Source: Candidatus Fermentibacterota bacterium
GTDB taxonomy: Bacteria; Fermentibacterota; Fermentibacteria; Fermentibacterales; JCC-6
DNA length: 64,000 bases
Direction: 5' to 3'
Assembly (NCBI GenBank): GCA_963845085.1
Contig: CAWJQI010000001.1
Coordinates: forward strand, 1-64,000
Part shown: positions 1 to 64,000 of the stretch, in pieces
How the letters are laid out: each line of letters begins with the position of its first letter
Numbering within the stretch: position 1 is the stretch's first letter
Made by a program: the position numbers and the translations under genes
The notes under the pieces: generated by a model
Told to the model about the DNA's origin: nothing
Database searches by the model: none
Seen by the model: only the letters and a program-made list of their open reading frames with translations

Positions 1-258
1 GCCGGTCCGCAGTGGACACGTTTCGAACCGCCGTCCTGCAAATGGATATGAATGATAGGTATATGCTTAGCATGGCTTGAGCGCATTGCCGGCGAGGGGT
101 CTGAACCAGCCTGAAATGACCCAGATCCAATTGAATCTGGCATGAGATGAACGCGAAAACGGGGTTTGAGACACGTTTCGAACTGTAACATGCGAGGACT
201 CATGCACAATGCGGATAAGGATCAATCCAAGACCGGCAAAACCTTTTCCCCATAGCCT

Positions 259-546
259 TCAGGAAACAGGCTGAATGGTGATCTTTAATCCCATTGCCCT
301 GGCCACTTTAAAGATCGTTGCGAAACTCGGATTCCCTTCGGGCGATAGGGCTTTGTAGAGGCCTGCCCTTGTCATTCCTGCATCCCTGGCCAACTGGCTC
401 ATGTTCCTCGCTCGAGCGATATCGCAAAGAGCGGCGGCGATCAGTGATGGATCGCCGTCCTCCTGACAGGCTTCGAGATACCTGCGGACAGCATCTTCGG
501 AATCAAGATAGTCCGAAGTCTCGTAACGGCCAAACTTCTCAGCCAT
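259..546 (-). CDS. Addiction-module antidote protein (HigA-like, Cro/C1 HTH), copy 1
   Basis: MAEKFGRYETSDYLDSEDAVRRYL...ARARNMSQLARDAGMTRAGLYKALSPEGNPSFATIFKV; overlaps the stop of the upstream toxin gene. Confidence 0.9.
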   Translation of the reverse strand: MAEKFGRYETSDYLDSEDAVRRYLEACQEDGDPSLIAAALCDIARARNMSQLARDAGMTRAGLYKALSPEGNPSFATIFKVARAMGLKITIQPVS

Positions 547-843
547 TATCAACCTTCCATTCTGCAGCGAGCCTCTTCGCCCTTTCGATATCCCTCTGCT
601 GCGTTCTTTTGTCTCCACCACACAGAAGCACCACCAGGATCGAGCTATGCAGGAAGTAGTAGACACGATACCCGGGACCGCAGTCGATCCTCAACTCGAA
701 AAGGCCTTCTACAGAAGGCTGAACAACACCGGGATTGCCGAGGCTCATTTTCTGATCCTCCTCTGAATCCGAAATTATGCCTCGGAGTCCCGCAACCTTT
801 TCAACAATCGGTCAAATGTGTTGCTCCTGAGGATCTCGACCAT
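539..843 (-). pseudogene. RelE/HigB-like addiction-module killer protein, disrupted (TAA at 777..775 plus a 1-nt deletion near 748)
   Basis: MVEILRSNTFDRLLKRLRDSEA*FRIQRRIR / SLGNPG...ELRIDCGPGYRVYY...LLCGGDKRTQQRDIERAK. Confidence 0.85.
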
Positions 844-887
844 GTATCAACTCTGGTTTACAACATGCGTTCTGCCAACTGGAGTGT

Positions 888-966
888 GCACAACGCTCAG
901 CACAACCAGAGTGGATGCCGGGGCGATAAGAGCAGCTCCGCGCCTGGTTCATGCTGTTGATTGAGT
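888..966 (-). other. Degenerate integron attC-like site after brnA (copy 1)
   Basis: Minus strand CTCAATC-AACAG-CATGAACC...GGTTGTG-CTGAGC-GTTGTGC: paired L boxes with a bulged G and canonical 5/6-nt spacers; the inverse core is degenerate. Confidence 0.6.
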
Positions 967-969
967 CTT

Positions 970-1197
970 CTATGCTCTGGCTTTCTCTATATGCCTGGCG
1001 ATCAGCATTTTGATCAATGATTGTCTGGGAATACCAAGTCGCTGCGCTTCCTTGTCCAAGGAGTGAATCATCCACACAGGGAAATCCACATTAACTCGCT
1101 TCTGCTCCTGTTCGACACGATGGGCCTTGTTAAGCTCCAGATATCTCAGAACATCCTCACCATCGTCGAACTTCTTGTCCAATTCCTTAGCCTTCAT
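970..1197 (-). CDS. brnA: BrnA/CopG-type RHH antitoxin, copy 1
   Basis: MKAKELDKKFDDGEDVL...KRVNVDFPVWMIHSLDKEAQRLGIPRQSLIK; follows brnT. Confidence 0.85.
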   Translation of the reverse strand: MKAKELDKKFDDGEDVLRYLELNKAHRVEQEQKRVNVDFPVWMIHSLDKEAQRLGIPRQSLIKMLIARHIEKARA

Positions 1198-1447
1198 ACA
1201 ATACCACCTCCTCATCACGGGCTCGACGGATGGAGATGATCCGAATCGCATCTCCGCGATATGTTATGATCCCAGACCAATGTGTGTTGGCAATCCGGCC
1301 AATCACCATGAACCGAGGTTCGTCCTCAATCCTTGCCGGAATCTCCAGCAGGTCCGGATCATCCCAGAGAAGCTTAGCTTCCTCGAAGTCGATCCCGTGT
1401 TTCTCTAGATTCATCTGGCTCTTGCGAGCATCGAATTCGAATATCAT
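1187..1447 (-). CDS. brnT: BrnT family ribonuclease toxin, copy 1
   Basis: MIFEFDARKSQMNLEKHGIDFEEA...EPRFMVIG...IRIISIRRAR; upstream TTGACA and the palindrome GGTATAGATACTATACC. Confidence 0.9.
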   Translation of the reverse strand: MIFEFDARKSQMNLEKHGIDFEEAKLLWDDPDLLEIPARIEDEPRFMVIGRIANTHWSGIITYRGDAIRIISIRRARDEEVVLYEG

Positions 1448-1516
1448 GGTATAGTATCTATACCTCACAGGTGGTGTTTGTCAAGTCGTTCATAACTCGA
1501 ACAAGGATTGGTACAA

Positions 1517-1585
1517 GAAAAGCCGCCGGGAACTACCCGGCGGCCTCTATCCCATCTGGCGGTCCGTGTTGGACGCTTTTCGAAC
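1517..1585 (-). repeat. ~70 bp module-junction repeat: tRNA-3'-like end (..CGGACCGCCA) plus rho-independent terminator
   Basis: Minus strand GTTCGAAAAGCGTCCAACACGGACCGCCA-GATGGGATAGAG-GCCGCCGGG TAGTT CCCGGCGGC-TTTT; also at 6890, 8448 and partially at 1..28. Confidence 0.85.
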
Positions 1586-1621
1586 GTTTCACCGTGCCGG
1601 GATGACTCCGGCTTACTGTGT

Positions 1622-3061
1622 TCACTCCTGAAGCAGGGTCAAGCGCATTGAAAGTCCCTGCTCGCCGACAACAGTGTAAATACCAGCCGGAAGCCTTGAT
1701 CCCGAAAACCCGGTTCCATCCCAGAACCCGCTACCTTCACAGACGTTCACGTCAGCAACCACCCTGCCCGCCAGGTCGAAAACTCTCAGAGTTGTCGACT
1801 CAATCCCTTCGAGGAAGAACTGTACACCGCCAAGAACAGGGTTCACGGATAGAAATATCTCTGGTTCAGGAGGAACCGGCTGAACCTGATCATCGAGTCC
1901 AAGGTACGAATGATCAAACCAGCCGAAGGTGGGGAAGTAGCCGTAGACAGGTTCCAGATACCCCGCTCTGTAGACGATGTAGAGGTTTCCCTCCTCGTCC
2001 ACGACACCGTCAATGGAACCAAGCATCTGAGGATCCTCATCGGTGTAGTCGTAGGCGATGTACCAGTCCACCAGCACATCCCCGTTGCTGTCGATGATCA
2101 TGTTCAGCAGATGCTTGACATTCATGCTGTTCCGCCACAGGAGGTAGAACGCCTCCGAACCGGGCAGGGGAACGAGTATTCGAGTTCCAGGTGAAGGGCC
2201 ATACTCGCCGGGGATCGTGGTGAACAGAACCTTTTCGCCGATCATGACGTCTCCGGTGGCCCCGTTCAGCTTCCAGAGCATGAACTCATAGGGATGGTCC
2301 GGGCTCCATCTCACCTGCTCCACCACCAGAAGGTTGCGCTGGGCATCCACCGCCAGAAGGGGGAAAATGGTGAATGCGTTTGCATCCAAGTTCTCCGAGA
2401 CGAACTGCGCGGGAGGAACCACCGTGTTGCCTTCCAGATCGTACTGGGTGTACCAGAGGTAATTGGGATTGTTCATCACCACATGGACCCGGTTGCCGTC
2501 CACAAGGAGTACACTGCCGTAACCGGCCTCTTCCTGCTGCCATCCGTACTCGGTGATGAAGCCTGAACCGGGCGCCGGTGTCCAGACCTCGTAGTAGATG
2601 TCGTTTCCGGCGTTGTACATCACATGCAGCCTGCCCAGGCTGTCGGGGCTCGACCGGATGAAAGGGCGGAGCGTCGACGTGGTGAACAGGTAGGTGGCCG
2701 GTGTGACACCGCTGCCGTCCCCCATGTTCCGGATCGCATAGTAGACTGGACTGGTCTCCCGCCAGAAGGCGATAAGGCTGTCGGTGAGTATGCTTGGTTT
2801 ATAGAGGTATGCGCTCTGGACATCTCGGGAGATCATCGTATCGGGAAAGACCTTCGTTCCGTCGGTCAGGAACATGGTGTAGCCGATCCGGCTCGTGTTG
2901 CCGTAACCGCTGTACACAAGATGGAACCTGCCCTGCTCATCTCTTACCAGGTGATTCTGCTGATTGTAGAAAACAGGTTCTTCCGTCACGGCCACCGGTG
3001 TACTCCAGCCTGGGCCGGGTATTACCGACGAAAGGCTGAGAATCAGCGCGACGGGTGTCAT
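1622..3061 (-). CDS. Secreted beta-rich protein with a T9SS/FlgD-Ig-like C-terminal domain
   Basis: Hydrophobic N-terminus MTPVALILSLSS; C-terminus NPV...LRVFDLAGRVV...WDG...LPAGIY; ATGA overlap with the upstream stop. Confidence 0.7.
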   Translation of the reverse strand: MTPVALILSLSSVIPGPGWSTPVAVTEEPVFYNQQNHLVRDEQGRFHLVYSGYGNTSRIGYTMFLTDGTKVFPDTMISRDVQSAYLYKPSILTDSLIAFWRETSPVYYAIRNMGDGSGVTPATYLFTTSTLRPFIRSSPDSLGRLHVMYNAGNDIYYEVWTPAPGSGFITEYGWQQEEAGYGSVLLVDGNRVHVVMNNPNYLWYTQYDLEGNTVVPPAQFVSENLDANAFTIFPLLAVDAQRNLLVVEQVRWSPDHPYEFMLWKLNGATGDVMIGEKVLFTTIPGEYGPSPGTRILVPLPGSEAFYLLWRNSMNVKHLLNMIIDSNGDVLVDWYIAYDYTDEDPQMLGSIDGVVDEEGNLYIVYRAGYLEPVYGYFPTFGWFDHSYLGLDDQVQPVPPEPEIFLSVNPVLGGVQFFLEGIESTTLRVFDLAGRVVADVNVCEGSGFWDGTGFSGSRLPAGIYTVVGEQGLSMRLTLLQE

Positions 3062-6000
3062 TCCAGTGTACCCGTTCTTCCATGGTTCTGCTGGAACTGG
3101 GGCCAAGGGGTGTAACCTGCGGTGCAGGGTCCCAACTCCCAGCAGTGCAGCAGGCCGTCACTGGTTCCGAACACGATCTCAATGGTGCCGTCACGACCGA
3201 TGTCCCCCACGGCGAAGCCCCCCAGGGCCGAGACGTTGTCAGGCAGCGTGATGTGGAATCCTGCAAGGTTATCACCTTCATGATTGAACGCCATCACCCG
3301 GTAGATGCCGTCGAGCTTCGTGCAGAACAGCACATCGGCAAGCCCGGAATCGTCAAGGTCCCCGAGAGCCGTGGGACTGATGGGAGAAGCATAGGAAGAC
3401 CCCGAGAAGGGAAGGGTAGGCCAATCGTCGAGTGCGTCTCCCTGGTAATCCCACGCCAGGCCTTCCATCTCCGAGGGGAGGATGAAGGCGTCCAAGCCGG
3501 GCACGAAAGGGTCCCAATCTGCGAAGACCCCGTATTGCAGACTCCTCGCGGCAACTGTTCCCGGCTCACAGGGATTCTCTTCCACAATCCCTCCGGGTTC
3601 AATCAGAAGAGCAGGGTTGTCAGAAAGAGGATTGTAGGTCTTAAGGGGATATCCTATCATGTTCATCCCCGCGAGGGTCCCAGCCGCGGGAAAAACAACG
3701 ATTGGATACCCCTCCCAGGTTTCGGAGTAGAGAACAGAGTCAGAATCCCAGTTATAAGCTATAACTGCCCTCAGCGAGTCAGGTCTTGGAAAGAAATCAT
3801 TCTTACCAAGACAAAGGACCACATCTTCGTAGGCGCCACCGTTGAGATCAGCACAAACAAGAGATTGCGAACTCCAGTTTCCTGCAGAACCGAGTTTCCT
3901 GGAACCCAGTTCGGTGAATTCACCTTCGCCGCTGTCCCACTCGTACAGGTAGAGACTGTCCTCCTTGGCCACGCACACCTCAAGTCCCGAACTCAGATGC
4001 ATGTCACCTGCCACGAACACACTGCCGGTGGTTTCCAGAATGCCAATCATCTCTCCCTCAGAATTCACCACCTTGATGCCTTCGTTCGAAGCGAGCATAA
4101 GCTCCACCTCATCGTCCCTGTCCAGATCAGCCGCAAGAGGGTGAATGCCGCCAAAAAATCCCTCGCCGGAAAGACTCCAAAGCTCGGTTCCGTTCGGATC
4201 GAAGGCTTGAAGAGTGGTTCCCGTCAAAGCGACAACCTCCAGGGCTGGGTCGGCGTCGAGGTTCACAAGCATGGGGGTTGTGCCAACGACACCATCTGCC
4301 TGAACAGGCCAGCCTTCCTCAAAAGGAAATGTGTCGTTAAGCTGCACCTTCACTTCAGCCGTGTTGTTATGTCTCCAGCAGTCATTGCACTCAACAAGGT
4401 AATCGGCTTCCACTGTAACAGTCAACTCCAAGGGCGTGTCGAACCATTGCGGGCAGGTCCAGACGTAGTCGTACTCAGCCTCTTCATCTGCTCTCAGGCT
4501 GTCTCCGAGAATGATAACCAAAGACAGTGAGTCACCGTCACTGAATGATACGAGAATGTCGAACTCACCATAATCAACTGCGCCGTTGTTCCTGACGGTG
4601 AATGTCATGGGAAGCTCTGTTCCATTTGACGTCTCTGCAGGATAGAGGGAAACCTGGACTTCTCCAGGATACACCAGGAGATCACAGGCATCGGGGAACC
4701 TGATCCTGTCACCCATGTCCAGGGCGGGATCACCGAGAAGGTTGAACTGACCTATGTCATCGAGTTGAAAGCTGCTCCATCTCCTAAGGCGAGCGGAAGC
4801 CACGGCGTCTCCAAGCCTGCTGAGTCCAAGTGAATAGACGGCTTCCAGAATGCCTGTTCCGTAGTCGTCGTAGCACCCAATCGCAGAAGGAAGCGATCCG
4901 GCGAACACTCCCGCCACGGGAACGTCCGTGTGCTTCAAAAGCACTTCCGCCAGACAGTCCGTCCCAAAGTCATAGGCTTCCACGGGAGGGTGCCAGGGTG
5001 TACCGCAACCGGGACATCCAGCAAACCTGCAGAGTTCGGGCCATACTTCACGTTCCCTGTGTCTCTCAACCGTGTGGTTGAATGTTCCCGAAGAGCAAGA
5101 AAGAAGAAGAACAAAGGGAGGGGAGTGGTTCTGAACTGCCTCGAGGTTCTCAGTGATCTGGATGTTGTTGAAGGTGCTGTCCAGGGAACCCTTGGTGTGA
5201 GGGTCAGGGGTGATGTAATGCGGCCACCACTCAAGACCGGCGCTGAGCATGTGAACATCCCCATGGTCGCTGTAGAAAGCAACACCAGCACCTCTTCCAA
5301 ACTCTTGAAGGCAGAAGTCCCGCCATTCCCAACTCGAAAGCTCACTTCCATCGTCGTCGGTGAAGTCCCTGCCGTCTCCGCAGTAGTGGGTTGCGTAGTC
5401 ATACCCGAGCCACTGGCAGAACTCACCGGTCCAGAGGCTACAGGGCGCCCAGTCTACCGGCAGTTGATGCGGCATGTTGTACTTATCGTCAGAACCGGTT
5501 CCGGTGAGTCGCAGAATCCTTCTTCTGTAATCGGGAATTGGCACTTGTTGAACCGGACTCTCCAAGGAGATGAGACTCTGGATGATAACACTTAGTGTAT
5601 CAGCGTTCTCGCCGTTCTTCACGGAGAGCCTTCCCACAATCATGTCGGGAAAAGCGTTGTTGACGGAGCGGTCCTCGCCGAAGTAGGCGTACCACTCGTC
5701 GTTGCCTATTCTGTCAAAGTCAAATGACGACTGGTCAGGGCCTCGGTTGTACTCATGTGTGGGAAGGAACCAGGGTTCGCTGCCAAATGAGGGGTCTTCA
5801 TGGTCACCAATGAGAAGAAGGTAGCCCGGTCTCTTCGAGGTTGGTTGTCCCCAGTTCTCCCACATGTGCTCGGTGAAGTCCCGAAGGATGTTGTCGGTGA
5901 GGATTGTGTCACTTCCGCCAAAGTCCTCCATTATGGCATCTGTTGTCACAAGGGCAACATCGAACCGGTTGAGAGAGACCCGGTGCTCAGCAAGGCTGTC

Positions 6001-6750
6001 TATGGCGTCACTGCACTGATCGTAAAGCCCTGAAGCACACACGATGAGGTAGTCGGGCATGCGGGAGGGCCCATCTTCCGGATCCACTTCACCAAAAAAT
6101 GTTGGGGGAGAATGAGTCTGCGGAACGGAATGATACCCGAGAATGGATGACCCCCTGACCAAGGCCTGAAACCGGCCAAGACCGGAATCATTCCAAACCG
6201 CCGTCGCGCTGTCGAAAGCAACTGACACGCTGATGGAGTTAACGGTACTCAGAGTGCTGTCTGAAGCCCTGTAGAGAGCGGGAAAGAGTTGAACCTGCAG
6301 AAGGCGCTGATCGCAGATCCTCGTCTCGCCGAAGATCCTGACTCTATGAGATGGCCAGAATTCACTCGAAGCGTACGCTGTGGAATCCTGAACAAAGGAA
6401 TCCGCAACAGCCGGTGTTCCCAGATAAGAGATCACATGTGCAGGGGCGGGGTGTACGGGGTCAACATCCTGTTCGTGTTCTCCGGAGAATGCAAACTCCA
6501 AAACGGGAACAACGCTGTCGGGAACGGCGACCAGACAGGTTATCACGGGCAGTTCGGGGAAACCGGTGCTGTCCGTAACGGAGCAGTCTGTGAAACGTGT
6601 GAAAAGAAGGCTGTCGTGTTCTACCGACTCCCAGTAGAGGGAAGTCTGTGCTATGAAGGCGACCCGGGAACCTGTTGCAGAGGTGGTTCGGATGGGAAAG
6701 TGTTGTGAAAATAACAGGAGTATGAACACAGGCAACATCGAACACCTCAT
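3058..6750 (-). CDS. Gingipain-like C25 cysteine peptidase with propeptide, Ig/CARDB-like domain and FG-GAP-like repeats
   Basis: Signal peptide; YLLLIGD, PDMIVGRL, catalytic-dyad-like DHG and LSCSSG, FNLLGDPAL; C-terminal DLDRDDEVE/DLDDSGLAD repeats. Confidence 0.85.
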   Translation of the reverse strand: MRCSMLPVFILLLFSQHFPIRTTSATGSRVAFIAQTSLYWESVEHDSLLFTRFTDCSVTDSTGFPELPVITCLVAVPDSVVPVLEFAFSGEHEQDVDPVHPAPAHVISYLGTPAVADSFVQDSTAYASSEFWPSHRVRIFGETRICDQRLLQVQLFPALYRASDSTLSTVNSISVSVAFDSATAVWNDSGLGRFQALVRGSSILGYHSVPQTHSPPTFFGEVDPEDGPSRMPDYLIVCASGLYDQCSDAIDSLAEHRVSLNRFDVALVTTDAIMEDFGGSDTILTDNILRDFTEHMWENWGQPTSKRPGYLLLIGDHEDPSFGSEPWFLPTHEYNRGPDQSSFDFDRIGNDEWYAYFGEDRSVNNAFPDMIVGRLSVKNGENADTLSVIIQSLISLESPVQQVPIPDYRRRILRLTGTGSDDKYNMPHQLPVDWAPCSLWTGEFCQWLGYDYATHYCGDGRDFTDDDGSELSSWEWRDFCLQEFGRGAGVAFYSDHGDVHMLSAGLEWWPHYITPDPHTKGSLDSTFNNIQITENLEAVQNHSPPFVLLLSCSSGTFNHTVERHREREVWPELCRFAGCPGCGTPWHPPVEAYDFGTDCLAEVLLKHTDVPVAGVFAGSLPSAIGCYDDYGTGILEAVYSLGLSRLGDAVASARLRRWSSFQLDDIGQFNLLGDPALDMGDRIRFPDACDLLVYPGEVQVSLYPAETSNGTELPMTFTVRNNGAVDYGEFDILVSFSDGDSLSLVIILGDSLRADEEAEYDYVWTCPQWFDTPLELTVTVEADYLVECNDCWRHNNTAEVKVQLNDTFPFEEGWPVQADGVVGTTPMLVNLDADPALEVVALTGTTLQAFDPNGTELWSLSGEGFFGGIHPLAADLDRDDEVELMLASNEGIKVVNSEGEMIGILETTGSVFVAGDMHLSSGLEVCVAKEDSLYLYEWDSGEGEFTELGSRKLGSAGNWSSQSLVCADLNGGAYEDVVLCLGKNDFFPRPDSLRAVIAYNWDSDSVLYSETWEGYPIVVFPAAGTLAGMNMIGYPLKTYNPLSDNPALLIEPGGIVEENPCEPGTVAARSLQYGVFADWDPFVPGLDAFILPSEMEGLAWDYQGDALDDWPTLPFSGSSYASPISPTALGDLDDSGLADVLFCTKLDGIYRVMAFNHEGDNLAGFHITLPDNVSALGGFAVGDIGRDGTIEIVFGTSDGLLHCWELGPCTAGYTPWPQFQQNHGRTGTLE

Positions 6751-6889
6751 TCTCGCTTCATGGATGTTCAGAAGCCAATATGTACAAAACGATAATGAGT
6801 TGGAAGACGGTAACTGTCAAGGGTGTAAACAACAACGAGAGACTGCTTCGATTCCAGCCTATACACAAATACATCAACAGTCTAAACAC

Positions 6890-6959
6890 GAAAAGCCGCC
6901 GGGGAACTACCCGGCGGCCTCTATCCCATCTGGCGGTCCGCAGTGGACACGTTTCGAAC
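6890..6959 (-). repeat. Module-junction repeat (tRNA-3'-like end plus terminator)
   Basis: Minus strand GTTCGAAACGTGTCCACTGCGGACCGCCA...GCCGCCGGG TAGTT CCCCGGCGGC TTTT. Confidence 0.85.
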
Positions 6960-7188
6960 CGCTGTCCTGCAAATGGATATGAATGACAGGTATATGTTTA
7001 GCCTGCTTGAGCGTATTGCCGGCGAGGGGTCTGAACCAGCCTGAAATGACCCAGATCCAATTGAATCTGGCATGAGATGAACGCGAAAACGGGGTTTGAG
7101 ACACGTTTCGAACTGTAACATGCGAGGACTCATGCGCAATGCGGATAAGGATCAATCCAAGACCGGCAAAACCTTTTCCCCATAGCCT

Positions 7189-7476
7189 TCAGGAAACAGG
7201 CTGAATGGTGATCTTTAATCCCATTGCCCTGGCCACTTTAAAGATCGTTGCGAAACTCGGATTCCCGTCTGGCGAGAGGGCTTTGTAAAGGCCAGCCCTT
7301 GTCATTCCTGCATCCCTGGCCAACTGGCTCATGTTCCTCGCTCGAGCGATATCGCAAAGAGCGGCGGCGATCAGTGATGGATCGCCGTCCTCCTGACAGG
7401 CTTCGAGATACCTGCGGACAGCATCTTCGGAATCAAGATAGTCCGAAGTCTCGTAACGGCCAAACTTCTCAGCCAT
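7189..7476 (-). CDS. Addiction-module antidote protein (HigA-like), copy 2
   Basis: Same protein as 259..546 with one substitution. Confidence 0.9.
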   Translation of the reverse strand: MAEKFGRYETSDYLDSEDAVRRYLEACQEDGDPSLIAAALCDIARARNMSQLARDAGMTRAGLYKALSPDGNPSFATIFKVARAMGLKITIQPVS

Positions 7477-7774
7477 TATCAACCTTCCATTCTGCAGCGA
7501 GCCTCTTCGCCCTTTCGATATCCCTCTGCTGCGTTCTTTTGTCTCCACCACACAGAAGCACCACCAGGATCGAACTATGCAGGAAGTAGTAGACACGATA
7601 CCCGGGGCCGCAGTCGATCCTCATCTCAAGAAGGCCTTCGCCGACCGGTTGAACATCACCGGGATTGCCGAGGCTCAATCTTCTGATCCTCCTCTGAATT
7701 CGAATTTATGCCTCGGAGTCCCGCAACCTTTTCAACAATCGGCCAAATGTGTTGCTCCTGAGGATCTCGACCAT
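7469..7774 (-). pseudogene. RelE/HigB-like killer protein with an in-frame TAA at 7708..7706
   Basis: MVEILRSNTFGRLLKRLRDSEA*IRIQRRIRRLSLGNPGDVQPVGEGLLEMRIDCGPGYRVYY. Confidence 0.85.
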
Positions 7775-7818
7775 GTATCAACTCTGGTTTACAACATGCG
7801 TTCTGCCAACTGGAGTGT

Positions 7819-7897
7819 GCACAACGCTCAGCACAACCAGAGTGGATGCCGGGGCGATAAAATCAGCTCCGCGCCTGGTTCATGCTGTTGATTGAGT
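7819..7897 (-). other. Degenerate attC-like site (copy 2)
   Basis: Same structure as 888..966. Confidence 0.6.
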
Positions 7898-7900
7898 CTT

Positions 7901-8128
7901 CTATGCTCTGGCTGTTTCTATATGCCTGGCGATCAGCATTTTGATCAATGATTGTCTGGGAATACCAAGTCGCTGCGCTTCCTTGTCCAAGGAGTGAATC
8001 ATCCACACAGGGAAATCCACATTAACTCGCTTCTGCTCCTGTTCGACACGATGGGCCTTGTTAAGCTCCAGGTATCTCAGAACATCCTCACCATCGTCGA
8101 ACTTCTTGTCCAATTCCTTAGCCTTCAT
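7901..8128 (-). CDS. brnA: BrnA/CopG-type antitoxin, copy 2
   Basis: Near-identical to 970..1197. Confidence 0.85.
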   Translation of the reverse strand: MKAKELDKKFDDGEDVLRYLELNKAHRVEQEQKRVNVDFPVWMIHSLDKEAQRLGIPRQSLIKMLIARHIETARA

Positions 8129-8378
8129 AAAGTACCACCTCCTCATCACGGGCTCGACGGATGGAGATGATCCGAATCGCATCTCCACGATATGTTATGA
8201 TCCCAGACCAATGTGTGTTGGCAATCCGGCCAATTACCATGAACCGAGGTTCGTCCTCAATCCTTGCCTGAATCTCCAGCAGGTCCGGATCATCCCAGAG
8301 AAGCTTAGCTTCCTCGAAGTCGATCCCGTGTTTCTCTAGATTCATCTGGCTCTTGCGAGCATCGAATTCGAAAATCAT
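8118..8378 (-). CDS. brnT: BrnT toxin, copy 2
   Basis: Near-identical to 1187..1447. Confidence 0.9.
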   Translation of the reverse strand: MIFEFDARKSQMNLEKHGIDFEEAKLLWDDPDLLEIQARIEDEPRFMVIGRIANTHWSGIITYRGDAIRIISIRRARDEEVVLYEG

Positions 8379-8447
8379 GGTATAGTATCTATACCTCACA
8401 GGTGGTGTTTGTCAAGTCGTTCATAACTCGAACAAGGATTGGTACAA

Positions 8448-8672
8448 GAAAAGCCGCCGGGGAACTACCCGGCGGCATCTATCCCATCTGGCGGGCCGCA
8501 CTGGACACGTTTCGAACTGCCGTCCTGCAAATGGATATGAATGACAGGTATATGTATAGCCTTCTTGAACGCATAGCCAGCGAGGGGTCTGAAACCGCGT
8601 GAAAAGACCCCGTTCTCGTTGGATTAGGCATGAGATGAACGCGAAATCAGGGTTTGAGACACGTTTCGAACT
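8448..8672 (-). repeat. Module-junction repeat plus a ~150 bp arm ending at a second GACACGTTTCGAAC motif
   Basis: Diverged third copy of the arm at 1..185 and 6932..7115; similarity stops right after TTCGAACTG. Confidence 0.8.
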
Positions 8673-8883
8673 GAGGAAAAGATGCAGCATGTGGGGTGCT
8701 ACAATAACTCTTTTGTCGGGAGACAGATCAATTTCGTCTTGCATTCTCCCGAAATGCTGATACTATCTGGTTTTGGAGTCATCCAACTGGGAAAAGAACC
8801 AGTTGGCAGGATGCATCTCGTAGGCTTCCCCGTTTAGGGGACATTTGTTAGAGTGAGACTTCCTGCCAACCCAGGAGGTCGAG

Positions 8884-9150
8884 ATGAAACAATCCAGGTT
8901 CACGGAAACGCAGATCGTGGCGATCCTGCGGGAAGCCGATGCCGGAGTCGCGGTCACCGAGGTTTGCCGCAAGTACGGCATCAGCGGCAACACATTCTAC
9001 AACTGGAAGAAGAAGTACAGCGGGATGGGCGTCCCGGAGCTTAAGCGGATGAAGGAGCTCGAGACAGAGAACACCCGATTGAAGCGGATGTACTCGGAGT
9101 TGAGCCTCGAGAACCATGCGCTGAAGGAGCTTATCTCAAAAAAGCTCTGA
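8884..9150 (+). CDS. IS3 transposase OrfA (HTH)
   Basis: MKQSRFTETQIVAILREADAG...TFYNWKKKYSGM...; ends at TCAAAAAAGCTCTGA. Confidence 0.95.
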   Translation: MKQSRFTETQIVAILREADAGVAVTEVCRKYGISGNTFYNWKKKYSGMGVPELKRMKELETENTRLKRMYSELSLENHALKELISKKL

Positions 9151-9185
9151 CGCCACCGGAACGCCGGGAAGCAGCGGCGTTCCTG

Positions 9186-10001
9186 GTGGCGGAACAGGGA
9201 ATGGCGGTGAGTACCTCATGCGAGCTTGTTGGTCTGTCGAGATCGGCATGGTACAAGCCTGTCCGGGACTGGCTGGAGTACGACAGGGAGCTTATCGAGG
9301 CGCTGCAGGAGTTGGTGGTGCTTTACAACCGCTGGGGTTTTTGGAAGTACTACGGCCGGCTTCGTCTCGACGGCCGTCAGTGGAATCACAAGAGGGTTCA
9401 CCGGGTGTACCGGGAACTCGGCCTGAACATGAGGCGGAAGACAAAGAAGAGGATACCCACCAGGGATCCGTTGCCCATGGAAGCGCCGGCAGAGCCCAAC
9501 GTGATCTGGTCTCTGGACTTTATGCACGATGCTCTTTACATAGGACGGCGGTTCAGAACGCTGAACGTGCTTGATGAGGGGGTAAGGGAGATATTGGACA
9601 TCGAGATTGACACGTCGCTTCCGGGAGAACGGGTCGTGCAGGTATTGGAACGTTTGAAGTACTGGAGGGGTCTTCCGCAGGCGATCCGTTGCGACAACGG
9701 TCCTGAGCTTCTGAGCCAGGTGTTCGTTGACTGGTGCGAGGAGAACGGAGTGGAACTGAGGCACATCGAGCCCGGCAAGCCGAATCAGAACGCCTTCATC
9801 GAGAGGTTCAACAAAACCTACAGGAACGAGGTTCTTGACGCATACCTGTTCGAGAGCCTGGAGGATGTTCGGAGAATAACGGAGAGGTGGATCGATGAGT
9901 ATAACGAGCAGCGGCCCCATGACTCCTTAAAAGGCTTGCCGCCAACGATGTATCGTGAAATGATAACCCGGGAAGTGTCACTCTATGAAGTGTCTACCTA
10001 A
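9186..10001 (+). CDS. IS3 transposase OrfB (rve/DDE), probably joined to OrfA by a -1 frameshift
   Basis: NHKRVHRVY, WSLDFMHD, IRCDNGPE, PGKPNQNAFIERFN, YNEQRPHDSL. Confidence 0.95.
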   Translation: MAEQGMAVSTSCELVGLSRSAWYKPVRDWLEYDRELIEALQELVVLYNRWGFWKYYGRLRLDGRQWNHKRVHRVYRELGLNMRRKTKKRIPTRDPLPMEAPAEPNVIWSLDFMHDALYIGRRFRTLNVLDEGVREILDIEIDTSLPGERVVQVLERLKYWRGLPQAIRCDNGPELLSQVFVDWCEENGVELRHIEPGKPNQNAFIERFNKTYRNEVLDAYLFESLEDVRRITERWIDEYNEQRPHDSLKGLPPTMYREMITREVSLYEVST

Positions 10002-10238
10002 TGGGGAAGCCTACGATCTCTCAAACAAATGTGTCTTTGACAGGTATGCCAATGCTTGCTGATGCTTCTGCATTTCGCGCTCAGAAATGTATCATGCATG
10101 CTCAGAACTGCTTTTTAGCAAATCATTGCTATTCTTATTATTGTTGTTGCTACTTGAATAGTTGCTACTATAATCATCAATAAACACCATGTGCTTTTCT
10201 TTACTTTATTGTTCTCGACCATTGTAATTAGTCCTATG

Positions 10239-10511
10239 TTAACTAGTATCATGCTTATGTATATGATCATTGTTGTTTGAAACTAAATCTGAACTTATTC
10301 CATTAATATTAATTGTCATGCCCCAAATGCAATTTGCAATATAGGCTGTAGGCAGCTGTGCGTGAAAGATACTAATATTTTCTATTATGATGTATTTTCC
10401 GTCTTTTTCCCTGATCTCTGGTTTTGTTCTTACATCACCCAACAAGTAATAGAACCATGGCAAGAACAATGGCAAAACCATTGCTGCAAATACATTTACT
10501 GGTATATTCAT
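10239..10511 (-). CDS. Small hypothetical membrane protein (AT-rich)
   Basis: 90 aa ORF with a hydrophobic N-terminus; ATGA overlap with the upstream ORF. Confidence 0.45.
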   Translation of the reverse strand: MNIPVNVFAAMVLPLFLPWFYYLLGDVRTKPEIREKDGKYIIIENISIFHAQLPTAYIANCIWGMTININGISSDLVSNNNDHIHKHDTS

Positions 10512-11170
10512 ATTCCACCATTATTAGAACTAATAAATCGCTTCATTTCTTCATCTCTATCTTTCAGTATTAGATTCCAAATATTTCGATAAGCATATAT
10601 TTCAGATATTTTTCTTTTGATGTCGATAAATGGTTGTAAGAAATTAATGTACTCCATATTGACATTGACAATACTATATTTATATAATAACCCTAACTTA
10701 TAAAACTTCTCAATAGCATCATTGTAGAGGTGAACGTAATCCTTTTTAATAAAATATATTCCGGGTTGCTTGCCAAGTTGCCCAGACCACTCGATAATAT
10801 TTATATCATTCAAACAGGCCTTACTTCGTCTGATGTCTTGAGTAGTCACAGGATTGCCCTCATCCACGCATGTATCCTCAATATCCATAAATAGCATGCT
10901 AATCGCCAATATTCTAGCTAATTCTCTATCGATTACACTCTTACTTGTAAGATCGAGTTCTTTGAATAGCGCTCTATCACTCGGTAAGGGTCCGTTCAGC
11001 GGCACATTGACATTGTAATTAGTAATTATGTCCATAAACGTTTTTAACTCAATTTGATATATTATATCTATATTTAGAAAACTAATACTCACTTTGTTGT
11101 CGGAAATTGTTGTATTTAGCTCATGAAGTGAATTATCTCTATCGTAACCAGAAATACTAATTTTCATCAC
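10508..11170 (-). CDS. Hypothetical protein (AT-rich)
   Basis: 220 aa open frame in very AT-rich DNA, GAGGAG ribosome-binding site upstream. Confidence 0.65.
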   Translation of the reverse strand: MMKISISGYDRDNSLHELNTTISDNKVSISFLNIDIIYQIELKTFMDIITNYNVNVPLNGPLPSDRALFKELDLTSKSVIDRELARILAISMLFMDIEDTCVDEGNPVTTQDIRRSKACLNDINIIEWSGQLGKQPGIYFIKKDYVHLYNDAIEKFYKLGLLYKYSIVNVNMEYINFLQPFIDIKRKISEIYAYRNIWNLILKDRDEEMKRFISSNNGGI

Positions 11171-11483
11171 ATCTCCTCGCCATACATGTCGCTATCGCTA
11201 TTGTTAAATGACCTTTAAGCGTCGATTCGTTCATTACAATATCTCCTGTAGTAAATAGAATAGTTTCAATGAAATGAAAGTCAATAGCAACGACTTTCTG
11301 ACCAACCCCCACAATTCCCTCCACATTTCAAGATAGCCTCGGGAGAGGTTCACTGACGCATAATGTATGCTTCCGAGTCACCAAAGCAAGGTCTGATTGG
11401 GAAATCGAAAACGGAGGCGAAGTAGCGGCTATAGTACCGCACAACAGCATCTTTGAAACCATATCAGGCTCCCGCAAGAACCT

Positions 11484-12137
11484 CTAAGGAGCCTTCTTCT
11501 CCCACCTTCTCTGATTCAGCCATGTTTCCGCAAAGGTGAAGTGTTCTGGATCCTCGGTGAAGAAGGTTTGCTTCAACTGAGAGTGAAGGCCGGCAATGAT
11601 CACTTCAGGATCAATTGTTTCAGTGATCTTCGTAAACCTGTCATAGGCATTTGTCTTTCCCAATTTCTTTGGGTAAAAGCTCCAGAACTCTGAGAACTCC
11701 TTGCTGTAGGGTTTCGTGCCATGCTTCATCCTGAGAACAGGTTTCTTTGTGGGCTTCTCGGGTACTGTATCATCAGTATTGTTTGACTGATGTTTCTCTT
11801 GTATCATGGTGATATCTGGCTGCAACGCTACTGGATCACTAGATTCACTCTCTGTGTCAGTCTGCTCCAGCCATTTTGCCAGCTCACCCAAGTGCCTCTG
11901 AACGTTTGCTTCGTCCATCCTGAGTCGGAAGGCCAGTTCCCTAAGGTCAGGGAGGTTGCCTTCCCTCTCGGGGTCTTCACTGGCGACGAGCCACAGCATG
12001 ACAAGTGTCTTGGCAGTGTCACCCGAGAGGTCGAACCAGTCACGGCTGCTGAGAAGATCCTTGTTGAGCTTTACCCAGGGGGCATTGCGGTCCTTGAAGT
12101 GCTTGAATTTCTCCCAATCCCGTACTCTGTACCGCAT
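11484..12137 (-). CDS. Phage/plasmid-type replication initiator (replisome-organiser-like)
   Basis: N-terminal RVRDWEKFKHFKDRNAPWVKL plus wHTH-like segment; C-terminal FSEFWSFYPKKLGK...TWLNQRRWE; AAGGAG ribosome-binding site. Confidence 0.7.
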   Translation of the reverse strand: MRYRVRDWEKFKHFKDRNAPWVKLNKDLLSSRDWFDLSGDTAKTLVMLWLVASEDPEREGNLPDLRELAFRLRMDEANVQRHLGELAKWLEQTDTESESSDPVALQPDITMIQEKHQSNNTDDTVPEKPTKKPVLRMKHGTKPYSKEFSEFWSFYPKKLGKTNAYDRFTKITETIDPEVIIAGLHSQLKQTFFTEDPEHFTFAETWLNQRRWEKKAP

Positions 12138-12491
12138 AGCTATCTCCTTTACTGATAGATACATGAGTTCCTCTTCATTGCAGTAACATAGTGCTATACA
12201 AATGTGATGTCAATACGATATCTTATCGGTATATATGTGTGATCATCCGTATGCATTCATGTTTTGCGTCTTCGCGAGAGCGTAAACCTTTCAGAATCGC
12301 ACAGTATGCCTAAAGCAGCCCTTCACCGAGTGAGGCATGCAGGCCTGAACAGTGCTTCAGTTCAGAAAAGCTTTCCATGGTTTTCAGGGGGTGTTGCGTC
12401 CATTGCAGAAGCGGGTACAATTGTTTTGAAAGATCTGCAGCCTGAGGGGTAACTGTTGTACTTGTGCCGGTATTGAAAGGAGAGATACGGA

Positions 12492-12977
12492 ATGAGACCG
12501 AAAAAGTTGGATGGCTTCAGGCAAGAAATCATCAGCGAAGTCGTTTACAAAGGGGTGCCCGTGAAGGACGTTGCCAAAAGGCACGGTGTCTCCCGGTCAA
12601 CGATCACCCGCAATCTCGCTTCTTGGGGTGTGTCCTTCCCGGTACACCTTACGGTCTATCCGTGGCGTGACGGATGGTACCAGAGCAAGACTATTCTTGC
12701 CAAGGACCTTCCTCAGTCACTCATTGCGATTAACAGGAGCGACCTGCTCGAGTTCACGAGGAGGTATGACCGGAACGCTCTTTGCTTCATTTTCGGAGTG
12801 GACCTGCCTACTCTGGAGAAAGCCTTCGATTACCATTGCCTCTACATTGAGTACAACCCTGGCGAGATGGTCGACCATGCATATGGCCCCATTGAGAAAC
12901 TGTTCAACGCAAGGCGGAGAGCAGCGAGAAGAGGGCAAAGCTACGATCCAGGCACAAAGAAGAAAGGCACTCCCTGA
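12492..12977 (+). CDS. HTH-containing hypothetical protein, divergent from the rep gene
   Basis: GVPVKDVAKRHGVSRSTITRNL helix-turn-helix; AAGGAG ribosome-binding site. Confidence 0.65.
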   Translation: MRPKKLDGFRQEIISEVVYKGVPVKDVAKRHGVSRSTITRNLASWGVSFPVHLTVYPWRDGWYQSKTILAKDLPQSLIAINRSDLLEFTRRYDRNALCFIFGVDLPTLEKAFDYHCLYIEYNPGEMVDHAYGPIEKLFNARRRAARRGQSYDPGTKKKGTP

Positions 12978-13588
12978 GACGAGATCACACGTGGCTGGAA
13001 GCAACCATAAGGCACCATTCCCTGATGAGCATCAGAAGGACGGGTCTCCAATGCCACCTGAATCTGCAGGTACATTCCCGGCCTGTCCGGACCATTATTC
13101 TCAATTCATCATTTTCGGGCTTCTTCGGCATACCGTACGAGAAAACCGTTGAATTTTGAAATCTGAGAACGATAACGCGTAATGTTATGTTAGACAATCA
13201 TATACGGCTGCGAAGAGGCAAATGATATCTTTGGTGAAATTCAAGGCATTTTTTTATACAGGATCTTTTCGCCTGATGTGCAGTATGGAACGTTCCTGAA
13301 TTCCTTGATCTGAGTCCGAAATCGACCATTTTCAAAAAAACAAGGTTGCTCCGAAAGTGATGCAAAACCCCCCCGACTCCATCTTGCTCCTCAACTAAGA
13401 CGAATCGTTGCTGTATCTACATGCAGTTCATTAGTTTATCGGGTACTTGGTTGTCACTAGTAACAACCGGCTCTTTCATCAGGAATAGACCCGGTTTTAC
13501 CCCCTGGAGTTGCCTTCAAGAAACTGGCTTCTTCAGAGGGACATTTCGTCCTGGAGTATGGTGTTTGATTCCAGCCTCATGATTCATC

Positions 13589-13700
13589 TGAACCGCCCCG
13601 GGATTACCGGAGACATTTCGCTGCGAGGGGATGGTTTTGGGACAGCGGAACAGATTTCCGGCAGAGGTTTCGAGAGCGGGCGGTTCGGCTGGTGGAGAGG
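13589..13700 (+). mobile_element. IS3-family (IS629-like) left-end remnant
   Basis: TGAACCGCCCCGGGATTACCGGAGAC terminal repeat, then a frameshifted orfA start (NRFPAEV/RERAVRLVE). Confidence 0.7.
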
Positions 13701-13743
13701 CTATGCATTGTTATCAAGAGCATGACCTTATCAGAAAGTGGTT

Positions 13744-14037
13744 TTACACGCTTCCTACCTTGATGACCCTCTCCACTTCCCTTCGTATCTCCGACAGTTC
13801 CTTCGCCTTCTCCGGATTCGTATTGAGGTCATGGACGAAGCTTTCCAATATCTCTCGTCTCGCCGGTCCTGCCACAGGCACTCCCTTGATGGTCAGCAGA
13901 AACAGCCTTGGGTGGTCCCAGGGCACGATTTCCATGTCGTCGGCAAGTTGGAACGCTTTTGGAGCCTCCGGGCCTGAGTACTCGACGAGCTTGCCACAGA
14001 CAATGAGCTGACCGATCATCAAACCTTCATGTTCCAC
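13744..14037 (-). CDS. Hypothetical protein
   Basis: 97 aa ORF co-oriented with its neighbours. Confidence 0.4.
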   Translation of the reverse strand: MEHEGLMIGQLIVCGKLVEYSGPEAPKAFQLADDMEIVPWDHPRLFLLTIKGVPVAGPARREILESFVHDLNTNPEKAKELSEIRREVERVIKVGSV

Positions 14038-14080
14038 CTTGAATCTGCCTTAAGGCATGCCGAATCATCAACTCATATGT

Positions 14081-14362
14081 CTAGTCCTCTTCATCATCTT
14101 TCGCCAGCTTCGCAGAAGCAGCCTCGCTTAATAGGACCTTACCGGCAGTCTCAAGTAATTCTGGTAGGTTCTTCTCAACTCCCTTGGTAAAGTTATGTAT
14201 TTTGTCCTTGAGTTTTGTTTTGTGATCTGCTCCTTTCTTCTCTGCTCTGCTGACATAATAGTAAAGTTTCTCAAGATCATTTTCACGGGGTTCAATACCT
14301 AGTTCAACTGCCTTTTTTACGCGAGCCTCATATTTTCTAATCTTGTCTCCATAGGTAGACAT
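14081..14362 (-). CDS. Hypothetical charged helical protein
   Basis: AAGGAG ribosome-binding site then MSTYGDKIRKYE; directly downstream of the uvrD-like gene. Confidence 0.6.
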   Translation of the reverse strand: MSTYGDKIRKYEARVKKAVELGIEPRENDLEKLYYYVSRAEKKGADHKTKLKDKIHNFTKGVEKNLPELLETAGKVLLSEAASAKLAKDDEED

Positions 14363-14381
14363 CTTCACTCCTTTCGACTCT

Positions 14382-16343
14382 CTAGTACACATCCTTCAGC
14401 GACGCCAATCCACCTGCCCGGCCTAATTGCCAGTCGTGGATCTTCTTCTCGACGAGATCACCGGGCACATCCGCCAGAAAGTATTCCTCGCCCTTGGTTG
14501 GGCTATTGGTCATGTAGAAGCCTCCGCGAGTGTCTGTGGAACGAGTGACATACAACACATCCTTGGCCCTGGTACAGGCCACATACAGAACCCTTCGCTC
14601 CTCTTCCTCGGAATCGAGATCCCCGAAGCTGCGTGAGTGCGGATAAGTTCCTGGTTTGGCGTTCACAACGAAGCAGATTCTTGATTCTGTTCCCTTGGCA
14701 CTGTGTACCGTAATAAGAGTCACGACATCTTCTTCTTCCAGCTTGTTGATCTCGGTGTTCGTCATGGGTTCCAGCGTGAAATCATCAATGAGCTCGGAAA
14801 GTGTACTGTACCTTTCGGAAACCTCCACAAGAAGTTCAAGGTCCAGGCTACGCTGCTGCCACTTGTCATATCGATCCTTCAAAATCGGTGTCAACTCCTT
14901 GATTGCAGTGGAAACACAGGGTTTCGGTCTGTTTTGCAGCACAAGGGTATTGTGATAGGCAAGAACTGCAGGGTGGTCTTGACCAAACTGTTGAGTCAAT
15001 ATCTGCAGTGCATCCGTGTCCTGTTCAGTGGTGATCCTGTTCAGAAGCTTTCAGCAGTCTTCGTTCCTACCCGGGGCCACAGCATGAGATAGCGGGTCCA
15101 GGCAAGTTCGTCTCGGGTGTTCCTCACGATCCGAGCAGGGCTAGTACATCCCTCACATGACTGACTGTGTGATTTTGGTGCCCCCGATGTACCTGTAAGG
15201 GATCTGCCTCTGAAGAAACTCCGCCTCGAAAGGCCTTGCATCAAAGGATGACCGCACAAGAACCATCATGTCACGGTATTGGTGCCGCAGTCCGTCTTTT
15301 CAAGATGGTATCCGCAACCCAGCTCGATTCCGCCTCGGAGCTGTAAAAGTCATGCAACTCGGGCATGAAGCCTGCCAAAAGCCGCTACTGCCGACAGACG
15401 GTTCCCCATATTCGAAGGGAGACTGTTTCAGCAGCCAGTTCGATAAGTCCAGAATCTCCTGATGGCTCCGGTAGTTCAGTGTAAGTTGAAGCACGGCTTG
15501 CATTGTCGGAAAGATATCGGTGAAGCTGATAGACATGCTTGAACTCGGCTCCCCGGAATCCGTAGATGGACTGAGCCGGGTCACCCACACAGAAGAGCCT
15601 CTGCACCTTGGATGGGAAATGATGAAGAATGCGGAACTGAAGAGGGTTGGTGTCCTGCATTTCGTCCACAAGAACTTCGTCGTAAAGGGCTGTAATGGCT
15701 TTTCTGAGCTCGGCTTCCGGGTAAGGGCTGAATGAAAGCATTCAAGAAGGTCGTCGAAATCCAGGTAGCCCCGTTTTTTCTTCTGCTTCTCATACTCGAT
15801 GAAAATTCTGCAAAAAAGATCGATATGTCAGGTTCAATGTCAGCGAATGAGGAAGGTAGTTGTCCGGGCTCTGGCAGGTGTTCCTGCTGTAGGAAAGGTA
15901 TTTGATCAGATCTGAAGGGGAAGCCATTGCCCTGACCTGGTCCCTGGTAAGTTTCGAGGTGAACTGCTTCTGGACACGCCGCATCAGCGCTTCCTGGTCA
16001 TCAGCGTCAATAATGCTCAACCCGGTGATGTCGAAACTTTGAGGCATGTGGTTCAATGCCTTGTAGCAGAAGGAATGAAATGTCCCGGCCTGGATCTCAT
16101 CGACAAGGGGGCCGATGTCACGTTTCATGCGACCCTTCATCTCCCGGGCGGCGCGGTTCGTGAAGGTCATCATCAGGATTCTGGAGGGGGACGTCCCTGT
16201 CTTCACCAGGTGAACGGCCCGGGCAATGATGGTCTTGGTTTTTCCACAACCGGCGCCGGCGGTAACAAGAAGGCACTGGGCATCACCAGAGTATGATGAT
16301 GCTGCTTGCTGTTGATCGTTTAGCTCCACGGCACAGTTTTCAT
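14382..16343 (-). pseudogene. UvrD/Rep/PcrA-family SF1 helicase split by several frameshifts
   Basis: AGAGCGKT, MTFTNRAAREM, GTFHSF, LVDEMQDTN, VGDPAQSIYGFRG, LNYRS, ITVHSAKGTE and EEERRVLYVACTRAK across four frames. Confidence 0.85.
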
Positions 16344-16734
16344 AGGAGTATCCTCCTGGAAGAAGAAGGTCCGCCCTGTTGGTGAACATAGTTTTCCGGG
16401 TGGAGCGTGGCTACCCGAAGGGAGAAGGTAGGCGAGCACATCCTCCTGTCGGCACGCTGAATCATGAAGAGCCCATGGAGCCTTCTGTGGTTCCTTACAG
16501 GGCACTATTCGGCCTCAGTAGTGTAAACGTGGCTGTGAGGCTTCACAGAGCCTCAGATGGGTCTTGAAACGGGTGGTTCATCATGGACTCCAACGCCAAC
16601 ATGATTCGGCTACCTGTTATTGACCCTCCGGTTGATTGGCATAATCTTTCACCGGTAAATGCGTGTCATAAAGAACGGTCTGATTATCAAAGCCTCTGGT
16701 TTCTTGGTCTCCCAAGCAGGAAAAAGAACCCATT

Positions 16735-16885
16735 GCCATTATAAATAACGGTGACGTTCTCAGGAAAGAAGCTGGCTGCACCACAGAGCTTGACTACACT
16801 GAGCAGTCCTTATGGCATCTCTTCCTGGATTACGTCTCCGACGCCTTTGGCGAGCAGTATGCCCAGTTGGAGGCGCATCGTGCCT
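16735..16885 (+). pseudogene. hsdM: Type I R-M HsdM N-terminal fragment
   Basis: Reads GDVLRKEAGCTTELDYTEQSLWHLFLDYVSDAFGEQYAQLEAHRA. Confidence 0.7.
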
Positions 16886-17000
16886 TGGAGGCTCCCGACA
16901 AGAACCGGGCTTACAACATTTTCTGGGCGCAACTTGCGGGCGGTTAAGTGCTCGGTCCTGCCAACACTATTCAGATGTCTGGCGGGCTTCTCCGTGTCAA

Positions 17001-18895
17001 TTACTTGGGTGGCGTTGCTTTCCATGCATCGTTCCAGTAGCCGCGTTCTATAACGCCAAGTTCGCTCGCCTGTGGTGTGGGCCCACCATAGACGGTCGCC
17101 CTCGAAAGCTCGCGGTTGAACATAATGCAGTTGTGCTCGCGGTGGGTGCAGCCCGAGCAACTGCCGCCTTCGTCCGTACAAATCGGGTCATAGATACACT
17201 CGTGACTAGATTGCAGGGCATCCAACAGCCAGGTTTTCAGGCGCTGTTCGAATAGTGTTGTCAGTCCGCCTATCTTCGTTTCTGCGTACCGGTTCGCGTA
17301 GAGAATGAACGACAGCGACCCCGGCACTAAGTACTCACCGACGCTCGAGGGTGCAAAGCCCGACCACTCAATTCGGTGCAGGAAGATGTGGCTGAGCGTG
17401 TGCAACAACGTCCGTAGCGCTACCGCCGCGGGGTCCCCATGCGATGGTTGGTAAGACGCCTCCTGAATGCCAGGCACCTTGGCGTAAAGCCAGGCCCACG
17501 CTGATTCAGCCGCATCCGGCTTCAGACCGCCAGCCAGACCGTTGTCGATGAGCCATGCAACAGCTTGGACCGGGTCGAGTTGGAACCATAGTGCCTCGGT
17601 CTCCGAGCTCATCGTGAATAACGGAATCTTACCCCGATCATCAGCGGGGAAAGGCGTCAGCACAGTGCGCGCCGGATCACGCGATATCCGCGTGTAACCG
17701 AAGGCGCAAAGCGCAAGTGGAAAATCATTGATGACACGAATGGCCTGGATACCCATCAAGGATCTCGCCGTGTTCTGGGCATCCAGGATATCATGGCTCC
17801 GGCGTCATCCTGGCGTCGGCGCAACATTTCAGCAACGTCATCGATGCTGCACAGGCTAGTCTTGTCAAGCAGCGTTGTGTGCTCGATGAGCCAGCGCCTT
17901 GGCGTTTTTTCCCCTACTGCTCCCTGTTGCGTTAAAAGCTCGTCGACATGATCCAGATAGCTCTGGCCGGGAGGCCGGCTACACTTGGCATCCCACTTGC
18001 GAACTTCTTCATGGTCGGGGTCAAAGCTGCGAAGTGCCTCGACCATCGCAGATGTTGACGAATCATTGCTGTTTCTGCTCATCTCGTCGCGATCACGCAG
18101 AACCTGGGCGACGGGATGACAGAGCAGTCCCCAGACGCGGGCGAGCATTAGTCGAGTGGTCTCCTGTGCAGCGTGAGGATGACCTTGCGTGTCTTCCGTA
18201 AAGTTTATAAACGCCACAGTATGCGGCACATACAGTCATGGGTCTCCGGTTCGGAACGATCTTAAGCCACTTCTCAGGTTGGCGCCCCGGAGGAAGGGAA
18301 TCGTTATAGGCGCAATTACACGGCGTCATGCGTAATGCCTGGATGTCGGTGTTGCATTGAGCGCAATACCAGCGAGCTTGCTTGACACGGCCGGGGTCGT
18401 AGAACGCAAGATGCTCGGGACCATGGCCCTTGGGGCACCCCTGTAAAGGCAGGAATATCTCCTCCAGGCGGCCACAGTTGTGCGCCTGCACATACCGTAG
18501 ACGGTTCATCTTGCCGCCGCAAATGCAGCACTTTCCATTAGTTGCCGCTCCTCGCCGCATCAGGTCCGAGAAACGAGCAGTGCGCTGCACTTCGCCACAA
18601 AAGAAGACCTCCGGATAGGGCGTAAACCGGACCTCCCTTGGCGTACCGACAACGTATTTCACGCGCTTTGCCGAATCGCGCGGGTCAGGGTATTTGTCGG
18701 TGAACCGCGGGTTCGACCACATGGCCAACGCGTCGGCAATGGCACTGAACAGCGCGATCTTATTCACGTCAACCTCGCCCAGTGCGACACTGGTTACTTT
18801 GCATAGGCCGTAGTCGTCATGCTCGAAGATGGCCTCGGAAGGTACCGAAACAGGACCTGGGTAACACCGCGTGAGAAGCCTTTGCTGGATGCCAT
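17001..18895 (-). CDS. DrmB-like DUF1998 (MrfA Zn-binding) protein, split by about three frameshifts
   Basis: Starts MASSKGFSRGVTQVLFRYLP; CxxC clusters; LLHTLSHIFL; C-terminal CIYDPIC...CSGC; follows the DrmA-like helicase. Confidence 0.75.
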
Positions 18896-18902
18896 TGTTA
18901 CT

Positions 18903-21900
18903 TCACTCCCGGGTCTTCTGGATGTAGGTTAGAAAGCGTGAGTCTGTGTCCGCCCAGAAAGGAATGCCCACCTCGACGTCGCGCAGGCTGCGCATCGGCG
19001 ATGGCCGCACCGCATCTCTAATGTTGGGCTCTTGACTGTTCCGAATAGACATGTACACAGTATCAAACTGTTCCTTCAGTGTGTGCTCCAGGGCGAGTTC
19101 CAGGCTCACGTCGTAAACATCGTCACCTAAAAAGAAGGCTTGACGTAATTCACCAAGGAAACCGTCACCGAGTTGGTCTAAAAGCAACGCCACCTCATTG
19201 CGCTTGTTTAGACCCGAGCGCCCGGATTGCGCGGCATGCTTGCCGTAGATCAACCCGATTGCAATGCCGGGCAGCGTCCTTTGTGCTGCGTATTTCGCAA
19301 ATCGGTTTACTGGTACTGGCGAGACCATGCGGTCTAAATGCTGGTGGTATTCGATGAAGCGGTGATAGATGCTGGCTGCCCGAAGGGAGAAACCAGATAG
19401 CACAACGATGACAACACCGAGGTGCTTCCGGCCACTGCGGCTCGACGCCTGGATGTACTCCGCAGTTTGCTCCGGTACGCCATCCATAGTCATCAGGTTC
19501 ACCCGCTCCAAGTCGACGCCGTGGCTAATCATGTTCGTCGCTACCAGAGCATCGAGAAACGACTCGTCTTCCCACCCTGGGGGGCTCTCGACCCGATGCA
19601 CGAGGTCCGCCACTTCAGCGCTGGTTGATCTGCTAGAGTGATACTCGATATTCATTTCGCGCGGTGTCATGGGTCGGATACTAGCAGCTTCGCTCTGAAG
19701 CACCTCGTGGACCCTCGAACCGCGCGCCAAGCTGCCTACGTAGTTCAGCGTGGTTGAGTAGTAAACGAGCAGAGAGCGAACATCCACATCATTCTTAGCG
19801 TCCTTCAGAAACCCCAGTGCCATCTGTGGTGAGTTGAACAGCCGCCCAATTTCTTCGTGGAGAATCTGTGTGCAGTAGGCTGATGCATCCGCAGGCGTCA
19901 TCGATGCACTCTTGAAAGCAACGAAAAACCGCGAGGTCTTGGGCTGACCCTGATCATCGAGGTCCGGCTCAGCGTAGAAGCTGCGTTGTTTGTCGTAGCC
20001 GCGGCCGGGAAAGCGGCGGGCGTCCTTCACGCCGTACAGATGGCGCACCTGGCGCTCAAAGCCCTCGATAGTAGCCGTGGCGGCGACCACTTTGGACGGC
20101 CGTCCACTCAGCTCACGCTCGCAGTAGCGGATGAGAGTCTCGTAGTGGCCGGCAAATGCGCCTAGCTCCTCCTGCAACAGGTGCAGCTCGTCCTGGATGT
20201 GAAGTGCGGGGGACGGGTCGTACGCCTTGACCTTGAGGCGCGTCTTCTTGTCAATCTTGCAGCCATAGGCCGAGCAGTACTTGCCGAAGGCGTAACCGTG
20301 GATCGGGCAGCGCCAATGCGCGCCGCCCCAAAGCATACCGAATTTGGGTTGCTGGCCCACCGAAGCTATTTTATCGATGGTTCCCACGACCAAAGCGGGC
20401 AGGTGCCGGTATATCTCGTCGTCTGAAACATCCAGCGGCAGCTCAGCCCCGCAATGGGTGCAGACATGCCGAAAGCGCAGTGCCGTCAAGTCTGTAAGGA
20501 CTTTGATAGTCCCGCGTCCCTCACAGGCTGGACAGTCAGGAACGATGCGCAGCCACTCCAGGCTGTCGTCGGTCGTGAACTTCTTCAGCTGCTCTTCTGA
20601 CAGGCTGTTGGGCGTTGTTGTGCTGCCGACAAAATAGCCCAGCCGGATGGGATCGGATTCGCCCTGCTTGTTGCCCAACAGCCGTTTGCGCTCCTGCTCC
20701 GTCTCCCAGATAACGCGCATCGCCCGCTGTAGCTGCTGGATACTGAGCATCCGCAGCGGAAAGCGCAGCCACGCGGTAACACCGAAGGCCTTGCCACGCA
20801 GCCTATCGTACAGCATGGCGCAGCAAGCAAGCCCCAAGTAAGCCTCTGTCTTGCCGCTGCCAGTGCGAAACCATAACACATCGCCCCAGTCGAGCACGTC
20901 CTCCCATTGTTGCCGCTGCCCCGCCGGGAACTCTCCTGATGTGATGCCTTGGCGAACTACAAGCGCCGGCAGTTGGGTGACGATGAACACGAGCTGGAAT
21001 AGGCGCCAGGAGTCGTAGCCCTTCGCCAACTTGCCGAAGACGCGATTGGCCGCCTTGAACGCGACCAACAATCGCTCGTCGGCTTTCAAGGCCGCCACGC
21101 CAGAGGCAAAACGGTCCATCTCTCCAAGAAAGCCCAGGTAGTCCTTCCTGCACTCGATAAGCGAGGTGGCATCCAGGCCTAACTCGTTTTGGCCGAGTAC
21201 GCGGCCCTTCCAGTCGTCGGCGTACGACACCATCGCTCGGTAGACGGTATCCAGCGTCGCGAATGGGTCGCTGGCTAACTGCCTAAAGGGCGCCTTAGGT
21301 AAGTCGCTGGTCAGGATGCGCACCTGTTCATAGACGGCCAAGGCACGGGTGGCAATCGACCCGGCCGCTTGGTCCACAACGGCGCTTGTGTTGTGACCCA
21401 CAGCCCAGACTCGACGGTCGTACTGGTAGTCCTGGGGGACTGGCAGAATCTCGATCGGGTGCAGGTGGCCGGCGATCAAATGGGCGTTCAACTCCGCATC
21501 GCCTATCGTGAGGAACGCGTCCTTCAGCCCCCGTCCTTTGATCGTCGTGAGCGTTTGCGGTGTATCGTTGCGTAGGTAACACCCCAGTCGAACCTTGCCG
21601 TCTGGCCTGGGAACGATCCTCACTTCGACCGACGCCATTAGTGACCACGTGTCAGGGTTGAGACCTTCCGTAATCGAACCGAGAAAGGCATCGAACGCAG
21701 TATCGTCCTTCAGGTACTCCGGCCGGTCAACTTTCGGTCGTGTTGCTGGCCACAGCCGCTCAACATCGGTCCGGCTGAAAGCGGCTTTCAGTGCGTTATC
21801 GACAGCCTGCTGCAGCTGTCTATCGTCCGAATAGGTCTTGCGCTCGTTAGACGGGAAGCGGAAGCGGATACCGTCAACACGCACTGGCCAGCGCTGCGTC

Positions 21901-22448
21901 ACTTCGGCCAGGGGTGCATTCTCTGAGGCGCCTGTATCGAGGACGCTGGTCTGCTCTTTCAGTGTGGGCAGATGCTTCGTAAACACGCAGCACATAGCTT
22001 GAACTTCGAGTTCAATAAAACCGTTTGCTTCCGGCTCCACGAGAATCTCGAAGCCGAGGGCCGATGGTGGCCGGCGGGTTCCCTCAGTATCATCCCCCTT
22101 GTCAGAGATAATTTTCGGCTCCTCATCGGCTGCTTTGGTATCGGCCGCAGTGTCGACAGAGGAACCTTTTGTGGACTGAGCTGCCTTCCCTGCTGCGGGC
22201 GTAAAAGTGCCAGCGCTCGGTGAAGTTTCGTCCAGTTCCGCTTCGAGCGTCGCCGCCTCGACCTGAACAGGCTCGAGTCCCTGCTTTACGGGTCCTAACA
22301 CGCCCAGATGGCACCAGTCTAGTGGGTGCATATGCGTACGCCGGTCCGCATCACGGCCGGCCAGCTTCTCCTCAAGTGCCCTGATGAAGTACCTGGTCAG
22401 CTCCAGCTCATCGCGGTAAGTCGGCGCGTACTCGGTAGAGCCGGTCAT
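18903..22448 (-). CDS. DISARM DrmA-like SF2 helicase
   Basis: WFRTGSGKTEAY, PLRMLSIQQLQR, IQDELHLLQEELG, ATATI, ATNMISHGVD, YIQASSRSGR. Confidence 0.85.
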   Translation of the reverse strand: MTGSTEYAPTYRDELELTRYFIRALEEKLAGRDADRRTHMHPLDWCHLGVLGPVKQGLEPVQVEAATLEAELDETSPSAGTFTPAAGKAAQSTKGSSVDTAADTKAADEEPKIISDKGDDTEGTRRPPSALGFEILVEPEANGFIELEVQAMCCVFTKHLPTLKEQTSVLDTGASENAPLAEVTQRWPVRVDGIRFRFPSNERKTYSDDRQLQQAVDNALKAAFSRTDVERLWPATRPKVDRPEYLKDDTAFDAFLGSITEGLNPDTWSLMASVEVRIVPRPDGKVRLGCYLRNDTPQTLTTIKGRGLKDAFLTIGDAELNAHLIAGHLHPIEILPVPQDYQYDRRVWAVGHNTSAVVDQAAGSIATRALAVYEQVRILTSDLPKAPFRQLASDPFATLDTVYRAMVSYADDWKGRVLGQNELGLDATSLIECRKDYLGFLGEMDRFASGVAALKADERLLVAFKAANRVFGKLAKGYDSWRLFQLVFIVTQLPALVVRQGITSGEFPAGQRQQWEDVLDWGDVLWFRTGSGKTEAYLGLACCAMLYDRLRGKAFGVTAWLRFPLRMLSIQQLQRAMRVIWETEQERKRLLGNKQGESDPIRLGYFVGSTTTPNSLSEEQLKKFTTDDSLEWLRIVPDCPACEGRGTIKVLTDLTALRFRHVCTHCGAELPLDVSDDEIYRHLPALVVGTIDKIASVGQQPKFGMLWGGAHWRCPIHGYAFGKYCSAYGCKIDKKTRLKVKAYDPSPALHIQDELHLLQEELGAFAGHYETLIRYCERELSGRPSKVVAATATIEGFERQVRHLYGVKDARRFPGRGYDKQRSFYAEPDLDDQGQPKTSRFFVAFKSASMTPADASAYCTQILHEEIGRLFNSPQMALGFLKDAKNDVDVRSLLVYYSTTLNYVGSLARGSRVHEVLQSEAASIRPMTPREMNIEYHSSRSTSAEVADLVHRVESPPGWEDESFLDALVATNMISHGVDLERVNLMTMDGVPEQTAEYIQASSRSGRKHLGVVIVVLSGFSLRAASIYHRFIEYHQHLDRMVSPVPVNRFAKYAAQRTLPGIAIGLIYGKHAAQSGRSGLNKRNEVALLLDQLGDGFLGELRQAFFLGDDVYDVSLELALEHTLKEQFDTVYMSIRNSQEPNIRDAVRPSPMRSLRDVEVGIPFWADTDSRFLTYIQKTRE

Positions 22449-24793
22449 TATGGACTCCTCGGGATAGCCTTGATACTGGCTACGTCTAGCACTTCAACCG
22501 CGGCGAGCACGTCACCCAGGCCTGCGTCTAGGAAACGAGCGCTTTCCAGTGCATCATCATAGCCCTCACCGGAAACCACGGCGCGAAGAAAGGCGCACAG
22601 GTGGCGACCCGATACTCGGTTCCGGCCGCGTGCCTTCTGAATGCTCCTAAAGGTCTGTTTTATCAATTTTTCGGACGGATACACGCCAGAAGCTTTTGCC
22701 AGCTCTGCAAACTCGGCGAAGTGTTGCGGCGCTAAGACACCCTCATCGCCTTCGCGAAGCCAAGTCAGCAGCGCTTCATATGTAGCGTCGAGTCCTTGTG
22801 TACGCAGTCTTTCGTGAAGCTGGCGTTTGTTGGGGTACTTCTCATTGAGTTTCTGTTTGGCAGCTACCCAGAGTTCCATCGCAATGCGCTCTTTTAAGGG
22901 CAGTTGGGCTTCGACCACCTCGGTCAGCCGGTGAAACAGACTATCGTATTGTCCGTCGACGAAAGAGATAACGTGCCAACCGGGTTGTAGTTCGCCCACG
23001 GGTTTACGTTCGACTTGTCCCGTTGCGGTGAAATACACATCGATGTTGTGCTTGGCCGGAAAGCGGAGCGTGATTCCCTGACGGAACGTGACTTCAACGA
23101 CCTCACCTGTTTCAGGACTAGGTTCGAGGTTGTCGTCCGTAGGAGACGAAACGTGCAAGTCTTTATCTGAATATTGCTGTGTAAGCAACGCCGAGAGGTC
23201 GAGTAGGCTTGCCGTTTCGGAATACCGGGTCAACTCGACGGAACGGCCGGATTCTGCTCCAAGCACCTGAAGGTCTGGCCACCTTGCTGATGGCGAATCC
23301 TTTTCCACGGCAGAAGCCGGTAGCCGCAATCCGAGTTTGGCGAGGAACTCGATACGAGATGCGCTGCTACCCAATTCTGCAGCCATTGTTAAAAGACGTT
23401 GGTGAGCCGCCTTCTCGATAGCTGCCTCGAACGGATAGACGAAAACCTCGACCGGTTCTGACGGAAAAAGGTCCAAGTGACGGGAAGCCGAAGTTCTTGG
23501 ACCGAGTAACAAGGTGTGGCAGACGAATCCATCGGCCACGATGCGGGCTTCTTGCGAGGGAGTGACGATATCGACACGCCCTTCGGCGATGTTGTCGTCA
23601 ACCCCATCGATGATGTCAACCAGATGCCGACGTACCAACTCGAGCTCGGTTTCCGACCCGACGACAACGCGAACCACGGTCACTCTGTCCTTCAGTAATT
23701 GCTCCAGGCGGGTGGCAAGCGCCCAAAATTTCGCTGTCTCTTGACGTTTAAGGAAGATGGTGTACGTTGCCCGTACTGTCTCACAGAGGTCCGGCCATGT
23801 CGAGTCCCACACCGGATTGCCATAGCCTTGAATCGACGACAGCGATTCGATGCGCCGTCGGAGCGTCCCCATCCAAGTGCCAGAGGCAGCCTCCTCCATC
23901 TCAGTCAGCGGTACTACGAGGTTGCGCAGTCGCATATAGACGGACCAAACCATTTGAAATCCGGGATAGCTACGGCCCTCGGTCTGTTTCAGGATGCCGA
24001 TCAGGTGTTGATACAGATTTTCCAGCGCATTGGCCGCTTCCGCGTCATCTTCGCACACCCAAAGCGTCTTGGTGCCGAAAACTGGCGGCTTAGGCATTTC
24101 TTTTCCCAATACGCGTTCTGCGTCAGCTTTGGCCTGTGGATCCCAGAGCCACACAACAACCCGATCTGGGTAACCACACGCGGTCAAGGTTGGCTGGCTT
24201 AGCGGTGGAGTGACCGAAATGCGTATCGCGCTGTAGCCAATCGCCGCTTTAAGTAGGTCGGAAAAGCGACTGAGCGTCCGCGGGTGCGTGGCATCAATGA
24301 TCACCGCGCCAAACTTGCGCCCATCGGTCATCTTCATCGCCCAACCCGGATTGGCCAGAAAGACCCGTGGCATTTGTGACTGTGTCGAGGTGTAGCGGGA
24401 TAGCGGCACGACGTCCCAGAGTTTCCGTAGACGCTGGTTGCCAATCGACAGGTTTTCGAACTCGCTCTTAATCTTTGAGACGAACGGTGTAACTATGAGT
24501 AAGTCCCCTTTGAAAAGGGGTCGCACCTCAATCTCTGGCAGCCAGTCCACTCCGTTGCTATGGGCGTGGTTGCCTACCAATAACGCGGAGCTAATATGCA
24601 GCACAGTCGATGCCGTCGCCTCTGGCACCATAAAAACAAGTGTCTTGTCCGAGGCACTGAGGTTTAGTGCTGTCCTTACAGTGATGGCCCCACTAAGCTT
24701 TTCGAATGCTCGTGCTCCGGCCAGGAGCACAGGGCGATCTAGCAGCGCGTGCGTAACGGGCTGATCCGAGCATTGAAAGGCACTTACCCACAT
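22448..24793 (-). CDS. DrmE-like protein (degenerate helicase-like fold)
   Basis: 781 aa, 1-nt overlap with the drmA-like gene; size and position match drmE; C-terminal KPVGELQPG motif; no intact Walker A seen. Confidence 0.55.
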   Translation of the reverse strand: MWVSAFQCSDQPVTHALLDRPVLLAGARAFEKLSGAITVRTALNLSASDKTLVFMVPEATASTVLHISSALLVGNHAHSNGVDWLPEIEVRPLFKGDLLIVTPFVSKIKSEFENLSIGNQRLRKLWDVVPLSRYTSTQSQMPRVFLANPGWAMKMTDGRKFGAVIIDATHPRTLSRFSDLLKAAIGYSAIRISVTPPLSQPTLTACGYPDRVVVWLWDPQAKADAERVLGKEMPKPPVFGTKTLWVCEDDAEAANALENLYQHLIGILKQTEGRSYPGFQMVWSVYMRLRNLVVPLTEMEEAASGTWMGTLRRRIESLSSIQGYGNPVWDSTWPDLCETVRATYTIFLKRQETAKFWALATRLEQLLKDRVTVVRVVVGSETELELVRRHLVDIIDGVDDNIAEGRVDIVTPSQEARIVADGFVCHTLLLGPRTSASRHLDLFPSEPVEVFVYPFEAAIEKAAHQRLLTMAAELGSSASRIEFLAKLGLRLPASAVEKDSPSARWPDLQVLGAESGRSVELTRYSETASLLDLSALLTQQYSDKDLHVSSPTDDNLEPSPETGEVVEVTFRQGITLRFPAKHNIDVYFTATGQVERKPVGELQPGWHVISFVDGQYDSLFHRLTEVVEAQLPLKERIAMELWVAAKQKLNEKYPNKRQLHERLRTQGLDATYEALLTWLREGDEGVLAPQHFAEFAELAKASGVYPSEKLIKQTFRSIQKARGRNRVSGRHLCAFLRAVVSGEGYDDALESARFLDAGLGDVLAAVEVLDVASIKAIPRSP

Positions 24794-24796
24794 TAG

Positions 24797-26701
24797 TTAG
24801 CCAATCATGTGATGGCGTTCCCCAAGGCTCGCCAGATGATGTTTATAGAGATCCTTAAGGCTAGGAATCGTTTCATCGCGTACGAACTCGGCAAGGGCAT
24901 AACCCATAGCGGCCAGATTGCGTTCCGTTGCTGTATTCGGCACAACGGTGAGGTGGACAAATGCGTCTTTCTTCTCCGTCACCGGCAGACATTCGATTAC
25001 TAGGTCATGCAGCATGGCCTCAACGGAGCGCTTGCAGTGGTCCGTTGCGTTCTCGGCCAGGACAATGGCGAGGGCTTCGACAGCAAATCCGGCTTTGCGA
25101 AGAGCACCAGCGAGCGCGCACCATGCCGCAAGCTTCTTGTTGTGGAAGGTTAGCACAAGGCGACCGCCGCAGCGCAAGGTGCGACGGCTTTCCACCAGGC
25201 ATGCGGCGATTATGTCTTCGTAGTTCTGTGGCGTTGTACCACGATGGCAATTCGGCACCGCCTCGTCTGCCCCATCGACCGTGATCTGTGGCCAGTACAC
25301 CTTCATCCAGGCATGAAACGGGTGGGTCAGTTCGCCATACTGGACGTCGTCGTAGTATGGCGGATCAGTGATAACGATGTTTACGGAGCTCGCTGGTAAT
25401 GTCTGCAAACGGCTGCTGCCAGTGGTTACCAAGACATCCCAATCCGAAGTTCGACGGACCCGACCCGTCGATACTTGCGTGCGTACCCGCGGATAATGGG
25501 GACTGTCCTCGACCAGACTGTCGAGGACGATTGCCGCCGCCTGCAGACGATTCGGAATGGTGCCACGGCCCAACGGCGAGAGCAAATTCGTTTCGACCAC
25601 TATGTTCGAGTGTGCAAAGCGATGGTTGGCCATTGCCTCGAAGGCTTTCAGATGGAAACGGTCCCAGCGGCTTAAAAAGGCGGGCATCTCAACGGCACCG
25701 AGGACCGCAAAGGCGAGACGGTTCTTCACCGTACGGGATACTCGTAATTGCTTGATGCTCTGGATGGCTTCGAGCAGCATTTGCGCTTGGCGAGTCGAGT
25801 ACAGGTCCCCCCAGCATGAAAATCCCGCATTGAGCAAGCGACGCGTTTCGATGCCCGGCGGGATGGGCTGGGCCAAAGCTGGGTGCGCATTGCCAGCAGA
25901 CAGGGAGTCGACTGGATCGCCTGATTGAACCGTCCGCAGTCGTGGCCGAAGAACGTTACCATCGACAACCAGTTCTTGCACCAGGACTGGATGCCAGAGG
26001 GACGTTCTTCTTAGGTTTGCGCTGCTACAGTGGGCACAACTCGCCAAGGTTTGGTTGGCTACAGTCCGCGTGTTACACTGATCGCAGGTGAACGACTGTG
26101 CATCGCGTAGACGCCGGCTTACAGCTCCACAGACTGAACAGCCGAAAAAGGCGTGCTTGTTGCCGAGACTTCGACTTTCCAACGAAAGCATAGGGCTGGC
26201 GAACAGGAAGCTGCGCTTGCCACAGTCGGCGCAATCGGCGCTGCGCACCCGGAGGATGTGGCAGATTTCTGTGCCTTGGTCGGTCATATAGGTTTTTCGC
26301 AGATGTGCAAGTGCGTCGAGTAACTGCCGAGTGGCCTGATTCAGTTTCTGAGGGTCGCAGTGGCTAACAGCGACGCCTAGACCTATCGATGGCCAGGCGT
26401 GGATGTCCTGTGCGTAGACTTTGACTCCACGCCGAATTGCTTCGAAGGTGACGGTGCCACCACCGCTAAATGGGTCCGCCACAGCGACACCCTGCCCATA
26501 CTCTTCGATTGCAGCATCAAGGATGGCGCCCATGACGCTATGTGGTCGCCGTGCCCACCATCGGAAGGCTGACACGAATGGGGCGGAGCGTTCTCGGTTT
26601 TTAAGTTCATGGGCCACAGATTGTTCAAGCTTGCTCCACGCGACCCGCTGGAGTACCGCCGAGTTGCCGTCAAGAATCATTCCCTGTCGAGTCGAGGTCA
26701 T
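24797..26701 (-). CDS. DUF1156-like amino (N6A/N4C) DNA methyltransferase with Zn ribbons
   Basis: WWARRP, DPFSGGGT (motif I), CxxC repeats, ITDPPYYDDVQY (motif IV), LVLTFHNK. Confidence 0.8.
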   Translation of the reverse strand: MTSTRQGMILDGNSAVLQRVAWSKLEQSVAHELKNRERSAPFVSAFRWWARRPHSVMGAILDAAIEEYGQGVAVADPFSGGGTVTFEAIRRGVKVYAQDIHAWPSIGLGVAVSHCDPQKLNQATRQLLDALAHLRKTYMTDQGTEICHILRVRSADCADCGKRSFLFASPMLSLESRSLGNKHAFFGCSVCGAVSRRLRDAQSFTCDQCNTRTVANQTLASCAHCSSANLRRTSLWHPVLVQELVVDGNVLRPRLRTVQSGDPVDSLSAGNAHPALAQPIPPGIETRRLLNAGFSCWGDLYSTRQAQMLLEAIQSIKQLRVSRTVKNRLAFAVLGAVEMPAFLSRWDRFHLKAFEAMANHRFAHSNIVVETNLLSPLGRGTIPNRLQAAAIVLDSLVEDSPHYPRVRTQVSTGRVRRTSDWDVLVTTGSSRLQTLPASSVNIVITDPPYYDDVQYGELTHPFHAWMKVYWPQITVDGADEAVPNCHRGTTPQNYEDIIAACLVESRRTLRCGGRLVLTFHNKKLAAWCALAGALRKAGFAVEALAIVLAENATDHCKRSVEAMLHDLVIECLPVTEKKDAFVHLTVVPNTATERNLAAMGYALAEFVRDETIPSLKDLYKHHLASLGERHHMIG

Positions 26702-27149
26702 AGCGTGTGTTCGCCAATTCTGGTTTCACGGGTCTTTGCTTTCGGTCGTGACCAGCGTACTTCCCGCGGGACCCAATGAATGTTGAGCATCCCAAACATG
26801 TCAGGGTCTTCCGGGCTGGAGCAACTCTCTCGCTCAGTGGGAATGAGGGGGATCATAGTATCGCCAAGCCAAAAGCGATTGATTTCTGCTGAGCGTTTAA
26901 CTCCATGGCAAGTACTTTCACAACCGTACCCTCCGAAAGAGTTCGTCAATAACAAGTAACTGGAACATAGCCTATGGTGTTGGATGAAGCTACCCTTTGA
27001 GTCCGAAAACTGATTGTGGTCTCCTCTATTGCCTCCATCTATGTTGTTGCTTACCTTTACTGCTTGAATCAGCGGCAAGCCGGGACACCCTCTTCAACGT
27101 AACAGGAATTGAAGGGCAATGCCCGGTGTTCCATGAGGGAGTCGGCGCT

Positions 27150-27245
27150 ATGCCAAAACAAACCAACGGGGCGAATCTCGGTTTTGAAGGGGAACTCTGG
27201 AGGGCTGCGGACCTCCTCCGCTCCAAAATGGACACTGCTAATAAA
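27150..27245 (+). pseudogene. hsdM: Type I HsdM extreme N-terminal fragment
   Basis: MPKQTNGANLGFEGELWRAADLLRSKMD with a GAGGGAG ribosome-binding site, then the similarity stops. Confidence 0.75.
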
Positions 27246-27256
27246 AGCTCCTTTGT

Positions 27257-28558
27257 ATGGCATGTGTGTTTGTGATTCTTTCGGTGCAACCCTCAGGTAA
27301 GAAAGCTGTGAAGAGGATGACAGAGTCTAGCTCATGTACACTTTTACAGAATGAGATCGTGAAACACTCCTTTGTACACGACATTCCGTGTATCTCGTGC
27401 AATCTCTTCGTCATTGATAGCATCAAGACCACGCTTGACCGAATCCGGTCCAAAGCACCTGAGGACTACGATCGATTGGTCGTCCAGGTTATAGCCTTCG
27501 TTGTCTGTGAAATGGAAGAAGAGAACACCAATGGCATGTGGATGCGCCTTAGGCGTTGCGAAGATTTCAGAAGAACAGCGGGACTCGCTTTCTTAGCATC
27601 TCCCGGTTTGGTTCTACTTCGCAAGGGTTTTCAAACTGAGGAACTCGTAGCCCTTATAGCCCATGAGCTTGGCCATGCTGCAACAGTCTACGCTGATTAT
27701 ATGAGGCGTGGACCAGTGTCTGAAGAATGGCAATGGGAGTTGGCCGCGGCTTGGTACGCATATAAGTGGGGATTTGGCCGTGAGATAGCGAGACATCGAA
27801 AGAACCGAGACTGGGGACACCATTACGCCGGGCCTGGGAAGATAGTATTAGAATTCTCTCCTAGAGATGTTTACTGCTATAAAGTCACAAGGAACTTCGT
27901 CGCTCGATTGGTTTGGATCAAAGAGGGTTACTCTACTATAAACTGGAGTAAGCTCGAGCATTCAGTTCGTGCTTACCTTAATCCCGACGAGCCGATTGTT
28001 ATCGATCTTCTCCCCTTGGGACTTGAGGAAGCAACTCTAGTTGGTGATTGTAGTCATGGCATGAGCTTCTGGATGCTTGACCAAGATAGAGGAACCGAAG
28101 ATGGGCAGTTCTTCGCATGTAGGGTAAAGGACCTTGGTGAATGTTCCAAGCATTTGTGCCCCACGCAGTATCCCTTGCGCAAGCCGCAGGTTGAACAGCC
28201 CGGCAGCGAAATCCTCGGAGCCAGCGTATCAATCAGGCTGAAGGATTCCGAGTATCCTGCTATAGGGGAGTACCTTCTCGTCCTCCACAGAAATGTGCTT
28301 GTGGGAAAACAAAAAGGTTCCGGGGCATGTTCGGTTGTCTTGACCTGGGTCAATGCGGAAACAGGCAGCATTTGCCAAGAGGAAATCTATTCGAGTGAAG
28401 CCTGGTTAGCTGAGGATGGAGTCCTTGTCGCGGCATATGCCGAGATCGTGGAGACGGTAGAGGGGAATGGCGTCAGGCTCAGACTACACTCTCCAGTACC
28501 GCAACAAGATGGTACCGATAGCGTTCAGGTGTACTATCCTCCGGAAAAGGTAGTGTAG
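27257..28558 (+). CDS. Hypothetical protein with an HExxH zinc-metallopeptidase motif (start uncertain)
   Basis: LIAHELGHAA followed by WQWELAAAWYA. Confidence 0.55.
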   Translation: MACVFVILSVQPSGKKAVKRMTESSSCTLLQNEIVKHSFVHDIPCISCNLFVIDSIKTTLDRIRSKAPEDYDRLVVQVIAFVVCEMEEENTNGMWMRLRRCEDFRRTAGLAFLASPGLVLLRKGFQTEELVALIAHELGHAATVYADYMRRGPVSEEWQWELAAAWYAYKWGFGREIARHRKNRDWGHHYAGPGKIVLEFSPRDVYCYKVTRNFVARLVWIKEGYSTINWSKLEHSVRAYLNPDEPIVIDLLPLGLEEATLVGDCSHGMSFWMLDQDRGTEDGQFFACRVKDLGECSKHLCPTQYPLRKPQVEQPGSEILGASVSIRLKDSEYPAIGEYLLVLHRNVLVGKQKGSGACSVVLTWVNAETGSICQEEIYSSEAWLAEDGVLVAAYAEIVETVEGNGVRLRLHSPVPQQDGTDSVQVYYPPEKVV

Positions 28559-28719
28559 GTGATGCCCCTTCTCCAAAGAGTTGGGCAAAATCATGCAAAG
28601 GCAAACACCTTCATGAGCGGTTATCATCTTATACTACGATTGGGAGTAGCTTCTGGGAGCAGGAAGTGGGAGTGTTTAACCGAAACCTCCGGAACAACTG
28701 AGGGACTGTCGAAAAGCTT

Positions 28720-31700
28720 ATGGGGGATCTGGTGAGCCAAGTCGTCATCGAGAATCCGATAATAAATTCTCCTTTCTCTGAACCGACCAAGCATTTTAAA
28801 TTCTCTGATGAGGGAATCACCAACGAGATCATCAGCAGCCGTCGGGTAAGTTCATACTTTCATTCCCATCGCCCAGCCTCGAAAAAAAGGACAGACACAA
28901 CTCGAGTTCGATACGGAGTGGACGAAAGACCGCATCGAAGAGAACAAGCTGGTCAACGATGTTCGCAGGCGTGTGGAGATATGGCGACAGGGAGGCCATC
29001 TCGGTCTTACCCCTGTCACTGCACGACTCTTGGACTATTGGACCGATCCTGACCGGGAAAGGAAGCTATTCTTCTGCCAGATCGAGGCACTGGAAACAGC
29101 CATCTACATCACCGAGAGTGCGCCCGGAAGTACGGAGACACCTGGATCGAAAACGCCCTTCGGCAAGGCAATGACACCTCGAACCCTGGTCTGCCCCGGA
29201 TTGCCTTCAAGATGGCCACTGGCTCCGGCAAGACCGTGGTCATGGCAATGCTGATTGCATGGCACGCCCTGAACAAACTCGCGAATCCCCAGGATGCCAG
29301 GTTCTCAGACGCATTCCTGTTGGTCACGCCCGGGCATCACGATTCGGGACCGTTTGCGAGTCCTTCTCCCCAATGACCCGCAGAACTACTATCGGCAAAG
29401 GGATGTGGTCTCTACGGACGATCTTGAACTTCTTGGTCAGGCAAAGATAGTCATCACGAACTTCCAGTCTTTCATCCAGAGGGAGAAAGTCTCAGCGGGC
29501 AGGCTGACCAAGAGCATACTCACGCAGGGAGAGAACGATGCTTTCACCGAGACCCCGGACCAGATGATTCGGCGGGTTTGTCGGGAGCTGGGCACCAAGA
29601 AGAACATCATCGTGATAAACGATGAGGCACACCACTGCTACCGGAGAAAACCCGACGACTGAGGACGAGAAGCTCACTGGCGATGACCGTAGAGAAGCCG
29701 AGAAACGCGATGAAGAAGCCCGTGTCTGGATTTCTGGCATAGAAGCCGCTCAGAGGCAAGATCGGCGTGAAGCATGTCTACGATCTCTCTGCAACACCGT
29801 TCTTTCTGCGAGGATCGGGCTACGGCGAAGGCACGCTGTTTCCCTGGGTGGTATCGGATTTTTCCCTGATCGATGCCATCGAAGCGGGCATAGTGAAGGT
29901 CCCACGGGTGCCGTTTCGGACGACTCAATGGTCGGGGAACAGCCCAACCTACAGGGATCTCTGGCTTCGCATCCGAGACAGCTTGCCGAAGAAGGGCCGG
30001 AAGGACGTCGAGGTGTCGCGGTGAACCAATCTTCCTGCACGAGCTTCAGGGCGCCCTTCACAGCCTCTATGGCAACTACGAGAAATACTACAAGCTCTGG
30101 GAGAGTAATACCGAGGCCCAGCCAGCAGGCTCCACTCCCCCGGTCTTCATTGTTGTCTGCAACAATACGAACGTCTCGAAGCTCGTGTTTGACTACATTG
30201 CCGGCTGGGAAAAACAGGTTGGAGGAAAAACCGTTGTCCAGGCCGGGCAGCTCCCGATCTTCCGCAACGATGACGGGCACGGCAGGCTGGCTGCACCGCC
30301 CCAACACCATCCTGATAGACAGCCAGCAACTCGAATCCGGTGAGGCCATGAGCGCCGAGTTCAAGAAGATCGCCGCCCGGGAGATTGAGGAATTCAAGGC
30401 CGAGTACCGTGTCCGGTTCCCGGGCCGTGACGCGGAAACGCTCACCGATGAGGATCTGCTGCGCGAAGTGATGAACACGGTTGGCAAGGCGGGAAAGCTC
30501 GGAGAACAGGTCAAGTGCGTGGTCAGCGTCTCCATGCTCACCGAAGGATGGGATGCCAACACCGTCACACATATCCTCGGCGTCCGCGCTTTCGGCACAC
30601 AGCTTCTGTGCGAACAGGTCGTCGGCCGTGCCCTTCGTCGGATAAGCTATGCCGCTGAACGACCACGGGCAGTTCGAGCCGGAGTATGCCGAAGTCTATG
30701 GTGTGCCGTTCTCCTTCATTCCCTGCAGTGGCTCATCCACAGAACCCACAACCTGGCCCAATGCCCACCCGGGTCCGCGCGCTGGAGGATCGGATCGCTT
30801 GCGAGATCACCTTTCCCCGCCTGATGGGCTACCGCTACGACATCGAGGGTGACCGCATCGGTGCCGACCTTCACCGAGGACTCCAAGCTGGCGCTTTCCA
30901 CTGCGGACATCCCCACCGAGACCGACAATGGCCCCCATCGTCGGTGACATCGAGCATCCATACACTCGATGATCTGAAGACGCACCGGACCAACGAAGTC
31001 GCGTTCCTGCTGGCCAAGGTGACCCTGGAACGTTACTTCCGAGACGAAGAGGGCAACGACAAGACCCTGGCTGTTCCCCCAACTGCTCGCCATCACCAAG
31101 CGCTGGCTTGACGGAGTGCGTCATTCTCAAGGACAACACCTTCCCGCAGCTGCTCCTGCTCACGGAGTTCGCCCAGCGACGCTGTGGACCGGATCTACCG
31201 GGCCATCGTGAAGGCGACCCGGCACGGACCACCCTGAAGCCAATCCTGCGCCCATATGACACGGTTGGCTCCACCCGGTACGTGGATTTCGACACTACCC
31301 GTCCAGTTTTCGCCACCATGCCGGACAAGTGCCACATCTCCCACGTTGTTGCCGATACGGAGTCCTGGGAGCAGAAGATGGCCCAGGTGCTGGAAGACAT
31401 GGACGAGGTGTCCGCTACGTCAAGAACCACAACCTCGGCTTCTTCATCCCCTACACACTGGACGGCAAGGAAAGAACTACATCCCGGACTTCATCGCCTG
31501 CGTGGATGACGGGCACGGCCCAGATGACCTCTTGAATCTGATCATCGAAGTACGGGCGAGAAGAAGAAGGACAAGGCCGCCAAGGTCGCCACCGCCCGAA
31601 CCCTTGGGTGCCGGCAGTCAACAACCACGGTGGCTTCGGGCGCTGGGACTTCATTGAGATCGCCGACCCATGGGACGCTGAAAGAACCATCCGGGGGCAT

Positions 31701-31735
31701 TCTGAGAAAGGCTATCTACGGGGGAGGGCATCTGA
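28720..31735 (+). pseudogene. Type III restriction endonuclease (Res), many frameshifts
   Basis: [74 protein letters not shown] and YIPDFI in shifting frames. Confidence 0.85.
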
Positions 31736-31736
31736 T

Positions 31737-34370
31737 ATGGCTCGGAAGAAGAGCATAGCGACAAGCCGACTCCGTAGAATCCATCCGCCACAAGGACACG
31801 CGGAAGAACATCCCCACAGAAGAACTCGGGACTTCGTGGAGGAAGAGGAATCCGCGCCCAAGACCATGCTCTACCCGCGAGATCCTTCCCTGGACCCGCA
31901 ACTGGTCTGGAAGGGCAAGGACGAGCAGGACCGTGAGGACCTGGCCGTTCCTGTGGTTCCGATCTACATCCAGGAGAAGATCCACCCCAGGCCATCATCG
32001 ATGCCCTGCCCAGAAAAGAAGCCGAGCGAACGGCAGTCCCAGACCTCTTTGCCGACTTCAACGGCCTGCCCGAGGAGTTCGACCAGAGGGTCGACTTCTA
32101 CCAGCACGATGCACCACTGGTCCAACCGGATGATCCTGGGCGACTCCCTGCTGGTGATGACCAGCCTGGCCGAGAAGGGGGCTGAAGGGCAAGGTCCAGA
32201 TGCATCTACATCGACCCGCCCTACGGCATCAAGTTCGGCTCCAACTGGCAGGTCAGCACCCGAAAGCGGGACGTGAAGGACGGCAAGGCCGAGGATGCCA
32301 CCCGCCAGCCCGAGCAGGTGAGGGCTTTCCGGGACACCTGGAAGCTGGGCATTCACTCCTACCTGGCATATCTGCGGGACAGGCTGGTGGTGGCCAGAGA
32401 ACTTCTGACTGAGACAGGGAGCATCTTTGTGCAGATCGGGGATGAGAACGTCATCTTGTCAGGATGCTTGATGGATGAGGTGTTTGGTAGTGAAAATTTT
32501 ATTGCTGACATTATTTTCAGGAAAAAGAAGTATGCCGCTTGGCGCTCAGTTGCTCGAGACAATGCACGATCAGCTTCTTTGGTATGCGAAGGATGCTAAG
32601 CACTTAAAGTTTCGACACTTTTCATGAGGAGAGTGACGTTCTCGAGTATCATCACATGGACCTTATGCATTCTACCCTGATGGACGAACAGAGAAGATCA
32701 TGCTCGAAGATTTCAACAGCCCTGATCATCCGAAGCTGGAACTCGTTATTATCGTTTATTCACTTTGATAGCACCTTCATACTCGGATAAACACTACCTA
32801 TCCATTTGAAGTTATGGAGAAGGTGTACGCTCCTCCAGTAAGGGACTTGGAAGATTGATTGATAAGGCAAGAACGCTCTATCCTGGCCGAATTGGACGCT
32901 TCAGGAAGAGGGACAATCACTCAGTTATCGGCTTTCTTACGATGATTTCCCTGTAACAAATCGGACAAGTCTGGACTGATACACCCACATCTTCATCAGA
33001 AGATCTATGTCGTTCAAACTAACGAAAAAGGTAGTCGAACGCTGCCTCCTCATGACCACCGATCCCGGTGATCTCGTCCTTGATCCCACCTGTGGAGTGG
33101 TACCACCGCCTATGTCGCTGAGCAGTGGGGCCGTCGCTGGATAACCTGCGACACCAGCCGTGTCGCCCTCGCACTTGCCCGCACCCGTCTGATGGCAGGA
33201 AGGTATCCCTACTACCTTCTGGCCGATTCACTTGAAGGGCTACGGAAAGAAGCAGACCTGGCGAATACTATCCCGGCCCCCATCATCACAGAGGGAGACA
33301 TTCGAAAGGGCTTTGTCTATAAGCGTGTCCCGCACGTCACTCTCAAGAGCATTGCCAATAACCCTGAGATAAAAGAGGGTATGACCAGGGAAGAGATCGA
33401 TGCAGCCATTGCCCGACATGCGGACACTGAAACCCTCTACGACCAACCCTATGAGGACAAAAAGGTGGTCCGTGTCACGGGACCTTTCACTGTAGAAAGC
33501 CTCTCCCCTCATCGAGTTCTCTCTGTTGCGGACGATGATATGGACGGGTTGGTTTCGGAGGGCGAAGAGAAGTACCAGGTGGACTTCACTTCTATGATTC
33601 TCGAAAACCTTCGGAAGGCTGGAGTCCAGAACACGAAGATTCAGGAACGTCTGCGGTTCGATACCCTGAACCCCTATCCAGGAACGTGGCTTCAAGGAAC
33701 AGGTGAATACACTGATTCGGAAGGGAACCACAAGAGGGTAGCCATCTCAATCGGCCCCGAACATGGCACGGTAGGACCAAAACAGGTCAATGAAGCCGCA
33801 AAGGAAGCGGTACAGGGGATTGGTTATGACCTCCTCCTTGTTTGTGGCTTCGCCTTCGACCCTCATGTTGCAGAAGAGGTGAAGCGATACGGCAAGCTTA
33901 CGGTCCTTCCGGTCCGGATGAACCCCGACCTTGCCATGGGAGACGAACTTCTGAAGAAGACCGGAGCCGGCAACCTCTTCATGGTGTTCGGGGAGTTGTC
34001 ATTGGACATCAGGCACGTGCCCGACCGGAAGGTGATTGTTGAGATCAAGGCCCTGGATGTCTACGACCCAACGACCGGCCAGATCCGGTCATCTTCAACG
34101 GACGACATCGCCTGTTGGTTCCTGGACACAAACTACAACGGGGAAAGCTTCTTCGTTCGTCATGCCTATTTCACAGGGGCAGATGAACCCTATAAAAAGC
34201 TGCAAAGGGCCTTGAAGGCGGACATTGACGAGGGTGCTTGGTCCAGCCTCTACAGCACGATCAGTCGTCCCTTCGATCCTCCCGAGACCGGCAAGATCGC
34301 TCTGAAAGTGATTAATCACTATGGCGATGAAGTTCTTGAGGTGTTTTCAGTTTCTGATGTCGAGAGCTAA
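31737..34370 (+). pseudogene. Type III modification methylase (Mod), many frameshifts; central region garbled
   Basis: [67 protein letters not shown]. Confidence 0.85.
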
Positions 34371-35157
34371 GCAGGATACTCTTTTGACGCTGTTCTTTGA
34401 TAAGCTTAAAGAAGACAGGGGTTGGTACTTCGTTGAGTATTCTCCTCCAACGCCCAAAGGTCTGCTAGCAAACATTGTTCTCGTTGTCTATGACAAGAAC
34501 CATAGCGATGCTGAGGAAATTGCGAGAGGCATTGAAGCTGAGGCTGTAACATGGGTTTCAAGATACGATGTACCTGTGTTTGCTTCCGCCTGTGACTCAG
34601 CAGAACAAAGTATAGACCTAACAAGCGTGCGAGATAAAAACGCTTTAGTCGCTTTCAGAGACACTGAATCTGGTGAAATCAGGGTGTTCTGGGAGTTGAT
34701 CCCAAACGAGCGTATTCCAAACAAGTCGCTTAACCCTGAGTACTTGCTACATGTCTATAAAGATGTTCATTACAGGACAAAAGAAGATATTAATATGGAT
34801 ATGGCCAAAACTCGGAGAAGGAATAGTCATGCAATTTCGCTGATTGTTTTCTATGCAGCGGTTATCCCTGCCATCATCGCTATTCTGGGATGGGCTAGTC
34901 CATGGGTATCACTAGCAGTCATGCTGTATTCACTATGGAAAGCCTGGTGCAAGTTCTTGAAGCTCATTGGAAAAGGAAAGATATCAGTAAAAGAGAAGGA
35001 AAAAGCCAAGAAGCAAAGTTTCATGGAGCACTGTTACTATCACTGTAGTAGAAATCCAGAGGGATTCAGAAGACTTAAACTGGAGAACTTCGAAAAGGAT
35101 GCAAGAAACAAAGTACGTGCCGAAGTTGAAGAATTGAAATCAGGAAAGAGCATCTGA
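34357..35157 (+). CDS. Hypothetical protein with two predicted TM helices
   Basis: Overlaps the mod stop; hydrophobic AISLIVFYAAVIPAIIAILGWASPWVSLAVMLYSLW. Confidence 0.65.
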   Translation: MSRAKQDTLLTLFFDKLKEDRGWYFVEYSPPTPKGLLANIVLVVYDKNHSDAEEIARGIEAEAVTWVSRYDVPVFASACDSAEQSIDLTSVRDKNALVAFRDTESGEIRVFWELIPNERIPNKSLNPEYLLHVYKDVHYRTKEDINMDMAKTRRRNSHAISLIVFYAAVIPAIIAILGWASPWVSLAVMLYSLWKAWCKFLKLIGKGKISVKEKEKAKKQSFMEHCYYHCSRNPEGFRRLKLENFEKDARNKVRAEVEELKSGKSI

Positions 35158-35235
35158 ATGAAGGGGGATCAAGCCTTTCTCCCCCATCATTCATCTCACC
35201 CCTATTCCCCCCGCTCGCCGTCGCCGGATTCGTGA

Positions 35236-35913
35236 TTACTCCTTATGAATACTATTCCCGAGGATGTACCGTACGGTGGAAGCGTACCACCTTCCCCCGT
35301 TCTTGGCAGGGACACCTCCCCGGTTCAGGGTATCAGCGATCTTCCTGAGGCTGACCCCCTGTTCCCGCTTCAGCCGGATCTTCCGGAGAACAAGCTGCTC
35401 GGCCTCGTCGCTGACCAGGTTGTCTCCTTGGCGGCAATATCCGTAAGGTGTGGGCGAGTAAGCCTCCAGCCTGGCCTTCTTGTGTTGAAGAACCGCTGCC
35501 GTTCTCTCCGCCACCTGGTCACGCTCGAACTCGTTAAGGACGGCCATGAGCCGGAAGACCATCTTCCCTGAAGCGCTTGTGGTATCGATCTTCTCGGAAA
35601 GGCTCACGAGGTCGGCCCCTGCTTTGTCCAGTCTCTCCGCGACCGCCAGGGTGTCCTTGGTGCTCCTCGAAAGCCTCGAAAGGGAGTAGACCACCAAGAC
35701 AGCCCTTTCCCTGCATACAGCCTCCAGAGCTTCTGTCAGGCCTTCTCGGGCCTTGAGTTTGGTGCCGGAGATGCCAGCGTCCTCAGAAACGAAGAGAAGC
35801 TTCGCTTCATTCATTCTCGCCCAACCCTCTATCTTCTCCCGCTGGGCTTGAAGGCTGATACCTTCCCTGGCCTGCTCCTCCGTGCTGACCCGAACGTACC
35901 CAACTGCTTTCAT
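35236..35913 (-). CDS. Serine recombinase (resolvase/invertase family with a short recombinase DNA-binding domain)
   Basis: GYVRVSTEEQ, DAGISG, YSLSRLSRS, EFERDQVAERT, TPYGY. Confidence 0.92.
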   Translation of the reverse strand: MKAVGYVRVSTEEQAREGISLQAQREKIEGWARMNEAKLLFVSEDAGISGTKLKAREGLTEALEAVCRERAVLVVYSLSRLSRSTKDTLAVAERLDKAGADLVSLSEKIDTTSASGKMVFRLMAVLNEFERDQVAERTAAVLQHKKARLEAYSPTPYGYCRQGDNLVSDEAEQLVLRKIRLKREQGVSLRKIADTLNRGGVPAKNGGRWYASTVRYILGNSIHKE

Positions 35914-36415
35914 CAGATAAGCCCCTTGGCGCGGAGGGAAGTCCAGCGGGGGGGGATCCCGGTCTTCCAGCGCTGAAGATCAGGTGATCCAGCAGTCTAA
36001 CCTCCAGGGGCTTCATCACCTCGATGAGGTGCTTGGTCAGGGCGATGTCCTGAGGGCTGGCTTCCTCCCGCCCACCCGGGTGATTATGGGCAACTATGAC
36101 GGCAGTTGCGTTGGTTTCGTGAAGAAGGAAGCTGACCAGCTCACGGGGGTAGACTGTGGCCCTGTCCACGGTTCCATTGGAGAGCAGGATCAGTCCCAGA
36201 AAGTCGTTGCAGGAGTTCAGCGCGAGAGCATAGAGGGCTTCGGTGGGCCTCTGTTCAAAGAGCCCTGCAAGGAACTCCATTGCTCTTTCCTGAGAATCGA
36301 TGGTATGGGGTGATGCTTCCAGGGTTATTCGCCGGACAGTCTTGTACGTTACTGCCTTCTCGGTAAGAATCAGCTTTCGGTTCCGTTGAAAGGCATGGAT
36401 CATCTCCGGGGTCAT
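35913..36415 (-). CDS. RadC-like JAB domain protein (frameshift in a homopolymer near the 3' end)
   Basis: GTVDRATVYPRE, AHNHPGG...SPQDIALT, LLDHLI. Confidence 0.85.
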
Positions 36416-36498
36416 GGTCGACCTCCTTCTGGTCTGGATTGGAATGAAAAGGTTATGCCGGAAGCCGGCTGGATCAGTCAGAACTCAGATGGGAAGGG

Positions 36499-36551
36499 CG
36501 TACAAAAAGGTCCCCTCGCGGCGGGGTGTACAAAACCGAACGGTTGTGTAC
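36499..36551. promoter_or_regulatory. Probable resolvase-binding (res-like) inverted repeat
   Basis: GTACAAAACCG-AA-CGGTTGTGTAC (10/11 inverted match) plus a half-site CGTACAAAAAGG, upstream of the radC-resolvase operon. Confidence 0.5.
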
Positions 36552-36804
36552 GTAATCAGCGCTTCATGTTGTTGTTGTACTTGTGTATATGGAGAGATGA
36601 ATGCAACTCGGCGCGGTTAGCCAGTTCTCAGGCGGGTATCGGGGTGTATACAAGGGTTCCGGGAGATGCTACCGTCCCTTTGTATAAGGGAGAGATTGAC
36701 TTAAGAGAAGCAAACAAGAACTAAATGGAGGGATTCATGCCCCTTCTCAAGATCGACGATACCAATTTCTGGCTTCACATTCGCTTGTGAACTGTGACTT
36801 GCTT

Positions 36805-39288
36805 CTAACGCAAAACAAGCAATTCCTGTGCCCGTGGGTCTCCCTGCTCTGCAGCCAGGCCGTACCACCTGGCTGCCTCCCATTTATCCTTGGAAACGCC
36901 TGTGCCGGTTTGGTAACATAAACCAAGGTTAACCTGCCCATCCGGGTTTCCCTGCTCAGCAGCCAGGCGGTACCACTTCACGGCTTCATGTTCGTCCTTG
37001 AGAACGCCAATACCGTGTCTGTAGCATTCCCCGAGATTGAACTCTGCATTAGAGTTACCTTGTTCAGCAGCCAGGCGGTACCACTTCACGGCTTCACGTT
37101 CATCCTTTGGAACGCCTGTGCCGTTTTCGTAGCATGTACCAAGAACCCATTGTCCAAATTCATATCCCTGCTCGGCAGCCAAGCGGTACCACTTCACGGC
37201 TTCACGTTCGTCCTTGGAAACGCCGGTGCCGTTTTCGTAACACGAGCCAAGGATGTATTGCCCAAACAGGCTTCCCTGCTCAGCAGCCAGGCGGTACCAC
37301 TTCACGGCTTCACGTTCATCCTGAGGAACGCTTATACCCTTTGCGTAACACCAACCAAGGTTGTGTTGCCCATCCGGGTTTCCCTGTTCAGCAGCCAGGC
37401 GGTACCACTTCACGGCTTCATGTTCGTCCTTGGTAAGGCCTGTGCCGGTTTGGTAACATAAACCAAGGTTAACCTGCCCATTTGGGTTTCCCTGCTCAGC
37501 AGCCAGGCGGTACCATTTCACGGCTTCATGTTCGTCCTTGGGAACACATATGCCGTTTTGGTAACATAAACCAAGGTTAACCTGCCCATTTGGGTTTCCC
37601 TGCTCAGCAGACAGGCGGTACCATTTCACGGCTTCACGTTCGTCCTTGGGAACGCATATGCCGTATTGGTAACAGAAACCAAGGTTGTTTTGCCCGTATG
37701 GGTTTCCCTGCTCAGCAGCCAGGCGGTACCATTTCACGGCTTCACGTTCGTCCTTGGGAACGCATATGCCGTATTGGTAACAGAAACCAAGGTTGTTTTG
37801 CCCGTATGGGTTTCCATGCTCGGCAACCAGACGGTACCACTTCGCGGCTTCATGTTCGTCCTTGGAAACGCCTGTGCCGTTTTGGTAACACGCCCCAAGG
37901 CAGATCTGCCCTGTTGGGTTTCCCTGCTCTGCAGCCAGGCGGAACCACTTCACGGCTTCACGTTCGTCATTGGAAACGCCTGTGCCATTTTTGTAACACC
38001 AACCAAGACTGAACTGCCCGTCCGGATTTCCCTGCTCAGCAGCCAGGCGGAACCACTTCACGGCTTCCTCTTCATTCTTGTCCCTGTGAATACTGTGCAG
38101 CAAGAATGATCCAAAAAGCCACTGTGCGACTGCGTATCCCACCTTAGCTGCCCTTTCACACTCGGCAACCATATAAGGAGATATCTTCTTCTTGTCTAAC
38201 TCAGTACTTTGACCTATGCACTTCTCGAACTCCGCAGCGATCTCATCAATCCGTTTCTTATCGATGCTTCGGGATTCCTCCGGGGTTGCGAAGAGCTGTG
38301 CGGTTAATCCCATGCAGGCAAGCAGTTCAACTGCAAGATCTCGAAGAGGAATGGCAACGGTCGTATCGATGCCGTCTTCTTTCACAAATGTCATGAGGGT
38401 TTCCTTATGAGCTTCCTTGGGTGATATACTCAGCCTTTTCGCCAGCACTTTTATGGTGCGAAGACTGTCGCTGTAGTCTTCCTCAATGCGTGCAAGGGAT
38501 GAGTAGAAGGGAACGGCAATCTCATCCAAAACGAACTTCGAAGGAATAAAGTTTCCCGCTTCATCCGCAGGAAGGCAAACAAGTTCCCTAAAGGATTGAA
38601 TGGAACACTTGTCAATCTCGTCGATAACTCCTTCTATGAAGTCACCGATCGTGATCATCTTTCTCGCATCTAGTCCCACTTCCCGAACGGCTTTCTGAAG
38701 ATACTTGATCTCCTGAAGATTCCAGTTACTTGCCTTGAGCTGGTAGAAGTCTTTCACCACTCTGAGGAGCCTTATGTACGGGGAGAACTTCTGATCGTAG
38801 TCGTACATCTCCAGAGTGAGGAGCCAACTGTGAATGTTGGTAGCCACCTCAAGTCTTCCCACTCGGTCCTCCAGGGCGACGAACCTCAAGTCAATACGCT
38901 CAGCGAGCTCGATGATTGCTCTGCGGGTCTCTTCTTCTTTCACGGCCAATGTCAGCAGGTTGTTTTTTACCGCGATAATGGAATGGGCCAGCATCAGATC
39001 GCGCTCCTGAAGGATGTTCAGATAGCGCCATCCAATCCTCTGCATCTCAATCAGATCGTTTTGGTTCGCACGCTCCAATGCGCTGGTCTTGCCGCTGAGT
39101 TTACTCCAGCATCTCTTGAAGAAGCCTTTGTCCTTGTACTCATCAAGCCGATCCTCGGTGCATGAGAGCAAACGCGTGGCATCCAGGGCAAGTTGCTGTG
39201 TTTCAAGCCCCTGCTGTGAGGCTCTGGCGATGAGAGGCTCAAGTTGCTGATCAATGCAGGCCAGTTCTTTGGAAGAATAGTTAAACAT
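36805..39288 (-). CDS. Coiled-coil N-terminal domain plus 12 Sel1-like repeats
   Basis: 36-aa repeats EAVKWYRLAAEQGNPxGQxxLGxCY; no signal peptide. Confidence 0.9.
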   Translation of the reverse strand: MFNYSSKELACIDQQLEPLIARASQQGLETQQLALDATRLLSCTEDRLDEYKDKGFFKRCWSKLSGKTSALERANQNDLIEMQRIGWRYLNILQERDLMLAHSIIAVKNNLLTLAVKEEETRRAIIELAERIDLRFVALEDRVGRLEVATNIHSWLLTLEMYDYDQKFSPYIRLLRVVKDFYQLKASNWNLQEIKYLQKAVREVGLDARKMITIGDFIEGVIDEIDKCSIQSFRELVCLPADEAGNFIPSKFVLDEIAVPFYSSLARIEEDYSDSLRTIKVLAKRLSISPKEAHKETLMTFVKEDGIDTTVAIPLRDLAVELLACMGLTAQLFATPEESRSIDKKRIDEIAAEFEKCIGQSTELDKKKISPYMVAECERAAKVGYAVAQWLFGSFLLHSIHRDKNEEEAVKWFRLAAEQGNPDGQFSLGWCYKNGTGVSNDEREAVKWFRLAAEQGNPTGQICLGACYQNGTGVSKDEHEAAKWYRLVAEHGNPYGQNNLGFCYQYGICVPKDEREAVKWYRLAAEQGNPYGQNNLGFCYQYGICVPKDEREAVKWYRLSAEQGNPNGQVNLGLCYQNGICVPKDEHEAVKWYRLAAEQGNPNGQVNLGLCYQTGTGLTKDEHEAVKWYRLAAEQGNPDGQHNLGWCYAKGISVPQDEREAVKWYRLAAEQGSLFGQYILGSCYENGTGVSKDEREAVKWYRLAAEQGYEFGQWVLGTCYENGTGVPKDEREAVKWYRLAAEQGNSNAEFNLGECYRHGIGVLKDEHEAVKWYRLAAEQGNPDGQVNLGLCYQTGTGVSKDKWEAARWYGLAAEQGDPRAQELLVLR
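36830..38130. repeat. 108-nt coding tandem repeat (Sel1)
   Basis: Period of 108 nt; the units at ~37621 and ~37729 share a long identical stretch. Confidence 0.9.
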
Positions 39289-39300
39289 CGTTGTAGCCTC

Positions 39301-40770
39301 TCAGATTCTTTGAATGGCTTTTTTCATGTCGTCACCGAGTTGATCGAGCACACCTATCTGCACCGCTGTCCTCTGATCCAAATCGGCGTCAACCACAAGG
39401 AAACCTACAAATACCATCTGACCATAAGCCATGGCCTCAGCACAGTCACGCATGGCGTCTCCAGCGGCGACCAGTGCCGTTGTATTGGCAATGACCTCTC
39501 TGTAGGGCTTTTCGATCCCGTTTTCAATGGCGATGGTGACAGCCAATCCAGCAACAAGCGCTCCAGCCATTCCTGCAAGAATTGGAACCAACCCAGCAGT
39601 TGCTCCAAGTGCAGTTGCAACGCTTACTCCGATCGAGGAACCGAAAACTGCTCCGCCTGTTTGAAAGATATTCTTGCCGACACGCGTCTCCATCTGTGCA
39701 GGTGTCATCTTGCCGACGGCGACCAGAACCATGCACTCGATCGCATCAATGGCACATATAGCAGCACCGCCCACGCCACCTCGGACAAGCATTCCCTTCA
39801 TGGCCTGCTGGGCCACCAACTGAGGTGCAAGTCTTGTGACTACACTTACTGCACCTGCGGCAGCCGCAGCTTTAAGTGCACTGTCAGCAGAAGCGACCGC
39901 CGTGGTTTTGATGATACCTCTTACAGCTTCCGCCCGTGTGATCTTACCTTCCTTGACAAGTTTCAGATACTGTGCCGTAGAGAGAGTTCCGGCGATTATC
40001 GCTGAGATAGCTGCGGCCCCGGCTGCGGCCATTCCCATCTGCTGCAATGTTGAACGGTCCATGTACCCGTCATGATAATCTTGCCGAACCTCTTTGCCTT
40101 CAGGGGTGTCTTTGGCAACCTCGCGAGCTTCATCAAGAGTGGTTGGACGGGATTCAATTCCATCGTGCTGAATCTTATCATTGACACGGTCTTTCACGTA
40201 TTCGGCTGCATCCGCAACATGAGGTCTTGAATCCGATTCCCTCATTTGTGTATGACCAAGCTCATCTTGAATGCTTAGCGTCCCATCCGTGGGATGTACT
40301 TGATCCTTAGGACCAACAAACACATCTACTCCATCATAACGCTGAGTACGGTCTGGACGGACCTCACGCATGGCTTTCGCCGTAGCTTCTGAAGTTCCGT
40401 AGTTTTTATGCTGGATTGTGATGACGGTTTTACCGTTTTCCACCACAATAGAGTCGGTGGAGGGATGATTTGCACCTAAGGGCCAAGCCGGGTCTCGATC
40501 TGTCAATGCTCGTGCAGTCTTGTTCTGGAGTATGGCATCCAAGTTGAATGTTTCAGTGTGTATCTCCTCGGCAACAAATCCACCTTTGATAGGAATAGTT
40601 TGATTAGTACCCGTGATTTTCTGGATGTAGTCGTTCCGAGCAGCGATTTCATCGACCATCTTCAGCATCTGATCCTGCGCGAACTTCGGCCAAGCCGCAT
40701 TGGCTGCAGCAAGATTACCCATCAACCGAGCATCGATGGAAGAGCTATCCTTTTCTTCAACTGAGTTCAC
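39301..40770 (-). CDS. Hypothetical toxin-like protein: possible PD-(D/E/Q)xK domain plus Gly/Ala-rich hydrophobic C-terminus
   Basis: GGAGG ribosome-binding site plus GTG at 40770; GFVAEEIH...TDSIV...IQHKNY; C-terminal GASV-rich helices. Confidence 0.6.
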   Translation of the reverse strand: MNSVEEKDSSSIDARLMGNLAAANAAWPKFAQDQMLKMVDEIAARNDYIQKITGTNQTIPIKGGFVAEEIHTETFNLDAILQNKTARALTDRDPAWPLGANHPSTDSIVVENGKTVITIQHKNYGTSEATAKAMREVRPDRTQRYDGVDVFVGPKDQVHPTDGTLSIQDELGHTQMRESDSRPHVADAAEYVKDRVNDKIQHDGIESRPTTLDEAREVAKDTPEGKEVRQDYHDGYMDRSTLQQMGMAAAGAAAISAIIAGTLSTAQYLKLVKEGKITRAEAVRGIIKTTAVASADSALKAAAAAGAVSVVTRLAPQLVAQQAMKGMLVRGGVGGAAICAIDAIECMVLVAVGKMTPAQMETRVGKNIFQTGGAVFGSSIGVSVATALGATAGLVPILAGMAGALVAGLAVTIAIENGIEKPYREVIANTTALVAAGDAMRDCAEAMAYGQMVFVGFLVVDADLDQRTAVQIGVLDQLGDDMKKAIQRI

Positions 40771-41003
40771 GAAACACCTCCACAAATAGAGTGTGAAAGG
40801 TAGTTTGAAGATGGGAAAGATTAACAGCATTCCACAGGGCGTCAAGCAAAAGCTACAGAGCATTCCGCAGCCGCCCTCATCCCCTACCGCCGTGCAGCAC
40901 TCTTCCTCGTGATCCTCGGGCTGAAAGTCCTCCTGGGTCAAAGCAAGTCTTGGGCAAAGGCCACCGTTTTCACAGCAGCCCCCACCCTGCCAGGATGAGA
41001 AGG

Positions 41004-41357
41004 TTAGCTCGCTTCCTTCATCTCCACCCGGATGCAGTCCACGATCTCCCCGAAAGCCTCGCAGGTCGTGGGCTTCAGGACGATCCTCTCACCCGGCCAG
41101 TTGATGGCCTTGGGCTCGTGGAGAACCTTCGCAACGGCCTTGGCGTTGGTCTTGTTCAGGATCAGCTCCTTCTCGGTCTCCCTGAACCGGAGGATGTACT
41201 TCTCGGCCTTCTGGCCCGTGGCCATCTGAACCTTGTCCCTCAGGACCTCGGAGATGGTCAGGGACACGGGCTTCCCCTCGAAGTCCGCTGCCCGCAGGTA
41301 GCGGCTGGGGAACATCAGGTCAACGTGGAACTCAGGGTTGTCGTTCTTCTTCGGCAT
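41004..41357 (-). CDS. Phage-like protein (possible ssDNA-binding/annealing partner)
   Basis: FPSRYLRAADF...LILNKTNA...WPGERIVL...DCIRV; directly downstream of the RecE-like nuclease. Confidence 0.65.
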   Translation of the reverse strand: MPKKNDNPEFHVDLMFPSRYLRAADFEGKPVSLTISEVLRDKVQMATGQKAEKYILRFRETEKELILNKTNAKAVAKVLHEPKAINWPGERIVLKPTTCEAFGEIVDCIRVEMKEAS

Positions 41358-41358
41358 C

Positions 41359-42218
41359 TCATTCCTCCACACCGTCGAAATCGACGGCTTCGTTGTCTGT
41401 TACAGCCCACGCCGGGGCTGCGAGTTCTGATTCCACAGGCCCGGGTCCCGGCCATTTCCCGGAAGCGGTGCACTCCTTCACCTGCCGGAGCCAGCCGATG
41501 TACTCCTCCCGCGCCCTGTCCAGGGAGTCCTCTTCCAGCCAGTAGAGTCGGCAGGCGTGGGGAGGATCCTTCTCCACGGCGATGATGCCGCAGCGCAGGA
41601 GAACACCCTTGCCGGAGGATGACGGCGTAGGCTTCCTGGTACATGGCTGGCCTGGTGGAAGTAGCCCAGGTTCCAGGCATGGGCGGAGAAGGTTCTGGGA
41701 TCGATGGAGCTGGTGGTCTTCAGATCAAGGATGGCTCCCTCTACTGAGATCCAGTCCAGCCTCCCCTTGCAGGCCAGCCCCGTCGGCGGGATTGTTCCAG
41801 AACAGGCTGACCTCTGGGAAGCCCTTCTCGAGCAGGGCGGCCACTTCGGGGGTTCCCCTGACGGAGTTCCTTATGGCCAGGGCGGTGTTGTACTCGGACT
41901 CCCTCAGGATGGAGCGCCCCTGCATCGTTGCCTCGTCTGCAAACTGCTGATAAGCGTTGCCCCTGCGGTCTCCCGGCCATAGGGCGTAAGTCGAGCTGGA
42001 ACCTCTCGGGCTCGAAGACTGCAGTGTGGGTCGCCCTTCCCAGAAGCATGGCCGGTGTCTCCGCCGGAGGGTGTCTGAAGGGCGTACTGGTAATGAAGCG
42101 GGCTCTTCGCCATGTGCTTCAGCGTGGAGAAGTTGATCCCCACGGCAGCGGCGTAGTCGGCGAACCGCATCTGCAGCCCGGGCCGCTTCGTTTTTGGGAC
42201 GAGTGTTCTGGTTGCCAC
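41359..42218 (-). pseudogene. RecE/exonuclease VIII-like PD-(D/E)xK nuclease (DUF3799), frameshifted
   Basis: INFSTLKHMAKSPLHY, MLLGRATHTAVFEP, PEVSLFW, DLKTTS, VEKDPPH, WPG across frames. Confidence 0.8.
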
Positions 42219-42231
42219 GGCAACCTCCGTT

Positions 42232-42450
42232 CTATTCTGTGTCGGCGCCCAGCTCTTCCGCTGTGAAGGCTCCCACCTCGGGCCTCATGCCGTCCTGGAC
42301 AAGAAGCCAGAACACACCGTCGGCCCTGTGGATGACACCCTCTGCTGTGAGCCGGATGGCTTTGATCTGAACTGCTTCCCAGGAATCCAAGGGACCGCCG
42401 ATGATTTCCGGATCGACCCCTCCCCGGGCCAGGAGCAGATAGTAGTTCAT
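42232..42450 (-). CDS. Hypothetical protein
   Basis: 72 aa, ATGA-coupled to the ykvA-like gene. Confidence 0.55.
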   Translation of the reverse strand: MNYYLLLARGGVDPEIIGGPLDSWEAVQIKAIRLTAEGVIHRADGVFWLLVQDGMRPEVGAFTAEELGADTE

Positions 42451-42818
42451 CTGGTTCGCCTTCCCTTCTTCCTCCACTTGGAGAACCTTTCCAGATCACG
42501 GGCACACATGCTGGCTGCCGTTGATATCACAGCGATGTCATCGAGGTAGCCGGCGACTGGAATGAAGTCGGGGATCAGGTCCATGACCCAGATCAGGTAG
42601 AGGATTGCCGCAACGATGGTCACTATCACTTCCACCGAGGCCTTGTACTCCCCATGAGAAGTGGCACTGATGTACTCCAGGAACTCGAGGATCTGATCGA
42701 ACACAGGGTCCAGTGAGGGGTTGCTGATGATCCCTTGTACCCGCTTCGTTTCCTCTCTGGTAAGGTATTGCCGGCCCTTGCAGAGAATCGTCTTGAACTT
42801 GTTCCATGCTTGTTTCAT
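42447..42818 (-). CDS. YkvA/DUF1232 family membrane protein
   Basis: AAILYLIWVMDLIPDFIPVAGYLDDIAVI; GGAGG ribosome-binding site. Confidence 0.85.
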   Translation of the reverse strand: MKQAWNKFKTILCKGRQYLTREETKRVQGIISNPSLDPVFDQILEFLEYISATSHGEYKASVEVIVTIVAAILYLIWVMDLIPDFIPVAGYLDDIAVISTAASMCARDLERFSKWRKKGRRTR

Positions 42819-43023
42819 GGGCACCTCCGGGCAATTGCTTCGCCCGGGCTCACTGCCCGCACCCGCGTAAGGGTTCCCCCGGGCCTGAACGCAGGTACAA
42901 ACCCACATCAGGCCCCAAAGGGGTCTCTCAGGTCATGTGCGTGATTACTTTGGCCTTTGAGAAGCGGGCAGTATGGAATGAGCCCGGACGGGCGTGAAGA
43001 CTTCTGAGAGCCTTGAATGAGAC

Positions 43024-43827
43024 TCAGGCGGCGAGTTTGTCCACGAGGTTGCCCAGGAAGTAGTCGCCGACCTGCTTCGGAGGTGGTGATGAGGGCCCGG
43101 CCCCTGCCGTTGTAGGTGAGGCGGTGGGTCATCTCCTGCATGAGGTCCCAGAGGGTGTGGGCGTTGCCGAGGTTCTGGACGATGGGACCCCAGTCCCTGT
43201 TGGGCAGGGAAACGTTCTTCGCCACGGTGGCCAGGGTCTTGAGGTTCAGGCGGATTTTGGAGAGTGTGGCGATACGAGGAGCGATCTCTTCAAGGGAAGC
43301 AACGCCGTTCTGGATGACGGAGACAGCTTCCTTGAGATCGAAGCCTTGAGCAGCGGTGTGCTTCAAGGCATAGGTCGAGAAGTACCGAGGGCTCATCAGG
43401 CCATTGGTGCAGCTCAAAACGAAGGCCATCAACACGATCCTGAATTTGGCCGAGCCGTCGTAGGAATTCTCGACTCTCAGGCCGAGACGAGACGGCATCG
43501 CCAACTTCCGGGAGCTCGACGATCTGGTCGCTGCGGTAGAGGGTGGAGAGGAACCGACCTGTCCATATCGTCTTCTCCTCCACCCACCTCCACTTGGAAA
43601 GGGAAGTGATCTCCCGGGCTGTCTGCTGGGCCAGGCTGTTGGAGATGAGCTGATAGCCCTGGCTGTGGATGTTGATGCACTCCCAGGTGCCGTTGTCGTT
43701 GAGGATCTCGACACCCACCTGGGGGACGGCTTCCCCGTTCACGGAGACGGGGGCCAGCCTAACGGGGGCGAAGGGATCCGTCACGTTCAACTGTGCTCCG
43801 AATCGGAGCGAGCTTGTTACTGGTCAT
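43024..43827 (-). pseudogene. DUF932 family phage/plasmid protein, frameshifted
   Basis: HSQGYQLISN, ENSYDGS, VLSCTNGLM, LKHT, TLWDLMQEMT. Confidence 0.75.
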
Positions 43828-43838
43828 GAGAACTCCTT

Positions 43839-43937
43839 TCAGCGCCGGCTGAAACGCCGGGCAACATCACTGGCCGTGCGGGCCATGGTGATGATGGTTT
43901 TGAGGGCCAAAGCGATCCTGAGTATGGGAACGTGCAT
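43839..43937 (-). CDS. 32-aa small protein (not in the ORF track)
   Basis: AAAGGAG ribosome-binding site, MHVPILRIALALKTIITMARTASDVARRFSRR*; its stop abuts the next gene's AAGGAG. Confidence 0.5.
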   Translation of the reverse strand: MHVPILRIALALKTIITMARTASDVARRFSRR

Positions 43938-44460
43938 AGGAGACTCCTTTTGTAAGTGGTCATCTACATTATATTTATAACGTATAATGGGGGGTTTGCT
44001 GGTCGACAGCAAAGATGGGACTGAGGAAGCGAGTCCGATAAGGAAGATGGACTGCGACTACCGAAGACCCATATGTGCCTTAGGCGGTCTAGCGCCGGAT
44101 GAGTATGCTGCAAGCCAATGTCTGGAAGCGGAATATGTATGTTGAAACAACGATTCCTAACCCTGCGGAGGGTCTACCTTTTGGCAAAGGCGCAGAGAAA
44201 TATTATACTAATCAGTAATGTCTTTTAAAAATAGGGAAAACTAGAGATAGTGAAAAAGGCAAATGTTGATTTGCTACCTAATCTAAATCACTACTAATGT
44301 AAGTGCAGTGGCGAAAGAGATTACAGTGAGAATACTTAACGGAAGAATTACTTGGAAGCAATACTATAGCAACGAAATCCTAAACATCGATAATGTGTCT
44401 TTAGAACCATTAATATGACATTGTTCAATATCTGTTGTCCAAAAGAAATGGAGAATTAGT

Positions 44461-45267
44461 ATGCAACATGTATGTAGGTACCATAGCGGGTTACTTATAA
44501 TATGCATTATTCTTTTTATTTCAATATCAGCATCTGCATATAGATTTGCATATGATGAAGATAATGACATCATTATTGATACACTCAATGATCGGCAATG
44601 GAAAATCGCACCATACTCGAACAGCTGTACTCGCGTCGAAGCCAATGAATGGTGTCGTAACCTTGAGGGCAATTGGTATTTGCCTTCTGTAGCACTACTA
44701 AATGATCTTTATTGGTCGGGTATAACTGCGCGAGATTGGGGATATTTTGATATAAATCTTAACGGATCATCAATGTCATTTGTTTGGTCTTCTGATCGCG
44801 GTACATCTACCGATTTTTTGGTGAAGGCATATGACTTTGCTAGTGGCCAGGCCAGTGAAGTGTATTCTAATGTGGAATATGCTTGTAGAGTATTTGCAGT
44901 GAGACGAACCCCTGGCGATATCAACAGATTTGTTGAATATGATGATTCATTTCTTGACACTGTTACGGGATTTGAGTGGATGGTATACGAAATTAGCCCT
45001 TGTACATGGACAGAAGCTGAAATCTACATCAATAGTATTGGCAATGGGTGGAGAATGCCAACAAACAATCAATATATGGAATTATATGAAGCTACAATAG
45101 GGATAGAGTCTGAAGGACCTTTAGGGGAAGTTAAGAATACTTTTTGGTCTTGTACAACTGAAGGGTTGAGGGATCCATCAGTAGCCTTTGTGTTTTGCAT
45201 GTCTTTTGGCTCAAGCTTTGTTTTCCGGATAGATAGAGATGTAGCTAGTGTTTGTGTAATTCGATAG
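44461..45267 (+). CDS. Secreted protein with two DUF1566/Lcl-like (C-lectin fold) domains, AT-rich
   Basis: Signal peptide; IDTLNDRQW...WYLPS...VWSS...VFAVR and LDTVTGFEW...WRMPT...FWS...VCVIR. Confidence 0.75.
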   Translation: MQHVCRYHSGLLIICIILFISISASAYRFAYDEDNDIIIDTLNDRQWKIAPYSNSCTRVEANEWCRNLEGNWYLPSVALLNDLYWSGITARDWGYFDINLNGSSMSFVWSSDRGTSTDFLVKAYDFASGQASEVYSNVEYACRVFAVRRTPGDINRFVEYDDSFLDTVTGFEWMVYEISPCTWTEAEIYINSIGNGWRMPTNNQYMELYEATIGIESEGPLGEVKNTFWSCTTEGLRDPSVAFVFCMSFGSSFVFRIDRDVASVCVIR

Positions 45268-45338
45268 TGATAAGTAAAATGAATAGCAATGAACAAAAAT
45301 GCATTTTTATAGTGTAAGGTCCATGAGATCTCATATGC

Positions 45339-45472
45339 TGTGGTCATCCCCTCTATAACTGGTCCAATCGGACTAACACAAAGTCTTAGATTAACATACG
45401 GGGGTGGACAGATCATGAAGCGGCATTCGAACGAGCAGATAGCCTTTGTGCTGAGGCAGGCAGAGAGCGGTG
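45339..45472 (+). mobile_element. IS3-family left-end remnant
   Basis: TG-start terminal-repeat-like sequence, then MKRHSNEQIAFVLRQAESG (orfA start), truncated. Confidence 0.65.
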
Positions 45473-45610
45473 ACCAACCTTCACATTTCCCTACATTTTT
45501 CAATATTGCCCTGGTTGAGGTTCAGCATAGTATGTGGTATGCTTCCTTGCCTCGGCAGCAGGTGTCAACGCCGGTTATGAATGCTACAGATTGTCGACTT
45601 GGATGCGTCA

Positions 45611-45946
45611 CTACCTGTGTCTCCTCACCCCCCTCTCCGTCACCAGGCGTCGATCCCAGTGGTCACCCATCGCCAGAACCCTTTCGATCTCAATCCTGGG
45701 CAAGTCGAGTAGGGATAACCGTTGAGTAACCCTGGCCCTTGACAGCCCGTGCCTTCTGGCCAGTTCAGCCCTGGAGATACCGTCGCGCTTCAGTTCATCA
45801 GCGAGTTCGAGGGCGATTACCATGGGATTGCGGAATGTTTTCGTGATTTCAGCTCGGATTCGGTGGCCGGAATGATTCTGATGATGGTGAAACCCGGGCT
45901 GAGAATTTCGAGCGGGTACGATACGAGGCGCCAATTCGCTACCCAC
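45611..45946 (-). CDS. HTH protein of the type found beside large serine recombinase att sites (start uncertain)
   Basis: GISRAELARRHGLSRARVTQRLSLLDLP...VTERGVR. Confidence 0.55.
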   Translation of the reverse strand: MGSELAPRIVPARNSQPGFHHHQNHSGHRIRAEITKTFRNPMVIALELADELKRDGISRAELARRHGLSRARVTQRLSLLDLPRIEIERVLAMGDHWDRRLVTERGVRRHR

Positions 45947-46061
45947 TCGAAGGGTTCATCACCATTAAGGGGGGCATCCCTTGCCTTAAATCACGATTTC
46001 AGTGCAGCAGAACACAAGTCTCTGTGTCCATCTCACCTCCCGAAACAACCCTGCATTGGCC

Positions 46062-46200
46062 TTGGTGATGGCAACACGAGTATCCGCTTCCCGCACTATC
46101 GCCACGATCTGGGTTTCCGTGAATCTGGACTGCTTCATCCCGACCTCCTGGGTTGGCAGGAGGTCTCACTCTAACAAATGCCCCAAACCGGAAGCCTACG
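46062..46200 (-). mobile_element. Truncated relative of the 8819..10015 IS (left end plus orfA start)
   Basis: CGTAGGCTTCC...ATGAAGCAGTCCAGATTCACGGAAACCCAGATCGTGGCG, highly similar to 8819..8960. Confidence 0.9.
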
Positions 46201-46285
46201 ACCCTAGTGAGGATGAATCCATTGCCCAACCCAAACATCCACTTAAGTATTGATTTTTGAATCCTATCCTTTTCATTTCATGCTT

Positions 46286-46345
46286 GCACAACGCTTAGTA
46301 TCAGTGGCGGTGCGAAGCGCCGTCCGTTGCATGCTATTGTTGGGC
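46286..46345 (-). other. Integron attC site (60 bp)
   Basis: GCCCAAC-AATAG-CATGCAAC-GGACGGCGCTTCGCACCGCC-ACTGATA-CTAAGC-GTTGTGC; canonical 5/6-nt spacers and central hairpin; contains the stop of the last gene; L boxes have mismatches. Confidence 0.8.
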
Positions 46346-47326
46346 GACTGAAGCTTGGATGTTCCACTTTGGCGGATACCACTGAGGGACCGGCGACTGG
46401 CGCGGCGTGAACTTCTGCTTGATGCGGGTTCGTCCTGATTCTCCGTCGATCTCGGGATGCGCGACACGCGCGTACTTGCTGACCTCGCAGAACACGTTCT
46501 GACAATCGATGAGCTGCAGGCTACGTCCCCAAAGGCTCTGGAACTTCATACCCAGCCTCTTGAACTCGTCGTCCGCACGCTCGGCCATAACCTGGATGAT
46601 CTCCGCCTCCGTCAGGCCCGCCGTGTCTTTGAAGCACTTCCGGATTCCGTCCCGTGCGCCAGGCCCCGCGACGACAAAGTCCATCTCCGAGAAGTCAGTC
46701 AGCTCGCTGTAGTTGAGGTCGATCGCGAACTGGAACGCGAGAAAGTCCCCCAACGACGGATAGCCGCGCAGTAACTCGAACGCTGCTCGCAGCGAAGTCG
46801 TCTTCGGGAGCTTCCTTGGGGCTCCGTCAGCCATCATGTACTCGACGAGCCGCAGGTGGTTCCGGTGCTTCCGTGGGCTCCCGAACGCTGGCGAGGGCAT
46901 GATGTACGCGGCAGAGTAGACGCGCTGCCCGTCTTCAATCAGCCGATCCAGCACCTTCGCGTAAGTATCGAAGGCAAACTCTCGCCAGCACAGTGCACCG
47001 AGCTTCGTGCGGAGTGCTTCCCACGTCTCGATCTTGTTGAAGAGCTTGAACAGGATCGTTCGAAAGAAGACCTCCTCTGCCTTCTGCGAGCCTTCATAGA
47101 TCACGTGACGGATCAAGTACTGACTCACCCGGTCTGATGCACGATACGTGTTCGTGAACCGATGCACGCGGAGGATCGGGTCATCGGTCCACGGCGGCAT
47201 GCTGCCCAGCACGCGGCGCATGAACATCTCCTGACGCTCCGAAGCGAAGCGCCAGTACGTGTCGAATACGGGTGTCGTCTTGAGCACACGCCCGCCTTGA
47301 AGCCGGATCTCGTAGGGCGTTGGCAT
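46334..47326 (-). CDS. aGPT-PPlase clade 1 / 5-hmdU DNA kinase helical-domain family protein
   Basis: ERQEMFMRR..G..PPWTDDPILRVHRFTNTYRASDRVS, LFKLFNKIETW, YSAAYIM, GDFLAFQFAIDLNYS, GPGARDG, DCQNVFCEVSKY. Confidence 0.8.
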   Translation of the reverse strand: MPTPYEIRLQGGRVLKTTPVFDTYWRFASERQEMFMRRVLGSMPPWTDDPILRVHRFTNTYRASDRVSQYLIRHVIYEGSQKAEEVFFRTILFKLFNKIETWEALRTKLGALCWREFAFDTYAKVLDRLIEDGQRVYSAAYIMPSPAFGSPRKHRNHLRLVEYMMADGAPRKLPKTTSLRAAFELLRGYPSLGDFLAFQFAIDLNYSELTDFSEMDFVVAGPGARDGIRKCFKDTAGLTEAEIIQVMAERADDEFKRLGMKFQSLWGRSLQLIDCQNVFCEVSKYARVAHPEIDGESGRTRIKQKFTPRQSPVPQWYPPKWNIQASVAQQ

Positions 47327-47328
47327 AC

Positions 47329-47886
47329 TTAATCGTTCCACTCGGTGCCCGTGCGGTTCTTGCCGAACGAGTCCCTTGAGTTGTCGGGCAACTCGCGGCT
47401 CTTCCGCAGATAAGCCTCATGAATCCACCCTTGCACGGATTCGGCGTCCTCCGACCAGTTGTGGATGCTCGCGAACCCGCACTTGATGTTGTCGTAGAGC
47501 CGCGGCGGGATCGTTCCGCGGTTGTACTTCAGCCGATCGACACGACCATAGTGCTTGTCGTAGGTCGGAAGCAGGATGCCGAGGAGCCCCGAGCGCGGGT
47601 TTGCCTTTGTGTCTCGGATCGACGAACCGATCTCCCAGTCGACATGCTTTCGCTGCCACGTAAGCGCGCCGATTAGTACGACAGTTACTGATGTGTCCCG
47701 AAGGTACTCGTCTCGAATCTTCTGCCGGATGGTCTCGGTAGGTAGGTTGGGATCGATGTCGCCGACATTCACTGACCCAGGAACGATGGCTCCAAAACTG
47801 TTCCCGAAGCGGAGCTCGAAGATGTTCTTGTATGACTCGTCAAGCTCGTGGTGATAGCTAACGAACACCTTGTGCGTGTTACTCAT
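47329..47886 (-). CDS. ThsB-like TIR domain protein (DUF1863/MTH538)
   Basis: KVFVSYHH, IRQKIRDEYL..TSVTVVLIG..T.QRKHVDWEI (catalytic Glu retained). Confidence 0.85.
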   Translation of the reverse strand: MSNTHKVFVSYHHELDESYKNIFELRFGNSFGAIVPGSVNVGDIDPNLPTETIRQKIRDEYLRDTSVTVVLIGALTWQRKHVDWEIGSSIRDTKANPRSGLLGILLPTYDKHYGRVDRLKYNRGTIPPRLYDNIKCGFASIHNWSEDAESVQGWIHEAYLRKSRELPDNSRDSFGKNRTGTEWND

Positions 47887-48930
47887 GTGATTCCTCTCGA
47901 AGATGAAGGCAGCCCTTGTCTGGCCTGAACGCCGTGCACTCGCTCAAGCCAGGCAGACCAAACTTGAACAAGCTGCGGATTTGTACAATCAGCCATGAGT
48001 GCTTGGGAGTGATCCAACCGGCCACGCCGACGAGCCGAATCGGCAGCAAGCACGCGGAGTAGGTTGCGATAACCGACCGGGGCATCATCAATCGCGGCGA
48101 TATGGGAGACCTGTGTCTCGTTGAGCTCCGGCGCCGTAAGCATGGTCATCCGCCGATACATCTCGCTGACGAGTTGCTCACCTCGGTCGATGGGCAAGGC
48201 AAGTGAATCGGTGTTCCTCTCCTCGGCCACCGGAGCGCCACAGGAGAACTCATCCAGGGCATCAGCGTAGATATGGAGGCTGTCACTCCACTGGTGATAC
48301 CCGCCAAGCTCGAGGCCAAGCCATCCAGCCATTACCTCCTGCAAGAGAGTGAATTGTGTAAGGTTATTTGGCAGACCCCGAAAGACGTCGTTACTTCGCA
48401 GCACCTGTGTCCACTCGAGGCGTCCGTCGCGAACCTTCAGCATCGACATCATGTTGCACGGCACATCCGCACTGCGGGGCGCCCCGTCGGCATGCGGTAG
48501 GTCGGTAAGGACATCCCAGAACTGGAGAGCGACCTGTCGGCTCTTCGGATCTGAGGACAAAGCAGCGCACGCTCGCTTGACCTGGTCGACACCGAAGTGC
48601 TTCCGCAGACGGTGGCCGTAGGCCCCCGTCATAGGTGGACCCATGGCCCGCGAACTTGGGCAAGCTCCGAAACCAGTAGTTCAGGACGGCGGCATCGTTG
48701 CTGCCAGCCAGAATCCAGAGTGCATCAGCGATGGCGAAGGCTGGGTTGACCCCAGGCCGACGGGAGAGGACCCAGCGCTGGCGAGGATCTTCAACCTCGA
48801 GGCCAACGTGCAGAAGCTCCAGCGTATCTCCCACGCGGCTTGGCTGCTTCGCCTGTGCTGCGGTCGCAATGACTGCTGCATGGGCTTGACGCCAAACCCC
48901 GTCAGCCGTTCGCGCGCGAAAGGTCTCCAT
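47883..48930 (-). CDS. Thymidylate synthase / dUMP hydroxymethylase homolog (one extra G in a G-run at ~48625)
   Basis: NPAFAIA, G/AYGHRLR, SRQVALQFWD, DVPCN, LRSNDVFRGLPNN, SDSLHIY. Confidence 0.85.
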
Positions 48931-48932
48931 GA

Positions 48933-49595
48933 CTATTGTCTCGCCATCTTGCGTCCGCCGTTCTGGCAGCCCGGTTGTTGGCGAACGTGGCGCGCGAACT
49001 CCAGAGGATCGCCCTGGAAGCCCCACTTCCCCTGTTGCTCAAGCCAGCTCGCGAATGCAGTAGCGAGCTCGTCCTTGAAAACACGATAGCCTCGCGCCTT
49101 GCAGCAGATGTCCTGGTCTGTCTTGCGGAAGGGCCGAAAGTGCTCCGGGATCACCGGTGCGGCCTCTCCCCAGTAGACGAACTTCGTGCCGACGAGTACG
49201 CGATTCGTGCTTGTGTCCCAGGCGATGTTGGCCTTGTTGGGTCGGCCGTTCTCCAAGCTGTGGTGCGAGTCTGCCTGGACCCACCGCTTGCCTTCGCGGT
49301 GATAGATGTTGTCGCCGTAGATGACTTTGAGGCTGCCGTTCAGGTTTGGACGCTTTCGAAGGAATCGTGGATCGGTCCAATACTTCTCGAAGTCGAGGAC
49401 CTCGGCCACCTGCATCGCGTAGATGAGTCGGCCAGTGAAGTCATACCTCGACTTCGCGCCCGTCCCGATGATCCAGTCACCAACACTCGCACCGGCGCGG
49501 ATCCTTGGCTTACACGTCGCCAAAGTGCAGAACCCGTGGAACGGGTTCGGGGCGAATCCGAAGTCACGCGCGACGATGTACGAGTAAAGCCTCAT
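48933..49595 (-). CDS. Nucleotide modification associated domain 2 (Nmad2) protein
   Basis: MRLYSYIVARDFGFAPNPFHGFCTLATCKPRIR..A.VGDWIIG...LIYAMQV...GDNIY. Confidence 0.8.
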   Translation of the reverse strand: MRLYSYIVARDFGFAPNPFHGFCTLATCKPRIRAGASVGDWIIGTGAKSRYDFTGRLIYAMQVAEVLDFEKYWTDPRFLRKRPNLNGSLKVIYGDNIYHREGKRWVQADSHHSLENGRPNKANIAWDTSTNRVLVGTKFVYWGEAAPVIPEHFRPFRKTDQDICCKARGYRVFKDELATAFASWLEQQGKWGFQGDPLEFARHVRQQPGCQNGGRKMARQ

Positions 49596-50078
49596 CCGCA
49601 GGTATACCTCTTGCCTACCCAGACCGGTGTCGTGCGCGGGTTCCCCGTGGCGGGGTCGTCCCAACCGGTAATCTTGCCGTTGATCGCATCGACGACGCGA
49701 TCTCGCTTGCCAACCGACAACCGCAGCGTCGCCGTGCTTCCGAAGCTCGTCCGGGATGTCTGCGTCCGTCGCGCCCTGAGCGAACACGCCGACGACGTTC
49801 TTGCCCTGCTCGATGGCGTACTTGATCTCCCATTTCACCCAGTCGCTTTTCACCGTGTCGTGCGTGATTAGCACTGCTAGCGTGCTGGCCCACTGGATGC
49901 GGGGAGCGAGGATTTCGCGCTTGATGTATTCCTCGTTCGACGCCGCGTTGGGCTTATCGCTGTTGATCGACCCGTCGCGCACCTCCATCCCGGCCTTCGA
50001 GATGAGATCCTTCAGCTTCGGCAGAAGGTCGTCATCCTCGTGTACGTGAGAGATGAAGATGTTCTTCTTGTCCGCCAT
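49592..50078 (-). CDS. ThsB-like TIR domain protein (DUF1863), one extra base at ~49703
   Basis: NIFISHVHEDD...SDWVKWEI; after correction ends DRVVDAINGKITGWDDP...KRYTCG* with an ATGA overlap onto nmad2. Confidence 0.8.
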
Positions 50079-50083
50079 GCTCT

Positions 50084-52144
50084 TCACTCCGCGCTACCAG
50101 CCATCGCTGGACGGTTGCATTCCTGCATGCCGTGAAGAATCAGTTCTACGATCCGCTCTGCTGATCGCGTCATGGCGAGCTCACGGTTCTCATCCTCGGT
50201 CAGCCCGTTCTTAATGCCGGCTATACCGCGCGACTTCAGCTCATCGGCGATCGCGTCGTACTCATCCCATGATTCACCCCTCCGCTGGTAAATCACTCGC
50301 AGCTCCTCGGAGTACGGTGCTGTCTTCTGGTGGTCCCACTGTAGCTCGGGCCTGGAACGGCCCTCCAACGCATCGAACACTAGCCGAGCGCAGCCACCGA
50401 ACGCGCCGACGAGATAGACAGGGCGCTCGGTACGGATGGTCAGGAGCGCTTCCTCAAGCACTCCCGGCATTCTGCCCCGATAGCCATCCCCGGCTGGCCC
50501 GAGACGGCCTCCGACGACGACGCGCGCCGCGACCTCATCGGCTTGCCGCTGCCGCATGATGGTAAGGCCGCGAGCCCATGCAAACCGTCGCATCGCGCGA
50601 GTCCACGGGGATGTCCGTTGCCGGCGCTGCAACGAATGCCGTGATCGACCGTCTCGTTGAGCCCTGCGGGCCTCGCGCAACGGCGCACCTCCACCAGCGC
50701 GCTCTGTCTATTAAGGCGAGCGACGACGGCTGGGGTAGTCGCGACAGGCCACGCCAAGTACGAGACCAGCTCTGCCGGGCGCGCGGCGCCAGACACAGCC
50801 TCGCCTCGAAGTTGCTCGATGGTCGGGTCGTACAAGAGGTCCGCGAGACGGACGGTATAGCCGACGGAGCCGAGGTGGCCGCCGTACGCAAGGCGAACTC
50901 CGGCTACCAACAGGTATCGCGAGATCTCGAGCAGCACCTCGTCGAGGTGCGGCTTGCGCAGACCGAATCGCGGGAGGTCTTCCGACTCCGAAATCGATAG
51001 CGCGACAAGGAGCTGCTGCGCCCGCAGGTCGTGGGCCTTGGCATGGCGCTCAAGAGGGGTCTCGACCGTGTACTCCCGCGAGGGATAGCACGGCGAGCTC
51101 CTCTGTTCCGAGCGGAGGATCGGGATACAGCAATGGCTTCGCCTTGTCCCGGTGCACCACCGTCACGAGCTCAGGACCCGAGGGGAGGATGTCGTCTCCA
51201 GGGCGTGCGCGCTGACGAAGCATCTCCTCCGCGTATGCGTGACGGAGGGTCTCTCGAAGAAGCGAGTCGACGACATCTCGCGGGTCGTCACGCCACCGGA
51301 GTACGGGCGCATTGCCTGCGTATGGGAAGCGCCGAATCTCGCGCTCCTGTAGCGCGTCGACGATCACGAACGGCCTCTGGTAGCGCTTCGCGAAGAGGAC
51401 CTCTCTGCGGCACCACGACCGTGACGAGTAGGCATCGGTCGCAACTGCGAGGAGCGCAGAGTCGGTCACTCCGTCCTCAATCGCCTTGGCGAAGCGAGAA
51501 CCGGACGCGATATCTCCGCAGTCGAACCAGGTCTTCTCCGGCTGGTTCGCCTTCAAGTACTCGAGCAGCGAGTTAACAACGCCGGGCTTCTTGCCCACAT
51601 CGATCTTCGCGTGGCTGAGGAAGATGGTCACCGCAGGGGCGTCGTCGTCGGTCGGGTGCGGGCGCAGACGGCGGATCAGAAGGTGCAGCATCCGACGCGC
51701 CACGAACTTCTTGCGCTCCTCATCATCGGGCTCATCGAACGCTCGAAGGAAGCTCAGGTCTTTGAGGCGCTCGTCGACTGGCCAAGCAAAGCTACTGAGG
51801 CTCACGGGGAGGAAGCGATGGTTGGGAGACTCGTCGCAAAGCTCGCGGAGCTTGACCGCGTAATCCCCCCACGTGATACCGCCGTCCTTGCCGGTCCTCG
51901 AATGCACGACAAGCTGGTCGTCAGCCAGCAGCACGACGAGCACGCGGTCTGCCTCGTCGCTGAGTCGCGGCTCGGGCGGCATGAACGAGTAGTCGTCAGG
52001 CGTGAAGCTGGTGGGGATGCGAAGGCCTGGAACCGCAGCGTCATCGTTGATGACCGCTCGGAGGTACTCTGCCATTGCGGAGGCATCGGTCGACGCAGGA
52101 TGAAACTCGAATTGAACAAGTACTGGAAAGCGAAGTCCGCTCAC
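50084..52144 (-). CDS. TIR plus SLOG (cluster-2 type) protein, ~685 aa, split by about three frameshifts
   Basis: TIR: IFLSHAK..WFD..DI..G..F..AI..YSSRSWCRRE; SLOG: ALSISESEDL...LAYGGHL, LTIMR...ARVVVGG..GYRGRMPGVLEEA...PVYLVGAFGG. Confidence 0.8.
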
Positions 52145-52169
52145 GTATTAACGCTCCTCATGTTCTTAA

Positions 52170-52197
52170 TCGCCCAACAATTCTTCTACAGCTGTCT
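52170..52197 (-). other. Cassette core site GTTGGGC in an attI-like context
   Basis: CTGTAGAAGAATT-GTTGGGCGA; 9-bp complement of TCGCCCAAC at 46347..46339; no attC palindrome upstream. Confidence 0.55.
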
Positions 52198-52227
52198 GCT
52201 TGTAGGATCTTCTTTTTCAATGCCCCG

Positions 52228-52256
52228 AGAATGATGTTCCTTCTCTTCCATGTCAA
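52228..52256 (-). promoter_or_regulatory. Sigma70-type promoter reading into the cassette (Pc-like)
   Basis: TTGACA-17 nt-CATTCT, about 50 nt upstream of the core site. Confidence 0.6.
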
Positions 52257-52348
52257 TACCTATAGCACGACATGAAACGTCGTGTACACGCCATTCTTTG
52301 TTCTCCGGTGTTTTTGAACGGTTGGAAAGGTATCCAGTTCGGAGGTGC

Positions 52349-52762
52349 TTACCTTACAATCCCTACCTGCCTGTAGAAACTCAGGAAGTCCTCCTCCCCC
52401 GTCTCCTCCAGGATGAGCCCGTCCACGATTCGGTACAGGGTCATTCCGGTCCAGGTTGTTTTGATTCCGGAGGCGGGGATGCCAAGAATGGGTGCGGAAT
52501 GGGTTCCGGTGAAGCTCCAGCGGAGCACCACCTTTTCTCCACCGTCCACCACATCAAGCACTGTTACCTCGGAGTCCGGAAAGGCTGCCCTGAAGCCCTC
52601 CATCACCCTCCTGTAAAGCCGTGGGCCGTGGATTACCATGGGTATCACGGGGTACTTCACTGTGATTTCGGGATGAGCCAGTTCCTTGATAAGGTCGAGG
52701 CTTCCCTGGCCCCAGATCTCAAGGAAGCGTTGGGCTATGTCTGCGTTTTTTGTTGCAGCCAT
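52349..52762 (-). CDS. SnoaL-like ester cyclase
   Basis: FRAAFPD...DVVDGGEKVVLRWSFTGTH...GIPASG...YRIVDGLI. Confidence 0.88.
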   Translation of the reverse strand: MAATKNADIAQRFLEIWGQGSLDLIKELAHPEITVKYPVIPMVIHGPRLYRRVMEGFRAAFPDSEVTVLDVVDGGEKVVLRWSFTGTHSAPILGIPASGIKTTWTGMTLYRIVDGLILEETGEEDFLSFYRQVGIVR

Positions 52763-52822
52763 CTTCCCTCCCATCGTGTTTTCCTGCATCGGCAGAGAAG
52801 TCGGAGCGTGCTCCCCGCCCCC

Positions 52823-55186
52823 CTACCACCTCTCCGGCACACTTCTCCAGATCTGGTCGAAGGCTGCCTGCCAGCTCTTTGATTCACCGAGTTGCCTGGC
52901 CTTCTGGGCCATCGCTTTTCTTGCTGGTTCGTTGTCGGTGAGCTCAATGATCTTCTGGGCGAGGTCCGCGGCGTCCCTTCCGTGGTAGGTGAGGCCTGTT
53001 TCGTTTGGTCTGATGATCTCCTGGGGGCCGCCCATGTCGGTTACGATGGCGGGGAGGCCTGAGGCCTGTGCTTCGAGAACGCTGTTGCCGTAGGTGTCGG
53101 TGGTGGATGGGAAGACGAAGATGTCTGCGGAGGCGTATGCCTTTGAGAGGTCCTCGCCCGACATGCGGCCGGCGAGGTAGCCGCCGTTGCCGAGTATCCT
53201 GCTGCCCAGCTCTCCCATCCAGGGGCCGTCGCCGACTACGAAGAGCTCAATGTCCTGCCTGGTCTGCCTGACGATGTTGAATGCTTCGGCGAGGACGTCG
53301 AGGTCTTTTTCCCGGCTGACCCTGCCGGTGTAGAGGAGTTTTGTTGCCTCTTTGGTTCCGCCGAACTTGGTGAGGAATGCTTCGTCTCTCCACTTCGGTG
53401 AGAAGGTCTCGGGGTCGGTGCCCCTGGGGAAGGGTTCCATCTTCTTGCGGTCTACGCCGAGTGATGCGAGGTCGTCCATGTAGTAGGTGCTGGGGACCAT
53501 GACGCGGTCAACCATGCTGTAGAACCATGTCATGCCGCCCGCTGCGAACTCGCCCATCCAGGCGTCGGCCACTATCTCCCTGATGTGCCTGGGGAAGTCG
53601 GTGTGGTAGATGCCGACGGTGGGGATGCCGAGGATCTTCGCTGCCGCGATGACGGCAAAGCCCATGGGGCCGGGCGTGGAGATGTAGATCATCCCGAACT
53701 CGTTCTCCTCGAGGAACCTGAGGAGTTCGAGTATCGGGGGGATGGCGAGGGTTTTTGACGCGTAGTCGGGAACGGGGAACTCGGTCACGGGCTGGAAGTT
53801 CACAAGCCAGCCCGGGAAGGAGATCTGACGGCTCTGGCTTGTTACGAGGGCAAGCTCCTTGCCGTTGTCCATGGCGAGCCTTGCGAACCTTTGGAGGGTT
53901 CGGGAGACTCCGTTCAGGTCGTCTATGGTGTCGGTGACCCAGGCTCTTTTTTCCAAATTGTGGGCGGCGGGGGAAGCGATGTTGAGGTGCTTTGTGATGG
54001 TGTTGACCGATTCCCTGCCCCTCTTCCTGTCGAGGTAGGCTATGGGGAACGGGGCGTTGAGGAGGAATACCGGGAGCATGGCGTTGAGCGAGCCCACGGC
54101 GTCGAGCATGCGGCCCTCGCCGAACCTTGTCACCATGAGGCCGATGAACCTCTGGAGGAGGCGGTTGGTGAGGCGGTTGAGGATCTGGAAGGTGCGCTCC
54201 TCTATCCCCTCCTGGAGAAGCTCGGGGCTGCCCCTTCTGAGGTTCAGGTCACGTCCTATCTCTACGAGTTCGTCGCCGAGGAAGGTTTCGAAATCGGGTT
54301 CCCCCGACTTCTTCGCCTTCTTGAGAAGCTGGTGGAAAAGGAAGTCGGCCTTGTGCCAGAGTGTCGGTTCCTCTTCCTCAGTGTTGGTTTTCGGGCTGAA
54401 GAAGCTGTCGGCGGCCATGGTGGCGACCGAAGGGACCTTTTTGGCGTTGAGGGAGTGGCGGTAGAAGCTGTAGGCGATGGAGTAGACGGCGTATGCCGAC
54501 CTGGTGGCGGTTCCGTGTTCACCGCCGGGAACCCCCTCCCCGTTCCTTACTGCCTTCAGGAAGTCTTCTGTTGTTTTTGCCTTCGGAACCATGGTCCAGG
54601 TGAGGCCTATGAACCTTCCGCAGTGGTCGTCGCTTCCCGCGGTGCAGCCCGTGAAGCTCCGGCCCTTTATGGCTGCGGCCGTCTCGAGGGCTGCGCTGTT
54701 CTCCCACGAGGCGCGGGTGCCGTTCCTTACCTCGATGAGTTCCATCGCCTTCACAAGGTCGGTCCATTCACCGGGGGGAAGGTGCCCCCCCGGTGAGTAG
54801 AAGGGATGCGCCAGCGAGTGGGCGATTTGTTGGTCCCTGAGGTATTCGAGGAGTTCGAAGCCCCTTTCCCTCAGGGCTGATATCCTGTCGTGCTGTTGGT
54901 GGTCGATGCCGTAGACCAGGATGTGAACCATGCTCTTGCTCTCGGGCATTACCATGGCCACCTCTTCGCTCATGAACACCCCGGGAAGGCCATTTATCTT
55001 CATGACGCCGTCGATGGTGTTCATGTCGGTTATGGTGACGAAGTCCATGCCGCGCGAGCGGGCCTGCTCGTACACGAGTTCGGGGGGTGTGAAGCTCTCG
55101 GGAGCCTTGAGGGCCCGTAGTATCCAGCGCGCCGAAGTGGTTGAGGCGCTGGAATGAACGTGCATGTCACATTTCCGTGAAGTCAC
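52823..55186 (-). CDS. PHP-domain plus GT4 glycosyltransferase fusion
   Basis: CDMHVHS, ITD, AHPF, GSDDH; DDLNGVS, YHTDFP, GRVSREKDL, FPSTTDTYGNSVLEAQASG. Confidence 0.88.
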   Translation of the reverse strand: MTSRKCDMHVHSSASTTSARWILRALKAPESFTPPELVYEQARSRGMDFVTITDMNTIDGVMKINGLPGVFMSEEVAMVMPESKSMVHILVYGIDHQQHDRISALRERGFELLEYLRDQQIAHSLAHPFYSPGGHLPPGEWTDLVKAMELIEVRNGTRASWENSAALETAAAIKGRSFTGCTAGSDDHCGRFIGLTWTMVPKAKTTEDFLKAVRNGEGVPGGEHGTATRSAYAVYSIAYSFYRHSLNAKKVPSVATMAADSFFSPKTNTEEEEPTLWHKADFLFHQLLKKAKKSGEPDFETFLGDELVEIGRDLNLRRGSPELLQEGIEERTFQILNRLTNRLLQRFIGLMVTRFGEGRMLDAVGSLNAMLPVFLLNAPFPIAYLDRKRGRESVNTITKHLNIASPAAHNLEKRAWVTDTIDDLNGVSRTLQRFARLAMDNGKELALVTSQSRQISFPGWLVNFQPVTEFPVPDYASKTLAIPPILELLRFLEENEFGMIYISTPGPMGFAVIAAAKILGIPTVGIYHTDFPRHIREIVADAWMGEFAAGGMTWFYSMVDRVMVPSTYYMDDLASLGVDRKKMEPFPRGTDPETFSPKWRDEAFLTKFGGTKEATKLLYTGRVSREKDLDVLAEAFNIVRQTRQDIELFVVGDGPWMGELGSRILGNGGYLAGRMSGEDLSKAYASADIFVFPSTTDTYGNSVLEAQASGLPAIVTDMGGPQEIIRPNETGLTYHGRDAADLAQKIIELTDNEPARKAMAQKARQLGESKSWQAAFDQIWRSVPERW

Positions 55187-55223
55187 TGCGCACCTTCCTG
55201 TTTATTCGTGAAGATACAACCCG

Positions 55224-56216
55224 TCAGCGATCCAGTGCAATGATACCCTGCGGGCCCTCTCCCCCTGCAGTCAGGGTGTCCTCCACGCTGAAGTCGGCCG
55301 GGCTGAGCACCCTCACGCAGTTGCCCCCGAAGTCGGTGGCGTAGATGCTGTTCTCGAGGTACGCGAGGCAGGTCGAACTGAAGCCCGTATCAACCCAGTT
55401 GAAATCCCCGCTCTCAGTGTAGACGAGGAGCTGGTTGCCGCTCCATCCGTTGGGGCTGATGAATCCGTCTGGTGTCCTGACCGGCTCGCCGGGGGTGCCG
55501 CCCGTGCTGATCTGCTGTGTTATCTGCATTGTCACGGGGTCGATGATGGAGATGGAACCGTCGTTGGCGTAGGTGGTGGCCCCCACGTGGACCATGCCAG
55601 TCTCCGGGATTGCCCTTGCCCACGTGGTGTTGATGCCTGTGTCCAGCCAGGCCAGGCTGTCACCAGTTGCCGCATCCAGCACCGTTACGCCGCCGGGGCT
55701 TGTGGTCTCGGGCCAGCTTCCGTGGGTGACGAAGATGCGTCCGTTGCTGTACGCGATGCCCGATGGGTTTGCAGGCACATCCCACTGGTTGGTGACGGTG
55801 AGGTCCGTAAGGCTTGCTTCGGCCACCTTGGAGGTAAGCAGAAGGGTTATGTAGACAACGTCGTCATTCCTGGCAACGCCGTAGGGGTTGCTGCCCACGG
55901 GAAAGTAGATGGTGGCGTCGACTGTGCCGCCCTGCTCCGAGTCGAAAAGCCTGAGATCGGCGTCCAGTGAGCTCAGGACAGCGAAGCGGCCGTCGCCGAT
56001 GTCGATGATGGCATTGGGCGTGTTGCCGGAGAGCCAGCAGGTCTGAACGAGGCTGTCGGACTTGGGGAACCATGCGTCCACGGTGTTGGACATGCCGTTG
56101 TACCAGACAACGATGTCGCCGGCGGGGTTCTCGTTCTGCGACGGCCCGGTGTTGTCACGGCAGCCCGTGGTGAGGGTTACTGCAAGGGTGGCAAGGATCA
56201 GCGCGATTCTTCTCAT
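55224..56216 (-). CDS. Beta-propeller lipoprotein (YncE/BtuG-like, probable cobalamin binding)
   Basis: Lipobox-like TTGC; repeated GxxPxxI blades; coupled to the TonB receptor under a B12 riboswitch. Confidence 0.7.
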   Translation of the reverse strand: MRRIALILATLAVTLTTGCRDNTGPSQNENPAGDIVVWYNGMSNTVDAWFPKSDSLVQTCWLSGNTPNAIIDIGDGRFAVLSSLDADLRLFDSEQGGTVDATIYFPVGSNPYGVARNDDVVYITLLLTSKVAEASLTDLTVTNQWDVPANPSGIAYSNGRIFVTHGSWPETTSPGGVTVLDAATGDSLAWLDTGINTTWARAIPETGMVHVGATTYANDGSISIIDPVTMQITQQISTGGTPGEPVRTPDGFISPNGWSGNQLLVYTESGDFNWVDTGFSSTCLAYLENSIYATDFGGNCVRVLSPADFSVEDTLTAGGEGPQGIIALDR

Positions 56217-58072
56217 CTTCGTTCTCCGGTCCCGATGGTTATGCCGAACGTTCTCGGCCTGCCGCGGTACCCGCCGGATTCCTCGTAGTCGGTTCCGGCG
56301 GCGTTGGTGACCCACGCCGCAAGCCTGGTCACCCCGATGGGGAACGCGGCGCTGGCGTCGAGTATCAGATAGGGTTCGAGGCTTTCCGTCTCGGTCCTGT
56401 TGGTGAACCTCCTGCCCTGGCCGGAGAGCGAGAGCTCGAACTCCATGCTTCAGCGTTGCCAGGGTTAAATGGCCTCCTCCGGTGATTTGCGGCCTGTAGG
56501 GAATGAGCATGCCCTCCCTTGTCGTTCCGGGCGTCTCGTCGGTGGCCGTTGCGAAGGTCACGTTGCCCCCGATTCTGAACGGACCGGCGGTTGCCGCCGC
56601 TTCGAGCTCGACCCCCCTTGAAAGGCTGCTTGCGGTGTTTTCCGGAACCCAGATGCCGTCCCCGTCGGGAAGCCAGAGTATCAGCCGTTTTGTGTCGGTG
56701 ATGAAGCCGGTTGCGCAGAGGGCTGTATTGCCTGCGGTGATGTATCTGAGGCCTGCCTCGGCCCCGATGGACGTCTGGGGAAGGAGGTCGGGGTTGCCCC
56801 GGGCGAAGGCGTCGGAGGGCCAGTAAAGGTCGTTGAACGTGGGAACCGTTGCGTCACGGGAGACCGCTGCCCAGGGAATGATCGTTCCCGAGCCGCTGAA
56901 CCGCTGCCCTGGCGTTCCACCACGGTTCTCCGTCGGTTGCTCCGCCCCTGAGCCAGATTGAGGCTGTCCGGTTCTCCCACCCCACTGCGCTCCATGGTGT
57001 TATTCTGAAGTGGCTGCCGGAGGCGGAGCTTTCCAGGCCGCGCCACTGGATACCCGAGCGCGCTGCCAGTGGTCCCAGTGTGAAGGCGGCCTCCGCGTCG
57101 GCCCCGAAGTCGGTGTGTCTGTCGTCCTGAACCTGGGGAACGGTGCTCTTGAAGGCCATGCCCCCCGCTCCCGCCCTTAGCGTGACGGGGCCTGCGCCCC
57201 CCCAGAACTCAAGCTGGCCCTGGCGCCTTGTGGCGTCGGTTGCGAGGGTCCAGTCCGGCGATTCGGTCTCACCGTCGGCCCCGGTTGCCAGGATGCCCCA
57301 GTTGCCGTTCGAGAGAATTGATGTCAGTGCGTACGCCGTGCTGCCTTCGGCGCCCACCGACCTTTTGAGCGAGATGCCGAGGCGGCCCGGGCGTGATGTC
57401 TCCGTTGTAACCCACCCTCGCGCCCCCCCTGTGGTCGGCTTCGGCGAACAGCCGCCAGGGGCTGCCGGCGGCTTCCGTCCTGTAGTTGAAGAAGCCTGCC
57501 ATGCCCCCGCCCACGGCAGTTGAGCCCCCCCTTCCCACCTCAAGCGCGCCGAACACGGCCGGGTCGGAAAGCCCTGCGGGCAGGCCGTCACGCGCGGTCT
57601 CTACGGGATGGCCGTCTATCATCCATCTGGAATGCCCGGGGTCGGCCCCGCGTGACGACAGCGAGATGACGGGCATGGCGCCGCCGTACTCCCTTGCCGC
57701 AATGCCGGGGGTGAGTTTTGCAAGGGCCCTGGAGCCAGTTCTTGCAAGGTCCTGAAGCTCGTTTGAGCCAAGGGTTACAACGGATGGGACCGATGCCCTG
57801 AAGGATGAGCCCCGTGCAGCCACGAGGATCACGCCGCCCGACGAGACCGGGAAGGGTTGCAGGATTGCCGTGTTCTCTTCCGGGCTGCCCGTCCAGTCCC
57901 TGAAGCCGGTGGCGTGGACGGTTATGCGGCCGGGCTCGTCACCCGTCGGTTCGTACCGGCCGTAACTGTCGGTCTGCCCGTACCATGCGCCGTCCCAGCC
58001 GACCCATGCGCCGGGAACGGGTTCACCTGCGGGGTCGGTGACAAGCAGCGAGGCCATGAGGAAGAGAAGCAT
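56213..58072 (-). CDS. TonB-dependent receptor (BtuB-like), several frameshifts
   Basis: Plug-domain PGIAAREYGG...SSRG...IDGHP, LEVGRGG; PTFNDLY, NPDLLPQTS, LIPYRP and GYRGRPRTFG across frames. Confidence 0.75.
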
Positions 58073-58159
58073 AAAAAAAACCGCCCTTCATTCGCTGCCG
58101 CGAATGCAGGACGGCCGGCGCGAACCCTGAAGCGGGGTTCAATACACCGTGCAGCCCGG

Positions 58160-58310
58160 GGGTGAGTATCCTGACTTCCGGATCGGCCCTTGCTCCGCCT
58201 TCCCAGCCCTTTGCGGCCAGTGGCATCTGGAGTTCGGTACCCGGTTACAGTGGCGCTACCGTGACGGAATTACACCGTCTTCCTGCACCCGCGGCAAACG
58301 AACATACCGG
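58160..58310 (-). ncRNA. Cobalamin riboswitch
   Basis: AGGAAGACGGTGTAATTCCGTCACGG..GCCACTGTAA...GCCACTG...GGGAAGG...GAAGTCAGGATAC (B12 box) upstream of the receptor. Confidence 0.9.
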
Positions 58311-58331
58311 GGGGATCCGCCGGGGTCAACT

Positions 58332-59237
58332 TCAGCCAGTGACCACCCTGTTCCGGCCTTCTTCCTTGCCCCGGTACATGAGGGCGTCGGCCCTCTTTAC
58401 AACCGACACCTCGTCGTCGCCGGGCAGAGCCAGGGTGGCGCCGATCGACACAGTCACCGGAATGGCCTCGTTATCGCATACGGCACGGGTTGCGGCCACG
58501 AGGTTCCTGAGCCTCTCCGCGATCTCGGTGAGGTTTTCCGATGCCAGGTGCGGGAAGACGCCGAGAAACTCCTCTCCCCCCCACCGGCCCACGGTGTCGA
58601 ACGGCCTCACCGAGCCAAGGAGCGTTCTTGCCACCGTGGTCAGAACCCTGTCGCCCGCATGGTGGCCGAAGCGGTCGTTCACGTCCTTGAAGCGGTCGAT
58701 GTCGATGAACAGGATGCCGAACGGTATCCCGTTCCGCTTCATGGCAGCCACTCTCGCAGACACCACGGCCTCGAGCTGCCTTCTGTTGGGCAGGCCCGTG
58801 AGGTTGTCGGCGAGGGAGAGCCTTTTCAACTCCCCGATCTCTTCAAGAAGGTTCTCCCGGGAGCCTGATTCGGTGAATATCTCTACCCCGAGGGTTGATC
58901 CGTCCCCGAGCACCAGGCTCATGGTCTGAACGTTCACGGCCACCCTGTGCCCCTCGCGGTGGTGAAGGAAGACCCTTGCCCTCCTCTGCTGCGAATCCGA
59001 CAGGGTGGCGGCCAGGGGGCAGCACCCCATGCAGAGCTCGCGGCCCGCATCGTCCACGTGCACAAGGATGTTGTCGGCGCACCTCTTGCCGAGAACCTCC
59101 GATTCGCTGTAGCCCGTTATCCGCTCGGCTGCGGCGTTCCAAAGCACGACGGTGCGGTTGCTGTCGACCATGTAAACCCCCTCGTTGATGGCTTCGAGGA
59201 GGGCTTTCATAACGTTGCCGGGCACGGGGTCAGACAT
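58332..59237 (-). CDS. PAS-GGDEF diguanylate cyclase
   Basis: WNAAAERITGY; DNLTGLPNRR, DIDRFKDVNDRFGH, RWGGEEF. Confidence 0.93.
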   Translation of the reverse strand: MSDPVPGNVMKALLEAINEGVYMVDSNRTVVLWNAAAERITGYSESEVLGKRCADNILVHVDDAGRELCMGCCPLAATLSDSQQRRARVFLHHREGHRVAVNVQTMSLVLGDGSTLGVEIFTESGSRENLLEEIGELKRLSLADNLTGLPNRRQLEAVVSARVAAMKRNGIPFGILFIDIDRFKDVNDRFGHHAGDRVLTTVARTLLGSVRPFDTVGRWGGEEFLGVFPHLASENLTEIAERLRNLVAATRAVCDNEAIPVTVSIGATLALPGDDEVSVVKRADALMYRGKEEGRNRVVTG

Positions 59238-60192
59238 GGTTCCTCAGCATGAGTTCCGTTGGATGGGGGTTCAGGTAGTACTGCCCCTCGAGGTAGGCCG
59301 AACCGTGCATCATGATGTGGTGTTTGAGAAGCGTTATGGGAACGACAAGCGGGACAAGGCCCCTGTGATAGTCACCGAAAACGGCTGCAAGTTCGGCCTT
59401 TTCCCGCGGGTCAAGCACCTTCTTGAAGTAGCCGGCGATGTGCTCGAGAACGTTCGTGTTCTTCTTCACCGTGGCCTTCAGGGCGAGCGTCTGCATGAGC
59501 TTCCCGCGGTATGCAGCGGAAAGCGCGCCGATAGCGTCGTTCGAAGCCACGATGCGGCCGAGCTCGACAAGGCCCGAAGGGCTGTGGGCCATCAGGATGA
59601 GCTTGTGCCTGGTGTGGAACTCGACCAGGCTTCGGCGGGTCACACCACCGGCCTCCATGGAAAGCCACCTGTGGGTCACGAAGAGCCTCTCTATGAAATT
59701 CTCCCTGATGCCGTCGTCGTTTAGCCTGCCCTCTTCCTCTATCGGGAGAAGGGGAAATGCCTCGATGAAGGCGCGGGCGAAAACGCCCACACCGGTTTTC
59801 GTGACGCCGCCATTTTCTGTGTAGACCTTTACGCTCTTCATCCCCGAACTGGGCGACCTGCTCTTGAAAATGAACCCGCAGAGCGGGAGCTTTTCCAATT
59901 CGGCGATCTTCCGGCCGGCCCAGGATGACATTGCGGGCGTGATGTCCTTCATCGTTTTCTGCGTGAGCAGCCTGACGCTCCCCCCAACCTCCACAAGCCT
60001 CATGGCCTCGCGGGGAACCGGCAGGCCGCACTCTACCTCCGGGCAGACCGGCACGAAGGTGACGAACGAACCAAGCCTGTCGTGAAGAAAATGGTCGAGC
60101 TTGTGACCGCCGTCGTAACGGACCCTGTTGCCGAGAAGACAGGAGCTTATCCCGACAAGCGGGGTGTCACCGGGACCAGAAATCGCGTTCAA
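59230..60192 (-). CDS. DUF523/DUF1722 (YbgA / 2-thiouracil desulfurase-like) protein
   Basis: GISSCLLGNRVRYDGGHK, VCPEVECGLPVPRE, KSRSPSSG, FHTRHKLILMAHS, YLNPHP. Confidence 0.9.
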   Translation of the reverse strand: MNAISGPGDTPLVGISSCLLGNRVRYDGGHKLDHFLHDRLGSFVTFVPVCPEVECGLPVPREAMRLVEVGGSVRLLTQKTMKDITPAMSSWAGRKIAELEKLPLCGFIFKSRSPSSGMKSVKVYTENGGVTKTGVGVFARAFIEAFPLLPIEEEGRLNDDGIRENFIERLFVTHRWLSMEAGGVTRRSLVEFHTRHKLILMAHSPSGLVELGRIVASNDAIGALSAAYRGKLMQTLALKATVKKNTNVLEHIAGYFKKVLDPREKAELAAVFGDYHRGLVPLVVPITLLKHHIMMHGSAYLEGQYYLNPHPTELMLRNHV

Positions 60193-61478
60193 AGCGTTTC
60201 CCTTCCGCGAATGCGAGAGCCTGGCTTATTGAATGGTCCATGTTGTTGTACCAGAACGAACCGCACCGGCCGAGAAGGATCAGGTTTCCGGGCAGCGCAA
60301 TCGAGGAAAGCCTTTCCCGGTAGCTTCTGTCATAGATGGGATAGGTTTCCCTGACCAGCCGCCAGTCCACGAATTCCACCTGGCTCTCCCTCAGGGCGCC
60401 GACGCTCGCGAGCTGGCCGAGCAGCCCGGCCTGTATGCCTTCAAGCCCCCCGGCGAGCCTCCCGTCGTCTACCGTTATCTCGACGCAGATGGAGTCGGCC
60501 CCCGCAGGCACGGTGTTCGAGCGGAAGTGCCTCGGTATCGTGGTCCTGCTGAAGGAGAGGTCTTCCTGGCCGAAGTAGCACCACTGGTAATCGTTCGATT
60601 CGTTCACTTCGCGGAGGCCGATGTTGGCCACGAGGGTGTGGATGAACGAGAAGCCGGCCCCGGGAAAAAGAAGGCTGAGCGGTGCGCTCCAGAAGACGCG
60701 GTCGGCCTCGAGAACGGCCCCTCCGCCCATTGTCACTCCCCGGACTTCGCCCCCGTCCTGAACGATACCCTCTGCGGGTATCCCGGTCATGAGAGCTCCT
60801 CCGGCCCTCTGCACAAGGCTGGACTGAATGTCACAAAAACTCTGTATCCCGCCTTCCGAAGGGTAGTAGAATATCGTGTGCACAGGCCTTGGCGCCAGCA
60901 TTCCGATGAACAGCGAGTAGAGCGTGTCGGCCTTCACACGCTTGTCGATCACGGCCCTGTTCACCCCTGCTTCGGCCCAGTCCGGGTGCATGAGCTCGGG
61001 GTCCATGCCGGCGAATTTCCGGGTGTACCCCTCGAAGAAGAAACGGTAGAGGTTGTCGCCGTAGCGGGAGCGGATGAAGTCGGCGAAGGAGTTCACCTCG
61101 CCCGCCGTCTTTCTCGAAAGCATGTCGCGCATGCTTCTGAGGAGGACGGACGGGGGCAGCCCGGCAAGCGAGGCCAGGGAAAGGGGCCAGTCCGCGGTAG
61201 CGTCCCGCCATGAAAACGCTGCTCTTCCTTGGAATGGTGATGTACCTTGTTCCAAGGATGTGCTTGAGATACGTGTCGACCTGTCCGTCGGCCGTGTGGA
61301 ACCTGTGGGGGCCTATGTCGAAATGAAAGCCTTCGATGGAAAAGGTTCGCGCGAGCCCGCCGGGGCTCTCCTCCCTCTCCACGATGACTATCTCGTCGGT
61401 GCACCCCTGCGAGAGAAGCCTTTCGGCAAGGGTGAGCCCCGCGACCCCGGCGCCCACTATCACGGTCCTACCGGTCAT
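60167..61478 (-). CDS. FAD-dependent oxidoreductase (protoporphyrinogen-oxidase/UDP-galactopyranose-mutase-like), frameshift at ~61195
   Basis: IVGAGVAGL, FDIGPHRF, FYYPSEGG, LGRCGSFWYNNMDHS. Confidence 0.8.
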
Positions 61479-62451
61479 TCGATCCCCCTCTGAAGCAGAG
61501 AAGATACAAACCGCCGAGGATCATGAGAAGAACCGCGAAAAGCATCCAGAGAAGGTGCATCGTGAAACCGGCCTGGATCACCCCGAGGCCGGGGGAAAGC
61601 TCGCCTGTGACACCCACGGCTGCAAAGCCGGCGGTCCAGCCGGCTTCCAGCGTCCCGAGGCCGAAGAGCCCGTGCACCGGCATGGCCAGTGTTGCGTCGG
61701 TTACGGCGCCGGCCACAAGGACCTTCCAGACCGGTTTGAAATCAACGCCCATCGACCTGAGAATGAAGACGAACATCACGAGCTTGAAACTCCAGGCGAG
61801 AAGGCTGAGGGCAAAGGATGCCGCCAGGCGGGAGCGCCTGCCTGCGCCGACCCTCACGGCCCTTGTCATGTTGTCGTATCCCGCCCTGAAGCGGCCGCCG
61901 AACAGAAGCTCGAAGGGCTTCCGCATGATTATGAAAAGCCTCGGGAGCAACAGGATGGAAAGCATTGATCCGATGCCGATCAGGGCCGCGGCAAGCGCGG
62001 TCGACCCGCTCAGCCCGCCCGCAACCGCGCAGCTGACCAGGGTGCCCATGGCGGCCATGTCAAGAAGCTTTGAGAGAACGACCGTTGCGGCGCCCCTTCC
62101 GATGGGAAGGCTGCCGTACAGCCGGAACAGCCCCACAAGCGCGGGGTCGGCAAGGCGAAGCGGAAGAAGGTGCCCCAGCCCCACATGCACGGCGTTCAGG
62201 GGGATGGTGTCGCTCATCGAAATGGGCTGCTCCCAGCTGAGCAGTTTCCAGCGCCACGCCCTGACGATCTGGCTTGCAATGAAAAGCGAAAGGGCCACGC
62301 CAAGAAGTGCCTTGTCCGCACTGGCTGCCGCCTGGACGATCCGGCGCACGGCCTCGCCCGGGTCACCTCCCCTGTTCAGGAGAAAAAAGGTCAGAACGCC
62401 CCCGGTGGCGACGGCAAGCATGATCCGAAGTGTTCTGCCTTCGATGCGCAA
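61468..62451 (-). CDS. Lysylphosphatidylglycerol-synthase TM / flippase-like membrane protein
   Basis: RAWRWKLL, HLLPLRLAD, PVHGLFGLGTLEAG; multiple TM helices; GGAGG plus TTG start. Confidence 0.8.
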   Translation of the reverse strand: MRIEGRTLRIMLAVATGGVLTFFLLNRGGDPGEAVRRIVQAAASADKALLGVALSLFIASQIVRAWRWKLLSWEQPISMSDTIPLNAVHVGLGHLLPLRLADPALVGLFRLYGSLPIGRGAATVVLSKLLDMAAMGTLVSCAVAGGLSGSTALAAALIGIGSMLSILLLPRLFIIMRKPFELLFGGRFRAGYDNMTRAVRVGAGRRSRLAASFALSLLAWSFKLVMFVFILRSMGVDFKPVWKVLVAGAVTDATLAMPVHGLFGLGTLEAGWTAGFAAVGVTGELSPGLGVIQAGFTMHLLWMLFAVLLMILGGLYLLCFRGGSNDR

Positions 62452-62518
62452 GATGCCTCCCGGGGTTGTGAAGCGGTAATATAGGCGTGGAAAGACCCCA
62501 CGCCTTCGTGATTCCGCG

Positions 62519-63364
62519 TCAGACGGCCTCGAGATCCCCAATGAGCTCGAAGAGGTACTCCCGGGACCAGTCCTTGAAAGCGGCCGGATTCGAAACAAAC
62601 GGGGCCGCCTCCTGCTTCGCCTTCACAATGTCAAGCGCCTTGACCTTGTTCAGAAGGCCGGTCTGGACCCTGTCGAGAGTGAGCTGAGCGGTCTCGTCAC
62701 AGAAATCCCCCGAGCTTCTGAGCCTTGCCTCGAGATTATCGAGGCGCACCTCGGGACAGGAGATGACGAACCACTCGAAATCGAACCAGTCCACGCCATT
62801 GGCTGTGGCCCTGTCCGAGAGGAGGGTGTGGATCTTCATCGCGAACGCATCGGGCAGCGAGACGGCGGGAACCGGGAAGGGAACGGGCCTCTGCAGGAAC
62901 TTCTCATCGGTGAGGAAGGCTGCCGCCGGGGCGGTGTCGACGTTGATCGGTATCCTGATGACCTTTCTGTAGTGGAAGCCTTCCACCACGGCATCGGGAG
63001 CGCCGATGTCCTGCATCAGCTTCCTGATGACACCCTTCACCATCACGCCTGCCGAGCCCTCCCTGCACATCTCGGCGCTGAGGCCGAAACGGGAGAGCTG
63101 CGCGGCAACTGAGTCAGCGTATTTCATCACCTGGAACGAGGGATCAGGCTTCCGGAGGCAGAAATCGAGGCTGTCGCAGGACCTCTGAAGCCCGTGAAGG
63201 ACCCTCAGGGCCGTTCCACCGAAGAATGCGGCCCTGTCGAAAAAGCCGCCTTCCCGAAGGCCAAGCAGGACGACCTCCTGCAGTATCTCCCTCAAAGCCT
63301 TCAGATAGTCGTCACCGCTTTCGCAGGCGTAATCCGCGAGCATACCCTTCACTGCATTGTGCAT
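62519..63364 (-). CDS. AbiEii/AbiGii nucleotidyltransferase-family protein (orphan)
   Basis: ALREILQEVVLLGL, FFGGTALRVLHGL.R..D.LDF, FAMKIH, DWFDFEW. Confidence 0.8.
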   Translation of the reverse strand: MHNAVKGMLADYACESGDDYLKALREILQEVVLLGLREGGFFDRAAFFGGTALRVLHGLQRSCDSLDFCLRKPDPSFQVMKYADSVAAQLSRFGLSAEMCREGSAGVMVKGVIRKLMQDIGAPDAVVEGFHYRKVIRIPINVDTAPAAAFLTDEKFLQRPVPFPVPAVSLPDAFAMKIHTLLSDRATANGVDWFDFEWFVISCPEVRLDNLEARLRSSGDFCDETAQLTLDRVQTGLLNKVKALDIVKAKQEAAPFVSNPAAFKDWSREYLFELIGDLEAV

Positions 63365-63448
63365 GGCGGCTCCTAACGTTACGGGTGTCAGTGTCACCGG
63401 TTGGAATGCAGATAATGCAGCAGTCTTGCCGCTTGTGCAATACCGGAA

Positions 63449-63475
63449 GGCCCCGGGCGCGTTCGCCCGGGGCCG
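63449..63475 (-). terminator. GC-rich hairpin after the peroxiredoxin gene
   Basis: GGCCCCGGGCG-CGTT-CGCCCGGGGCC perfect stem; only a short U tract. Confidence 0.55.
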
Positions 63476-63490
63476 TAAACGGTCCGCCCT

Positions 63491-64000
63491 CTACTTGGGC
63501 AGCTTCTTCAGGCAGAGGAACCAGTCGAGGCACTCGTAGTCGGCTCCCGCGCCCTTCACCCTCTCGTTGGCCGCATCGGTGGTGGGAGGCGGCGGAATGA
63601 TCACCTTGTCGCCGGGACGCCAGTCCGCGGGGGTTGCGACCTTGTACTTGTCCGAGGTCTGCATGGCCTGGAGCAGACGCTTCAGTTCGTCGAAATTGCG
63701 ACCGTTGGCGAGGGGGTAGTAGATCAATGCCCTGACCTTCGCATCGGGATCGATGAAGAAGACGGCCCTCACTGCCTGGGTGTCGCTCGCCCCGGGCTGC
63801 ACCATTCCGTACCTGTAGGCAACATCCATGGTGAGGTCGGCTATCACGGGGAAGTCGACCTTCATGCCCTTCATGCCGTTCCAGGCGATCTTCTCCTCGA
63901 TGGTGCGCAGCCAGGCAATGTGGCTGAAGTGGCTGTCGATGGAGAGCCCGATGAGTTCGCAGTTGAGTTCCCTGAACTCCTCCTGCATGCGGGCAAAGGT
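63491..64000 (-). CDS. Peroxiredoxin (Prx6/AhpC-type), 5' end outside the window
   Basis: IGLSIDSHFSHIAW, FPVIAD, VRAVFFIDP, YYPLANGRNFDE, TPADW. Confidence 0.92.
   Translation of the reverse strand, partial: TFARMQEEFRELNCELIGLSIDSHFSHIAWLRTIEEKIAWNGMKGMKVDFPVIADLTMDVAYRYGMVQPGASDTQAVRAVFFIDPDAKVRALIYYPLANGRNFDELKRLLQAMQTSDKYKVATPADWRPGDKVIIPPPPTTDAANERVKGAGADYECLDWFLCLKKLPK

Follow-up and report, generated by a model that had tools for sequence, protein, structure and literature searches.

The window, by which we mean the whole 64,000-nucleotide stretch of DNA analysed, carries on its minus strand a six-gene operon between two sites that resemble the ends of an integron cassette (Table 1). 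Start and stop codons overlap at several gene junctions, and six genes are obtained only after allowing five frameshifts (three in gene 1 and one each in genes 2 and 4). The gene 1 product is about 680 aa long in intact homologues, and the single-base frameshifts of the window copy lie near positions 51070, 50644 and 50597. Genes 2 and 5 are assigned to the ThsB-type TIRs of Thoeris systems by their PF08937 matches and a WEI motif present in both, the glutamate of which we take to be catalytic. For the intact copy of gene 4 in a homologous locus (L025), the top PDB match is CMP 5-hydroxymethylase (E 4e-25); in most homologues, this position is occupied by MazG-MazG_C instead. Among 70 host-phylum genomes, the gene 6 family was found in only 3, including that of the window, and the stop codon of gene 6 in the window lies inside the attC. 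The IS remnant presumably belongs to the IS3 family. The unit sits at the margin of a large accessory region that also holds other defence-like genes.

Table 1. Features of the operon and its borders, in window coordinates
Feature	Positions	Strand	Basis or remark
Integrase-less integron platform: putative divergent promoter pair and attI, ending at the crossover GTT	52179..52274	-	Conservation in 7 copies
Core site GTTGGGCGA	52170..52178	-	Crossover between G and TT
Gene 1: unassigned N-terminal domain, TIR_2 and SLOG cluster 2	50084..52144	-	PF13676, PF18163
Gene 2: ThsB-type TIR, WEI glutamate kept, frameshift near 49705	49592..50078	-	PF08937; PADLOC ThsB 152 bits
Gene 3: Nmad2, intact	48933..49595	-	PF18753 E 5e-70; 86% to L025
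Gene 4: thymidylate-synthase-fold enzyme, nucleotide-hydroxymethylase-like, frameshift near 48630	47883..48930	-	PF00303
Gene 5: second ThsB-type TIR, intact	47329..47886	-	PF08937
Gene 6: 5-hmdU DNA kinase helical domain (HMUDK_hel), intact	46334..47341	-	PF18723 E 5e-116
attC, 60 bp	46286..46345	-	Recombining (bottom) strand is the window's plus strand; aligned with homologous attCs
IS left-end remnant, about 85 bp past the attC, ending the array	46060..46201	-	85% identity to an IS end at window 8818-8962

The core site lies 34 nt before the GTG start codon of gene 1 at 52144. The last gene ends in TCGCCCAACAATAG (46347-46334), the first 9 nt of which are the exact reverse complement of the core, so that by the GTTRRRY criterion all 9 of 9 bases of the core are complementary to its own inverse core. 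With 13 occurrences of the core 9-mer over 2 x 2.45 Mb, chance would place only about 3e-4 copies in the 100 nt that precede gene 1. The attC consists of R'' (GCCCAAC), a 5-nt spacer, L'' (CATGCAAC), L' (ACTGATA), a 6-nt spacer and R' (GTTGTGC), the last of which deviates from GTTRRRY by one base. A loose attC heuristic yielded 1059 matches in the genome yet missed this site, and it was replaced by a stricter scan and by a covariance model trained on 13 attC sites other than that of the window. The window attC was the top match of the model in the window, at its exact coordinates (34.7 bits, E 6e-5). No internal attC was detected by the model between 46346 and 53000 (best match 8.5 bits, E 1.2), a structural attC scan of the operon interior returned nothing, and an Rfam search assigned no family to the attC site. 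The bottom strand of the attC folds into a canonical hairpin (-11.3 kcal/mol, compared with -7.0 for the top strand), the fold energy alone of the window copy being not significant against shuffles (z -1.0). The window attC is weaker than its homologues, of which the near-perfect one from Azotobacter chroococcum (see below) folds at -18.1 kcal/mol (z -3.1). The L boxes have mismatches at 3 of 7 positions on the top strand, all three of which form G.T pairs on the bottom strand, where recombination takes place, and differ from the A. chroococcum copy by three G-to-A changes. Judged by these features, the 5886-bp span from crossover to crossover has the makeup of a cassette, with a complementary core, an attC of canonical, albeit weakened, boxes and fold, and no inner attC. 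The original prediction had described a core at 52178..52170 with a 9-bp complement, a 60-bp attC with 5- and 6-nt spacers and a hairpin, mismatched L boxes and no internal attC, and all of these were recovered; its six-gene operon of about 5.9 kb holds once the five frameshifts are allowed.

The sequence upstream of the core forms a platform of about 100 bp, with a putative promoter element TTGACA at 52256-52251. All 7 aligned copies are conserved exactly as far as the GTT and unrelated beyond it. A paralogue in the same genome (C5:159232-159130) is located back to back with a 109-aa remnant of the 5' part of intI, 59% identical to the full IntI of genome G003; this paralogue corresponds to an M42-like peptidase locus that in G003 holds the full intI. 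Remnants resembling the start of intI are also present at the window's own locus in genomes G004 and G002, and in the latter, a sister genome, the same attI is followed by a different cassette with two HNH genes and its own complementary attC. From these comparisons, we identify the site upstream of the operon as the attI of a decayed chromosomal integron, which would therefore place the operon as a cassette in first position, behind a Pc-like promoter. A strict sigma-70 scan of the platform returned no promoter, and it is from homology that we infer a Pc. In the window's genome (G000, 88% complete), no match exceeded the TIGR02249 cut-off for intI, and only the 109-aa remnant on C5 was found; with an attI, a putative Pc and no intact intI, the locus is best classed as one with an attI but not as a complete integron. 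Having a single attC, it is not a CALIN either, as this class comprises at least two attC sites within 4 kb without intI; in the same genome, it is represented by the C5 array, which contains a 3259-bp attC-to-attC interval.

Under the cassette reading, and by analogy with integron biology, an IntI would have circularised the unit at its attC and then inserted it by attC x attI recombination, an event that would have brought the six genes, which are translationally coupled, under the control of the Pc-like promoter. In the window's genome, the cassette is probably immobile unless IntI is supplied in trans. The suggestion that it may now be fixed, previously tied to the L-box mismatches, is plausible mainly because no intact intI was found, the mismatches themselves being bottom-strand G.T wobbles. 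The proposed comparison with relatives did not yield the joined site: no exact empty site was present in 70 genomes of the phylum, searched at the DNA level with the attC plus 83 bp downstream and with an attI pattern, the latter giving 1-mismatch matches that may be due to chance. In one sequencing run (DNA, share 0.05), the contigs barely cover the cassette, so the lack of a joint across it is uninformative.

The operon is found between the same two ends in two Planctomycetota MAGs and one metagenome contig, in units of 5.96-6.0 kb (L032, 5991 bp; L037, 5997 bp; L166, 5960 bp), and in an array of A. chroococcum (L150/L034). The core 9-mer upstream of the operon is identical in L032, L037 and L150 and has 2 mismatches in L166; in the alignment of the 5' ends, MAFFT misplaces the window core, owing to a window leader that is about 30 nt shorter. 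The A. chroococcum unit lies between the IS-split attC of another cassette, which precedes it, and a PIN_12 gene, and the genome also contains a full intI; the two ends of the unit are on separate contigs, and an IS interrupts Nmad2. In L032, a remnant of an integrase is found upstream of the unit and another attC-like site downstream of it. Of the homologues searched, 3 of 22 close ones from genomes and 2 of 15 from metagenomes carry an attC, two of these five scoring weakly (L037, 16.9 bits; L191, 14.7 bits); outside the set searched lie 60 more distant genome loci (L041 and L086 excepted), 64 more distant metagenome loci and the truncated L169. A plasmid collection contained two distant TIR-SLOG matches (about 30%). 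Each cassette copy lies behind a different att site with a junction at exactly GTT, which would require several separate IntI events.

These shared borders bear on the possibility that an ordinary island operon merely happened to insert at a secondary GTT near an attC-like hairpin. The position at the edge of the accessory region and a hairpin indistinguishable from shuffled sequence would fit such a landing; the score of the attC model, the conservation of the attI platform and the recurrence of both ends in other phyla run against it, and we consider it refuted by the homologous boundaries, with next to no probability left. The lack of an attC model score and homologous operons with unrelated boundaries had been named as the outcome that would overturn the original prediction; instead, the attC scores with an independent model, and both boundaries are shared in differing att contexts in L032, L037, L166 and A. 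chroococcum. Sequence comparison establishes both sites, the identity of the attI, the other cassette at the same attI in the sister genome and the recurrence of these ends, behind unrelated att sites, in other phyla. The span of 5886 bp from one crossover point to the other very probably represents a single first-position cassette at the attI of an integrase-less chromosomal integron, and the predicted mobilisation of a multi-gene defence system as one giant cassette, given the attC score and the same boundaries elsewhere, is likewise strongly favoured.

Most other homologues of the operon have no att sites. The flanks of 14 such homologues were scanned, and most adjoin type I RM, BREX or Mrr genes; the gene order in these RM/BREX copies is the same as in the cassette. 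This bears on a derivation of the unit from an array of small cassettes fused by deletion of the internal attC sites. Fused cassettes are known from the literature available in part, and gene 4 varies among copies, but fusion does not predict a 5' core matching the R'' of the last gene, no attC remnant lies inside, and the gene order shared with att-free copies and the start/stop overlaps do not fit it either; such an origin is largely refuted and very improbable. A single clade of cassette copies was rejected for gene 6 (p-AU 4e-6, in a tree where the L041 row is partly out of frame and forms a long branch) and for gene 1 (3e-56, in a tree built by a quick method), and for gene 5, some clustering of the cassette copies is seen (3 changes, a number as low in 3 of 500 shuffles). 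By these phylogenies, the cassette copies have common ends and mosaic interiors. The interior would have been swapped through homologous recombination with copies in RM/BREX islands that are not cassettes, with the att ends persisting.

It may be, although we would rate it slightly short of an even prospect, that a still-mobile 6-kb shell carries the whole defence operon among integrons of several phyla, its interior being exchanged gene by gene with the att-free RM/BREX copies. Less probably, the unit is a former mobile cassette that is now a fossil in all hosts and spread mainly inside islands or by recombination, IntI being too slow for 6 kb. Pointing this way are an attC or core that is degenerate in each of L032 (R' GTC), L037, L166 and the window, the lack of an intact intI in both G000 and G042, and partially available reports that recovery of a V. 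cholerae cassette whose attC sites are separated by 4 kb never succeeded and that, for some attC pairs, greater length means less excision. The copies behind different att sites with exact GTT junctions, the near-perfect A. chroococcum attC and the 3259-bp interval in the C5 array speak against it, as do synthetic 3-kb cassettes that, according to work available in part, still excise.

Because of its five frameshifts, the window copy of the cassette may not work. Whether these are genuine decay, making this copy a true pseudogene, or long-read errors is a question on which we lean mildly towards the latter. Frameshift density reaches 0.85 per kb in the cassette, whereas 25 core genes nearby have 0.12 per kb, and the G-to-A changes in the L boxes would also suit decay. 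Against this, all five frameshifts are single extra bases, no in-frame stop occurs in the aligned parts, and the core genes of G000 also show more frame changes than those of its relative (5 in 13,940 aa versus 1 in 15,645 aa).

The cargo is very probably anti-phage. A signalling and nucleotide chemistry can be proposed for it, a scheme that in its exact form we regard as somewhat less likely than not. The two ThsB-type TIRs would detect infection and produce an NAD-derived signal, and the SLOG domain of the gene 1 protein would bind this signal and activate its own TIR_2 as the effector. In parallel, the thymidylate-synthase-fold enzyme would provide hydroxymethyl-dUMP, with the MazG copies trimming the dNTP pool instead, and the hmdU-kinase domain and Nmad2 would work on modified pyrimidines of phage DNA.

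In composition, the cargo appears to resemble DS-4 (NTTI) of E. coli, reported with DefensePredictor (PMC13092281), plus Thoeris-like parts. As in DS-4, a thymidylate synthase, an hmdU kinase, a TIR and Nmad2 are combined in one operon, the match being of Pfam families to gene names. DS-4 has five genes in 3.9 kb, including a dNMP/adenylate kinase and one TIR, whereas the window unit has no kinase gene among the families of its six genes, three TIR genes, a TIR-SLOG fusion and, in most homologues, MazG-MazG_C in place of the thymidylate synthase. In the part of PMC13092281 available, DS-4 is reported as defensive, modestly so in one row (-log EOP of 0.93 against lambda, together with reduced plaque size), and no mechanistic explanation accompanies it. 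With Thoeris (bioRxiv 10.64898/2025.12.03.692087; PMC13276650, both available in part), the unit shares ThsB-type TIRs and a SLOG-containing partner. Type III Thoeris combines several TIRs with an SMF/DprA-type SLOG effector, whereas here several TIRs accompany a SLOG of Pfam cluster 2 fused to TIR_2. There is no SIR2 or Macro effector, PADLOC gave no match to ThsA, the SIR2-SLOG effector of type I, in gene 1, which consists of TIR_2 and SLOG cluster 2, and three nucleotide-modification genes are extra.

Among integron structures, CALINs, as described in the available text of the IntegronFinder paper (PMC4889954), likewise hold cassettes without a neighbouring intI, and integrase loss is evident from remnants; the window locus differs in having one attC and in retaining attI and promoter. 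The same text puts the largest known cassettes at about 2 kb, states that the origin of cassettes is unknown, and describes the 2016 program as clustering attC sites within 4 kb and discarding single ones, as would happen to the window attC. According to the available part of Darracq et al. (bioRxiv 10.1101/2024.07.02.601686), integron defence system types never exceed two components, and lengthy loci are absent; the survey used IntegronFinder, which by its 2016 description groups attC sites at up to 4 kb and drops single ones, and a cassette of the present kind could therefore escape it by design. The occurrence in three phyla, behind different att sites, of a six-gene cassette of 6 kb challenges the one- or two-gene size rule and offers a natural substrate for testing it, and the same operon as cassette and non-cassette is a rare handle on cassette creation. 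If the shell is indeed mobile, large multi-gene cassettes would constitute a genuine class that the 4-kb rule conceals, and the attC replacing the tail of the last gene would record the birth of a cassette from a chromosomal operon. The closest counterparts are the anti-phage integron cassettes (10.1101/2024.07.02.601686; Kieffer et al., 10.1101/2024.07.02.601719), which, in the available parts of these reports, are alike in attI/attC bounds, defence cargo and Pc; the known ones with ThsB-like TIRs (brc22 and brc23) have two genes, whereas the unit described here comprises six genes in 5.9-6.0 kb.

The six-gene operon on the minus strand of the window (5886 bp between the G|TT points) is, by each of the sequence criteria tested, very probably an integron cassette lying within a decayed integron. 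The core site proposed in the original prediction, GTTGGGCGA, was confirmed 34 nt ahead of gene 1; with 13 genomic occurrences of this 9-mer, ~3e-4 are expected by chance within the 100 nt upstream of the gene. Its exact complement lies within the final codons of gene 6, in a 60-bp attC with spacers of 5 and 6 nt, as predicted. A covariance model trained on 13 sites from the second array of this genome (contig C5) and integron loci in other genomes, excluding the window attC and its homologs, ranked this attC first of four window matches (34.7 bits; E = 6e-5, rough calibration). The predicted lack of an internal attC also held, the best score between 46346 and 53000 being 8.5 bits. Across the whole genome, the matches were the window attC and six C5 sites only, five of these six being training sequences. 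The mismatches noted in the L box number three, and each is a G.T pair on the bottom strand, a pairing reported as frequent there in attC sites (PMC5027507). The bottom strand adopts the canonical fold at -11.3 kcal/mol versus -7.0 for the top strand, and the Azotobacter chroococcum copy folds more strongly (-18.1 kcal/mol); the fold energy of the window attC alone was not significant against shuffles.

The 5' site of the cassette is, judging from its conservation, an attI. The ~100 bp preceding the core recur on C5 and in four of seven congeneric genomes; in an alignment of seven copies, conservation reaches the GTT and divergence begins beyond it, and two more copies end early, beyond the promoter part. 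Next to the C5 copy, in back-to-back orientation, is a 109-aa 5' fragment of intI (59% identity to the full IntI of the related genome G003). The full gene in G003 adjoins a peptidase gene orthologous to that at the C5 locus, and G001 carries a piece similar to that of C5. At the window locus, downstream of a GT4 glycosyltransferase gene, intI-start-like sequence is retained in G004 and G002, and in G002 the same locus holds a different cassette, with two HNH genes and a terminal attC whose inverse core is complementary to its own core. Intact intI was not found in the window's genome (88% complete) and is present in 16 of the 35 genomes searched. Across the genus, the slot downstream of GT4 varies in content: the window has a SnoaL gene there, G002 the HNH cassette, and G003 and G005 further accessory genes, and the intI start, attI, and promoter have been lost step by step. 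Several relatives have a near-palindromic TAC-N4-GTA-type motif directly 5' of intI, degenerate in the window and possibly a repressor (LexA-like) box.

The C5 platform copy is followed by the C5 array, whose attC-to-attC intervals are 1093, 3259, 1486, 2016, 1399, and 714 bp, and the 2016-bp interval probably conceals one further site. The 3259-bp interval contains a frameshifted gene of ~1050 aa, the first 694 aa of which lack a Pfam match, and closes with a 60-bp attC 85% like that of the window over 48 bp.

A search with gene 6 retrieved 521 relatives from genomes and 558 from metagenomes, of which 80 per set were retained. By the covariance model, this attC directly follows gene 6 in 3 of 22 close genome loci (L034, 50.3 bits; L032, 36.2; L037, 16.9) and 2 of 15 close metagenome loci (L166, 36.6; L191, 14.7), two of the latter 15 seemingly duplicating genome loci; the weak-scoring copies in L037 and L191 align clearly by sequence. 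Both predicted boundaries are shared by homologous operons in two Planctomycetota MAGs (L032 and L037; 5991 and 5997 bp), L166 (5960 bp, degenerate core), and A. chroococcum. In A. chroococcum, the two cassette ends are on separate contigs and Nmad2 contains an IS; the core is preceded by another cassette's attC, which is IS-split, and a PIN_12 gene comes after the operon's attC. The IS in the preceding attC, which we take to be of the IS110/IS1111 type, bears short inverted ends, and another gene two positions upstream appears TIR-like by eye. Upstream of the L032 cassette is an integrase remnant, and a second, weak attC lies downstream of it; neither was found at L037. The L032 remnant has the same orientation as the cassette, the 'inverted integrase' arrangement of PMC4889954. 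The sequence preceding the GTT differs in each cassette copy, as expected under separate IntI insertions. In L083 and L025, the sequence after gene 6 resembles an attC start and then diverges; these are possibly domesticated ex-cassettes.

Homologs without att sites are flanked (19 ORFs in 14 loci) by HsdR (2), HsdM (2), HsdS (3), BrxL (3), Mrr (2), RhuM (2), GmrSD (1, under the cut-off), DUF5655 (1), and three ORFs without a family. The first two segments of window gene 1 are 80-91% identical in DNA to the att-free L028, L035, and L041 and 65-71% to cassette copies, and the 3' end of the window copy matches only cassette copies at full length. A single clade of cassette copies was rejected for gene 6 (p-AU = 4e-6; 6 rows versus 33) and, by a quick method, for gene 1 (3e-56; 5 versus 18); for gene 5, cassette copies cluster in part. 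Gene 4 encodes a TS-fold protein in the window, L020, L025, and L038, and a MazG-MazG_C-like one in 15 of 18 listed loci (Pfam confirmation on L032). The alternatives are recombinational exchange of the interior and an ancient cassette state that was lost repeatedly; the trees, which lack a reliable root, do not give the direction of change.

Coordinates of the cassette, related integron features, and other features of the window
Feature	Location	Observation
Core site	52178-52170	
attC	46345-46286	
attI platform copy	C5:159232-159130	
Second integrase-less integron	C5:147400-159620 (L136, L145)	intI 5' remnant, same Pc/attI platform, at least six attC sites
GT4 slot	52349-52789; L100-L103	
TAC-N4-GTA-type motif	L151:30-50; L129:435-455; L145	
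Integrase remnant	L032:4693-5058	
A. chroococcum IS and upstream gene	L150:3040-4440, 4981-5937	
attC-start-like sequence	L083:10970-10990; L025:10990-11005	
Direct repeat	3-1585; 6934-8517	97% identical; two toxin-antitoxin-like gene pairs; flanked by a short repeat recurring elsewhere in the genome
Weak attC	888-965; 7819-7896	19 bits; between those pairs; R' = GTTGTGC, as in the cassette attC
Gene row, minus strand	17001-26701	Consecutive methylase-like, DrmE_C-like, helicase, and unassigned genes (weak matches), suggesting a DISARM- or Druantia-like defense locus
Restriction-modification-like genes	28900-34370	Many ORF pieces; presumably type III
Cobalamin riboswitch, minus strand	58144-58307	Rfam RF00174, 84.8 bits; ahead of a frameshifted receptor-like gene

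The operon encodes, in order, TIR_2-SLOG (cluster 2), ThsB-TIR, Nmad2, the TS-fold protein, ThsB-TIR, and HMUDK_hel. The nearest PDB match of the TS-fold protein is CMP 5-hydroxymethylase, and a Cys and an Asn, the latter presumably the uracil-specifying residue, are retained. This cargo appears DS-4/Thoeris-like: the ThsB-TIRs would send a Thoeris-like signal to the fused SLOG-TIR protein, and this signaling would be linked to modified-pyrimidine chemistry acting on phage DNA. Genes 1, 2, and 4 carry five disruptive insertions of one base each (0.85 frameshifts per kb in the cassette versus 0.12 in 25 core genes and 0.02 in the reciprocal control), which may reflect assembly error or true decay.

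Our literature search, which covered few subscription journals and no bioRxiv supplements, found no description of this cassette or of one equally large; larger cassettes could be described outside this coverage. E. coli DS-4, listed as defensive with a modest effect in a single assay row (PMC13092281), comprises a TS, a kinase, a hypermodification protein, a TIR, and Nmad2. The integron defense system types reported by Darracq et al. (bioRxiv) have two components at most. Cassette CDS medians are 362-575 bp, and 3-kb synthetic cassettes retain excision, some site pairs at lower rates (Loot et al., PMC5371416); IntegronFinder puts the largest known cassettes at ~2 kb, clusters attC sites at 4 kb, and drops lone ones, and a 4-kb cassette with an IS was missed in a capture screen (bioRxiv 10.64898/2026.03.17.712381). 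The present cassette stands out by its size, gene number, spread across phyla, and mosaic interior.
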